In this document: positions 1 through 35,777 of the stretch, piece after piece
Numbering within the stretch: the stretch's first letter is position 1
How the letters are laid out: each line of letters begins with the position of its first letter
IMG/VR virus record: IMGVR_UViG_3300008255_000273
Coordinates: 1-35,777 of that record
From: a virus
Lineage: Duplodnaviria > Caudoviricetes
Length of the DNA: 35,777 bases
Reading direction: 5' to 3' (one strand)
Made by a program: the position numbers and the translations under genes
The notes under the pieces: model-generated
The model's input: the letters and a program-made list of their open reading frames with translations, nothing else
Databases searched by the model: none
Told to the model about the DNA's origin: nothing

Positions 1-242
1 GTGTGTTTTTTCTACCTTTATTTATATCAGACAATAGCTGTCTTGTTTTTCAGAAACGGGTCTGCCTATTCCTTTTTTTGATATTTTTCTTCTTGTTTCA
101 TCTGAAACCACATAATTTTTTCTGGACTCCCTATAAACCTTCAGATGACACTCCGTACAAACATTACAAACTACTAAACCCTTTGACTTATATTTTTTGT
201 ATATAAGTTGTCTTCAGTTTCACAATATTTGCATTTTTTCAT
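1..242 (-). pseudogene. Frameshifted N-terminal part of a NUMOD3-repeat (homing-endonuclease-like) gene, running off the window edge
   Basis: ATG at 242 reads MKKCKYCETEDNLYTK. The next frame reads YKSKGLVVCNVCTECHLKVYRESRKNYVVSDETRRKISKKGIGRPVSEK, and the next TRQLLSDINKGRK. SDETRRKIS and SEKTRQLLS are NUMOD3-like repeats. The frame breaks fall in A-runs. Confidence 0.65.
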
Positions 243-267
243 TCTGATATCTTTTGCAAAGTCTTTA

Positions 268-822
268 TTAGTCTCTGGTTTTATCGTAAGAATTTTTTAA
301 CCTCTTACATAATATGTTTAATCTTTCTTTAGGTTCAACATATTTTTTAAGTTTACTATAATAATCCGGAACTTCTGCTAAGTGTTGTAAAGCAATCTTT
401 TTAGCTTCTTCTTTATCATCAGTATGTTCCATTTCAACCTCTATTCCCATAGCTAATTCTTCTGGGTCAACGTCTTCTTCTTTTGCCGGTTCTGCAACCT
501 CTTGTAAAGATTCAGTCATTTTTTTATAAATACTCATAACAATCGCAAAATCACGGTCTTCTGTAGGTTCTTTTCCATAGGATTTTTTGAACGCCTTTTT
601 AGCTTTCTCCCATTCCTTTTCATCTACTCCTCTAATTTCAACTAATGAGTTTAATCTAATAGAATAATCTATAGATTCCTTTTTGGTCTCTTTATCTTTT
701 AAGAAATTATATATAATAAAAGCCAGAATTCCTGCTTGTATAGGGTTCCTCATGATAGAACGTACGAACTTCCAAACGAAATCAGGTATTTTAAGCTCTG
801 TAAAAAAGTCTTGATTATTCAT
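268..822 (-). CDS. DUF5661-family protein
   Basis: C-terminal ELAMGIEVEMEHTDDKEEAKKIALQHLAEVPDYYSKL matches the DUF5661 pattern from recall. The N-terminus has one hydrophobic segment. Confidence 0.7.
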   Translation of the reverse strand: MNNQDFFTELKIPDFVWKFVRSIMRNPIQAGILAFIIYNFLKDKETKKESIDYSIRLNSLVEIRGVDEKEWEKAKKAFKKSYGKEPTEDRDFAIVMSIYKKMTESLQEVAEPAKEEDVDPEELAMGIEVEMEHTDDKEEAKKIALQHLAEVPDYYSKLKKYVEPKERLNILCKRLKNSYDKTRD

Positions 823-860
823 TTTAATATATAGATTAGATAATATATATTTAAATATAT

Positions 861-1112
861 TTATTCTAAACTCTTATAATAATTATATGCCAGTGGTGTT
901 GCTTTTAACCAAATTGCTCTTCTAGTAGCACCACTTTGTTGCTCCACTAAGAAATCATCTTTAAACTTACTTGCCCACCTTACACAATGCCAAGCCTCTA
1001 TAGGAGTCATTGTGAACTCTTTTTGAATTTCAAACGTTGTTCTGTAAATATCACAAAACAATACTAACTGCTCAAAATTAACTTTATCCTTCCAACCCAT
1101 CTTATACACCAC
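861..1112 (-). CDS. Hypothetical protein (possible small winged-helix)
   Basis: 83-aa ORF with its own BRE/TATA (CCGAAAAC TTTATAAA on the minus strand, about 1157-1172). Confidence 0.55.
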   Translation of the reverse strand: MVYKMGWKDKVNFEQLVLFCDIYRTTFEIQKEFTMTPIEAWHCVRWASKFKDDFLVEQQSGATRRAIWLKATPLAYNYYKSLE

Positions 1113-1197
1113 AAAATATATATTTAAAACTATATATTATATCACAATAGTATGTGTTTATAAAGTTTTCGGTTTTAAAGAAAGAAAAAAATAAAAT

Positions 1198-3618
1198 TTA
1201 ACTGTAAGGTATTATTGAACATCTACAGTTAATTAGGTTCACTTCTTTATTGGCAATCTTCTTTAATAAATCATCAATATTGAAAACTCGATTATTCATT
1301 CCTCGGTGTTCTTCTCTAACCTTGGAATCACCTCTAGTAATCCATTTAACCGTGTCGAATCCTGAACGCTTAAACTTTTGAAGTCTTAAAATCTTACTAG
1401 CTGTATTAAGTTCAGTTCTTAAAATTCTGTCAAACTTCCAACTAACACCATCTTCATAATCAAAGTTTTTACGAATAGCCTTTTTAATGTCTGCACTTGA
1501 CTGTCCTACACTTATTCCTGTAGTTATTTGTGTTTTGATATCAGCCAACATTTTATCTTTAGTAGTCTTAATTTGTGTTTTAATGTTATCACTCATAAGC
1601 TTCTTTTTACGTTGAATCATATCCTTTGTTAAATTATCTACAGTTACGTTGTCTTGAGACCCGTCAGTTACAGTAACTCCCAACTTATTCATTGCGTTGG
1701 TTACTGCTTTATTTATGTTAACATTGAAAGTTTTAAACAAATCATCTAGCTTAGTAAGAATGTTTATGTTTAAAAATTTTTCTTTTAAATCAGAGTGTTC
1801 ATCAATTAGTTTAGAAATATTCTTAAGCTGTCTATCCAACTCTGTTTTAATTTCTTTCTCTAACTCTTTAGCTATTTTGTCCTCGTCTGATTCTTCGTCT
1901 TCAAACTCGTCAAAACTCTTCTTAATTTTGTCAACATATTTATTAAAAGTTAAATTGTAAGTATCCTTTTCCGTAATCTTTGGGTCGAATGTTTCAAGTA
2001 TAGATAATCCATCGAATAACATTATTTGGTCTTTTGCATCAACCAATCGTATATCGTGTCCACCTATGTTTTGATATCTAATTTCTTCCCAACCTGAGAT
2101 TTTAAGTTCTGGGTTTTTTGACTTAAGTTTGGTTTTAAAGGTTGCGAATGACATTGACTGGGAGGTAGCAACTTCGGAGAATGAACAACAATTATTCCTC
2201 TCTAAATTAACTACCTCCATGTCAGGCTCCTCTGCCTTTTTACCCTGTTTAGGGTTGTTGTTAGTATCGTTCTCGTCTACCTTCCCACTTTGTTTAGCAA
2301 TGTCATCGAAAATTTCTGCGTCCAAAATTCCCATTTTCATTAAGTAAGCTCTTGCTTCTTTAGGTTCAATAATACTAGAGTTAATTAAATCCTGCACTTT
2401 TCTAATGTAGTAACTGTCATCAATAATTTTAGGCTCATCAAACACGTATGTAGCATCTTCAGCTAAGAAAGTGTACGTTTTTTTAAGTTCTCTCAATATA
2501 CTACTATCTAAAAATCTAATAAGTCCATTCTGTGCTGTTTTAACTCTCTGTAATAGTGAAGGCATGGAAATTTCTGCTCCCTGTGTTGTTGCACTATCAC
2601 TCCAAGGTGTTAAATGATTAGGTAGTAAACTTGAAATAAGCATTCGTCTTAAGATATCAAATACTCCTTCCATTAAATCGTAATTCCCACTAGTATTAAT
2701 ATCCTGCTGTAATAGTTTTAAAGGGATATTAAGTAAGGTGTAACTTTTTTTTGCACTGTCTAACTGGTCTCCGATTCCGTCCAAAGTATCCTGGTCTATG
2801 TTAATTCCGGACTCACTGTCAGCAACTGTTATAATCTTTTGGTCCACTTGTTTTGTTCTACTAATTGTGTCCCAGGAACTCATAATTTCTCCTAGTATGT
2901 TATGAGCATCTAAAGCACTTAATAAAGGACTACGACCATATAAGTTATCTCTACTCCAACCACTCTTATAGTGTCTAATTTTCCAACCTGGTAGAGGGAA
3001 TCCCCAAACCTTCTTAAACACGTATTGATAGTTTTTAATATAAGTTACTGTATAAAATGTAGGTGTTTGCCATTCTCCCATATACTCAAATCTTTTAATT
3101 CCAATAGGTAGTTGAAAGATGAAAGCTGTTTTACCATGCACATCGTTTGGGTTAACAAAAATACGGGAAGCGTCGTTAATACTGAACACATTATCTAATA
3201 CTGTACTGTCTCCAGGACCGTCAGTTTCAACATAGTATCGTTCAAGGTAAGCGTTCCCTGTCATGGTTTTTGTTAAGTATATATTTTTGAACTCGTCTAA
3301 TATACCTTCTCTCATTGAATGCCATTTCTCTAGGAACTCTACAGTTTTTTTATCTTCACTGCTAATTTTTATTTCTTTGTTAGGTATAACAAAGTCTGAT
3401 AGTTGATTTAAACCGCTATTAACTATAGGGTTTATTTCATACATTTCCATACCTTTATTTATTTCGTAATGAGGAGTTCTCTCTTCATTCTTATCAGTGT
3501 TCCCTCTTCCAAAAGAAACTGCTCCCAGGTCAGAGAGTCTCATGTTTCCTTTAGTTTCCGAACGAACCTTCCCATCGAAATCTAAATCAGTAGCCAAAAA
3601 TTCTTTTAATTTTCTCAT
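1198..3618 (-). CDS. Portal protein fused to a C-terminal MuF/SPP1-gp7-like minor head domain
   Basis: The N-terminal ~440 aa are portal-like (YEINPIVNSGLNQL, TGNAYLE, LYGRSPLLSALD). The C-terminus RILRTELN...VKWITRGDSKVREEH...NCRCSIIP is the Phage_Mu_F signature. Lies downstream of TerL. Confidence 0.85.
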   Translation of the reverse strand: MRKLKEFLATDLDFDGKVRSETKGNMRLSDLGAVSFGRGNTDKNEERTPHYEINKGMEMYEINPIVNSGLNQLSDFVIPNKEIKISSEDKKTVEFLEKWHSMREGILDEFKNIYLTKTMTGNAYLERYYVETDGPGDSTVLDNVFSINDASRIFVNPNDVHGKTAFIFQLPIGIKRFEYMGEWQTPTFYTVTYIKNYQYVFKKVWGFPLPGWKIRHYKSGWSRDNLYGRSPLLSALDAHNILGEIMSSWDTISRTKQVDQKIITVADSESGINIDQDTLDGIGDQLDSAKKSYTLLNIPLKLLQQDINTSGNYDLMEGVFDILRRMLISSLLPNHLTPWSDSATTQGAEISMPSLLQRVKTAQNGLIRFLDSSILRELKKTYTFLAEDATYVFDEPKIIDDSYYIRKVQDLINSSIIEPKEARAYLMKMGILDAEIFDDIAKQSGKVDENDTNNNPKQGKKAEEPDMEVVNLERNNCCSFSEVATSQSMSFATFKTKLKSKNPELKISGWEEIRYQNIGGHDIRLVDAKDQIMLFDGLSILETFDPKITEKDTYNLTFNKYVDKIKKSFDEFEDEESDEDKIAKELEKEIKTELDRQLKNISKLIDEHSDLKEKFLNINILTKLDDLFKTFNVNINKAVTNAMNKLGVTVTDGSQDNVTVDNLTKDMIQRKKKLMSDNIKTQIKTTKDKMLADIKTQITTGISVGQSSADIKKAIRKNFDYEDGVSWKFDRILRTELNTASKILRLQKFKRSGFDTVKWITRGDSKVREEHRGMNNRVFNIDDLLKKIANKEVNLINCRCSIIPYS

Positions 3619-3887
3619 CGTTTAATTCTCCGAAATTGTAATAAGTAATCTTTATAATCTTCTGCAAGCATGTATAAACAAATTGCGGATAACAAGTTTA
3701 ACCAGGTAAGTTCAAAACTTAGTAATCTTAGAACAAAAAGATATACTAACCCGTCTAGTAATATATCCTTTGCTTTTTTAAAATAGTTTTTAGCTAATGG
3801 AATATAAAGGTTTTTAATTAGTAAGTACCCTCTTTTTTGCCTAATCTCTGCAGGGTCTATGAACTTAATCTTCTTCTGTAATTTCAT
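3615..3887 (-). CDS. Small membrane protein
   Basis: Two hydrophobic helices; the stop overlaps the portal ATG (ATGA). Confidence 0.6.
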   Translation of the reverse strand: MKLQKKIKFIDPAEIRQKRGYLLIKNLYIPLAKNYFKKAKDILLDGLVYLFVLRLLSFELTWLNLLSAICLYMLAEDYKDYLLQFRRIKR

Positions 3888-4323
3888 ATTCAGCTAGCCT
3901 CGATTTAGCATCATCCAACTGAGCTTGATAACTCTCCAAACGCTTTCGTTCGGTTTCTTCAAGTTTTTCCAGTTCAATTTTTTTAACCAGTTCAAAGTTT
4001 TCCAAGAATTGTTTAATAAAGTCCTTCTCCTCTTCAATTCTTTTCTCCTCTTCCTCTTTCATTTCTTTCCAGTAATCGTCGAAGTTCTCTAAGGCTTCCT
4101 GCTTTACTTTTTTTTGGAAGTTTAATTTTACCTCTTTCTCTCCCAATAGTTTCTGAAGGTCCATCATAGATATCTCTTTTTCAAGTAGTCTAACTCGATT
4201 TTCCAGAAAGTCCTTTTTCTTTAGGTATTCTTCTTCGTCCATTTCTGCTTCGAAATAAGATTTCCACAGATATAACTCTTTATCTTTTTTCAAAGATTTC
4301 TCGTCTTTAATTATATTTAACAT
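3865..4323 (-). CDS. Charged coiled-coil hypothetical protein
   Basis: E/K-rich helical ORF. ATG 4323 is preferred over TTG 4335 because a TATA (TTTAAATA) lies at about 4349-4356 on the minus strand. Confidence 0.65.
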   Translation of the reverse strand: MLNIIKDEKSLKKDKELYLWKSYFEAEMDEEEYLKKKDFLENRVRLLEKEISMMDLQKLLGEKEVKLNFQKKVKQEALENFDDYWKEMKEEEEKRIEEEKDFIKQFLENFELVKKIELEKLEETERKRLESYQAQLDDAKSRLAEYEITEED

Positions 4324-4379
4324 AATACTAGTCAATATATTACTAATAGTATTTAAATATATTTTATCTAATATAGTTT

Positions 4380-4419
4380 ACATCACAACAATCTTTATAT
4401 ACTACCTGTATTTAATAAT
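4380..4419 (+). promoter_or_regulatory. Archaeal-type promoter with conserved ACATCACAA upstream box
   Basis: ACATCACAA-N5-TTTATATA-N10-TTAATAAT. The box and TATA recur with the same spacing at 17987 and 20920. Confidence 0.7.
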
Positions 4420-4426
4420 TAATAAC

Positions 4427-4750
4427 ATGAATTTTCACAAAGAAACTTTAGAATGGATGCAGCAAATTAAAAATTTGTGTGTTGAGGCAAAAGAAAAAGC
4501 AAAGAACTCAGAACAGTTCTTAAACAGAGTTCAACTTAAGATAAAGAACGAGAACGAAAGAATTATTGCTCTGCAAAAGGAATTGTCTACTGTATGTTCC
4601 CAAATTTCAGAGAAGCAAAACAATAAGGAAACCACCACACCTTTGAAGGAAAAGGAGTACAACCTCTTAAAACAAATTGAACAAAAGAAATACCCTGGAG
4701 AGGTTAAGGTTACAGACAAAGAAATGTTTTTAAAAATATATTACTCATAA
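4427..4750 (+). CDS. Coiled-coil hypothetical protein, the lone + strand gene in the left arm
   Basis: 107-aa ORF immediately downstream of its own promoter. Confidence 0.7.
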   Translation: MNFHKETLEWMQQIKNLCVEAKEKAKNSEQFLNRVQLKIKNENERIIALQKELSTVCSQISEKQNNKETTTPLKEKEYNLLKQIEQKKYPGEVKVTDKEMFLKIYYS

Positions 4751-4755
4751 CAATA

Positions 4756-5268
4756 TTATAATTTGGAAGGTAACCCTTCCCTTTCATAATATATGCTTAG
4801 AGTAAAAATATAATCACTTAACCTATTAACATAAGCAAAAACCACGGGTCTAAGACTTTGAACTCTTAACAACTTAGTTAAAACTCTTTCAAGTTTTCTA
4901 ATCCGAACACGCAATTCGTTTGTCTGGACCCCTTTTATAGTTTTGAACCTTTGAAAGCTATCTAACTTAATATTATGTTCGTCTATCAACTGTTCTAACT
5001 TATCTACGAAGCCTTGAGATATAACTCTTGGCAAGTTAGTTGTCTTTCCACTACTCACCTCAGCTCCTAACATATATAGAGCGTCATAGATTCTATTTAA
5101 TTGCTTAAGGGTATGTTCTGTACTCTCATAAAAGATAAGCGATTCTAGCGAAGCTATGCTCTCATCTATTAGACCGTTAATCTCAATAATTAAATCATCC
5201 TTACGAAATCTTTGACCACTAAAACTTGAAGTAGTTCCTTGGTCTCCTGTTCTTGTGTAAATGTTCAT
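4756..5268 (-). CDS. pduO: ATP:cob(I)alamin adenosyltransferase, PduO type
   Basis: IYTRTGDQGTTS, RFRKDDLIIEINGLIDE, RVRIRKLER and YVNRLSDYIFTL motifs. Confidence 0.9.
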   Translation of the reverse strand: MNIYTRTGDQGTTSSFSGQRFRKDDLIIEINGLIDESIASLESLIFYESTEHTLKQLNRIYDALYMLGAEVSSGKTTNLPRVISQGFVDKLEQLIDEHNIKLDSFQRFKTIKGVQTNELRVRIRKLERVLTKLLRVQSLRPVVFAYVNRLSDYIFTLSIYYEREGLPSKL

Positions 5269-5573
5269 TTTAGAGAAACCTTTCTAAAGATAATAAAGTC
5301 TTCACCGTTGTTCCAAGATAAATATTTATCGTCATCAATAATTGTTACTCCACTCTCTTGAAGATTTGCAATAATTTCTCCACGGTACCATATTTGCACA
5401 TGGTGAATAGTTTCATCAGGTTCATTCCAATCATTACACCAACCAGAGTTTCCCATTTTCACTTCACAAAGAGTATTAATATTTATTAATTCAAATCCTT
5501 TCTTAAACCACTTCTCTCTGAATTTCTGAACATCACTAGTACTATATCTTTCTTTATTAATTACTTTTTTCAT
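5265..5573 (-). CDS. Hypothetical protein
   Basis: 102-aa ORF with a GAGG RBS; ATGA overlap with pduO. Confidence 0.65.
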   Translation of the reverse strand: MKKVINKERYSTSDVQKFREKWFKKGFELININTLCEVKMGNSGWCNDWNEPDETIHHVQIWYRGEIIANLQESGVTIIDDDKYLSWNNGEDFIIFRKVSLK

Positions 5574-5602
5574 TTATATTCCTCTTGATTTTATTATCTC
5601 TG

Positions 5603-5731
5603 ACGAAAGTTTGTGCCCTTTAATTTTCTTGTAGAAGTAATATAAAGGGTAGCCGTTGAGACCATGAGGTATTTCCTAATTCATGGTCCCGCACTGGCCT
5701 TGTACATACACGGCAAACGTATGTCTTCCAT
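5603..5731 (-). ncRNA. Candidate structured RNA downstream of the tRNA pair
   Basis: GC-richer non-coding segment with three hairpins (5704-5709/5719-5724, 5658-5667/5681-5690, 5616-5622/5643-5649) and a possible closing stem (5725-5731/5603-5609). Confidence 0.45.
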
Positions 5732-5744
5732 ATGTAAGTATAAA

Positions 5745-5819
5745 TGGAGCTCCCGACCCGACTTGAACAGGCAACCTTCGGTTTACAAAACCGATGCTCT
5801 ACCATTGAGCCACGAAAGC
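5745..5819 (-). tRNA. tRNA-Thr(UGU), CCA encoded
   Basis: GCTTTCG TG GCTC AATGGTA GAGC A TCGGT TTTGTAA ACCGA AGGTT GCCTG TTCAAGT CGGGT CGGGAGC T CCA forms a full cloverleaf. Confidence 0.95.
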
Positions 5820-5825
5820 ATTAAA

Positions 5826-5897
5826 TACGACGGGTGAGATTCGAACTCACAAATCCAGGTTGGAAGCCTAGCAGTTTACCATTGAGCTTACCATCGT
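5826..5897 (-). tRNA. tRNA-Gly(UCC), no encoded CCA
   Basis: Acceptor stem ACGATGG/CCGTCGT, anticodon arm CTAGG CTTCCAA CCTGG, T arm GTGAG TTCGAAT CTCAC, A73 discriminator. The D stem has one mismatch. Confidence 0.9.
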
Positions 5898-5934
5898 ATG
5901 AAAAATAAAATTTATATAATTATCTAAAGACAAC

Positions 5935-5950
5935 TATATAAATGTTTTGG
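5935..5950 (-). promoter_or_regulatory. BRE+TATA promoter of the tRNA unit
   Basis: CCAAAACA TTTATATA on the minus strand, about 40 nt upstream of tRNA-Gly. Confidence 0.6.
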
Positions 5951-5951
5951 T

Positions 5952-6152
5952 TTACTCCTCTGATTCTTTAGCTAGAACTTTACGTCCTAAGTTAATAAGA
6001 ATACTAAGTACTGTAGCAACAACAACAGACCACTCACCGTAGTCAAAGGCTAGAGCAGAGTCACTAACTATAGTAATTGCTGCACCTGCACCTGCAATTA
6101 AAGCACCCTTTCCTACTTTTTTAAGATTTTCTTTATTAATTTTTAATTTCAT
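5952..6152 (-). CDS. Small two-TM membrane protein (holin-like topology)
   Basis: Basic N-terminus followed by the hydrophobic segments GALIAGAGAAITIV and WSVVVATVLSILINL. Confidence 0.6.
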   Translation of the reverse strand: MKLKINKENLKKVGKGALIAGAGAAITIVSDSALAFDYGEWSVVVATVLSILINLGRKVLAKESEE

Positions 6153-6154
6153 TT

Positions 6155-6361
6155 TTATAATTCCTCCAAATTAATCTTTTCAAACTCCACTTTACTATAA
6201 GTCCCTTTATTTTGAAAAATACTCAAACATTCCCTGCACACAAAAATATATCTTTTTCCATTTATGTTTTTGTTTGTTCTAACAACTCTCTTATTTTTGC
6301 ACTTCGGACACCACCTAATATATCTATTACTATATTTGGTTTTGGTGTTCACGTCTTCCAA
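6155..6361 (-). CDS. Zn-ribbon protein
   Basis: CPKC...CREC; start codon uncertain. Confidence 0.6.
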   Translation of the reverse strand: MEDVNTKTKYSNRYIRWCPKCKNKRVVRTNKNINGKRYIFVCRECLSIFQNKGTYSKVEFEKINLEEL

Positions 6362-6402
6362 TATGGTATGTAAATAATTTTTAACATCTATTTTAAATAA
6401 AA

Positions 6403-8136
6403 CTACTTATATTTAAATGTTTTGTTTTGTTTATAAAATTTCATTCGGTCCTTTAGTGGACTGTCGTGAAATTCTTCCACCTTCTCTTGTGCTTCTTTAG
6501 TTGTTATTTCAGGTTCCTCTGTATGTCCTCCTACGAACACGTTATGCTGTCTTCCTGCCACTTTCCAAGTAATAGGTAGTAAGGCTAAGCCATCAGCTAC
6601 GGTACTATCACAGTGACCTATCTCTTTGTCTTCCTCTGCTTTGTACTTACGGTCCCACCCTGCGAATTGTTTTAATTGTAATTCATCATCTTGGTATCTT
6701 ACCTGTGCTCGTTTAATCATCATAATCTGATTAGTGTGTAAATACTCGTTAATGCTAATACTTTGTTTGTTTACTGTTTTCACTCTGATACTTCCTCTAA
6801 ACACCTCTACAATCTGAGGGAACTTTTTCTTTAAGTTCTGTGCCATCTGGTAAGCAAGTCCATTTCCGTCTATTCTGAACTTGGTAAAAGGAATAGTAAT
6901 AAGTAGTCTTTCAAGGAAATGTTCTCTTTCTGTTAAGTCACTTTTCTTTTCTTGTTCTAAGTATATCTGGTCAAACGTGTTGGTTTCTTCATTGTATTTA
7001 AATATTGTTATTGCAAAGAAGTGCCCTCCTTCTCCTGCAGGGTCTGCTCCTCCGAAGTATATTCCTGGTGGGAACTCTTGGTCTATATCCCAATTAGTTC
7101 CTTCAAAACAAGCGTCTTGCACTTCTGCAATATTGTATAGTTGTGCATCGTCTGGAGTAACTACTGCCATGTACTCCTCTAAGAAAGTATATATATCTTC
7201 ATTCAGAATACTTCTTAAGGAGTTTTCTCCCTCTTTTAAATGCCAAGGTACTATTGAAACCAACTTACTCCAATTTTCAAAAGGCTTGTCTATGTTGAAA
7301 AGTTTAGGATCGAATACAGGCCATGAGAGTAGTCTAAAGTTTGTAACTAATCCGTCTTTAATCTTTTTTATTAGTCCTTCTCTCCAATAATAGTATTTAG
7401 TAAACCCTTTAAGTGTTGTTCCTATGGTTATCTGGTGGTGAATATTTCCATCATCTACTGAGCCATCTGTGTTAATAACCGCTCCCCTCTTAGAATCTCT
7501 CAAAGCAGTATAGATGGGTTTAAAAAATCTCATGAAGTTGGACTCGTCAATAAGTCCTCTAGTTGTACGAACTCCTCGTATAACTTCTGCACTGTCAGGA
7601 CTAAGTCCAGCGTACCCTTGCCATCTAACCTTTCTATCAGGGAAGTGAATATATAATGCTCCAAACTTTGCTATTTTAGGGTCGAAAGGCCAATAGTCTA
7701 TAGTGAATCTTTCATCCCCACATTTACAGTTTCTTTTTAAGCTATTACAATTAGGACACACCTTCAACTGTATAGGAGTCATTTGTTTAATTATTTTCTC
7801 TGCTTCGTCAATAAGCTCCTTTACCTTCTGCTCATTAATCCTACTAAGAGGTACAATCTCGTCTCTGTATTTATAGTTTCCCGTTGCTAGTCTTATAATA
7901 CTAGAAATAGTAAAAGAAGTGTTCCGGCTCTTATCTACCAAGTCGTACTTAGCTTTAGCTCCCATTACTGCTATGTCGTTAGAATGAAAGTGTCTTTGGT
8001 GAGAAGTAAGTTTTATAGGTTCCCAACGACCATCTCCTAACTGTACTTTGAAAACTGCTTCAATCATCTTGAAGTATCTTTCAACTCCTTCTGGGTATTC
8101 CCTGTCAGGATACCAGCTTGGATATTTACTAACCAT
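6403..8136 (-). CDS. terL: Terminase large subunit
   Basis: Q-motif LTSHQ, Walker A-like KSRNTSFT, Walker B IRG...GLIDESNF, motif III GTT, and RNase H-like nuclease motifs GADPA, IDGNG, HCDSTVADGLA. Confidence 0.85.
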   Translation of the reverse strand: MVSKYPSWYPDREYPEGVERYFKMIEAVFKVQLGDGRWEPIKLTSHQRHFHSNDIAVMGAKAKYDLVDKSRNTSFTISSIIRLATGNYKYRDEIVPLSRINEQKVKELIDEAEKIIKQMTPIQLKVCPNCNSLKRNCKCGDERFTIDYWPFDPKIAKFGALYIHFPDRKVRWQGYAGLSPDSAEVIRGVRTTRGLIDESNFMRFFKPIYTALRDSKRGAVINTDGSVDDGNIHHQITIGTTLKGFTKYYYWREGLIKKIKDGLVTNFRLLSWPVFDPKLFNIDKPFENWSKLVSIVPWHLKEGENSLRSILNEDIYTFLEEYMAVVTPDDAQLYNIAEVQDACFEGTNWDIDQEFPPGIYFGGADPAGEGGHFFAITIFKYNEETNTFDQIYLEQEKKSDLTEREHFLERLLITIPFTKFRIDGNGLAYQMAQNLKKKFPQIVEVFRGSIRVKTVNKQSISINEYLHTNQIMMIKRAQVRYQDDELQLKQFAGWDRKYKAEEDKEIGHCDSTVADGLALLPITWKVAGRQHNVFVGGHTEEPEITTKEAQEKVEEFHDSPLKDRMKFYKQNKTFKYK

Positions 8137-8308
8137 TTTTATACAACCCTCTTATTTTGTGTTTCATACAGAGAGTCATTTTTAAAATAAAGAATTGATT
8201 GTGTTTTAAAGTTTTGTAGGGTAGTAGAATGTAGTTAACTATTATAGACATCTTATAAGCTCTCTTAATATTTATTAAATCTACAATTACCTTATTTAAA
8301 TATATTTA

Positions 8309-8794
8309 TTATTGTGTATTAATATTATCTATTTCTTTAATTAGTTGTTTGATACTTACTGGAGTATAATCCCACAGTTCACAATTAACATTGATTAGTA
8401 AGCGACCATTCTTTTGTCTAGTTACTCTTTTAGCGTGTGGTAAGTGGATGTGTCCATGAATTACTCTTGAGTGAGAAGAGTCCTCAGGATTATGCACTAC
8501 TTCAAACCCTTTGCCAACAATGTTTATATAACAGGCTTGTAAGAACTCTTGTCGGTCATGATTACCATGCACCAGTATTTTATTACCGTTAAGTCTTTTG
8601 AATAATTTATTCTGTGTGGTTACTCCTCCAAAACAAAAATCTCCCACTATAAAGACCGTATCGTTCTCCTTAACCTTCTTATTCCATCGAGAGATTATCT
8701 CCTCCTCCATATGAGCAACATCTTTGAACGGTCGTTGTCCAAACGATATCACTCTCTTGTGTCGGAAGTGAGTGTCGGAGATAAAGAATATCAT
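8309..8794 (-). CDS. Calcineurin-like metallophosphoesterase
   Basis: SDTHF.H, VGDF, GNHD and HGHIH motifs. Confidence 0.9.
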   Translation of the reverse strand: MIFFISDTHFRHKRVISFGQRPFKDVAHMEEEIISRWNKKVKENDTVFIVGDFCFGGVTTQNKLFKRLNGNKILVHGNHDRQEFLQACYINIVGKGFEVVHNPEDSSHSRVIHGHIHLPHAKRVTRQKNGRLLINVNCELWDYTPVSIKQLIKEIDNINTQ

Positions 8795-9051
8795 TCTATA
8801 ACCTTCCCTTCTTTAGTGACTGTCAAGTCCATGTATATGTTATTGTGCTTGTCGTTGTTTACACAGAAGTATGTTCTTAACAAGTAATGGAGTTTTTCAA
8901 AGGCTTTCAACTCATCAATAATTTCGTTTCCTGAGTCTCCTATTTCTATTACCATTACACTCTCTAAAGAATCTTCATCATCTGGAGGACGTGTTACCAC
9001 GTAACCGTTACCAACTCTCTCAATATTTATGTTATAACTCATTTTATTCAT
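8791..9051 (-). CDS. Hypothetical protein
   Basis: 86-aa ORF, ATGA-coupled to the downstream gene. Confidence 0.6.
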   Translation of the reverse strand: MNKMSYNINIERVGNGYVVTRPPDDEDSLESVMVIEIGDSGNEIIDELKAFEKLHYLLRTYFCVNNDKHNNIYMDLTVTKEGKVIE

Positions 9052-9570
9052 CCTCCTTGTTCATATTTAATTAACTCACTTAAACTTTTTATCCTTTCTC
9101 CTTTCCATTCTTTATTCCAAGGTCTATCTAAACAAACGGGTATTCCTTGTTTATAGTTTTCAAGATTTCCTGTGTAGTCATCAACTAAAACATCACCTCT
9201 AATAAGGTCTTTGTTTTGAGTGAACATTAAATTATCATAAGGAACCTTCCATTTTTCTAACCAAGCAATAGTATACTTTTCAAGACCTACTGGTTGTTTA
9301 GTGACTATGTTTATTTCATGCTCTTTTTTAAGTTCATGTAATTGGTTTAACTGTTTTAAATAAGGTGATGCATCCTCATAAATTTCTTTAGGATATTTAA
9401 AATAAAACTTATTATAATCTTTTTCTATCAAAGGTAAATATTTTTTATAAGCGTATTCTATTATATCATCATGTACTACTTTACAATTTTCATCATAATA
9501 TTTTTTATACACATCTATACTTGATGTCATAAAATCCCTAATTACTCCATCAATATCTATTAATTATCAT
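9048..9570 (-). CDS. HAD-family 5'(3')-deoxyribonucleotidase with an out-of-frame or non-canonical start
   Basis: In-frame IDIDGVIRDF (motif I) lies upstream of the called ATG 9530, with IVTKQ, K...GDVLVDD and RPWN downstream. The RBS-associated ATG at 9570 is one base out of frame. Confidence 0.75.
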
Positions 9571-9572
9571 TC

Positions 9573-9755
9573 TTACCCCCCCTTACTCTGTTTTTTTATG
9601 TGTTTCTCCCAACCATCATCTTCAATATGCCATAATTCTCCGTCAAACATTAAACCATTGTTAATCATCATTTGACCAAAGCGTTGGTCAGGAGTTTTCA
9701 TCCACAACTCTTTTAAAGCGTTACAAATCCTTTCTATTCGTTTTTCATCTCTCAT
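9573..9755 (-). CDS. Conserved small phage protein (MRD.KRI...W...PD.RFGQ type)
   Basis: N-terminal pattern recognised from recall as common in phages. Confidence 0.65.
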   Translation of the reverse strand: MRDEKRIERICNALKELWMKTPDQRFGQMMINNGLMFDGELWHIEDDGWEKHIKKQSKGG

Positions 9756-10605
9756 TGTATTTCACCATTTTTAATAATATTTTTATATATTTTACAACCA
9801 GCAGATACTATTGCTTTCTTAACTATATCGTTAACTACTATTTCTCCCTCTGCTTCTCGTAACACATCAACTAGCATATCATTACCAAACTTTCCAGTAT
9901 TTTCTATTACTCTATCATGTTGAAACTTGTCTAACACATGTTGTGCTCTCATTGGGGTTACCCATTCCTCTGCTATTTCTCTTGCTTCTTCCAACACTTT
10001 TAATTTGGTTGGGTCTACTTCACGAGGAGTTTTTGTTTCCATAAATTCATTACGTTTGTGTTTTGTTATAACCCTATTTCCTCTATTATCAACATATTCT
10101 TCTAAAGGTTTTATAACAACTCCTTCTCTTATTTTATCAGTTCCACATCCTCGTCTCATCGCAACGATTGAAGGAGCATCTCTTTCTTCATTTAAAGATT
10201 CTAAGTCAGTGGATGTTTTCTTATAAGGAACAAACTCTAAACCTAATTTATTAGCAACATCTTCTGCGTTTGGTACATTTAACCAAGCACTTCCTATATT
10301 TACTTCAAATACTATAAATTGTGGTTCTTTACCATAAGTATTGCTCATTCTTTGTTCCTTTCCACCATAAGCTTCTCCGTAAACAATAACATCAATATTA
10401 TTAAATTCTTCTATAAACTTTTTTATTAGTTCTTGTTCATTAAAAATATTTATAAATGTTGTATGTGTCATACCTCCACCAAAATAAGAAAGTTTATTGT
10501 CTTTCCAAGTAAGTCGAGCACTTGTTCCATGTACTTTCTCCATTGCATAACATTCTTTAAAATTCTTAGGTCTTTATATAAATTATCTATGTGCATATAT
10601 CCCAT
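9752..10605 (-). CDS. Rnl2-like ATP-dependent RNA ligase; N-terminus joined by a -1 frame change
   Basis: Motif I EKVHGTS, VYGEAYG, FIVFEV, FVP, EGVVIKP, ITKHK. An upstream ATG at 10605 (AGGAG RBS) reads MGYMHIDNLYKDLRIL, and the -1 frame continues KECYAMEKVHG. Confidence 0.8.
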
Positions 10606-10624
10606 TTTATTATCTCTCCTTTGT

Positions 10625-10879
10625 TTATTTTAGTTTTCCGTACTTCTTATTAAGCACTGTTGTTCCAACGGTTCTTAAAGTGTAAAACACCGTGTTAGAG
10701 ACTATCCCTGCTTTCTGGTAATAATTATAAATATCTAGTACTCCGTCAATGAAGGTTTGATATTCAGTGTTTATCTTGTGATTATGGTATATTCTATCAA
10801 TATACTCAAAGGGTTTCTTATCCTCTGCTTTAGCCCAAGCAATGTGCTCCTCTTTTTTAATCTCTTCTTCAAGGGTCAT
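10625..10879 (-). CDS. Hypothetical protein
   Basis: 84-aa ORF in a co-oriented cluster. Confidence 0.6.
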   Translation of the reverse strand: MTLEEEIKKEEHIAWAKAEDKKPFEYIDRIYHNHKINTEYQTFIDGVLDIYNYYQKAGIVSNTVFYTLRTVGTTVLNKKYGKLK

Positions 10880-10890
10880 TTTCTAATCCT

Positions 10891-11139
10891 TTATTTTTGG
10901 TAAATGCTTTTTATCCGCTCGTAACAATCCATTCGAGAGTATTTAATGGGTTCTCCTAGAGGGTGTTTTTGAGTGTATATCACGTCTCCTTGACCGTTAA
11001 AGTATGCTTTCTTCGGACTGCTACCGAAAGAGTGTACTGGTCTATTATAAGCGAACTCGTGGTTTTCTAATAGTCGTTGTAGTATTGGCACGTTGTTGTC
11101 TTTGAGCTTGTTTAAAGCGTATAATAATGTCTCGTTCAT
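10891..11139 (-). CDS. Hypothetical protein
   Basis: 82-aa ORF with an AGGTGA RBS. Confidence 0.65.
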   Translation of the reverse strand: MNETLLYALNKLKDNNVPILQRLLENHEFAYNRPVHSFGSSPKKAYFNGQGDVIYTQKHPLGEPIKYSRMDCYERIKSIYQK

Positions 11140-11309
11140 TCTAAATCACCTATTCTTATTCTTTTAACAACTACTTCTTTGGTTATTTCTCGCCATCGAG
11201 CCCCGCAACGCTCACAATTATAAAAAGGGTCTATATCGTCACCACAAGTATAATTTATTGATTTACCGACGTATCCTAGGCTATTTTTATTACAATATGG
11301 ACATTTCAT
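11136..11309 (-). CDS. Small Zn-finger protein (57 aa, below the ORF-track cutoff)
   Basis: MKCPYC...YNCERCGARW; ATGA overlaps at both ends. Confidence 0.6.
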   Translation of the reverse strand: MKCPYCNKNSLGYVGKSINYTCGDDIDPFYNCERCGARWREITKEVVVKRIRIGDLE

Positions 11310-11583
11310 TCTTCATCCCTTGTTTTTTTAAAACATTCCCACTCGGAAGCGTATTTCGTTCTAAAACTTATTAGTTCTTGGAAATACTCATACTGTGCTT
11401 CGTCAATGACTATATCTCCTTCTTTCAACCATGCTTGTTCCATTTTATAACCTTCCATTATGAATAATCTTCTATTATGTTTTTTAATTCTTCTTTAGCA
11501 ATTTTTGATAACTGGTAATGTGAATATCTATTTAACCAATCATCAAGAGCTTCAATATCTGTTTTAAATTTGTGTGTCATTCT

Positions 11584-11781
11584 TCATCTACTCCAACAGT
11601 TCCAAGTAGATTCATTACTTTTTTCAACAAAAACCTCAGATAATGAGCCATCTTGAAAAGTACCAAAACCCAGCTCATAGATTCCTTTATCTGTTTTAAT
11701 TAAAAGACTAACATTATCCGAAATATCTATTATTTTATGTCCTATTAAATCTTTTAATTCCATTTCATCACATAGGTTCAT
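11584..11781 (-). CDS. Hypothetical protein
   Basis: 65-aa ORF with a GGTGA RBS. Confidence 0.6.
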   Translation of the reverse strand: MNLCDEMELKDLIGHKIIDISDNVSLLIKTDKGIYELGFGTFQDGSLSEVFVEKSNESTWNCWSR

Positions 11782-12143
11782 TCTTCATCACCTTCACGTT
11801 CTAAAACATCTAAAGGAATCATGGCAATAGTTCCTCTACTATCTTTAAAAAACATATAAGGTTCTCCCTCGATTGTTCTCATCATCACACACCGTCCATA
11901 ATACTTATGGTATTCGTTTAGATTCATTTTCATTCCACCAAATCACTATTGTAAAGGACCAAAATGCAACATCTCATAAAGAAAAACATTCTCACGATCA
12001 TATAATATCTCTAACTCTTCAAGCTGTAGTTTTAAAGCTTCAACTTTTCCTCGTTGTATATCAATCTGTTCTTGAGTGTAATCATATGTCATTGTAACTC
12101 CTTATAGTAGTTTACTAATCTACCTATATAAATGTTATGAATT

Positions 12144-12356
12144 TTAACTTCGCTTCTCACAGAATGTCTTATAATCAGCTATAAACATTTCGTTTAATTT
12201 TAATATATTACTATTATCTTCTTCACTAATCACTATTGCTAATCCACACTTAGGACAGTTGTAGTCTTTGAATGCGTTACACTCAGCTCCACAATCTTGA
12301 CAAGTTGTTATAAATCTACTCACTTGAATCACCCAGGATAACTCTTTTGAAATCAA
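12144..12356 (-). CDS. Zn-finger hypothetical protein
   Basis: CQDC...CPKC; true start uncertain. Confidence 0.5.
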   Translation of the reverse strand: MISKELSWVIQVSRFITTCQDCGAECNAFKDYNCPKCGLAIVISEEDNSNILKLNEMFIADYKTFCEKRS

Positions 12357-12573
12357 TATTACTTTCTGTAACTCCCAAGTCTACCTCAAAAGGAACATCA
12401 ATGTATAGTCTTCCAGCTTGTATTTTAACTTCATACTCTCCTAAACAGGTTTCTACTCCTTTAATTGTAGTAATTAAAGTTATTGTTTTTCCAGCGTGTT
12501 CCTGAACAACCTTCATAGGTATAAATAATCCGTTTGGTTGCATTCCCGCTACTAATAATATTATTTGTGTCAT
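12316..12573 (-). CDS. Hypothetical protein
   Basis: 85-aa ORF with a GGGAG RBS. Confidence 0.55.
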   Translation of the reverse strand: MTQIILLVAGMQPNGLFIPMKVVQEHAGKTITLITTIKGVETCLGEYEVKIQAGRLYIDVPFEVDLGVTESNIDFKRVILGDSSE

Positions 12574-12577
12574 TTTC

Positions 12578-12808
12578 TTATAAATTCTCCCAATAAGCTC
12601 TTCCGTTATGTAGTCCTCTACGACTACCTCCTCTAGGTTTAATACACTCTTTACAAATGCGAAATAAACCTTCCTCTCGTATAAAAGGTTTTTTGCAACG
12701 AATACATATACAATTTCCTTTTATTACCATGTTTCCACCTGATTGTTTATTTTTTAAAAATATACTTACCAATATCTCCTCTGCTACTTCCAGAACTTCT
12801 GTTCCCAT
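12578..12808 (-). CDS. Zn-finger hypothetical protein
   Basis: CIRC...CKEC; TATA upstream at about 12832-12839. Confidence 0.55.
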   Translation of the reverse strand: MGTEVLEVAEEILVSIFLKNKQSGGNMVIKGNCICIRCKKPFIREEGLFRICKECIKPRGGSRRGLHNGRAYWENL

Positions 12809-12876
12809 GTATATTGTATATATTATCTAGTATATAAATATTATTGTATTATAAACTATAGTTTGCAATATATAGT

Positions 12877-13491
12877 TTAATCCTCAACCTTCCCATATAT
12901 CTCGTCTTCAGGAATGAAATCTGTATTAACATTAACATTTAAATTCTTATTCTCTGTTTGTATTTTTTGAGGAGTTAATATTCGCTCCTTCTCATTCTTC
13001 AATTTCTCCCTAGTTTCTATCGCTTTTAAGAGCATTTCTCTGAACTCTTTACTGTAGTACCCTGGAGCCCCTTTGGTTTGAATCTCCTTGAATCTATTGA
13101 GTTCTAAGTCTACAATACCATCTCTGATAAGTTCGTCGTGTATATCAATAAGATTAATCTTCGATAACATAGTATAATTTTTTATTCTAGCTATAGTATC
13201 TTGCAAAGGAGCTCTACACTCTTTAGACCCTTCTTTGTAATACCCACACATTGCACGCTCTGTCTTGGTGATTTCTTTATCTCCAACACTTATCGTATAC
13301 TTCTTTTCTCGTAAAGGACACTTATCACAACCTCCTCTACGATATTCCTCTATCAGTTTAGAATGATTTCCATGTTTTAAATGAACTTCTGCTATCTTCA
13401 ACTTTCCCCTTTTAGTCCTAGGTCCCGTCTTTCTAGCTGTTGCTATATTAGGATTCCCGCCTGGTCTACCACTATTCTTATTTCCTGCCAT
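12877..13491 (-). CDS. Candidate terminase small subunit (HGGxSTG-like N-terminus, Cys cluster)
   Basis: GNKNSGRPGG...TGPRTKRGK...LKHGNHS. Lies directly downstream of an HNH gene and upstream of, and co-oriented with, TerL. Confidence 0.55.
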   Translation of the reverse strand: MAGNKNSGRPGGNPNIATARKTGPRTKRGKLKIAEVHLKHGNHSKLIEEYRRGGCDKCPLREKKYTISVGDKEITKTERAMCGYYKEGSKECRAPLQDTIARIKNYTMLSKINLIDIHDELIRDGIVDLELNRFKEIQTKGAPGYYSKEFREMLLKAIETREKLKNEKERILTPQKIQTENKNLNVNVNTDFIPEDEIYGKVED

Positions 13492-13588
13492 CTAAAGTCC
13501 TCGAATTCAAGGGATACAAGCTCTGTATCCAATATATAATTTTGATTATAATAGTTACCAATTTTACTCCTTTAAATACTTTTCGGTT

Positions 13589-13840
13589 TTACAATCCAAA
13601 CTTCTCAATCCACCACTGAATCATCTCACCTGCTTTCTCTGGGTGGTACACTATTGCGTGGTGTTCATAACACAACAACATTAAATTTTCAATAGAATTA
13701 TTGCTTGGGTCTTTGTCTATATGGTGTATTTGTAGTTTTCTAGGCTCTGATTCTCCACATATAGTACATTGCTTATCATATAAAAGAAAAATGAGGTTTT
13801 TAACCTCAGTTGGAATCTTTGGTCTCCGGTACATCTTCAA
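13589..13840 (-). CDS. HNH endonuclease
   Basis: CTICG...LQIHHIDKDPSNNSIENLMLLCYEHH. Confidence 0.9.
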   Translation of the reverse strand: MKMYRRPKIPTEVKNLIFLLYDKQCTICGESEPRKLQIHHIDKDPSNNSIENLMLLCYEHHAIVYHPEKAGEMIQWWIEKFGL

Positions 13841-14177
13841 TCACAGGTTCTGGGTCCTTAGAAATATACTCAACTGGTTCCTTAACCTTTACAGTCTCCT
13901 TAACCTTTACCTGTTCTTTAACTTTTGCAAGTTCTTCAACTACTTCCTTATCAGCTTCCTCAACAGCTTCCTCATCAGGCTCTTCAACGACTTCCTCAAC
14001 AGCTTCACATTCTTCCTCAGGCCAGTAAGTAATCATAACCACATGCTTGTTCCCATAAAAGTAACTCACATGGTCTATGGAACATCCAAGGTTTTCTAGC
14101 TCTTCCAACTTCCCATTAACCATTGTCTCAACAGTATCAAGGTTTTGATTCTCTAACAAAATAATTCTTTCTGCCAT
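13806..14177 (-). CDS. Hypothetical protein with an acidic low-complexity tail
   Basis: E/V-rich C-terminal half. The TATA at 14200-14207 abuts the called ATG 14198, so a leaderless start at ATG 14177 is more likely. Confidence 0.6.
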   Translation of the reverse strand: MAERIILLENQNLDTVETMVNGKLEELENLGCSIDHVSYFYGNKHVVMITYWPEEECEAVEEVVEEPDEEAVEEADKEVVEELAKVKEQVKVKETVKVKEPVEYISKDPEPVIEDVPETKDSN

Positions 14178-14286
14178 AACACTTTTTAATGACTCCATCT
14201 ATATAAACTTTGTGGTTGTTACCATTTTCTAAAAACCCTAGATATTGTGGAGATTACTATACTAATATAACTTTATACTCTGAAAA

Positions 14287-14563
14287 AAAAAGTAGACAAG
14301 CTAATTCCCTCGATTTAGAGGGTCTCATGTATATGTAATAGCGTTTTCTACTTTTCTAGTCTACTTTTTGAAAAAAGGACATATGTTAAAATGTGTATAT
14401 ATATATAAAAAATATAATTTTTTTATTTTTTTATTAGAAAATTAGAAACCCTCTCCTCACCCCCCTCAAACCCTCGTAAACCTACGAATTGATTCTACTT
14501 TTGACGATTAGACAGCAGTAGAAAGTAGACAGATTCTATAGAAATTCTATAGACGTCTATAGA
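14287..14563. repeat. Repeat-rich intergenic region at the strand switch (candidate origin and/or operator array)
   Basis: AAAGTAGA in both orientations (about 14288, 14347, 14360, 14494, 14522), an AT-only tract at about 14396-14435, and TCTATAGA palindromes at 14535, 14546 and 14556. Confidence 0.65.
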
Positions 14564-14612
14564 CCACAAGGTTTATATACTTGCAAATTGTTCTTTTATT
14601 GAGGTAAAAATC

Positions 14613-14840
14613 ATGAGAAATTTAGAAACAACCACCATAGTAATAAGTAAAGGATTAGCAGAATATATCAAAGCAAAAAAGAAATATTCCCAGGAATCTA
14701 TCAACAAAACCTTAGAAAGATTGTTACTTGTATATCGTGAGGAAGAAAAATTTGCACCCTTAGATGCTTTTGAAAGACTAAAATCTAAGGTTGAACAAAT
14801 GGAAACGGTTTTGCTAAAAGTGCTAGAACCTAAGAAATAG
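14613..14840 (+). CDS. Small ribbon-helix-helix-like DNA-binding protein
   Basis: TTTIVISKGLAEYIKAKKKYSQESINKTLERLL resembles archaeal RHH/antitoxin-like proteins; C-terminal coiled coil; TATA at 14572; GAGGT RBS. Confidence 0.6.
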   Translation: MRNLETTTIVISKGLAEYIKAKKKYSQESINKTLERLLLVYREEEKFAPLDAFERLKSKVEQMETVLLKVLEPKK

Positions 14841-14847
14841 ATTTTTA

Positions 14848-16500
14848 TTAGTTTTTGTGTTCTTTAAAAGTAATTACTCCTTTTTCTTCTGAAAATAATA
14901 TACCTTCAAATTCTGAGTAAACATTATAAGCCTGTGCCTTCTTGACTCCAAAGGTTGTTTGTAACTTTTCTAGGAATTCCATCTTAGGAAGTATCTTATA
15001 TACCTTTCCTATGTTGTTTATCTTCTGAGCGTATCTTTCACGTCTATTTTCAACTTTTGCTTCTTCCTTAATGTTACTCTGTACCCAGTTCATGATGCTC
15101 TTAAAACTCTTTTCTATGAATTGTAAGCTACGTTCAATATCTACAGGCTCTACTTTACTGCTTTTTCTTATTGCGGCATTGTATAATCCAATAACATTAA
15201 CCAAGCCGTTAAACCTTCCAAAGAAGGTGTACATTAAGTCTTTGTGTATTTCGTTGTCAAGTTCGTTGTCTACTTCATTAATAAACTCATGCATCTTTTC
15301 CTTAATCATCTTATGAATTTGTTTCACTTCAACAATCTCAAACTGTGTGTCTTTAAAGAAAATGTAAAAATCATATAATTTGTTTGCTAGAGACTCCATA
15401 TCTTTTTTTATATTATCATAGTGGTTGGGGGTTAACATACTGTTGTCAATTACTTTGTCTATCATACTAATACGAGTATCCTTATTAATTTTTCTCATAT
15501 AGTTAATTGCTCTTTGTTGTAATCCTGTGTTTACTAAGTGTTCCTGCATGTTCTCTATAGGGCGTGTTGCTCCTGTAATACATGCGTTGCATATTGTTGT
15601 AGTAGAGTGTCCATTCCATTTAATAAGTGTCTTTGTAATTGAACGTCCTTCCATACTTTGTAAAAGGATTTCTCTCTTGCTTTGTTTACCCTCAGAACTT
15701 CCTCCTTTAAACAAAAAACTACACTCCCTAAGAATTAATAAATCGTTGCTACTAAGTATTCCTTTAATAGGTTCTGCTTCTGTGTCTACTTGTCCATTGC
15801 TTTTAGAAGGGTAATGGTCTAGTAGTGTTTCCATGGTTTCTGTTCCTGACAGTTCCATGTAGGTTATTAGGTTTTTTGAACCGTAGTTCTTTTCTTTGTG
15901 TATTTCATTAATGTTGTCTGATAAGGCCATAAGGTAATCGAAGCCCCTATCCTTGCCGCTTCCGCTATCTTGCACGAGGAAGAAGTGTTGAAATAAATTA
16001 ACATTATTTCCTAAAACAATGTCATTCCTCTGTTTACTAAGCAAACTAAGCATAACGTAGAAAATACATTCTCCTACAACCTCGTTGTCGAAACTGTAAC
16101 GGTTATAAATTTGAATGAACTGCTCGTCTAAGTTGTAGAACTTTTTAATTGCTTCTGTTCGCTCTTGTAGTTTGGCTTCGTCAATAGCAATAATCTCTTT
16201 TTCCTCAGGTTTATAAATCTTCTTACAACGTGCTCCTACTCTATCCCAAACGGATGCTTCTGATAAATATTTGTTGTGTAACTCATTATCTTCCTCAGGA
16301 GCTACATAACCTTGCTTCTTATACAAGGCATCGTACTCTATATTATATATGTCATTTGCTTCTTTTAATAATTCTTCATAAGAACTTAATATAATGTCCT
16401 CAGGGAATTCCTTTTCCAATAAGGTAAAAAACATTAAAGATACTCTATTCTTACCTAACACTTCCTTTTTTGACACCATAAAGTTATTTGAGAGTTGCAT
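14848..16500 (-). CDS. MCM-like AAA+ ATPase (putative replicative helicase/initiator)
   Basis: Walker A QDSGSGKD, GILSSNDLLILRE (variant Walker B), LLQSMEGRSITK, GATRP, GLQQR, and a probable C-terminal winged helix. Start may be ATG 16479. Confidence 0.6.
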   Translation of the reverse strand: MQLSNNFMVSKKEVLGKNRVSLMFFTLLEKEFPEDIILSSYEELLKEANDIYNIEYDALYKKQGYVAPEEDNELHNKYLSEASVWDRVGARCKKIYKPEEKEIIAIDEAKLQERTEAIKKFYNLDEQFIQIYNRYSFDNEVVGECIFYVMLSLLSKQRNDIVLGNNVNLFQHFFLVQDSGSGKDRGFDYLMALSDNINEIHKEKNYGSKNLITYMELSGTETMETLLDHYPSKSNGQVDTEAEPIKGILSSNDLLILRECSFLFKGGSSEGKQSKREILLQSMEGRSITKTLIKWNGHSTTTICNACITGATRPIENMQEHLVNTGLQQRAINYMRKINKDTRISMIDKVIDNSMLTPNHYDNIKKDMESLANKLYDFYIFFKDTQFEIVEVKQIHKMIKEKMHEFINEVDNELDNEIHKDLMYTFFGRFNGLVNVIGLYNAAIRKSSKVEPVDIERSLQFIEKSFKSIMNWVQSNIKEEAKVENRRERYAQKINNIGKVYKILPKMEFLEKLQTTFGVKKAQAYNVYSEFEGILFSEEKGVITFKEHKN

Positions 16501-16597
16501 TATTTATAAACCTTTTGTTTGTGTGAAGAAATAATTTAGATATATATGGTGTATTACACAAATCTTTATATACTTGTACTGTTTAATATATGGTAAA

Positions 16598-17947
16598 ATG
16601 ATAAAAATTATTCCTTATTTAGAAAAATTAGAAATAACATCTTCAACGTTGGAAAAGCAAAACATTCTTCAAGAACTGTTGCAAGTTGAGGGAGCTAGAG
16701 AAGTGTTGGAGTTAGTATATAATAGTGAGACTTACAACTTGTCTACCCGTAGCTTTGAAAATATGTTTGGTAGTATAGGGGAACTTTCAGACCCTGGACT
16801 TCTTGTGGCTGGTAAAGTTAATGGACAGTTTGAGTGTTCTTGGAAACATCTTGTAACTAGAATCATTCCCTCGGTTAAGCAAGAGAGTGGAAATCTTTTG
16901 TTACAGAACACCAAACGGGCCTTAGAGCTTCTTAAACCTCTCCACGCAAAGTGGGTTACTAGAGTACTAAATAAAGATTTACGTGTAGGGGTGCAAGTTA
17001 CACTCGTTAATAAAGTGCTTTCTAAAATGGAACTCCCTATAATATATGTTCATGATGTACAACTGGCAGAGAAGATAGACGATATTACCTCATGGGACAC
17101 CTTTCCTATAGGAGTTGGTACTAAGTATGATGGAATGCGTTGTGAAGTTGAGAAAAAAGGAGAATTTGTTAAGCTAACTTCTAGACAGGGAGAAAACATT
17201 GCTTCATACCTTCCAGAGATTGTTGAACATTTCAAAACATTCGATGGAGATTTTATTATTGACGGAGAAGTAATGGCTAAGGATTTTAATACCTTACAAA
17301 AAAGAATAGGTAGAAAAGCAGAAAACATAACTACTATCGAAGGGTTATATTTTAGGGTGTTCGATATTCTTGAATATGCAGGAAACGATTATACTACTGC
17401 TACACAACTGGAAAGAACAGAGAGTTTAAGACTATTGTTTCCTGAAACTGAAATGTTCAAACATGAAGTATTTTGGATAGTAACTAATAAAGAACAGTTA
17501 CTAAAAATATGGAATGAACACATGGACAACAAAGAAGAAGGAATAATGATTAAACTACTAGACAAACCTTACAACAGAGGAAGTAGGAAGAACTGGTTTA
17601 AAGTTAAAAAATATGTTGAAAACACCTTCGAGGTTACTGGTTGGGATTATGGGAGTGGGAGATTCTCTAAAACTGTGGGAAAGATTCATGTTAAAGACAT
17701 CTCTGGAACTGTTACCAGTTCAGTAGGAACGGGGTTAACTGATGACATGAGAAACTACTTATTACAACTTGCGGGGAGTGAGGAGCTCATTGGAAGACTT
17801 GTAGAAGTAGGTTACAATGAGGTGTCCAAAGATGCGAGAGGAAACAAGAGTTTAAGACACCCTCGTTTCTTGAAGTTTAGAGACGACATTTCCCAAGCTG
17901 ATAACCTGGGGAGTCCTGAGGGTAACGGTTTAATGAAATGGCTATAG
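16598..17947 (+). CDS. lig: ATP-dependent DNA ligase
   Basis: KYDGMR, IIDGEV, FRVFDIL, EGIMIK, WFKVK, VGTG, SLRHPRF. ATG 16598 lies downstream of the TATA at 16565. Confidence 0.95.
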   Translation: MIKIIPYLEKLEITSSTLEKQNILQELLQVEGAREVLELVYNSETYNLSTRSFENMFGSIGELSDPGLLVAGKVNGQFECSWKHLVTRIIPSVKQESGNLLLQNTKRALELLKPLHAKWVTRVLNKDLRVGVQVTLVNKVLSKMELPIIYVHDVQLAEKIDDITSWDTFPIGVGTKYDGMRCEVEKKGEFVKLTSRQGENIASYLPEIVEHFKTFDGDFIIDGEVMAKDFNTLQKRIGRKAENITTIEGLYFRVFDILEYAGNDYTTATQLERTESLRLLFPETEMFKHEVFWIVTNKEQLLKIWNEHMDNKEEGIMIKLLDKPYNRGSRKNWFKVKKYVENTFEVTGWDYGSGRFSKTVGKIHVKDISGTVTSSVGTGLTDDMRNYLLQLAGSEELIGRLVEVGYNEVSKDARGNKSLRHPRFLKFRDDISQADNLGSPEGNGLMKWL

Positions 17948-17986
17948 GTATGTATTGTATACATTGTATACATTAACATATATAAT

Positions 17987-18008
17987 ACATCACAATAGTA
18001 TTTATATA
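17987..18008 (+). promoter_or_regulatory. ACATCACAA-box promoter
   Basis: ACATCACAA-TAGTA-TTTATATA. Confidence 0.7.
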
Positions 18009-18129
18009 ATAGCTTCCCGATATATAATGTATAGGTGATACTTATGAATGAAAAACAAATATTAAATGATTTAGTTGTTATACAAGGAGCTGAATATGAT
18101 GAAGCTGTTGAATATATTGAGGCTAGAAA

Positions 18130-18570
18130 ATGGTAAGAGTTAATTTAGTACATCCTAGAAAACTAACAGACGAGCATTTATACGCTGAAAATGTTGAGCT
18201 TAAAATGTTAGAAACTTTCATTAATGAACACCCTAAAGGTTTTATTCCTGATGAATACTGCTTAGGTAAAGGACATATGAGTTTTTTTCGTAATAAAATA
18301 GGATACATAAAATATAGACAACACCTTATATCCAGAGAAATGTGCTCACGTAAAGGGACCCCTTATGTTAGAACACACAAATTATATCCTATTGAGTGGG
18401 AACCTGATGATAAAGATATTTCAGTAAACAAAGCAAGAATAATTAATAGACTTGTTAACCCTTTAAAGAAAAAGAACCCTTGGCATTACAAAGGAAAGGA
18501 AATTATAGATATTGATAGGTTTGTTTGGAAAAACTACCATACGATTTTATACGGGTTGGTGAGAGGATAA
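18130..18570 (+). CDS. denV: Pyrimidine-dimer DNA glycosylase (T4 endonuclease V family)
   Basis: MVRVNLVHPRKLTDEHLYAE..EL, YCLGKGHMSFF.NK, EM.SR. Confidence 0.85.
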   Translation: MVRVNLVHPRKLTDEHLYAENVELKMLETFINEHPKGFIPDEYCLGKGHMSFFRNKIGYIKYRQHLISREMCSRKGTPYVRTHKLYPIEWEPDDKDISVNKARIINRLVNPLKKKNPWHYKGKEIIDIDRFVWKNYHTILYGLVRG

Positions 18571-18573
18571 AGA

Positions 18574-18777
18574 ATGAACGATTTAAAATGTAGTGTATCC
18601 TTAAACTCTATTGAGGAATGTACCTCATGTCACTGCTTATTTGTTAGAGGAGTTGATTCCCAACGAATATGTTTAAGGTGTGTTAGAGAACATAAGAAAT
18701 TAAAAGCTAAGGAATCAGAAGATAAAAGAATAGAGCAAATTAATGAGGAGTTTTTCAATGACCCAGAAAACTGTTGA
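18574..18777 (+). CDS. Zn-finger hypothetical protein
   Basis: CTSC...CLRC. Confidence 0.55.
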   Translation: MNDLKCSVSLNSIEECTSCHCLFVRGVDSQRICLRCVREHKKLKAKESEDKRIEQINEEFFNDPENC

Positions 18778-18864
18778 TATTATATACTACAGTATATAAA
18801 TGTTTATATATTAGTAGTGTTTAATAATAGTAGAAATGAGAAACATTTCATTAGGTGATACAAA

Positions 18865-19119
18865 ATGAGAACAAGAGAAGAAAAAGAACAATTAGTAAGA
18901 GAGTTTAACAACACCTCTCGATTAGAACGAAAACACGTTGAAATATATGAGATTCATAAGTCAGGAGAACTATTTCCAAAGAATCCTTATTATGGTATTA
19001 ATTGGGGTGCTTGTGGTACAGTTGATGAAGTTGAGACAAGTGCTTTTATATCATTCTTGAACTTTACTTTGGAGTATGTTCGTTCATTAAATAAGGATTG
19101 GATTGATGGTGGAGAATAA
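18865..19119 (+). CDS. Hypothetical protein
   Basis: AGGTGA RBS; promoter at 18803. Confidence 0.7.
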   Translation: MRTREEKEQLVREFNNTSRLERKHVEIYEIHKSGELFPKNPYYGINWGACGTVDEVETSAFISFLNFTLEYVRSLNKDWIDGGE

Positions 19120-19199
19120 TGAAAACTGAAGGTCATATCGAAGTAATACTTGATAAAGAAGGTAAACTTATAGGTGAATGAAATGATAAAGGTGTTAGA

Positions 19200-19445
19200 A
19201 TGAGAAAACATTATAAACTAGAAGGAATATTTCATATTTTTAAAATTATTTATTATGGTATAAAATATAAATATCCTCTTTGTTGTATCTACGAATTTAT
19301 AAATGAATATGAAAGGGAACACATAAACGAAACATCTTCAAGCATAGAAAAATTACGATTTTATTATGCCTATTGTCATGATGGTTATAAACCATGTAGA
19401 AAATGTTTTAAAAGAATTTTATTAACTGCAAAAGGTGATGAATAA
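19200..19445 (+). CDS. Cys-containing hypothetical protein
   Basis: YPLCCI...GYKPCRKC. Confidence 0.6.
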   Translation: MRKHYKLEGIFHIFKIIYYGIKYKYPLCCIYEFINEYEREHINETSSSIEKLRFYYAYCHDGYKPCRKCFKRILLTAKGDE

Positions 19446-19518
19446 ACAATGAACGAGTTAACTTTAAAAGAACAAAAGATACTATGGGCAGTGTTAAATA
19501 AATAAAGAGGGATGAAGA

Positions 19519-19710
19519 ATGAATGAACTTAATAAAGACCAAATTTTAGAAATACAATTAGAAGCAATAAATGAATATATAGAGAAACTGGCACTATATG
19601 AAAATAAGGGTTTAGAACTCTGTCTTGCATATCAAAGATTAGTTAATGATTTAAGACAAAGAGCAGGAAAAAAAGCTTTAAAATATCAAAACTTAAAATG
19701 GAGGGAATAA
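19519..19710 (+). CDS. Hypothetical protein
   Basis: Helical 63-aa ORF with a GAGGG RBS. Confidence 0.55.
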   Translation: MNELNKDQILEIQLEAINEYIEKLALYENKGLELCLAYQRLVNDLRQRAGKKALKYQNLKWRE

Positions 19711-19818
19711 AGAATGAAAGTAATTAACACATATACAAAAGCAAGATTATTAAATGGTTGTTTTGATAAAGATTTTTTTAACTAAAAAACAATGGTATGA
19801 TAAGGAGTTGAATGAAGG

Positions 19819-20049
19819 ATGAAAGAAGATATAAAAAATTTAATTAAAGAATCAATGGATTCTCTTGAAGATTTAAAATTATTAACAATAGTTGACCCAA
19901 TAATAAGCGAAGTATTGAAAATAGAAAAAGAGTTTGGAAGTTTTGGTGATGCACCTGCAAACGAAATAACTGAAAGATTACTCAAAATTGTCAAAGAATC
20001 AAAATTTATTAAATTAGAATATAAAAAAAGAGAAGGTGACTTAAAATGA
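19819..20049 (+). CDS. Hypothetical protein
   Basis: 76-aa ORF in a co-oriented cluster. Confidence 0.55.
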   Translation: MKEDIKNLIKESMDSLEDLKLLTIVDPIISEVLKIEKEFGSFGDAPANEITERLLKIVKESKFIKLEYKKREGDLK

Positions 20050-20119
20050 ACGAGACAGTATTATTAATCACAGGAATAATATTCTTCGGAATGTGGATCC
20101 TAACAAACCAGAGGAAAAA

Positions 20120-20482
20120 ATGAAAACTTCACACAAAATGATAATCATGGTTGATGCAGACCTTAAAATGCCAAAAGGAAAATTAGCAGGACAAGTTGCT
20201 CATGCGGCGGTTTCCTGTGTTATTAAGGAAATCTTAAAGGGTCGAATCATACGAGTTGCTCAGTGGTTACAAACAGGTCAAAAAAAAGTAGTAGTCAAAC
20301 CTAAAACTACTTTTGATATAGATATAATTGAAATAGGTTCTAAGACAAAGGAATCAAATCCTAGTATAGTAACAATCAAGGACCTTGGAAAAACAGTATT
20401 CATCGGACCAACAGTTACTTGCTGTGCTGTAGGATTATTAAAAAATGATGATATTAGCTTGGACTCATTCAAGTTATTATAG
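20120..20482 (+). CDS. pth2: Peptidyl-tRNA hydrolase, Pth2 type
   Basis: LKMPKGKLAGQVAHA, W..TGQKKVVVK, DLGKT, T.TCCAVG, C-terminal KLL. ATG 20120 follows GAGG. Confidence 0.85.
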   Translation: MKTSHKMIIMVDADLKMPKGKLAGQVAHAAVSCVIKEILKGRIIRVAQWLQTGQKKVVVKPKTTFDIDIIEIGSKTKESNPSIVTIKDLGKTVFIGPTVTCCAVGLLKNDDISLDSFKLL

Positions 20483-20493
20483 GTGCTATAAAA

Positions 20494-20898
20494 ATGGAAA
20501 AAACATGCCCGCAATGTGGAAAACATGCATCAACAGTTTCCCAGGTAAAGAAACAGTTTGGAATGCGTTGGATTAATGGACAAGAAAAACCTCAGTCATA
20601 CTGTAAAGAGTGTATGAAAGAATATCGTAAGGAAAATAAAGTAACAACTAATCCTAAAGCACATGAAGTACAGCTACCATTCGATTTTGATGTTGAGGAA
20701 GATGAAGTTCCTGATACTGAAAAGCTACATTCTGTAAAGGATTTTCATGGTCACTTTAAAATTGTACCTGATGAAGAAAGTCAAGAAGATGTAACTGATT
20801 TGCTCCATATCTCTTTACAAGAAATGGAAAAAATAATTGCTGACGCAAAACGTTTAAGACTTGCAGGAACAATAATGCTTGGAATTAAAAAAATTTAA
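20494..20898 (+). CDS. Zn-finger hypothetical protein
   Basis: CPQC...FG.R...PQSYCKEC; internal QLPFDF. Confidence 0.6.
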   Translation: MEKTCPQCGKHASTVSQVKKQFGMRWINGQEKPQSYCKECMKEYRKENKVTTNPKAHEVQLPFDFDVEEDEVPDTEKLHSVKDFHGHFKIVPDEESQEDVTDLLHISLQEMEKIIADAKRLRLAGTIMLGIKKI

Positions 20899-20919
20899 TT
20901 CCCTTTTCTTTTATATACT

Positions 20920-20959
20920 ACATCACAATAATGTTTATAAAGTTTAAAGTTTTAATAAT
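20920..20959 (+). promoter_or_regulatory. ACATCACAA-box promoter
   Basis: ACATCACAA-TAATG-TTTATAAA-N10-TTAATAAT. Confidence 0.7.
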
Positions 20960-20976
20960 AGTACAGGTGGTACATA

Positions 20977-22170
20977 ATGAACAACATTGAACAAACAAAA
21001 GAAGCAGTGGAATACGACCGAGATAAAATTTATTTATCTCGAACGGGTCCTATAATTCAAGTATTTATACCTAGGTTTCCTGAGGAAAAAATTAGGTTCA
21101 ACTTGAAAAATAAAAAATTAGAACGAGTGCCAAAAAAAGGAACACAAGAGTATAAAGAGGTAAAACATTTATATCACATATTTACATACTTTAGTCTTAG
21201 AGATATTGTCTCAGAGGAGGAAAAGTTTTTAAACTTAATAAATCTTACTAAGAAACTAAATCCATTATGTAATTCTGTATCAACTTTTTTAACTAGAATG
21301 AATGATGCCTTAATTTATGAAAATTATATTAATGAAGGAATTCCATATGATGAGCCAAGATGTTACTATACCAGAGATAAGTGTTATAATAAACTAGAAT
21401 ATGGATTAGAGAAATACAATAAAGACTTTATTAAATTTATGAAAAAATATCAAATTAAATTTAATTACGACATTGAGGATTGGTATTTTAATGAAGAAAA
21501 TGAAGTAGTTAATATTGTAAACTTATTAGATAGTCTTGAGATTGATGAGGTTGAAGTTGTTAAAACTTTTAGAGACATTAGGAACTCCTCACACACTTTT
21601 AAAGAGTTGGTAAAAAATTATAAGTATGAAAGAAAGTCTTTAATTAACTATATAGTTAACTATGCTATGAAGTTTGAAGGATTATCCTTTAATGTGACTT
21701 GTACTTATTTGAGAGACTATTATCAGATGATTTCTGCAATTGGTCGAAACGTAAAAAAGTATCCTAAATTCCTGGCTAGTGTTCATGGAATAATTCAAGC
21801 TAATTATAATGCTTTCCAACAAGAATATGACGAACTTAGGTTTACTGAATCTTCCAAGCCTGAACTTGAATGGGTAGGAAAAAATTTTTGTGTAGTAATT
21901 CCTAAAGAGTCTAAAGATATTCTAAAAGAAGGAACCTACTTAAATCACTGTGTTAGCAGTTATGTCAAATCAGTAATTAGTGGACATACTTATATAATGT
22001 TCCTTCGTTCAAAAGAGAATCCTGATATTCCTTTAGTTACTCTTGAATTTAAAAACGGAAAAATAGTCCAAGCAAAAGGTGCGTGTAACCGTGCTATGAA
22101 AGAAGAGGAAAAGGAAGCCTTGAAAAAATACACAGAAGTAAAAAAGCTAGAACTAGCGGTGGTCTTATAA
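20977..22170 (+). CDS. PcfJ-like domain protein
   Basis: C-terminal IPK...DILKEG..LNHCVSSY...IMFLR...PLVTLE...IVQAKG.CN. Confidence 0.85.
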   Translation: MNNIEQTKEAVEYDRDKIYLSRTGPIIQVFIPRFPEEKIRFNLKNKKLERVPKKGTQEYKEVKHLYHIFTYFSLRDIVSEEEKFLNLINLTKKLNPLCNSVSTFLTRMNDALIYENYINEGIPYDEPRCYYTRDKCYNKLEYGLEKYNKDFIKFMKKYQIKFNYDIEDWYFNEENEVVNIVNLLDSLEIDEVEVVKTFRDIRNSSHTFKELVKNYKYERKSLINYIVNYAMKFEGLSFNVTCTYLRDYYQMISAIGRNVKKYPKFLASVHGIIQANYNAFQQEYDELRFTESSKPELEWVGKNFCVVIPKESKDILKEGTYLNHCVSSYVKSVISGHTYIMFLRSKENPDIPLVTLEFKNGKIVQAKGACNRAMKEEEKEALKKYTEVKKLELAVVL

Positions 22171-22356
22171 AATGAATTGTCAAAATTGTGGTCTTACGAT
22201 GAAAACTCGTATTGGAAAGTATGTTACAGTAAATCAGTGTCCTAACTCTAGACACCGTGAGGTATTGGAGTTTGATGAAATGTTTTTAAACCAAAAAGTT
22301 TAAATAGTATTTACATTTATTTTTAATAGTTTCCGAACTATTTTGGAGGTACAAAA

Positions 22357-23502
22357 ATGAAAGATATAAAATCTATGAGTAAAGAACAGTACATCGCCTG
22401 GCGTGCAGAGAAAGTTGACATGGATGTAGAAACAGTTGCAAAAATGTGGGAAGAGTTTGAATCAGAAGCTAAAGAGATTGGACTTACTGATACTGATACT
22501 TTTGTTAAGAAAAGATTCAGTCAAGCATTTATTAAAAAAGATAAAGGATTTGGTAAATCACCAACTGTAGAAGTTGAGGTTATTCTTATTGGAATGAAAG
22601 AATCAGATTATGGTGCAGCAAACCAAATCAAAGAGGTTCTTAAAATTATTACTAACGAAGACGGAACTTTAAAAGAAAAATCTGTATTGGAAGCTGCTAG
22701 AAACCAAGGATATATTAATGAAAACATCGAACCTTTATTCCACTATGAGAACTCAAAAAACAGAAAAAATGGAACTGTCATTGACTTAAAGAAAGAAACT
22801 CAATGTGAGTTTACAGTTGTAGGTAAGCGTTTGGATAAACCAGATGAGTTTACAAAAGGAACACTGAGTATAGCAAAACATAAATTAAGTGGTATGCCTG
22901 AATTTGGAACTGTTTACAAAACAGAATTAACAGTAAGTAGTAAAAGTGATAAAGATAAAATTATTCTCTTTGGAGATGACCGAACAGTTTTCAAAAATGG
23001 AACAATTTTAAAACAAGAGCAAATGGACAGTTTGATTTCTAACTTCTTTGGAAACATTATGTTTAGTATGTCCGATCTTAAAGATGTAGCTGTAAACTAC
23101 CCTGACCCTAATGTGGAGAAGTATGATAAATATGTAATAGTTAAGGCGTGTGTAGCTGATGTGAATTTAACAAGAGAGGGGATTGGAAACAAACTACTAC
23201 TAACTGATGGTTTTGATGAAGATGCTTTCTGTGATACTTGGGTTCCAGAAAATTTTAATATTAATTTCAACACTAATGCTCAGGATATCTGGGTGTATGG
23301 GGTAATAGGGTTTGATGAAAGAAACAGTATGCCTGTAATTAATGTTTATGGATTATATGTTCCAGAAGTTTACAGACTAAAAGAACAACCAAAACCAATT
23401 TCTCCAGAGACTGTTGAAACTGTTGAGACTCCTTCGGTAGAAGAAAAGAAAGAAGAGGTTACTCCCTCCGTTAAACCCCAAACTGGAGGGTTTACTTTTT
23501 AG
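22357..23502 (+). CDS. Putative multi-OB-fold ssDNA-binding protein
   Basis: Beta-rich sequence, first large gene of the replication operon, flexible acidic tail ending GGFTF. Inferred from context only. Confidence 0.4.
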   Translation: MKDIKSMSKEQYIAWRAEKVDMDVETVAKMWEEFESEAKEIGLTDTDTFVKKRFSQAFIKKDKGFGKSPTVEVEVILIGMKESDYGAANQIKEVLKIITNEDGTLKEKSVLEAARNQGYINENIEPLFHYENSKNRKNGTVIDLKKETQCEFTVVGKRLDKPDEFTKGTLSIAKHKLSGMPEFGTVYKTELTVSSKSDKDKIILFGDDRTVFKNGTILKQEQMDSLISNFFGNIMFSMSDLKDVAVNYPDPNVEKYDKYVIVKACVADVNLTREGIGNKLLLTDGFDEDAFCDTWVPENFNINFNTNAQDIWVYGVIGFDERNSMPVINVYGLYVPEVYRLKEQPKPISPETVETVETPSVEEKKEEVTPSVKPQTGGFTF

Positions 23503-23512
23503 GTGAAATAAA

Positions 23513-24394
23513 ATGGCAGGATTTAGTTTAGATACTACTCCTCCAAGTTCTCAACCAGCAACCTTATCGGTTGAGACAGAGGAGTTTGACTTAGAGAAAA
23601 TTAAAAAGTTTTGGCTTGAAGAAAACATAATTCAAGAAAAACTGGTTGCTTTAGTTTATGGACAAGATGGTACCTGTAAGTCTGGGTTAGTCGCTGAATA
23701 TTTAACAGATGAAGATATTAAAGCGGGAAAGAAAATGTTAATCATTGACTTGGATGGTGGATTCGAAGTATTACTCCCTAAATACCATAAGGAACGTTGT
23801 GAAAAAGCAGGAAAAAAACTTAGTGATGTATTCATTGTTAAGAATCCTTTAATTCTAACGAATGGGGGAGAAATCGATTATAAGTCAACATACAATAGAA
23901 TTAACGAAGCAGTGTTTTTAGCTAAGAATTTACATAAAGAACTAAATTTAAAAGCTATTGTTTTCGATGGACTTACTACGGCTTTAAACTACGCAGAAAA
24001 CATTATGCGTATTGAAAAAAACCTTACTATTGATGGTGGAGCTAACATTGCCTTTTGGAAAATTAGAAATAAAAGATTTTTAAACCCACTTGAACAAATA
24101 AAGTCTTTGCCTATTAGTAGTTTTTTAATAGGACACGAAAACTTTATTTTGAATGAACTTGATGGAGATAAAAATAGTAGTGTAATGGTTAAAACTAGTG
24201 CTATGGTTCATCAAAAAGTAAGAATGTCTAGAACAGTAAACAAAGCTACAGGAACAGTTGTGTTCAAAGCTACAGTAGATAAAAGCAAAAACAATGTAAG
24301 AGCAGAAGGTAATGAGTATAACGTCATTGTATTAAATAAAAATAATGATGAATATGAATTAAAAACTTCTAATCTATTCAAAGACTTATTATAA
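23513..24394 (+). CDS. AAA_24/Sak4-like P-loop ATPase (recombination)
   Basis: LVYGQDGTCKS, IIDLDGG, IVFDGLT, LIGH. Confidence 0.75.
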   Translation: MAGFSLDTTPPSSQPATLSVETEEFDLEKIKKFWLEENIIQEKLVALVYGQDGTCKSGLVAEYLTDEDIKAGKKMLIIDLDGGFEVLLPKYHKERCEKAGKKLSDVFIVKNPLILTNGGEIDYKSTYNRINEAVFLAKNLHKELNLKAIVFDGLTTALNYAENIMRIEKNLTIDGGANIAFWKIRNKRFLNPLEQIKSLPISSFLIGHENFILNELDGDKNSSVMVKTSAMVHQKVRMSRTVNKATGTVVFKATVDKSKNNVRAEGNEYNVIVLNKNNDEYELKTSNLFKDLL

Positions 24395-24448
24395 ATCAAA
24401 AGGTTTATATATGAGTACTTTTTATTTTTAACTAATAAAGGTATAAAG

Positions 24449-24700
24449 ATGACAGTTAAAAGAAGTATGAAAACCACGGTAACCGTTACGTTTGAAACGG
24501 ATACTCACAAAATCAGTTTCAGCGAAGAAAAGTTAGATGACTTGGAAAACGCTCATTCTGACCTGTTGAAAAAACTACACCATGACTTAAAGTTAAAACC
24601 AAACTTAGAGTTAGAACGACCTGAGTGGAGAACTAAATCTCAAGAAGAAATTTTTGAGGAAATTACAGGGCAAAAGTTATTAAAGGAATCTGAGGAATAA
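24449..24700 (+). CDS. Hypothetical protein
   Basis: 83-aa ORF after a BRE/TATA at about 24396-24411. Confidence 0.6.
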   Translation: MTVKRSMKTTVTVTFETDTHKISFSEEKLDDLENAHSDLLKKLHHDLKLKPNLELERPEWRTKSQEEIFEEITGQKLLKESEE

Positions 24701-24702
24701 AA

Positions 24703-25458
24703 ATGGAATCAAAAAATATTGTAGAATTTGTTAAACAAATAAGTTTAGGTGGTCAGGTAGAAAAATTATATTTAGAACCTTGTCCAGAAGGAACACGAGC
24801 TAGCATTAAAAATAGTACTCATACTATCTTTTTGGTAGGAATTCTTAGTGGGTTACAAATTAAAGAATCATTATGTATTAAAAACTCCAAAGATTTTATT
24901 AGTGCGCTTTCATGGGTTGGTGGAGATATTATTTTAGAAAAGGTAGAAAACAGATTATTTATTTCTAGTACTAAAAATGGAAAAGTACGTAGTCAAGAGA
25001 TTGGTTTAATTAGTGAAGAATACGCTAAGGAAAATTATCTTGAAAAAATGCCAGCTTTAGAATTTGAAGGTAGCACAGAAGTGGAAAGTGCTGACTTAAA
25101 AGATATGGCTTCTGCTTGGTCTAAACTAGGTGAGAGACATATTAATATCACAGTTAAAGATAATAAGTTAACCTTCAAAGCTGCTGGAGATACTGACAAT
25201 ACAAAAATTGAACTTCCTGTGGAATACTACGATTGTGAAGGGTACTTTGGAGCTCCGTTTGTAGACGTAGTTAACGTTTTAAAAACAGAAAAAGTAAACT
25301 TATTCATGAGTAAAGAAAAGGCATTATATCCTTTAAAAATTGTTTCTCGGACTGATGAGAGTTTAATTTCATATATTGTGGCACCTAAAGAGATTGAAAA
25401 AGAACCTATCGAGGAGCCTAAGGTTGAAACAGAACCTGTATCAGAGGATTTCAAATAG
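24703..25458 (+). CDS. pcna: PCNA-like sliding clamp
   Basis: 251 aa with a two-domain pattern; C-terminal YPLKI...ISYIVAPK; directly upstream of RFC. Confidence 0.8.
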   Translation: MESKNIVEFVKQISLGGQVEKLYLEPCPEGTRASIKNSTHTIFLVGILSGLQIKESLCIKNSKDFISALSWVGGDIILEKVENRLFISSTKNGKVRSQEIGLISEEYAKENYLEKMPALEFEGSTEVESADLKDMASAWSKLGERHINITVKDNKLTFKAAGDTDNTKIELPVEYYDCEGYFGAPFVDVVNVLKTEKVNLFMSKEKALYPLKIVSRTDESLISYIVAPKEIEKEPIEEPKVETEPVSEDFK

Positions 25459-25468
25459 AATTTATATT

Positions 25469-25594
25469 TCTTTGTATCACCAAAGACGTGTCTCGGAAAG
25501 ACTTTAAATTTGCCCGGGTTGAGATAGCTGTGGTAGCTGATGTGAACACTCCCTAAAATAACTTAAAAAACCTGACAGGAGGGAAAGACCCCAC
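25469..25594 (+). ncRNA. Candidate structured RNA between PCNA and RFC
   Basis: GC-richer intergenic segment with several hairpins, complementary loops (TATCAC / GTGGT), and GGAAAGAC twice. Confidence 0.35.
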
Positions 25595-25613
25595 TTATTT
25601 TTATAGAGGTATC

Positions 25614-26519
25614 ATGATGAAAAATTATATATTTACTGAGAAGCATAGACCTAAGACCTACGACGATGTAATAGGCATGCCAGAAAAGTTAAGGCTACAG
25701 CTTGATAACTTAACTGAAAAGATGTGCATTTTATTAACAGGCACTCCAGGAACGGGAAAGACAACTACTTCAAAAATCTTAGTTAATAAACACAAAGAAA
25801 ACGCAATCACACTAAACGCTTCTGATGAACGAGGGATAGATGTTGTCCGTAATCGTATTAAAAACTTCGCAACAAATGCTAGTATTGATGGGGGAGTGAG
25901 AATAATTAACCTGGAGGAGTTTGACGAAATGACGGCAAATGCTCAAAATGCTCTTCGTAACTTAATGGAAGAGATTCCTAATGTTGTTTGGATTCTTACG
26001 GGAAACTATGAAGCAAACATTGTGGACGCTATTAAAAACAGATGTGACCATTATAGGTTTATTGCTCCAGATAAAAATGAAGTTCATACACTATTAAATA
26101 AAATTATTGATTCTGAGAAAATTAAAATAAATAATGTTGAGATAATTGAAAAAATTTTAAATAATCATTATCCTAGTATTAGAGGAATGGTTAAGGAATT
26201 ACAGAGATTAACTTTCCTAGGGAGAGAAGTTACTTTAAAAGATGTTGAGAGTTCAAAAGAAGATTTACAAAAAATTTATACTAGCTTTTCAAGTAAAAAC
26301 TTTAGTCAAACAAGACAACTGGCTATTGATAGTGCTATAGACTATCCTACAATTATTATATACTTACATGATAAAATACTAAAAGATGAGAAAGTAAATC
26401 CTGCTAATAAATTAGAGGCAATCTTAATTATGGGAGATAGTTTACGTCATATTAAAGGAGTTCCTAGTAAAGAAATAGAATTTGAAACTATGATTTATAA
26501 TTGTTTTAAGGTGATGTAA
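25614..26519 (+). CDS. rfcS: Replication factor C small subunit (clamp loader ATPase)
   Basis: EKHRPKT..DVIG, GTPGTGKTT, LNASDERGIDVVR, EEFDEMT..AQNALR, NRC. Confidence 0.95.
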   Translation: MMKNYIFTEKHRPKTYDDVIGMPEKLRLQLDNLTEKMCILLTGTPGTGKTTTSKILVNKHKENAITLNASDERGIDVVRNRIKNFATNASIDGGVRIINLEEFDEMTANAQNALRNLMEEIPNVVWILTGNYEANIVDAIKNRCDHYRFIAPDKNEVHTLLNKIIDSEKIKINNVEIIEKILNNHYPSIRGMVKELQRLTFLGREVTLKDVESSKEDLQKIYTSFSSKNFSQTRQLAIDSAIDYPTIIIYLHDKILKDEKVNPANKLEAILIMGDSLRHIKGVPSKEIEFETMIYNCFKVM

Positions 26520-26720
26520 AAGAATATATTTAAAAATGAGTAATAATAGATTTTTATCTCCCTGAATTAGATTCTTATTTGGAAGTAAAAGGATATTGAA
26601 AAAAAGATGTTTATTTGTTTGTAATGAGGTATAAAAACAAATAGAACCAAAAAATTTAATAATAGATGATAGTAAAAACATTAATAATATAAATTTAAAC
26701 CAAATCAAAGAGGTAGTAGT
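26520..26720 (+). pseudogene. Remnant of a PD-(D/E)XK endonuclease
   Basis: 26540-26596 reads VIIDFYLPELDSYLEVKGY, flanked by in-frame stops. Confidence 0.55.
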
Positions 26721-27206
26721 ATGATAGATATATGGTCAGTTTGGAATATGTTACACGCAAAAAATTCAAACTATCTTTTAAACTTTGAAGATGGTTGGTT
26801 ATTTCCTTATATTAGTCGACTTAGGGGTCGGGAGAAGCACCTCCGTTATATTAATTCTGTGAATAGAATGGTTTTTGGGTGTCCCCCAAAATTACTGCAC
26901 TCAATACTATTCTATTCGATTGACCCTGACCCCTGGGTCTCTTCTCCCAAAGCTACCAAGTTTGATGAGAAAAAACTAGAGGTTGTAAAACCTTATATTA
27001 AAAGTCTTTTTGATTGGAGTGAGAGGGATTTCAATGAACACAAAAAACTTATTGACAATTTTCTTAAAGATGAAAATTTTTTAAAAAAATTAAATGAACA
27101 CGTTAGTTTAGAAAAAAAGGAGGCGAAAGAACTTGGACTTGAATTTGTTAAATATAAACCAAAACCAAAACCAAAAGAAAGTAGTATCAGTCTCACTAGC
27201 TTCTAA
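26721..27206 (+). CDS. Putative second clamp-loader subunit (gp62/RFC-L C-terminal analogue)
   Basis: Synteny after RFC; helical; K/P-rich tail ending in PIP-like SISLTSF. Confidence 0.45.
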   Translation: MIDIWSVWNMLHAKNSNYLLNFEDGWLFPYISRLRGREKHLRYINSVNRMVFGCPPKLLHSILFYSIDPDPWVSSPKATKFDEKKLEVVKPYIKSLFDWSERDFNEHKKLIDNFLKDENFLKKLNEHVSLEKKEAKELGLEFVKYKPKPKPKESSISLTSF

Positions 27207-27357
27207 GTGTAAATGTTGTGGAAGACCTTTAAAAGCACACAGCAGTCAAGTTTTAGGTTTTGGACTAACTTGTGCAATTAAAGAAGGTTTAATTAAACCT
27301 AAAGTTAAACCTCACAAAGAAGACCATAGTATTGACTTATATACTCTAGTACAATAA
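27133..27357 (+). CDS. DUF6011-like Zn-finger protein
   Basis: CKCCGRPL...SQVLGFGLTCA; start uncertain. Confidence 0.6.
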   Translation: MDLNLLNINQNQNQKKVVSVSLASKCKCCGRPLKAHSSQVLGFGLTCAIKEGLIKPKVKPHKEDHSIDLYTLVQ

Positions 27358-27389
27358 TCTTTATATACTAGTAGTGTTTAATAAAGTGT

Positions 27390-27572
27390 ATGGTAAAAGA
27401 AATTAAACTACGGTGTAATAAAGAAGAATTTCTTGCGTATGAAGAAGTTCGGTTGTCTGGAGTAACAAATATGTTTGCTATTAAAACAGTAGAACGTTTA
27501 ACTGGTTTGGATCAATTAAAGATTTCAAATATTATGACTTACTACGGATTATATGCAGAAAAATATTTGTAA
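27390..27572 (+). CDS. DUF5049-like small protein
   Basis: EVRLSGVTNMF pattern; leaderless after the TATA at 27360. Confidence 0.6.
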   Translation: MVKEIKLRCNKEEFLAYEEVRLSGVTNMFAIKTVERLTGLDQLKISNIMTYYGLYAEKYL

Positions 27573-27614
27573 ATAAATAGATTTATATAGTACAACTTTT
27601 TAATTTATATTAAA

Positions 27615-27668
27615 TAGTTGATAGGAGCTCACAACCCTTAACCAACTAAAATAAAAAAATTGTGAGGT
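27615..27668 (+). promoter_or_regulatory. Candidate riboswitch-like H-type pseudoknot in the queD 5' UTR
   Basis: P1 TAGTTG(27615-20)/CAACTA(27643-48); linker AAATAAAAAAA; P2 CTCACAA(27628-34)/TTGTGAG(27660-66), overlapping the GAGGT RBS; TATA at 27582. Confidence 0.55.
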
Positions 27669-27676
27669 ATTACAAA

Positions 27677-28171
27677 GTGTTAATAACAAAAAGAATTGGA
27701 ATAGACATGGGCCACCGGGTGCCTAACCATCAAAGCAAGTGTCGTCATTTTCACGGACACAGATATTCTATTGAAGTGGGAGTTGATGACAAAATTATTT
27801 CTACACCAGGAACGCCTGACGAAGGTATGGTGATTGATTTTGGTGACCTAAAACAAATTATGATGGAAGAAATAGATGCTAAATTTGACCATGGATTCTG
27901 TATGTGGAAAAATGATATGTATGCACCAGTTTTTCAAGAACTAAAAGATGGTTATAACTTTGAGTTTCAAGATGGGAGAGAGTGGAGAACCGAAGTTACA
28001 GATAAACCTTTTCAAAAAATTATCTTTGTTGATTTTATTCCAACTGCAGAAAACTTAGCTAAACATTGGTATGAACTAATTAAACCTAAGTTAGCAGAAA
28101 GAAAAATTAAAATTAAACATGTAAAGGTGTGGGAAACTCCAACAAGTACAGCAAAGTATGAGGAAGAATAA
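27677..28171 (+). CDS. queD: 6-carboxy-5,6,7,8-tetrahydropterin synthase
   Basis: GHRV..H.SKCRHFHGHRY, IDFGDLK, PTAENLA, VWETP. GTG 27677 follows GAGGT. Confidence 0.92.
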   Translation: MLITKRIGIDMGHRVPNHQSKCRHFHGHRYSIEVGVDDKIISTPGTPDEGMVIDFGDLKQIMMEEIDAKFDHGFCMWKNDMYAPVFQELKDGYNFEFQDGREWRTEVTDKPFQKIIFVDFIPTAENLAKHWYELIKPKLAERKIKIKHVKVWETPTSTAKYEEE

Positions 28172-28172
28172 A

Positions 28173-28919
28173 ATGGAAAAGCTAAATGTAAGTGAAACTT
28201 TTTATTCTCTACAAGGAGAGGGGGAGTATTGTGGATATCCAGCAGTGTTTTTTAGATTACAGAACTGCAATTTATTCTGTGGAATGCCTAAAGGTGATTT
28301 AACAAAACCATGTGATGGTTGTAAATGGGTTTGTGATACTATTGCTGTTTGGCAGAAAGGGAACTCAAAAACTTTTGATGAAATATTAGACGAGTGGGAC
28401 TCTTCCGGAATTACAAAAAATTTAGAAGACGGTGCTCACTTAGTAATTACTGGTGGAGAGCCTTTACTACAGCAAGATGCTATTGTTATTTTTATTATGT
28501 ACTTTATAGAGTTCAAAGGGTTTGTTCCTTTTATTGAAGTTGAAACAAACGGAACTATTAAACCAAGTGATGAAATGTTCACTCTTGTTGATAGATTTAA
28601 TGTGTCTGCAAAACTCTCTAATAGTGGTAACCCAAAACCAATGCGTTACAAAGAAGACGCCTTAGAATGGCATACAAATAATAACACCAGCATATTTAAG
28701 TTTGTAACTTTAGACGAAGAGGATACTGACGAAATTTTTGAAGATTTTATTAATAAGTTCAGTATCCCTAAAGATAAAATCTGGTTAATGCCAGGAGCTT
28801 ACGACCGAGAAATGCTTTGGAAGAACGGGCAGACAATTGCTGAACTTTGTAAAAAGTATGGTTTCAAAATGACAAGCAGAATGCACGTTGAGATTTGGGA
28901 CAAATTGACGGGAGTTTAG
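28173..28919 (+). CDS. queE: 7-carboxy-7-deazaguanine synthase (radical SAM)
   Basis: ETFYSLQGEG, RLQNCNLFC...WVCDT, ITGGEPLLQ, VETNG, SAKL, RMH. Confidence 0.95.
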   Translation: MEKLNVSETFYSLQGEGEYCGYPAVFFRLQNCNLFCGMPKGDLTKPCDGCKWVCDTIAVWQKGNSKTFDEILDEWDSSGITKNLEDGAHLVITGGEPLLQQDAIVIFIMYFIEFKGFVPFIEVETNGTIKPSDEMFTLVDRFNVSAKLSNSGNPKPMRYKEDALEWHTNNNTSIFKFVTLDEEDTDEIFEDFINKFSIPKDKIWLMPGAYDREMLWKNGQTIAELCKKYGFKMTSRMHVEIWDKLTGV

Positions 28920-28924
28920 AGAAA

Positions 28925-29374
28925 ATGGATTTCATAATAGGAACAAAAACCGACAGCATTAGTTCTGTTCAGGCAGAGAACGGTCAGAATAAAAAATTTA
29001 TTTCCTGGATAGAGTTTGAACAATATATGGAGGAGTTAGCAACAACTCTAATTAAAAAAACTAACATAGATTACTATAAAAATATCTACGGTTTACCTAG
29101 AGGAGGCTTAATTGTAGCAGTTTGGCTAAGTCACAGATTAAATAAACCTCTTATTTTAAGTGAATCTGATATCGAGAAAGATACTCTAATTGTTGATGAT
29201 ATTGCTGATAGTGGAGAAACCATGTTTGCATTATTAACTAGAGTTAAAAAAGTAACAAGACCAACGATAGTGTGTATTGTTCATAAAGAACACACTTCTT
29301 TTATTAAACCTGAGTTTGCAGCAATTACTACAAGGTCAGATGATTGGATTGTATTCCCATGGGAGGTAAAATAA
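28925..29374 (+). CDS. Type I purine phosphoribosyltransferase (Gpt-like)
   Basis: GLPRGG, PRPP loop LIVDDIADSGET, WIVFPWE. Confidence 0.9.
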   Translation: MDFIIGTKTDSISSVQAENGQNKKFISWIEFEQYMEELATTLIKKTNIDYYKNIYGLPRGGLIVAVWLSHRLNKPLILSESDIEKDTLIVDDIADSGETMFALLTRVKKVTRPTIVCIVHKEHTSFIKPEFAAITTRSDDWIVFPWEVK

Positions 29375-29375
29375 A

Positions 29376-30044
29376 ATGAGTTTAGACATAACAAAAGTAG
29401 ATGGAATTACAGGTTATAAGGTTAATCAGTATTTATTAAAGAAAGGAGTGGAAACTCCTAAGTCTGGTTTAAGATTTAGTAAGAAGGAACAAATTGAAGT
29501 GATTAAAAATAATTTCACCCAAATAATGCAGGTTATGGGTTTAGATTTAACAGATGACAGTCTAATTGAAACTCCCAAACGTGTTGCAAAAATGTTTGTC
29601 AATGAAATCTTTTGGGGTTTAGACTATCAAAACTTTCCTAAGATTACAGTTGTAGATAACAAAATGAAATATGACGAGATGGTTTTTGAAAAGAACATTA
29701 ATGTCATGAGTGATTGTGAGCACCATTTTAGAACAATTTTTGGAAAGGCCCACGTAGCTTATATTCCAAATAAAAAAGTTCTAGGACTAAGCAAACTAAA
29801 TCGTATAGTAGAGTTTTTTTCAAGAAGACCTCAAATTCAAGAACGACTAACTGAACAAATATTTTATACTCTTGAATATTTATTAGGAACTAAAAATATT
29901 GCTGTAGTTATTGAAGCAGAGCATATGTGTGTAAAGCAAAGGGGAGTTGAGGATGTTGGAAGTTCTACAGTAACCAGTAAATTAGGAGGCTCTTTCAAGA
30001 AACGTCCTGAGCTTCGTGCTGAATTTATGGGGTTAACAAAATGA
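29376..30044 (+). CDS. folE: GTP cyclohydrolase I
   Basis: ETPKRVAKM, CEHH, GLSKLNRIV, QIQERLT, HMCVKQRG. Confidence 0.97.
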   Translation: MSLDITKVDGITGYKVNQYLLKKGVETPKSGLRFSKKEQIEVIKNNFTQIMQVMGLDLTDDSLIETPKRVAKMFVNEIFWGLDYQNFPKITVVDNKMKYDEMVFEKNINVMSDCEHHFRTIFGKAHVAYIPNKKVLGLSKLNRIVEFFSRRPQIQERLTEQIFYTLEYLLGTKNIAVVIEAEHMCVKQRGVEDVGSSTVTSKLGGSFKKRPELRAEFMGLTK

Positions 30045-30724
30045 AACCAGTAAGAACAAATATTCATGGACTAGACGTAATTATGAGACACGATTATATT
30101 GGAGAAATGAATAACTTACAGAAATATATAAAATTTTCTGTAGAATTTATTGATAATTTTATTAAAAAAAATAAACATGATATTAAAAGTGTTTTATGTG
30201 TAGGTTGTGGAGATGGGTATGAAGTAAAATTATTTAAAGACTTAGGGTATATCTGTGTAGGTATAGATGCTTTTCCTGTCGAGGACTACGGTTTAGTTCA
30301 TGGAATAGATATATTCAAAGCCAGTTTTAGTAACTTTAGTGACTTGACAGGAAAAAACTCTTGGGATTTAGTTTTTGTTAACCACTCTCATGAACACACT
30401 CCTAACGCTTATGGACTAACTCACGAGATATCAAAAGTATTAAAGAAAGGTGGATTAGTATTTGACGACGTTCCTTATGCTAACGACGATTGGGGTTGGA
30501 GTATTTCTCATTCAACCACTCATTTTAGTCTATTTACTCCTCCCTTCATGCGAACAATGTTTGAGAGATATGGTTTTGAAACTAAATATATAGACCTACA
30601 TGAAATGATACCAGTAAGAAACCCTAGATGTAGAGAGATTATTTATATTGGACAGTACACTGGAGAAGTTCCAGAAGAGTACAAAGGTTTTATTGGAACA
30701 ATGGAGGGATATAACAATGAATAA
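30041..30724 (+). CDS. Class I SAM-dependent methyltransferase
   Basis: VLCVGCGDG, GIDA, WDLVFVNHSHEH, LKKGG; start and stop overlap folE and queC. Confidence 0.85.
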   Translation: MKPVRTNIHGLDVIMRHDYIGEMNNLQKYIKFSVEFIDNFIKKNKHDIKSVLCVGCGDGYEVKLFKDLGYICVGIDAFPVEDYGLVHGIDIFKASFSNFSDLTGKNSWDLVFVNHSHEHTPNAYGLTHEISKVLKKGGLVFDDVPYANDDWGWSISHSTTHFSLFTPPFMRTMFERYGFETKYIDLHEMIPVRNPRCREIIYIGQYTGEVPEEYKGFIGTMEGYNNE

Positions 30725-31508
30725 ACACAAATCAATGGAAAAGAGATTAGTTATTATGTTAAGCGGAGGACTAGACTCTAGTGTAGCTTATCATTACGCT
30801 TTAAATAAAGGATTTAATAAAGACGAAATTGTTTGTATTTGGTTTGATTTAAACCAGCCATATAATACTAAAGAAAAAGAAAGTTTAGATAAAATTGGAA
30901 TTCCTTACGAAACAATTAAACTAGATTTGATTCAAGAGAAATTTAACAATATTCCTACCAAAGACCACCCTAATCAAATTATTCCTGGGCGTAATTTAAT
31001 CATGGCTACAATTGCTGCAAGTTTCGGAGAACGAATTTGGATGATGGCGTTAGACGGAGAGACACACATGAACACGATAGAGCGCGATAAATCAACTAAG
31101 TTCTTTCAAGACACTACTAACTTGCTTACATATATCTTCAACGTGAAGCGAGATATAACTGTTCTGGAGAGTCCTTTTATGAACATGAGTAAAACAGACA
31201 TTGTTAAGTGGGCTATTGACCATGGAGTATCCGAAGAATTTTTAAAGAATACTTCTACCTGCTATGACGAGAGTTTACACAACTGTGGAGAATGTGGAAC
31301 TTGTTTTAAACGTTGGATTTCATTCAAGAACAATGGAGTGGAGGAAGAGTACACAAAAAATCCGTGGGAATCAGACGATGCTAAAAAACTTATTGCTAAC
31401 TATAAAGAAGCATTTATAAACAATGACTTCTCACATTATACAAAGAAGAGAATCGAGGAAACTTTTGAAGCTCTTAAAAAACAAGGTGTAATGAATGACA
31501 ATAATTAA
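30717..31508 (+). CDS. queC: QueC-family ATP pyrophosphatase (atypical 7-cyano-7-deazaguanine synthase)
   Basis: PP-loop SGGLDS, IPGRN, SPF...SKTDIV, TCY....CGECGTCFKR; YPDCR replaced by ERDKS. ATG 30717 follows GGAGGG. Confidence 0.85.
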   Translation: MNKHKSMEKRLVIMLSGGLDSSVAYHYALNKGFNKDEIVCIWFDLNQPYNTKEKESLDKIGIPYETIKLDLIQEKFNNIPTKDHPNQIIPGRNLIMATIAASFGERIWMMALDGETHMNTIERDKSTKFFQDTTNLLTYIFNVKRDITVLESPFMNMSKTDIVKWAIDHGVSEEFLKNTSTCYDESLHNCGECGTCFKRWISFKNNGVEEEYTKNPWESDDAKKLIANYKEAFINNDFSHYTKKRIEETFEALKKQGVMNDNN

Positions 31509-32529
31509 ATATGCTTCGGCAGGTTGTGAATCCAGATATTTACAACCTAATTTAAATTTTGGTGCTTTCCTATCTAAGTGTGTCTTAATTAATGCTACTG
31601 CGTTAAACAATAAAAGAGATAGTCCTTTACTTAGTAAAATCAACGAAATGAAAAAAAATGGGTTTATTATTCTTGTTGATAGTGGTGGATTTCAATTAGC
31701 TACAGGAGCGTGTAAAGATTTAAATGTAGGGGAAATTATAGAAATTCAAAATTTGTATGGAGATATAGGTATGATGTTAGATGTTCCTCCTATCAAGGGA
31801 GAACTTAACTGGAAATACTTTAGTGAGTGTTTAGAGGAAACTAGAATAAATTTACACAAAGCTAAAAATTATAAAAAGAATTTTAAATATTACTTCGTGC
31901 TTCAAGGTGAAACTTTTGAAACATTAGATACTTGGTATAATGAACTTAACCATATAGATACTTTTGATGGGGTTTCGTTAAAAGGGTTAACTTTAGAAAA
32001 AATGTTGCTTGCAGCAATGTACGCTATTGATAAAACAGATTATAAAAATTTTCACTTCTTAGGAGTAAGTTCAACTAATAGACAGATTTTAATTGATTAT
32101 TTGTTTAAAGGAATGGACGACAGCTATTTTGTGACTTATGATTCAACGACTCCTGTGATGTTAGGTAAGAGTAAAATGATGAAGTTTCCTTTCTCAGACG
32201 TGACATTATCTTTTTCAAAAGTAAAAAATTTCGATGATTTTAAAGATGTTCTTCAAGTTGAAAATGATTTTAACTCAATTATCTCCCTTAATGTATTAAA
32301 TATTAATTTACAGCAATTGTTTATTAAAAATATGGTTCATGACCGAAAGTTATTAGAGGATGCATTTTCAAAATATAAACTAAAACCTTACTTTGATATA
32401 ATAGATTATTTTTTAGCTAATGGAAGAGATATGAAGAAAACTATAATAAAGTATAGTTCCTATTTTGAAGATAAGATTCCTTCTGGAAACACTGGAGTCA
32501 AACAAGCATCACTGTTAGGGGAGTTTTAA
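31495..32529 (+). CDS. dpdA: TGT-superfamily guanine transglycosylase, DpdA-like
   Basis: VDSGGFQ, MLDVPP, VLQG, FHFLG, YDST; no C-terminal Cys Zn site. Context points to a DNA substrate. Confidence 0.75.
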   Translation: MTIIKYASAGCESRYLQPNLNFGAFLSKCVLINATALNNKRDSPLLSKINEMKKNGFIILVDSGGFQLATGACKDLNVGEIIEIQNLYGDIGMMLDVPPIKGELNWKYFSECLEETRINLHKAKNYKKNFKYYFVLQGETFETLDTWYNELNHIDTFDGVSLKGLTLEKMLLAAMYAIDKTDYKNFHFLGVSSTNRQILIDYLFKGMDDSYFVTYDSTTPVMLGKSKMMKFPFSDVTLSFSKVKNFDDFKDVLQVENDFNSIISLNVLNINLQQLFIKNMVHDRKLLEDAFSKYKLKPYFDIIDYFLANGRDMKKTIIKYSSYFEDKIPSGNTGVKQASLLGEF

Positions 32530-34422
32530 ATGGAACCTCTAGAAAGAATAAAATCAATAAAAAAGATAGCAATCCAAGACGAAGATACATTAAATTGTTT
32601 TATTTCTGAACTTCGCTCCTCTGAATATGTAGCGACAGATACTGAGACAAGTGGTCTTGAATACGTTGGAATGGTTATGGCTGGTTGTTCCTTTTACATG
32701 GGTGGAGATATTGCTTTTTACTTTCCTGTGAAACATAATACTGGAGAAAAACAACTCCCCTTAGATTTATGTATTAAAACTTTAAAGGAGGAGTTGAAAG
32801 ATAAAAAACTAATTCTCCATAACTTTGTTTTTGATGCTATAGTTTATAGAAAGAATAACTTTGATATCACTAACCATAAATATTTTGATACTATGGTAGC
32901 GGCTCATTTGATAGATAATAGACAGTCTAAAAAATTGAAGGAACTGGCAAAAAGTTATTTTGGGTATGAACAAACCACTTTCGACATGATAGCTAAACTT
33001 GTAGACCACGATTCGACAGAAGTTCGTATTGATATTATGACTCCTTACGCTTGTGATGATGCTATTGTAACTTATATGCTTTTTGAGGTATTCAAACTAC
33101 AACTTAAAGAGTGGGAGTTGGAACACTTATTTTATAATATAGAAATGCCATGGTTGCCTGCTTTAATGAGTGTTACAGAAAATGGAGTCAAGTTTGATAT
33201 GGATAAATTAATGTCATATGTTAAACCTATTAATGAGGAAATGGAACATTATAGACGAGAGATATTCAAGTTTAACAAAAGTGAACAAATGACTTTATTA
33301 GGTGGAACGGATAATAGTTTTAATATAGACAGTAATACTGAGCTAGCTTTATTTCTTTACAAACGTTTAAAGCTTCCTATACTTTCAAGAACAAAAGATG
33401 GAGCGGCTCAAACAAATTATGATACTCTTATACAACTTAAAGACCAACACGTTGTAATCGAACATATCCTATGTTATAAGAAACTTGCAAAGTTAAGGAA
33501 TTCCTATGTTAAAAGTTTTCCTAAAAGAATTAGTAAAGACGGATATTGGCATTTAAGTTACAACAACACAGTAACAAAAACAGGACGACTTTCCGGGGAT
33601 AGTCAGCAGTTGCCTAACGTTGACAAGCTTAGTGGTTGGGATAAAGAGGTTACTTTAAGGTATAATATTAGAGACTGTTTAACTGTCGAAGATGATGAGA
33701 CCATGATTGCTGTGGATTATAAAGCACAAGAATTAAGAGTTGCCGCATTCGTAGGAAATGATAAAGGTCTTAAAGAAGTTTTTGAGAAGAAACAAGACAT
33801 GCACTTAAAGACAGCTAACTCCTCTTATGAATTAGGTTTAACAGAGGAACAGATTAAAGACGGTTCAGAAGAACATAAAAAAGCAAAGGAAGAATATTAT
33901 GGTCAAAGAGACAAGGGAAAAACCACAAACTTTCAAACACTATATGGTTGCAGTCCTTGGGGGTTATCTGAAACTTTAAAAGTTTCTGAGGACGAGGCAA
34001 AAAAGTTAATTGAAGGTTTCCGAAAAGCTTATGCAGGAATTATTACTGAACAGAAAAAAACTTTCGAGTTTGCTTTAAAAAATGGATATGCTAGAACACT
34101 ATTTGGACGTATTGAAAGGTTTGACAAACCTAAAAGCAAAAAAGAGGAGGGGGAGTTAGAAAGAGAATCAGGTAACTTAATTATTCAAGGTTTTTGTGCA
34201 GATGTAACTAGAGTTGTAGGAGCCAAAATTTGGCAACGGTTCAGAGATACAGATTTAAAAATTCAGATGTTTGTACACGATGAATTTGTACTCAAATGTA
34301 AAACAGTTAATTTAGATAAATACATTCCAATAATAAAAGAAATTATGGAAAATTCGGTTGTAAGTGACCCAAAACTTTTGGTTGATATAGGAACAGGAAA
34401 AAATTATGGTGAGGCAAAATAA
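32530..34422 (+). CDS. polA: Family A DNA polymerase with 3'-5' exonuclease, no 5' nuclease
   Basis: Exo motifs DTETSG, HN..FD, YACDDA; polymerase motifs TGRLS, DYKAQELRV (A), RDKGKTTNF..LYG (B), VHDE (C). Confidence 0.95.
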   Translation: MEPLERIKSIKKIAIQDEDTLNCFISELRSSEYVATDTETSGLEYVGMVMAGCSFYMGGDIAFYFPVKHNTGEKQLPLDLCIKTLKEELKDKKLILHNFVFDAIVYRKNNFDITNHKYFDTMVAAHLIDNRQSKKLKELAKSYFGYEQTTFDMIAKLVDHDSTEVRIDIMTPYACDDAIVTYMLFEVFKLQLKEWELEHLFYNIEMPWLPALMSVTENGVKFDMDKLMSYVKPINEEMEHYRREIFKFNKSEQMTLLGGTDNSFNIDSNTELALFLYKRLKLPILSRTKDGAAQTNYDTLIQLKDQHVVIEHILCYKKLAKLRNSYVKSFPKRISKDGYWHLSYNNTVTKTGRLSGDSQQLPNVDKLSGWDKEVTLRYNIRDCLTVEDDETMIAVDYKAQELRVAAFVGNDKGLKEVFEKKQDMHLKTANSSYELGLTEEQIKDGSEEHKKAKEEYYGQRDKGKTTNFQTLYGCSPWGLSETLKVSEDEAKKLIEGFRKAYAGIITEQKKTFEFALKNGYARTLFGRIERFDKPKSKKEEGELERESGNLIIQGFCADVTRVVGAKIWQRFRDTDLKIQMFVHDEFVLKCKTVNLDKYIPIIKEIMENSVVSDPKLLVDIGTGKNYGEAK

Positions 34423-34757
34423 TGACAGGTAAAAAGTTTGATTCAGGAAATAAAGTTAGGTGGGATTGTGTTCCTTGGGAAATCATTGAAGGAGTAGCAA
34501 AGGCAATGACCTATGGTGCAGTTAAATATAATGAAAACCCTGATAACCCTAATTGGATAAAGGTTGAGAATGGGAAACACCGTTATTTTGCAGCTATGAT
34601 GAGACACTTTACGGAAGACCTTAAAGGAGATGTTTTTGATAAAGACGCAAAGGAATCTTTTGATATGGATATAGAGCATTTAGATATGTTTTTATTTAAT
34701 GCTGTTGCGTATGTTTATTTTAAGAGGAATGAAAGAACCAAAAAGTTTATAAAGTAA
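34422..34757 (+). CDS. DUF5664 dATP/dGTP diphosphohydrolase-like protein
   Basis: GKKFDSG.K.RWD.VP...A.AMTYGA.KY...NW...RY.AA..RH. Confidence 0.8.
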   Translation: MTGKKFDSGNKVRWDCVPWEIIEGVAKAMTYGAVKYNENPDNPNWIKVENGKHRYFAAMMRHFTEDLKGDVFDKDAKESFDMDIEHLDMFLFNAVAYVYFKRNERTKKFIK

Positions 34758-34779
34758 AATTTTAATACTTATACTAAAA

Positions 34780-34962
34780 ATGAACGATTATAAATTATAT
34801 GAAGAGTCTCGGAAAACAGTAGAGTTTTTAATTTGTGATAAGGAAGAAGAGATTAAAAAATTGGAGTCCGAAATATTTTATTTGAAGAAAACCAAAAGAA
34901 TGCTTTCAGAAAATGAATATAAATGTATAACAGAAAACAAAAAGAGTGATTTAATTGGATAA
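34780..34962 (+). CDS. Small coiled-coil hypothetical protein
   Basis: 60-aa ORF after the BRE/TATA CCAAAAAG TTTATAAA at about 34738-34753. Confidence 0.5.
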   Translation: MNDYKLYEESRKTVEFLICDKEEEIKKLESEIFYLKKTKRMLSENEYKCITENKKSDLIG

Positions 34963-35638
34963 CACACCTAAACTAAGCAAGTCAGCAATAGGAACTTATG
35001 ACAGTTGCCCTCATCAATATAAGTTAAGATATATTATGGGAATGCAACCTGCACCTTCCCCTATTATGCAGAGAGGTACTGAAATACATGACCTATGTGA
35101 CACATTCTTTGACGGTGTAAACACAATGGAAGGAGCTGTTAATAAATTACTACAGAGTGAACTAGCATTGAAATACAAAGACCAAATGAAGAATTTTATA
35201 TCTTTTATTAAGCACATTAGTAATGGAAAATTTCGCACTCCTTTAATGAAAGAAAAAAAGTTTTTCAACGAAGAGTGGAATTTTACTTTTATTTCGGATG
35301 CTATTTATGAAGATGACCAAGGAAACTTGTTATTACTCGATTATAAAACAGGAAAGACAAGAGGAGTAAGTCATCATAGATTTGAGTTGGCTGTCTATGT
35401 TTTCTTTACTGAGATATTATTAAATCGAAAAATTAAATTTTGGGGTATTCTATTTTTAGACGAACCTGATTTTAGTAAAGCTTTTGATTACGAGGAAGTT
35501 ATTCCTAAGGAAATTGAAAAAGCCAAGTTAAAAATTAAAAATACAAGAATGAAAATAAGAATGGAACAATTCCCAAAGAAGCCAAAGTACGGTTGCGAAT
35601 GGTGTGGGTTTTATGGTAATGGGTGTGAGGGTAAATAA
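34955..35638 (+). CDS. Cas4/RecB-like PD-(D/E)XK exonuclease with Fe-S cysteines
   Basis: LSKS...Y..CP, RGTEIH, SDAI, DYKTG, ELAVY, CEWCGF...C. Confidence 0.88.
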   Translation: MDNTPKLSKSAIGTYDSCPHQYKLRYIMGMQPAPSPIMQRGTEIHDLCDTFFDGVNTMEGAVNKLLQSELALKYKDQMKNFISFIKHISNGKFRTPLMKEKKFFNEEWNFTFISDAIYEDDQGNLLLLDYKTGKTRGVSHHRFELAVYVFFTEILLNRKIKFWGILFLDEPDFSKAFDYEEVIPKEIEKAKLKIKNTRMKIRMEQFPKKPKYGCEWCGFYGNGCEGK

Positions 35639-35777
35639 ATGGACTTAGAAAATTTTACAAAAAAGAATGACAAATTTGTGAGTGACGTGGAAACTGGTGG
35701 GTTCGACCCAAATATAAATGGATTGTGTAGTATAGCAATTAAAGCTTTTAATGAAGATAAAAGATTAAATATATTTA
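35639..35777 (+). CDS. DEDDh (DnaQ-like) 3'-5' exonuclease, partial
   Basis: MDLENFTKKNDKFVSDVETGGFDPNINGLCSIA contains ExoI DVETGG; truncated by the window end. Confidence 0.7.
   Translation, partial: MDLENFTKKNDKFVSDVETGGFDPNINGLCSIAIKAFNEDKRLNIF

Follow-up and report, generated by a model that had tools for sequence, protein, structure and literature searches.

According to sections of published reviews (PMC11348598, PMC3201878, PMC4889955), archaeal viruses use family B DNA polymerases, and polymerases of family A occur for the most part in bacteriophages. We analyzed a 35,777-nucleotide stretch of a tailed-virus genome from an uncultured groundwater virus (the window), in which a Klenow-like family A polymerase (PolA) is encoded together with a PCNA-type sliding clamp and an archaeal-type clamp loader (RFC), raising the question of which polymerase copies this genome and what holds it on the DNA. 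A first-pass annotation had proposed that PolA was recruited as a PCNA-dependent replicase. With fair confidence, we conclude that PolA, which occupies the slot of a family B polymerase (PolB), is the likely replicase, that it is predicted to be held by PCNA through a QxTL[LF]G motif at the tip of its thumb, and that the virus is likely archaeal.

Gene content of the replication locus

The window corresponds to about 25% of the genome, and about 39 kb are covered once the overlapping contig L082 is added. The features discussed below are as follows.

6403-8136, minus strand: terminase large subunit (phrog_5909, E 7e-8), which identifies the contig as that of a tailed virus
14848-16500, minus strand: DUF3987/SF6 helicase of 550 aa, an MCM-related AAA+ protein with a predicted replicative role (features and structure)
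16574-17947, plus strand: ATP-dependent DNA ligase (PF01068, E 1e-30; phrog_114, E 2e-75)
22357-23502, plus strand: putative tandem OB-fold single-stranded DNA-binding protein (RPA-like) with an acidic disordered tail (AlphaFold model)
23513-24394, plus strand: Sak4/AAA_24-like P-loop ATPase (via its L161 homologue)
24404-24411, plus strand: archaeal-type TATA box TTTATATA, preceding the ORF83-PCNA unit
24703-25458, plus strand: PCNA-type two-domain sliding clamp (profile matches to archaeal PCNA)
25614-26519, plus strand: RFC small subunit (RFC-S), archaeal type (AAA+, NASD motif; profile match)
26721-27206, plus strand: 161-aa protein, candidate non-ATPase (gp62-like) loader subunit with a PIP-like tail (position, size, tail)
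27662-32529, plus strand: 7-deazaguanine cluster (Pfam and PHROG)
32503-32526, plus strand: C-terminal clamp-type motif QASLLGEF of the TGT/DpdA-like protein (Qx[ST]L[LF] scan)
32530-34422, plus strand: stand-alone PolA, 630 aa, 3'-5' exonuclease and polymerase (Pfam, solved-structure relative, motifs)
33283-33306, plus strand: motif EQMTLLGG in the insertion at the thumb tip (residues 252-259 of PolA), predicted to bind the clamp (alignment gap against Klenow)
34422-34757, plus strand: dATP/dGTP diphosphohydrolase-like protein (PF18909, E 2e-18)
34955-35638, plus strand: PD-(D/E)XK exonuclease, which marks the right-hand side of the polymerase slot (PF12705, E 2e-13)

Assembly artefact is excluded as the source of this mixed, "chimeric" locus: a 38.5-kb contig from another run, which may be the source of this DNA, covers positions 20000-35777 at flat depth with four differences, and two independent contigs, L083 and L084, show the same linkage of RFC to PolA (22.8 kb of the 51.6-kb L084 were examined). 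Pfam, profile and structure comparisons bear out the annotated Klenow-like PolA, which is intact, PCNA, archaeal-type RFC, SSB-like protein and ATP ligase; with a DUF3987/SF6 helicase, they make up the replication set of the window. Of this set, however, the interval originally assigned to the module (22357-34422) contains only PolA, PCNA, RFC and the SSB-like protein, while the ligase and helicase lie outside it. Nor does that interval encode the MCM-like ATPase reported there, as its ATPase is Sak4/AAA_24-like judging by its homologues; an MCM-related helicase is indeed encoded in the window, but it is of the DUF3987 type, described as SF6 in part of an earlier report (PMC4889955). This helicase shows DUF3987 features (0.96) and a structural match to MCM AAA+ domains (TM 0.50-0.53), and a homologue (26% identical) heads the corresponding module in L084. 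A canonical MCM (PF00493 with an N-terminal OB/zinc domain) was rejected, since the protein has no Pfam match, only the DUF3987 features and the MCM-like AAA+ fold.

The SSB-like protein, likewise without a Pfam match, was tentatively assigned from its AlphaFold (AF2) model (pLDDT 80.6), for which the top Foldseek matches are all OB-fold DNA binders (BRCA2, TEBP-alpha and Pyrococcus RPA, E 7e-6 to 2e-4, with TM only 0.17-0.28). It has homologues in L084 and L161 and a weak one in ORF61 of the archaeal virus PhiF1 (E 4e-4). The adjacent ATPase has no direct family match in Pfam or PHROG; it is 45% identical to an L161 protein that matches AAA_24 (E 2e-7) and the Sak4-like phrog_124 (E 4.5e-6), and is likely a single-strand annealing protein.

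Taken alone, the PCNA-like protein gives weak matches (Sulfolobus PCNA2, E 0.012; NCBIfam sliding clamp PRK01115, E 1.8e-5, below cut-off), and its AF2 monomer model, built from three sequences, is of low confidence (pLDDT 42.7). A four-sequence profile matches Thermococcus/Pyrococcus PCNA (E 5e-7), and one of 149 sequences matches Pyrococcus PCNA over nearly its full length (E 2e-22, positions 6-232 of 234). A three-sequence RFC profile ranks archaeal RFC-S (E 9e-59) above both eukaryotic RFC and T4 gp44 (E 2.5e-40); against NCBIfam PRK00440 the protein gives E 9e-46 and a score of 156, below the equivalog cut-off of 303. An RFC large subunit (AAA+ with a C-terminal PIP box) was rejected, as RFC-S is followed only by the 161-aa protein, which has no ATPase. 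Proteins of this kind directly follow RFC-S in the window, L083, L168, L189 and L084, and in L161 one lies a short distance behind it; the tails are SISLTSF, ASLFDF, ASIFDFGG and GLSRWA. Because of its position, size and tail, the 161-aa protein, which has no match in Pfam, PHROG or PDB, could be a loader subunit, perhaps acting like T4 gp62.

Boxes similar to the TATA box upstream of the clamp unit occur at about 22299, 16565 and 27360, and the ligase likely starts at 16598, where the ATG has a TATA-like box 33 nt upstream. The 7-deazaguanine cluster, which takes up about 5 kb of the 22357-34422 interval, encodes QueD, QueE, a phosphoribosyltransferase, FolE, a SAM methyltransferase, QueC and a TGT/DpdA-like transglycosylase; the last match is weak (Pfam E 7e-5; TgtA model E 1e-7, below cut-off).

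The polymerase and its thumb tip

PolA matches the polymerase family PF00476 (E 5.8e-73, 246.5 bits against a cut-off of 34.3) and the proofreading family PF01612 (E 2.7e-25), and no 5'-3' exonuclease domain was found in a Pfam scan of its 630 residues. Its closest solved relative is the Klenow fragment (E 2.2e-62, residues 13-629). Motifs A, B and C are intact (D396; R460/K464/F468/Y472; H583-D584-E585), as are Exo I, II and III, whose residues D37/E39, D102 and Y173/D177 are invariant in six aligned sequences.

Several known classes were considered and rejected. Bacterial DNA polymerase I (PolA1) does not fit: the N-terminal 5'-3' exonuclease is missing, the score is 351.7 bits against a cut-off of 720, and the protein falls outside the bacterial Pol I clade. 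T7-type PolA has a Tyr at the O-helix position; here Phe468 aligns with the Klenow Phe, and the thumb insert is 11 aa long with no thioredoxin-binding domain. The NCBIfam models for DpoZ give 120 and 31 bits (cut-offs 500 and 350), and PurZ was not found among the ORFs scanned with Pfam and PHROG.

In the polymerase tree, PolA belongs to a clade of six (SH-aLRT 97) that is sister (support 100) to 15 PolAs, 14 of them with a thumb insert. The sister enzymes sit in bacteriophages, where their neighbors include bacterial SSB, DnaB, a DnaG zinc finger and RecA, and PolA is likely derived from this bacteriophage lineage. The dATP/dGTP diphosphohydrolase-like protein likely arrived with it: the phage loci L096/L097 and L002 have homologues close to PolA, and none was seen at the corresponding slot of the PolB-encoding relative G001. 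The PolAs of L084 and P0007 carry UDG domains.

The EQMTLLGG motif falls in an alignment gap against Klenow, directly before the FNLSS segment. This is the H-H1 thumb tip, the site of the T7 thioredoxin-binding domain, which confers processivity on Klenow according to part of a published account (PMC11339088). All six clade PolAs have an insert of 11-12 residues here (segment of 56-57 aa versus 45 in bacterial Pol I), and all six keep QxTL[LF]G at 35-76% identity while the flanks vary. The broader pattern Qx[ST]L[LF], defined after being noticed in these sequences, occurs only twice in the window ORFs (10,048 aa), in the PolA thumb and the TGT/DpdA-like tail, and twice in L084, in the PolA thumb and a methyltransferase tail, a distribution that argues for one common pocket; the PolB of G001 ends in QEVSLLEF. 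QMTLLGG and QRTLFGG keep the Q and the hydrophobic residue but are not canonical PIP boxes (Q-x-x-h-x-x-aromatic-aromatic; consensus QxxIxxFF in the consulted part of PMC3201878), as they lack the aromatic pair (the window has LL, not LF). They are closer to QxxLF, given as a beta-clamp motif of actinobacterial PolA2 in a section of PMC12926913. From sequence, we predict that the thumb loop docks onto the viral PCNA.

The polymerase slot and the host

The related virus G001/L161 has the order helicase-RPA-ATPase-PCNA-RFC-S-small subunit-Que genes-TGT-like-[PolB]-PD-(D/E)XK-Hjc-AEP. The window and L082 have the gene order of G001 with PolA in place of PolB (G001: PolB E 3e-50, no PolA in its 26 kb), and an AEP (archaeal-type) primase follows the PD-(D/E)XK exonuclease in L082. 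The exonuclease keeps its place in L083, L084, G001 and the cultured Methanobacterium virus PhiF1 (MK994522.1). ORF61-ORF54 of PhiF1 encode an RPA-like protein, a Sak4-like ATPase (42% identical to the G001 protein), the polymerase, PD-(D/E)XK and AEP in the same order. PhiF1 is also an archaeal virus with a bacterial-type polymerase, but its enzyme is annotated as family C (UDG-DnaE, preceding PD-(D/E)XK-AEP-ERCC4), and PCNA and RFC were not found in the 26 kb examined. Between the same flanking genes, then, the window/L082, G001 and PhiF1 carry polymerases of differing families, as in an in situ swap, at a protein identity of 24-45% that makes these relatives distant ones.

The annotated lack of PolB in the window is confirmed by Pfam and by a 12-sequence viral PolB profile run with filters off, which likewise found none in L082, L083, L084 or the complete 90-kb virus G013, and which recovered as a control the divergent PolB of G004 that Pfam missed. 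The first-pass annotation had allowed for a PolB or primase elsewhere; within about 39 kb, the primase of L082 came to light and no PolB did. By Pfam, 17 of 50 viral records encode PolB, two PolA and none both (mostly fragments; three are at least 90% complete). G013 itself pairs PCNA/RFC with an unrelated PolA. A PCNA+RFC tree (group 93/93, p-AU 0.5) does not separate carriers of PolA from those of PolB, and its nearest outgroup, G013, carries a different PolA, so that replacement of PolB by PolA is a putative direction of the swap.

The virus likely infects archaea. It combines terminase/portal genes, archaeal promoters and archaeal-virus replication proteins, and TTTAWAWA lies at -25 to -60 of 12 of 28 unit heads, compared with a mean of 1.5 and a maximum of 5 in shuffles (repeat families D1, D2 and D4). 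Among 50,697 records its primase matches just four, all of PhiF1 or haloarchaeal HCTV, and the G001 ATPase matches only PhiF1. TATA enrichment is absent in L084 (1/10), and two scans of genome contigs found no relative in a host genome or provirus. It is very improbable that the host is instead a bacterium, with a T4-like clamp and loader that merely look archaeal and a motif that binds the host beta clamp. The bacteriophage ancestry of PolA, SD-like words before 33 of 57 genes (a count with no control) and G013, with its PCNA/RFC, PolA and TATA boxes at 0 of 32, are compatible with such a host; the 12 of 28 TATA boxes, the RPA-like SSB, AEP primase, archaeal-type RFC-S and Pth2, the archaeal-virus matches of the primase and ATPase, and Hjc in G001 speak against it.

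A replisome model, its rivals and its significance

Gene identities and order, the equivalence of the slot, the conservation and position of the motif, and the PolA tree lead us to infer that PolA is the replicase and binds the clamp. The recruitment first proposed is supported by the slot swap with G001, the conserved thumb motif, the adjacent primase and G013. In the replisome that we envisage, the DUF3987/SF6 helicase would unwind the DNA, the RPA-like protein would coat single strands and the AEP primase would lay primers. The viral RFC, perhaps four small subunits and the 161-aa subunit, would load PCNA; PolA would dock through its thumb loop and extend with proofreading, and the ATP ligase would seal. 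The TGT/DpdA-like enzyme could ride the same clamp via its C-terminal motif, marking new DNA with 7-deazaguanine. The likely source is a bacteriophage PolA lineage in which the thumb insert was already in use as a beta-clamp motif, and such a source would ease the swap. On balance, we lean towards the view that archaeal viruses have a family A replicase naturally tethered by PCNA, in which this beta-clamp motif was reused on PCNA and PolB was replaced in place.

It is unlikely, but the strongest competing reading, that the replicase is a PolB elsewhere in the genome or a host PolB/PolD, with PolA, which may still ride PCNA, limited to gap filling or repair. The window is only about a quarter of the genome and Pfam overlooked one divergent PolB; moreover, as stated in parts of the respective reports, bacterial Pol I is mainly gap-filling (PMC12926913) and in some phages the main polymerase is accompanied by another, divergent PolA (Yutin et al. 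2024, PMC11348598). Against this, PolA fills the PolB slot between the same neighbors and keeps its proofreading site without a 5'-3' exonuclease, the two families never co-occur in the 50 records, and the complete G013 has its PolA alone with PCNA/RFC. Slightly less probable still, PolA could be the replicase while its motif is a left-over from the beta clamp, PCNA and RFC serving the ligase, nucleases, modification enzymes or transcription. The motif is no worse a fit to the beta-clamp pattern of bacteria than to a PIP box and so may be inherited and not used on PCNA; sister phage PolAs carry QxDMF/QxTLF at the same site with no viral clamp in the loci examined, and the PolAs of G013 and G042, both PolA+PCNA+RFC viruses, lack the insert, which is therefore not needed for this combination. 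The UDG domains of the L084 and P0007 PolAs could provide intrinsic processivity, as hypothesized for SPO1 in part of PMC3201878. Yet a beta motif would find nothing to bind in an archaeal cell, and QxTL[LF]G persists down to 35% identity amid varying flanks and recurs at the ends of the TGT-like protein and L084 methyltransferase. We give little credence to a DpoZ-like selection of PolA for modified nucleotides, a reading compatible with the main one: although PolA sits between the Que/TGT cluster and the PF18909 hydrolase, the PolB virus G001 has the same cluster, no such cluster separates RFC from PolA in the PolA contigs L083 and L084, and the DpoZ and PurZ searches gave nothing above cut-off.

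Swaps of polymerases in situ are already published. The presence of PolA with a clamp is less exceptional than the first-pass annotation implied, as PolA has also been published together with a beta clamp. In the parts of the reports consulted, phages RSL1 and Ma-LMM01 combine a family A polymerase with a ring clamp, proposed as processivity factor, and a loader subunit, but these are of the bacterial beta/gamma type in bacterial hosts, and a PolA clamp motif is not mentioned there (PMC3201878). Yutin et al. (2024) describe family A, B and C polymerases interchanging in Caudoviricetes with neighboring gene order unchanged, as here, but in bacteriophages, with archaeal viruses stated to encode family B; the available text does not contain the words "clamp", "PCNA" or "processivity" (PMC11348598). 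The Aoguangviridae/magroviruses, HVTV-1/HCTV and DHTV-1/2, in the texts consulted, share with our virus PCNA, RFC, SF6 helicase, AEP primase, ATP ligase and the placement of replication and morphogenesis genes on opposite strands (PMC10768690; PMC4889955; bioRxiv 2025.02.15.638363), and the L082 primase is similar to that of HCTV. All are described there with a family B polymerase, whereas the window encodes family A, a DUF3987-type helicase in place of a canonical MCM, and a second loader subunit of only 161 aa. T7 gp5 also has its processivity module at the H-H1 thumb tip, but as a 76-aa domain binding host thioredoxin, in contrast to an 11-12-aa loop with a clamp-type motif (PMC11339088, in part). 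Actinobacterial PolA2/APEX likewise has a QxxLF predicted to bind a sliding clamp, in its case beta, from a dead exonuclease domain and in an accessory repair role, according to portions of PMC12926913. In the window PolA, the motif is at the thumb tip, the exonuclease residues are intact, the predicted partner is PCNA and the enzyme is the likely replicase. Our literature search found no PCNA-paired PolA in an archaeal virus.

If this reading is true, the lineage is a counter-example, with a visible mechanism, to the family B rule for archaeal viruses, and one archaeal-virus replisome scaffold runs on polymerase families A, B or C. The thumb tip would be a general processivity socket for thioredoxin (T7), the beta clamp (sister phages) and PCNA (here). 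Studies of processivity and long-range DNA synthesis would also gain a compact system in a small Klenow-type enzyme that proofreads and has a clamp and a two-gene loader of its own. The puzzle of in situ swapping, how an unrelated polymerase fits a working replisome, is offered a testable answer: with a short clamp motif that suits the pockets of beta and PCNA alike, polymerases would become exchangeable between bacterial and archaeal systems.

Replication proteins and integrity of the fragment

The first-pass annotation described a Klenow-like PolA encoded together with a PCNA-like clamp, an archaeal-type RFC and an SSB-like protein, and these identifications were borne out. In the PolA, the motifs of both the exonuclease and the polymerase are intact, and a 5'-3' exonuclease is lacking. 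Profiles identify the clamp as a PCNA (E 5e-7 from 4 sequences, 2e-22 from 149 sequences), its best archaeal-type matches being Pyrococcus/Thermococcus PCNA; the 149-sequence alignment gave no usable pattern, and an AF2 model of PCNA from 3 sequences was of low confidence and was set aside. The RFC small subunit (RFC-S) is nearer to archaeal RFC-S than to T4 gp44, and the predicted fold of the SSB-like protein is a tandem of OB domains whose global TM to known ones is low. The 161-aa protein encoded after RFC-S has no database match and is probably the non-ATPase loader subunit. PDB sequence searches with this protein, the helicase and the RPA-like protein found nothing.

Features of the window discussed in the text
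4371-4423, 16542-16594, 18780-18832, 20911-20963 and 27337-27389: five repeats of 53 nt between genes, built around a TATA box
5745-5898 (minus strand): tRNA-Thr(TGT) and tRNA-Gly(TCC)
Within 4756-5268, 8309-10543, 18130-18570, 20093-20482 and 20977-22170: further genes (Pfam: cobalamin adenosyltransferase, metallophosphoesterase, NT5C-like nucleotidase, RNA ligase, pyrimidine-dimer glycosylase, Pth2 peptidyl-tRNA hydrolase, PcfJ-like protein)
27662-32529: 7-deazaguanine pathway
32530-34422: Klenow-like PolA

Two further assignments were right for the window and misplaced in the interval 22357-34422: the ATP ligase and an MCM-related helicase, of the DUF3987/SF6 type, are both encoded to its left. 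The 293-aa ATPase that does lie within the interval is not an MCM, as its homologues have Sak4-like matches; it is 45% identical to its counterpart in the PolB-encoding virus G001/L161 and 27% to that of L084, a virus with a related PolA.

The fragment, which makes up its entire virus record, is linear (35,777 bp; G+C ~32%), with an estimated completeness of 25%, and comes from a virus found in aquifer and cold-spring metagenomes. The minus strand encodes the terminase and a portal/MuF-like gene, and the plus strand most replication genes. Over 20000-35777, depth was present in 30 of 30 bins for each of four sequencing runs (runs with small shares, X19-X21, were left out), and the same region is spanned in one piece by a 38.5-kb contig of one run, which may be the window's own source and reaches ~14 kb beyond it. 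This spanning contig, together with RFC-PolA linkage in the independent contigs L083 and L084, rules out an assembly chimera; the observed gene combination is real and not an artefact.

An overlapping contig, L082 (99.9% identity over 2,922 bp), adds 3.6 kb to the genome, including genes for a DEDDh exonuclease and an AEP primase; no viral contig matching its right end was found in a search of viral contigs. As the annotation had stated for the window, no PolB was found there, and the search beyond it that the annotation had proposed, for PolB and primase, detected the primase and no PolB in L082. Downstream (3') of this primase (L082 4469-6565) are a GIY-YIG endonuclease and a Zeta-toxin-family kinase domain. 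When PolA or PCNA was used alone to scan viral contigs, nothing was found, and a scan with the primase alignment was likewise empty.

The polymerase position in related viruses

In G001/L161 the gene order of the window is kept, Que genes included (read from the sequences, the TGT-like one alone being scanned), and a PolB occupies the place of PolA, followed by a PD-(D/E)XK nuclease, Hjc and a primase. L084 carries the same module with a UDG-fused PolA of the window's clade that is, judging from its sequence, interrupted by a predicted intein; in L083, RFC-S, the small subunit and PolA are linked. In the cultured Methanobacterium virus PhiF1 (L233; MK994522.1 53324-63514) the same block has an annotated UDG-DnaE at the equivalent place. 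UDG fusions are also found on the PolAs of L084, P0007 and L215, so that two families of incoming polymerase share this addition. In L084 (16562-21100), an ERCC4 nuclease and a tRNA nucleotidyltransferase/HD protein lie 3' of the primase.

The RFC-S and ATPase alignments found 59 loci, of which 49 entered, with G001, a census of 50 records of viruses; the ten left out were mostly duplicates and included L166, which shows a PolB. By Pfam, PolB was present in 17 of the 50, PolA in two and both in none, with only 3 records at least 90% complete. Pfam missed the divergent PolB of G004, which our own viral PolB profile detected; this complete genome (L231-L232; 36,677 bp) encodes PCNA, RFC-S, a small loader subunit and this PolB despite its small size. 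The two PolA records, G013 and G042, are separate cases: neither PolA belongs to the window's clade and both lack the thumb insert. G013 is complete (90,469 bp, with terminal repeats) and has no PolB by Pfam or by the PolB profile; its loci (L226-L230) encode PCNA, RFC-S and a small gene after it, a Prim-Pol/DnaB-like primase-helicase, a 5'-3' exonuclease and the insert-less PolA. Because it has no TATA boxes, it is possibly a bacteriophage. L215/G042 (2683-7842) encodes a PCNA-like protein, RFC-S, a gp62-like protein (phrog_225, E 2.6e-7) and a UDG-PolA without the insert, and is a third combination of PolA with PCNA/RFC.

The thumb-tip loop and the origin of PolA

Six PolAs, including that of the window, have 56-57 residues from helix H to the FN-x-x-S segment; in almost every row of bacterial Pol I the count is 45. 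All six carry an extra loop (QMTLLGG in two, QRTLFGG, QKTLFGG, QQTLFGD and QQTLFGG), which the alignment to Klenow places at the thumb tip; we take the site to be H-H1. PMC11339088 describes H-H1 as the graft site of the T7 thioredoxin-binding domain, which conferred processivity. Rather than a canonical PIP box, the motif is similar to QxxLF, which PMC12926913 gives as a beta-clamp motif. Qx[ST]L[LF], a pattern chosen post hoc, has two occurrences against 0.36 expected across the window's ORFs (10,048 aa), one in the PolA thumb loop and one at the C-terminal end of the TGT/DpdA-like protein. L084 also has it twice, in the PolA loop and at the C-terminal end of a methyltransferase; it is absent from L161, whose PolB ends in QEVSLLEF. 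The TGT/DpdA-like enzyme, ending in this clamp-type motif, belongs to the 7-deazaguanine cluster, in which a SAM methyltransferase lies between FolE and QueC; the cluster likely serves DNA modification at the fork.

In a quick tree of 38 rows with insert columns removed, the six PolAs form one clade (SH-aLRT 97), sister (100) to 15 others and outside bacterial Pol I. This position and the missing 5'-3' exonuclease dispose of contamination by bacterial Pol I, and NCBIfam model scores below cut-off led us to reject DpoZ. In 14 of the 15 sister PolAs the thumb segment is 57-62 residues long (48 in L096), and these segments often carry QxDMF, QxTLF or similar. Near them lie genes for a bacterial SSB, DnaB, a DnaG zinc finger and RecA (14 proteins scanned, 10 matched), and neither PCNA nor RFC turned up in these loci. 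The simplest reading is that a bacteriophage PolA was transferred with the clamp motif already present. Thumb-tip inserts of 15-17 aa with QxDMF/QxTLF-like motifs are found in a group of bacteriophage PolAs, those of L001, L102, L105, L109, L111-L113, L117, L124, L126, L132, L143, L148, L150, L151 and L153; this group may use the beta clamp of the host.

A PCNA+RFC tree grouped the window, L084, G001, G004 and L189 (93/93) and resolved no order within the group; on it, PolA monophyly was neither rejected nor shown (p-AU 0.5). A quick RFC tree resolved little. The direction from PolB to PolA is inferred, on the grounds that the module is otherwise archaeal in character and that magrovirus-like loci have RPA, ATPase and either PolB or TFB.

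Host signals and the proposed replicase role

Of the 28 unit heads in the window, 12 have a TTTAWAWA 25-60 nt upstream (shuffles: mean 1.5, maximum 5). The proportion was 3 of 8 in L161 and 2 of 10 in G004; L084, with 1 of 10, showed no enrichment, and the box was absent at all 32 heads of G013 and all 42 of four bacteriophage loci. Several of the five 53-nt repeats place the TATA box 30-33 nt ahead of an ATG, which suggests a common class of promoter and leaderless transcripts. The primase matched 4 of 50,697 phage records, every one an archaeal virus; no provirus or host genome was found in GTDB genomes.

Motz et al. reportedly grafted a PCNA-binding peptide into Taq. In situ swaps among A, B and C polymerases (PMC11348598), PolA paired with a beta clamp (PMC3201878) and the QxxLF motif in PolA2 (PMC12926913) were already known; passages of bioRxiv 2022.07.04.498658 describe PolB alone, and those of PMC8651126 are not relevant to PolA, family A or PCNA. 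Full-text searches covering few subscription papers turned up neither an archaeal virus that pairs PolA with PCNA nor a thumb-tip clamp motif, and supplements may list such genomes. The annotation had proposed that PolA was recruited as a PCNA-dependent replicase; from the ~25% of the genome at hand, we favour with moderate confidence that PolA replaced PolB in place and that, through predicted binding, it would act as a PCNA-tethered replicase.

Follow-up and report, generated by a model that had tools for sequence, protein, structure and literature searches.

This analysis addressed the question of whether the short leader of a viral queD gene holds a metabolite-sensing RNA and, if so, to which known class it is related. 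The window, meaning the whole stretch of DNA analysed, is the complete IMG/VR record IMGVR_UViG_3300008255_000273 (Caudoviricetes; 35,777 nt), which has a G+C content of 32% and is estimated to be 25% complete; metagenome runs from a cold spring and an aquifer contain its DNA. A preliminary description had proposed that the ribosome-binding site of a deazaguanine operon in an archaeal virus is buried in a pseudoknot akin to the preQ1-I riboswitch. The record is likely that of an archaeal virus, judging from its TATA promoters with leaderless starts and its archaeal-type replication genes, and the best matches of RFC and Pth2, which are archaeal, agree with the earlier assignment. The window also encodes a terminase, head proteins, a clamp loader (RFC), a PCNA-fold clamp, Pth2 and a family A polymerase, the last adjoining the archaeal-type clamp loader. 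A cobalamin adenosyltransferase, tRNA-Thr, tRNA-Gly and Pth2 are present (4756-5268, 5745-5898, 20093-20482); an Rfam scan of the window returned two tRNAs only, and a second scan one chance snoRNA match on the opposite strand. The tetranucleotide GATC is strongly depleted (5 observed, 66 expected from trinucleotides), with other tested 4-base palindromes near expectation, which suggests a host defence directed at GATC. The 155-nt gap before the clamp-loader gene (25459-25613) is G+C-richer and has an A tract and a purine-rich block, but it has no Rfam match and its fold is not better than those of shuffles (z +1.17).

The operon downstream of the pseudoknot was supported by family matches, from queD through the dpdA-like gene (Table 1). 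Reading frames overlap between queD and queE and along folE, the methyltransferase gene, queC and dpdA. The start of queD is the GTG at 27677, and the consensus start is MLITK among 40 aligned QueD proteins, including that of the window. For the DpdA-like protein no close relatives were found, the search returning its own cluster only. By its gene content, queD-queE-PRT-folE-MTase-queC-dpdA-like is a known kind of DNA 7-deazaguanine cluster. According to the consulted part of a preprint on such viral clusters (bioRxiv 10.1101/2023.04.13.536721), those of phage CAjan and halovirus HVTV-1 have in common with the window the set FolE, QueD, QueE, QueC and DpdA, beside DNA polymerase. The cluster of the window differs in its extra class I methyltransferase and phosphoribosyltransferase and in the absence of queF from the window, which is about 25% of the genome. 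Since queC is present and queF was not found there, preQ0 is the likely pathway product, and a 7-deazaguanine is likely the base that such viruses put into their own DNA. The methyltransferase, which like the purine phosphoribosyltransferase lies inside the cluster, differs from the DUF3109-type DpdM treated in the same preprint, and it could give rise to a new base derivative.

The TATA box at 27582 had been taken to direct a start near 27611-27615, and the promoter spacing of the window, which gives a start at about 27612, bears this out. The TTTATATA box sits 30 nt upstream of the ATG in three leaderless genes (27360+, 14207- and 12838-), 31-34 nt upstream of several other genes, and 40-58 nt upstream where a Shine-Dalgarno sequence (SD) follows. 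A second TATA candidate, TTTATATT at 27604, was rejected, as it deviates from the window's promoter consensus. The predicted leader of 65 nt fills the space from start to SD and is the longest among the assignable SD-led promoters. Five similar 53-nt promoters share a block upstream of TATA (4371-4423, 16542-16594, 18780-18832, 20911-20963 and 27337-27389), and this family is likely one temporal class or marks an activator site.

Table 1. Features of the queD leader and the operon that follows it (window coordinates)
Feature	Position	Strand	Remarks
Operon promoter TATA box TTTATATA	27582..27589	+	predicted start ~27612
DNA palindrome, arms 11/12 bp	27593..27620	.	spans predicted start; right arm is the P1 5' strand
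P1a 5' strand TAGTTG	27615..27620	+	G27620 closes helix
L1 region AUAGGAG	27621..27627	+	A27621 at place of preQ1-I conserved U
P2 anti-Shine-Dalgarno strand CTCACAA	27628..27634	+	7 perfect pairs with 27660-66
L2 region CCCUUAAC	27635..27642	+	AC immediately before P1 3' strand
P1a 3' strand CAACTA	27643..27648	+	pairs with 27615-20, G27620-C27643
A-rich linker L3 AAATAAAAAAA	27649..27659	+	11 nt; without archaeal-motif CCC, without preQ1-I CUA
P2 3' strand and Shine-Dalgarno	27660..27668	+	TTGTGAG 27660-66 overlaps GTGAGGT 27662-68
Local alternative hairpin	27660..27675	+	6 bp, -3.4 kcal/mol; also covers SD
queD	27677..28171	+	PF01242, phrog_2389
queE	28158..28919	+	phrog_2076, E 2e-57
Xanthine/guanine phosphoribosyltransferase-like gene	28928..29374	+	PF00156; NF006613 below cut-off
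folE	29376..30044	+	TIGR00063 above cut-off
SAM-dependent methyltransferase	30041..30724	+	PF13489
queC	30717..31508	+	PF06508
TGT-fold transglycosylase, likely DpdA	31495..32529	+	weak PF01702; Atlas neighbours are viral TGT-like and DpdA clusters

All of the elements described earlier, from the TATA box through both strands of each helix, the linker and the SD to the GTG start, were found at the positions claimed. Apart from P1a (6 bp) and P2 (7 bp) the leader contains no perfect helix of at least 5 bp; the loop is 22 nt long, and the whole RNA element is shorter than 60 nt. The SD (GAGGT) has a spacing to the start codon that is usual for this virus. The suggested AGG/CCT mini-stem also held up: P1b, AGG at 27623-25 with CCU at 27636-38, occurs in the minimum-energy fold, and with it the knot assumes a classic geometry, in which L1 is 2 nt, P2 is 7 bp, L2 is 1 nt and L3 is 11 nt. 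The local hairpin at 27660-75 was missed in the preliminary description. As it covers the SD too, hardly any of the nested ensemble leaves the SD unpaired: either P2 or the local hairpin nearly always forms, and no open SD state is evident. An alternative pairing of GUUG with 27632-35 or 27638-42 was considered as an on-state and rejected, its stability being insufficient at 37 C (-1.4 to +0.3 kcal/mol) and slightly better at 15 C, and a 7-codon UUG frame in the leader was set aside as unsupported. Recognition of a kink-turn requires tandem G-A on the 3' strand; the leader's 3' strand is without it, and this candidate was rejected as well.

The burial of the SD in a pseudoknot upstream of queD was borne out by shuffling, which places it beyond chance. 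When shuffling left the SD end in place, 0 of 3000 sequences gave a perfect 6+7-bp knot over the SD, 18 of 3000 gave a 5+7 knot and 136 a 5+5 knot; when the whole leader was shuffled, 8-11 of 3000 reached the perfect 6+7 knot. No shuffle equalled the leader in an energy-type score (0 of 1000 under each of two nulls), by which it ranks first among 51 gene leaders of the window, and a null matched for geometry gave 11 of 20,000 (p ~5e-4, the site having been fixed beforehand by gene context). Among 144 distinct QueD leaders it ranks sixth, the five higher ones having 40-65% G+C. These values, and the leader's separate resemblance to a motif that goes with the same pathway, speak against chance, under which an ordinary SD in an AT-rich leader would happen to be paired and would have been singled out for the genes behind it. 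That explanation, which we consider improbable though worth keeping in the balance, draws on the 73 of 4202 window tiles, mostly AT-rich, that contain some 6+7 knot, on the 0.4-5% obtained under looser criteria with the SD end fixed, on a nested fold that is by itself ordinary (z -1.19), on the fact that no conservation was seen, and on the very large number of DNA stretches that were screened.

Kinship with preQ1-I, to which the preliminary description leaned, was not supported. The Rfam search that it had suggested gave no match to RF00522 at the site, either at the gathering cut-off or at E<=10 (the record's best, 11.7 bits, lies elsewhere), and neither did RF01054 (preQ1-II), RF02680 (preQ1-III) or RF00521 (SAM-II), each run alone at E<=10. 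As set out in the part of a review that was consulted, preQ1-I requires a G-C floor, a specificity C, an A-rich L3 and a U directly after P1, and is recorded from bacteria only (PMC11625349). The leader has the H-type knot before que genes, the G-C floor, the specificity C and the A-rich L3; at the U6 position it has A27621, or A27626 in the register of the inner stem, whereas UUC follows P1 in all 8 RF00522-type matches with E<=0.001. A preQ1-I profile, built from 10 of 13 fetched matches with the three weakest or redundant ones excluded, gave the leader a score matched by 232 of 2000 sequences of a structure-preserving null, and 44 window sites score as high.

The leader shares with preQ1-I (RF00522; types I-III) an H-type knot placed ahead of que genes, the G-C floor, an AC in front of the P1 3' strand, the A-rich L3 and an SD within P2. 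It differs in that P1 is not followed by UU(C), the CUA tail is missing, the loop has 22 nt and an inner stem, and P2 has 7 bp. The C said to precede the 3' strand of P1 is there (A27641 C27642), and of the comparison drawn with the preQ1-I L3 the A-rich linker stands and the CUA does not. PreQ1-II, preQ1-III and SAM-II are likewise SD-burying pseudoknots, preQ1-II with a long anti-SD helix; the leader has no P4 hairpin and is about half the size of preQ1-II or preQ1-III. That the leader is a genuine preQ1-I riboswitch whose loop has expanded is highly improbable: the G-C closing pair, A-rich L3, SD in P2 and an AC placed as in types II and III (PMC11625349, in the part consulted) speak for it, but the null results, the A at U6 and the constant UUC speak against, as does the statement in the consulted part of the cluster preprint that archaeal cells make preQ0 and archaeosine, not preQ1 (bioRxiv 10.1101/2023.04.13.536721).

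A closer counterpart than preQ1-I is a pseudoknot in leaders of queT in archaeal cells. A strongly conserved leader was found in 9 of 30 Thermoproteota QueT loci, and the motif pattern matched 57 of 401 Thermoproteota genomes, where the controls gave 6 matches. QueT lay behind the motif in 28 of 29 downstream frames tested, and five more copies occurred among 60 leaders chosen for absence of the pattern. Rfam held no family for any of the three motif copies tested, and no description of this pseudoknot was found in the mainly open-access literature searched. It may be an archaeal 7-deazaguanine riboswitch. Its P1 covaries at the outer pairs, and the inner P1 pairs are the same in all 36 of the 36 members compared, including one from a locus with 28% G+C; this invariance is inflated because 36 of the 44 members were selected by a pattern containing those letters.

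In place and build the viral leader is similar. The order P1, purine-rich L1, anti-SD, CC-x-UU, P1 3' strand, A tract and SD is common to both, both precede 7-deazaguanine genes, and in both the anti-SD pairs with the SD of those genes. Of 44 members, 27 have a loop of 21-23 nt (range 18-27), 42 a P2 of 6-8 bp (range 5-9), 30 an L1 of 7-9 nt and 31 an L2 of 7-8 nt (mostly 7); the viral values of 22, 7, 7 and 8 are within these dimensions. The 22-nt loop and long P2 that had been listed as departures from preQ1-I are the normal proportions of the archaeal pseudoknot. The motif was represented by alignments A4 and A5 and covariance models R2 and R3, and two covariance models align the viral leader in register over 27614-27674, with P1 on P1 and SD on SD. 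By a hand count, 13 of the 23 near-invariant motif letters are identical in the viral leader, 5 are changed with pairing kept and 5 are lost, and 3 nt are inserted. The swaps that keep pairing, two in P1 and one in P2, are from G-C to A-U in this 32% G+C genome. Among the letters lost are the G that follows P1 in the motif and its CCC behind the A tract. L1 is GUAGGUG in five motif members against the viral AUAGGAG, and the motif's L2 has CCGUU without the viral 3-nt AAC. Differences extend to the inner P1, which is A-U in the virus and invariantly C-G in the motif, and to setting, the viral copy standing before queD and the motif before queT in cells.

Scores for this likeness were mixed. The viral leader reached 1.6 and 0.0 bits against 36-81 (35.8-81.4) for members, outside the members' range; five unrelated window sites outscore it under each covariance model, at least 10 window sites lie above it with a weighted profile, and background DNA yields 4 to 22 equal-scoring sites per window length. 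In profile likeness it was equalled by 0 of 600 dinucleotide shuffles, by 3 of 2000 sequences of a null keeping structure, anti-SD and A tract, and by 33 of 3000 with sequence weighting, so that kinship has a p of ~0.001-0.01. The viral leader thus resembles the archaeal queT-leader motif in build and place and is not a member by sequence.

Several other sites came to light with the motif models. Their best match in the window (23453-23498, + strand; 15.8 bits, E 0.006 with R3) resembles the 3' half and has no P1; it falls in the last codons of a 381-aa gene and forms a hairpin followed by a U run, immediately ahead of the SD of the next gene, and is probably a chance match or else a terminator. 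An extended queT leader (L538:83-185 and L574:84-190, and upstream of queT in L256) has a short P1 hairpin, a structured insert of ~45 nt, an A tract and an SD, and may be a tandem or second class. A partial motif with P1 and inner letters, a plain A tract and no SD strand (21 bits) precedes a short-chain reductase gene at L437:1501-1555, in a genome of the phylum of genome G001.

Further copies of the viral element were sought widely. The closest QueD proteins are at most 70% identical. The element was absent from the leaders of 47 viral QueD loci and from 154 metagenome or genome QueD leaders (155 of 156 loci covered, one being the window itself), and no orthologous leader or strain variant was found in the QueD loci and sequencing runs searched. 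Contigs from three DNA runs, of which two may be the source of the record, carry the leader without a difference, and four low-share runs were without coverage of it; no RNA run was listed among those containing this DNA, and the one RNA run searched yielded no sequence. Viral kin traced through QueE amounted to one weak locus, those through DNA polymerase to none, and GenBank phages gave no DNA match. Pattern scans of viral contigs returned 63 matches (11 + 12 + 40), none near a que gene: the 12 of the tight pattern included none with an anti-SD or que genes, and the 40 of the hybrid pattern none with que genes. A loose pattern was swamped by chance matches and discarded, and so was a single-sequence model, R1, whose weak matches in 21 of 151 genomes of G001's phylum were noise-like; neither 13 QueC loci nor another 60 queT leaders gave a match to R1. 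Model R2 gave weak matches in 2 of 151 and 6 of 151 genomes of two other archaeal phyla, of which 4 were inspected and none was established before a que gene, and no intermediate was found in these 151 (incomplete) genomes of each phylum. R3 matched none of 5 viral records with a close QueD. In the low-G+C contigs L058, L060, L064, L072, L078 and L094 the same small gene lies upstream of queD, and the 30-50 nt that separate the two contain a G+C hairpin, behind which there is mostly a T run; this hairpin is terminator-like and unrelated to the viral knot. What emerges is a credible but single and diverged candidate.

A feature overlooked in the preliminary description is the DNA palindrome at 27593-27620. 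It is the longest at the 20 promoters examined (the next has 8), occurs in 2 of 2000 shuffles and is about as rare as the pseudoknot. Archaeal repressors frequently bind just downstream of TATA. Control could accordingly lie in the DNA, with a repressor on the palindrome and on further half-sites, the P1 helix being a by-product of the repeats; a pentamer of these repeats does occur again at 27643. Such an operator would leave P2 and the A tract unexplained, its half-site pair has no second copy within the window, and the repeat may instead serve as an RNA hairpin, predicted to sequester the P1 5' strand and so remove P1 in read-through transcripts from the promoter at 27360. We regard control of this kind as quite improbable.

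A real SD-burying structure need not sense a small molecule. It could be a constitutive damper, the site of an RNA-binding protein encoded by the operon or by the host, or what is left of a host switch that was acquired together with the genes and has since decayed, any of which would suit a knot that is beyond chance yet lacks the letters most conserved in both ligand-type families, and an SD that is paired in both predicted states. Against this, an A-rich linker, a G-C floor and an AC before the P1 3' strand are typical of ligand pockets in the consulted part of the review (PMC11625349), no RNA-binding regulator was identified in the window, and 13 perfect pairs surviving three pair swaps would be unexpected in a relic. 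This explanation is somewhat unlikely, if a serious one.

Of the riboswitch reading as first proposed, the promoter, the operon and the SD-burying knot stand and the preQ1-I kinship does not. The explanation to which we tentatively incline, while holding it short of probable, is that the queD leader is a translational feedback off-switch, likely stabilised by preQ0, with the archaeal queT-leader pseudoknot as its likely ancestor. It is favoured because the knot is beyond chance and fills the space from start to SD, and because an archaeal motif with the same build exists, on which the leader aligns in register. It is weakened because core letters are lost, no open state is clear and no second copy was found, and because an equally rare DNA palindrome uses the P1 5' strand. 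The rarity of riboswitches in phages and archaea weakens it further: as had been stated at the outset, they are almost absent from phages and sparse in archaea in the consulted part of a 2017 survey, which names TPP, fluoride, FMN, Mg2+-I and guanidine-II for archaea and no preQ1 class (PMC5473149).

In such an off-switch, transcription would start at about 27612, P1 would form first as the leader is made, and the A-rich linker would dock along it. PreQ0 bound at the internal loop or at the helix junction, with C27642 as the obvious ligand reader, would then shift the balance from the weak local hairpin to P2 and keep the SD closed. The overlapping reading frames would pass the shut-off to the downstream genes, and GTP would be spared once there is enough of the modified base for the viral DNA. 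A more specific and speculative version, which we hold to be unlikely, is that an archaeal virus captured a 7-deazaguanine riboswitch of an archaeal class and remodelled it, in A-U-rich form, to meter synthesis of its DNA base; the pocket may then read ADG or a methylated derivative, and the read-through hairpin would let some transcripts bypass the switch.

No riboswitch in an archaeal virus or in a viral deazaguanine cluster was found in the mainly open-access literature searched, and the word 'riboswitch' has 0 occurrences in the consulted part of the paper on viral deazaguanine clusters (bioRxiv 10.1101/2023.04.13.536721). If the off-switch is real, it would be the first such switch for archaeal viruses within that literature. 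Binding of a 7-deazaguanine by the leader would mean that a viral DNA-modification pathway is under metabolite feedback, and would extend the archaeal motif to viruses. It would also provide a natural variant that keeps the fold and swaps the core, and so tell which letters make the pocket.

Follow-up and report, generated by a model that had tools for sequence, protein, structure and literature searches.

In a 35,777-nucleotide stretch of viral DNA (hereafter the window), two adjacent genes encode a guanine transglycosylase (TGT) related to DpdA2 and a Klenow-like family A DNA polymerase (PolA), each of which carries a short Q-led peptide, QASLLGEF and QMTLLG, respectively. Both peptides are conserved among homologues, and they are likely to be compact Q-x-[ST]-L-[FL] clamp-docking motifs, probably directed at the virus's own PCNA/gp45-fold clamp (probability of about 0.65). 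Four lines of sequence evidence support this reading: conservation in homologues, the thumb-tip position of the PolA peptide, the presence of a viral clamp and clamp loader (Table 1), and the recurrence of the gene and motif set in a second virus, L216. Clamp docking may bring the modifying enzyme to freshly copied DNA; that modification is coupled to the fork, I only infer.

Table 1. Features of the window that bear on replication and guanine modification.
Feature	Position	Strand	Evidence or remark
ATP-dependent DNA ligase	16574..17947	+	tail GNGLMKWL, 17921-17944, weak clamp-motif candidate
Two-domain sliding clamp, PCNA/gp45 fold, 251 aa	24703..25458	+	ESM Atlas, NCBIfam, profile A6
Clamp-loader ATPase, RFC small subunit/gp44 type	25614..26519	+	NCBIfam RFC small E 9e-46 vs DnaX E 1e-20; Gp44_lid E 4e-4
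Small clamp-loader subunit, gp62-like in position and profile	26721..27206	+	iterated local profile; tail SISLTSF, 27183-27203
QueD	27662..28171	+	
QueE	28158..28919	+	
Purine phosphoribosyltransferase-like protein	28895..29374	+	
FolE (GTP cyclohydrolase I)	29376..30044	+	
Class I SAM methyltransferase	30041..30724	+	
QueC (preQ0 synthase)	30648..31508	+	
TGT-fold guanine transglycosylase, DpdA2-related, 344 aa	31495..32529	+	Pfam TGT E 7e-5
C-terminal clamp-binding-like peptide QASLLGEF of transglycosylase	32503..32526	+	
Family A DNA polymerase (PolA), Klenow-like, 630 aa	32530..34422	+	Pfam PF00476 E 6e-73, PF01612 E 3e-25
Thumb-tip loop of PolA, residues 249-263, with 11-residue insert	33274..33318	+	
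Clamp-binding-like motif QMTLLG of PolA	33286..33303	+	Q253, T255, L256 and G258 invariant in 5/5 close PolAs
dATP/dGTP diphosphohydrolase, directly 3' of PolA	34422..34757	+	PF18909

Translation of the window confirmed both peptides, as reported in the initial annotation. QASLLGEF is preceded by a lysine (32500-32502) and runs directly into the stop codon, while QMTLLG corresponds to residues 253-258 of PolA. Codon usage differs between the two motifs, which rules out DNA duplication as their origin, one stretch not having been copied from the other. Across the 59 open reading frames of the window (10,778 aa), the pattern Qx[ST]L[LF]G is confined to these two sites, for an expected number of 0.02, a count to be read with the fact that the pattern was picked post hoc from motifs already seen; indeed, every motif pattern in this analysis was composed with the sequences already in view.

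The peptides had been interpreted as PIP-like. Their beginnings agree with a Qxx[LIM] start, the first residue being Q and the fourth L (QASL, QMTL). However, the canonical PIP box, as given in a passage of PMC4929162, is QxxhxxAA with aromatics at positions 7 and 8, and this pair is absent from both peptides (E and F in the transglycosylase, G and T in PolA). A relaxed canonical form was present in only 3 of the 109 homologues of the filtered set. By sequence, the motifs resemble the compact QxxLF type and are not canonical PIP boxes. The window peptides themselves read QxxLL; most relatives have F in place of that last L, including three of the five close PolAs, which read QxTLF. The same source lists PolB, RFC, Fen1, NucS and NreA as archaeal PCNA clients with a C-terminal PIP box; the transglycosylase resembles them in its flexible, Q-led C-terminal tail with L at position 4, but it lacks the aromatic pair and its family consensus is shorter.

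PolA comprises a 3'-5' exonuclease and a polymerase, without a 5' nuclease, and its residues D37, E39, D102, D177, D396 and D584 are invariant across 12 alignment rows. No other polymerase is encoded on the contig, but the contig is a fragment, and a second one may lie elsewhere. The segment from G219 to L276 has 57 residues in the window PolA, as in the four PolAs closest to it, whereas all 107 full-length (>850 aa) Pol I matches have 46. The 11 extra residues lie where T7 gp5 has the large insert known as its thioredoxin-binding domain, in keeping with the thumb site originally proposed for them. In T7 gp5 (V01146), this large insert stands directly ahead of FNPSS, at residue 334, and brings the thumb segment to 115 residues, whereas the window PolA has no thumb domain of ~70 residues. 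In an AlphaFold2 model of PolA (mean pLDDT 90.9), the motif lies in a loop between helices 224-246 and 269-279, residues 251-260 having an average pLDDT of 71. The five close PolAs (43-76% identity) read QMTLLG, QMTLLG, QRTLFG, QKTLFG and QQTLFG, that is, QxTL[LF]G, although the loop as a whole, with 5 of 15 positions invariant, is not conserved above the PolA-wide level (186/630). In a tree of 59 PolA rows computed with the insert left out, a clade of 19 rows (SH-like support 100) contains exclusively thumb segments of 57-63 residues, and the motif was matched in 17 of these 19, versus none of 28 shorter thumbs. This tree and that of the transglycosylases were obtained with FastTree and carry SH-like support only.

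The transglycosylase is predicted to put preQ0-type bases into DNA; judging from context, its substrate would be DNA and not tRNA. Its gene sits in the viral FolE/QueD/QueE/QueC cluster. Profile A3 matches the archaeosine TGT 1iq8 (E 2e-8), and D62 (within DSGGF), D96, H187, G190 and D216 are invariant in 11 rows, D62, D96 and D216 presumably corresponding to the TGT catalytic residues. The known dPreQ0 pathway, FolE-QueD-QueE-QueC-DpdA, offers a homologous enzyme with the same minimal gene set, the DpdA2 of Vibrio phage nt-1 (PMC6884629). It scores 42.6 bits against A3 and 78.5 bits against the broad profile A4 (E 4e-20), but is very distant from the window enzyme in a direct phmmer comparison (7 bits). 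The window protein is shorter and has a clamp-type tail that is missing in nt-1 DpdA2, which ends in AEYPDFKS. A search of 9g, CP220, phiST, HVTV-1 and immuto 2-6A with A3 matched none of the five, and the placement in a DpdA subfamily is tentative.

Tails were counted in 144 of 150 TGT/DpdA2-like homologues, the six shorter than 300 aa being excluded. A Q-led motif was present within the last 14 residues in 35 of the 144, versus 11 of 840 control C-termini; it occurred in 0.79% of internal windows, and 1000 shuffles of the tails gave a mean of 2.9 and a maximum of 9. Conversely, even the broadest tail pattern was absent from the last 14 residues of 87 of the 144. All 12 members of the clade of the window enzyme (SH-like support 98) have the loose core and 6 have the Q-led form, at a mean pairwise identity of 29% (11 members in A3). 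The family consensus is Q-x-[ST]-[LIV]-F-x-F, and the flavour of the tail tends to track that of the polymerase within each genome.

The presumed partner of these peptides has the PCNA/gp45 fold. The ESM Atlas model of the clamp, on which the fold comparison relies (a single-sequence monomer model had a pLDDT of 33.5), superposes on PCNA clusters with a TM of 0.77-0.79 over ~223 residues, and the protein has a feature score of 0.95 to gp45-slide_C clusters. It matches the NCBIfam archaeal clamp (E 2e-5), the top match of profile A6 is the PCNA of H. volcanii (E 9e-5), and profile A7 matches T4 gp45 (E 6e-21) and PCNAs. The encoded clamp is two-domain and hence not a three-domain beta clamp. 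Its gene adjoins those of the RFC-small-like ATPase and of the small loader subunit, which the iterated local profile ties to small ORFs adjoining gp44-like genes. Relatives of the small subunit end in ESASLFDF, KAKTLFEF, QGSLFSF, GKSLFDF or TKTLFDF, and the SISLTSF end of the window protein, also proposed in the initial annotation, is a tail of the same kind. The parallel suggestion for the ligase tail found no support: the ligase of L216, the sole homologue seen, does not have this tail, and none had been found at the other loci compared before it.

At the sequence level, L216 is an independent replicate of the whole set. It encodes a clamp, a loader, a small subunit (RGKSLF), a transglycosylase (KNLFGF) and a PolA (TDLFG), the last two being 28% and 34% identical to their window counterparts. 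Another relative, L055, combines a PolA bearing QRTLFG with a loader and a small subunit ending in ESASLFDF. In the viruses with the closest clamps, it is PolB that ends in KTKTGLFSFT or QKVGLFAFK. In L058, QRTLFDY stands at the start of the small loader subunit.

The comparison of clamp-encoding with clamp-less viruses put forward in the initial annotation gave a mixed answer: the motif is conserved among close relatives, but there is no clean split. A clamp or loader was found in only 1 of the 11 thumb-insert records searched, and two of those lacking both are 100% complete genomes, so the thumb motif can occur without a viral clamp. The insert is also retained in a sister clade whose viruses measure 30-50 kb (EKNLFG, TPTLFG, QKTLFG, QCNLFD, QLDLE), and no PCNA/gp45-type clamp or loader was found in this clade, two complete genomes included. 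Conversely, the PolA thumbs of L058 and L069 are without the insert, although both viruses encode clamp, loader and transglycosylase. The motif alone does not, therefore, indicate a viral clamp. The proposal that both peptides are clamp-docking elements is supported by their conservation, the thumb-tip site, the encoded clamp and loader, and L216; a strict tie to viral clamps is not. Jumbo phages without a strong RFC match were dropped as negative controls because their transglycosylases have an internal [SG]LF motif, their PolA thumbs have a GLFG-type motif, and one of them, G010, has a DnaX-like loader. Of the 104 candidate ORFs of G010, 50 were scanned, and none of these was identified as a clamp.

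These distributions invite the hypothesis that the peptides dock on a host clamp, either a bacterial beta clamp or an archaeal PCNA, besides or in place of the viral one, the thumb motif being an inherited host-clamp adaptor. QxTLF fits the beta-clamp motif QxxLF, as described in part of PMC12926913, equally well, and retention of the insert in the sister clade points the same way. In this virus and in L216, however, the small loader subunit bears the same tail, the expected partner of which is the viral clamp, and the beta-clamp search among clamp-less records covered L005 only; I regard a host clamp as an unlikely partner. A reading in which the two peptides serve something other than a clamp and resemble each other in this genome by chance, the thumb loop binding another processivity protein or packing on DNA and the tail of the transglycosylase serving dimerization, draws on the shortness and post hoc choice of the patterns and on LL being weaker than LF. 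The thumb site of T7 polymerase also serves a non-clamp partner. Yet, within the same viruses, this motif class turns up in loader subunits as well as in two families of polymerase, and tail enrichment is far above three controls, which makes this reading very improbable.

Alternatively, both proteins would bind the viral clamp, but the tail would provide modest recruitment and modification would be post-replicative, without functional ties to the fork. Sections of bioRxiv 10.1101/2023.04.13.536721 describe DpdA insertion as post-replicative, report that a DpdA2 is active in E. coli although the clamp of its phage is absent, the VH7D enzyme modifying plasmid DNA there, and give DpdA2 levels of <0.1% of G. 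The nt-1 DpdA2 has no tail motif, and T4 alpha-glucosyltransferase binds gp45, yet its modification share is explained by expression levels, binding being judged not the main determinant in the portion of PMC13216743 that deals with it. On the other hand, the tail persists in a family of ~29% identity and tends to be of the same flavour as the polymerase of the same genome, which implies selection on the tail. This alternative, quite unlikely as it stands, overlaps the preferred reading of docking on the viral clamp and differs from it in the final step only.

Under the preferred reading, the loader would act at primer ends to open the clamp, whose ring PolA would grip via its thumb-tip peptide, thereby making a Klenow-type enzyme processive. 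FolE, QueD, QueE and QueC would produce preQ0, which the transglycosylase would exchange for guanine in finished DNA. In what is the weakest step, its flexible tail might occupy unfilled pockets of the presumed trimer, or clamps remaining on new DNA, and modification might thus be concentrated on new viral DNA. More likely than not being indispensable for catalysis, the tail would serve localization and efficiency. A tentative evolutionary scenario, rather doubtful when all its parts are taken together, is that a viral Pol I lineage gained a host-clamp thumb peptide and that one branch (this virus, L055 and L216) displaced PolB from an archaeo-eukaryotic-type viral replisome and joined the viral PCNA-type clamp and RFC-type loader, a DpdA2-like enzyme sharing the ring by means of the same peptide, so that guanine is swapped for a deazaguanine directly behind the fork, in viral DNA only.

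The initial annotation knew of no description of such coupling. The general idea of clamp binding by a viral DNA-modifying enzyme had already been described in T4, where alpha-glucosyltransferase binds gp45 (Sommer 2004, cited in and confirmed by PMC13216743). Like the role proposed here, this is a post-replicative viral DNA modifier associating with a viral clamp, but the enzyme and its chemistry are unrelated, and the relevant text of PMC13216743 gives no motif. A family A polymerase QxxLF motif has likewise been modelled in the beta-clamp pocket: according to passages of PMC12926913, actinobacterial PolA2/APEX has it in an unstructured loop, as does the window PolA, but there the loop belongs to an inactive exonuclease domain and the enzyme is cellular and probably of low fidelity, whereas the window PolA is viral, with a thumb motif and intact exonuclease residues. 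The concept is thus not categorically new. T7 gp5 is also a family A enzyme with a thumb-tip insert directly ahead of FNxxS, used for processivity according to part of PMC3201878, but there a ~70-residue domain replaces the 11-residue peptide and the partner is thioredoxin instead of the predicted ring clamp. The same paper proposes PolA + PolIII-beta + PolIII-gamma replicases for phages RSL1 and Ma-LMM01, which similarly encode a family A polymerase, a clamp and a loader together; the window has instead a two-domain PCNA/gp45 clamp and an RFC-small/gp44 loader with a small subunit, and the passages on RSL1 and Ma-LMM01 map no motif on their PolA. What is new is the combination of a PolA thumb motif, shared by DpdA, with a virus-encoded PCNA/RFC-type clamp system.

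If the preferred reading is true, family A polymerases have a third route to processivity in addition to thioredoxin (T7) and the beta-clamp pairing that has been proposed, namely a short peptide of the thumb that holds a PCNA-type ring. The virus itself encodes all parts of a small system that can be reconstituted, comprising the clamp, two loader subunits, PolA and DpdA, which makes testable how post-replicative DpdA enzymes locate viral DNA and why the modified share of guanines ranges from <0.1% to 100%; a Klenow-type polymerase stimulated by a clamp might find use as a tool as well. None of 25 candidates from a GTDB genome scan for the transglycosylase clade was confirmed, so that no host emerged from it; clamp, loader, primase and ligase suggest an archaeon, in which case this would be an archaeal virus with a PolA-PCNA replisome. 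Scans of IMG/VR with the transglycosylase or PolA as single query returned zero relatives, and a word-index protein search had the transglycosylase itself as sole match. The pattern QELRVAAF was absent from the viral contigs and the genome contigs but present in four metagenome contigs, including the window's own and that of one near-identical strain.

Both peptides occur in the translated window where the initial annotation had placed them, QASLLGEF at the end of the TGT-fold transglycosylase (TGT) and QMTLLG in the family A polymerase (PolA), and the feature is real and conserved. The PolA thumb segment (G219-L276) counts 57 residues, against 46 in all 107 full-length Pol I matches, and the large insert of T7 gp5 falls at the same place, as had been proposed. 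AlphaFold2 modelling from a 30-row alignment (pLDDT 90.9) places QMTLLG in a lower-confidence loop linking two thumb helices. Four close PolAs among the 120 matches listed read QMTLLG, QRTLFG, QKTLFG and QQTLFG, with Q, T, L and G invariant; the loop overall is not conserved above the protein average (5/15 invariant positions versus 186/630).

Coordinates of the features in the window and in related loci
Feature	Source	Position	Strand
Portal with fused MuF-like domain	window	1198-3618	-
Cobalamin adenosyltransferase; Pth2 peptidyl-tRNA hydrolase	window	4756-5268; 20093-20482	-; +
550-aa ORF	window	14848-16500	-
OB-fold protein	window	22357-23502	
ATPase-like ORF	window	23513-24394	
Clamp	window	24703-25458	
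Phosphoribosyltransferase	window	28895-29374	
Class I SAM methyltransferase	window	30041-30724	
TGT	window	31495-32529	
QASLLGEF	window	32503-32526	
PolA	window	32530-34422	
QMTLLG	window	33286-33303	
dATP/dGTP diphosphohydrolase	window	34422-34757	
Clamp-to-PolA locus	L216 (G041)	2327-9295	
PolA with UDG-like domain	L058	6785-8461	
PolA with UDG-like domain	L069	11077-12852	
759-aa fusion	L059	1776-4052	
TGT homologue gp168	L057 (phage PA5oct)	5752-7374	
Three tandem TGT paralogues	L080	12628-16105	
Two tandem TGT paralogues	L075	9740-12183	

Three remoter PolAs that carry the insert were then used as queries and yielded 38 viral loci. In a 59-row PolA tree computed with the insert columns left out, 19 sequences form one clade (SH-like support 100), comprising the window's group, the virus L216 and 13 others, of which ten lie on viral contigs no longer than ~50 kb and three are context-less proteins. 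The thumb segment is 57-63 residues long in 19/19, and the motif, defined post hoc, matches in 17/19, the other two reading QFTLD and QLDLE. Over the whole tree it is present in 21 of 31 long thumbs and in none of 28 short ones. The thumb insert thus looks like a single old acquisition, with a core [ST/N/G/D]-L-F-G often led by Q. Separately, a uracil-DNA glycosylase (UDG)-like domain is N-terminal on the PolAs of P0006, L058 and L069; the thumb motif is kept in the first and absent from the other two, and the L069 PolA is split into two ORFs.

The TGT tail is likewise recurrent. An exhaustive search gave 265 matches, and the counts use 144 of the 150 listed (at least 300 aa). A Q-led motif lies within the last 14 residues of 35/144 TGTs versus 11/840 C-termini of other viral ORFs (0.79% of internal windows; mean 2.9 and maximum 9 in 1000 shuffles), and inclusion of the Q-less core gives 52/144 versus 31/840, and of T4-type tails 57/144, counts that are not formal probabilities, since the patterns were defined after the tails were viewed and the sequences are related. 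The window TGT belongs to a 12-member clade (SH-like support 98) with tails including QKSVFDF, QTNIFSYL, QSNIFNF, QSSLLDFM and KTLLDF; the loose core is present in 12/12 and the Q-led form in 6/12. Profile comparison relates the family to DpdA2 of Vibrio phage nt-1, which has no evident tail motif; it was undetected in HVTV-1, CP220 and phiST by two profile searches and in 9g by one. I infer that the substrate is DNA, and the predicted product is dPreQ0, because FolE, QueD, QueE and QueC are present and no amidotransferase was seen alongside them (PMC6884629). The tandem TGT paralogues of L080 and L075 each have their own clamp-like tail.

The clamp ORF has a PCNA/gp45 fold; in the clamp profile alignment its C-terminal YIVAPK lies opposite YMLAPR of H. 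volcanii PCNA. Comparison of clamp-encoding with clamp-less viruses, suggested in the initial annotation, gave a divided answer. On the one hand, the independent virus L216 has genes for QueE, clamp, loader, small subunit, TGT and PolA, with RGKSLF in the small subunit, a TGT ending in KNLFGFTK and TDLFG in the PolA thumb; in L055 a QRTLFG PolA occurs together with a loader, and the small subunit ends in ESASLFDF. On the other hand, L216 is the only one of 11 thumb-insert records searched with a PCNA/gp45-type clamp or loader, two of the records lacking both are complete with terminal repeats, and L058 and L069 possess clamp, loader and TGT but not the insert. The simplest reading of these sequences is that the peptide would be a general clamp adaptor, one that docks on the host clamp in viruses lacking their own and on the viral clamp in the present case. 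Candidates for host-clamp use are the viruses of L201-L215 (G033-G043, contigs up to ~50 kb), with thumb segments of 62-63 residues and TLFG, NLFG or AFW motifs, in which clamp and loader were not detected.

A link with the clamp is further favoured by the viruses whose clamps match most closely (L059, L080, L239, L245-L249): their small subunits end in, for example, KTLFEF, GSLFSF or KSLFDF, their PolBs in KTKTGLFSFT, QKVGLFAFK or KTGLFAFT, and their TGTs carry tails like NNISSWF, SNLFGW and QSNIFGF. TGT tails of T4-like loci are closer to the polymerase type (e.g. QSLDEFF, KISSFFG), with [ST]LESFF-type PolBs in related loci; the TGT tails of L058 and L248 are ambiguous and, with nt-1 DpdA2, count against a strict link. 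The helicase-methyltransferase-like fusion of L059, which ends with QPITLF and KSLFDF, is another candidate clamp client. PA5oct gp168 adjoins PolB and clamp, and its internal FNSLFDV matches the PolB tail FDSLFGW; this is a cultured system where clamp binding could be tested.

In jumbo phages L067, L070, L074, L077 and L078 (G007, G009, G010, G013, G014) an internal [SG]LF motif follows the core of the TGT. The PolA thumb, read in four of them, carries a matching GLFG-type motif in 4/4 (PolA/TGT pairs SGNLFG/SSLFG, GSSLFG/GSLFG, KGLFG/GGLFN and QGLFS/NGLFN). G010 encodes a DnaX-like loader, and no clamp was identified among the 50 of 104 candidate ORFs scanned; an RFC-like loader with no detected clamp is described for some jumbo phages that have a T7-like polymerase (PMC7824862).

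Motifs, their position, their conservation and the co-encoded clamp and loader are direct observations. They suggest that both peptides bind a sliding clamp (probability about 0.75), a probable docking reading well supported by comparison, although neither peptide fits the canonical PIP definition of PMC4929162. It is somewhat less probable, though favoured, that the clamp bound is the viral one; PolA, docked through its thumb peptide, would then be a processive replicase replacing the PolB of similar-clamp relatives. The TGT tail on the same clamp would couple base exchange to replication, and such fork coupling is plausible but tentative. Caution is called for because DpdA is described as acting post-replicatively, VH7D DpdA2 functions in E. 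coli and modification by DpdA2 reaches only low levels (bioRxiv 10.1101/2023.04.13.536721), and because T4 alpha-GT co-purifies with gp45, yet its glucosylation share is explained by promoter strength (PMC13216743). For RSL1 and Ma-LMM01 a replicase of PolA, beta clamp and loader has been proposed (PMC3201878), and the QxxLF motif of actinobacterial PolA2 is located in the exonuclease domain (PMC12926913); the accessible text of PMC8651126 mentions neither PCNA, RFC nor family A. No description of a DpdA clamp tail or of a PolA-thumb/PCNA pairing was found in the part of the mostly open-access literature that was covered.

The window represents 35.8 kb of an incomplete tailed dsDNA virus genome, with terminase and portal-MuF protein on the minus strand. 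Its replication/modification block, from 16.5 kb onward, comprises ATP-dependent ligase, OB-fold protein, an unassigned ATPase-like ORF, clamp, loader ATPase and small loader subunit, then QueD, QueE, phosphoribosyltransferase, FolE, methyltransferase, QueC and TGT, and then PolA, diphosphohydrolase and a PD-(D/E)XK nuclease; in L053, a near-identical strain, the block goes on to a DnaQ-type exonuclease and a PriS-like primase. Because the loader (RFC small subunit, E 9e-46, versus DnaX, E 1e-20), clamp, primase, ligase and Pth2 score best as archaeal-type families, the host may be an archaeon, although such replication parts are also encoded by phages (PMC4889955).

The 550-aa ORF had no Pfam, PHROG or NCBIfam match and, judged by eye, may be an MCM-like helicase. 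The OB-fold protein shows no more than a lead-level resemblance to archaeal RPA/SSB clusters, and the C-terminal TSNLFKDLL of the ATPase-like ORF is a possible additional clamp motif. Encoded between FolE and QueC, the methyltransferase might add a further modification to the deazaguanine. The phosphoribosyltransferase inside the Que cluster and the diphosphohydrolase directly after PolA could be signs of nucleotide-pool editing, a pre-replicative route beside the transglycosylase.
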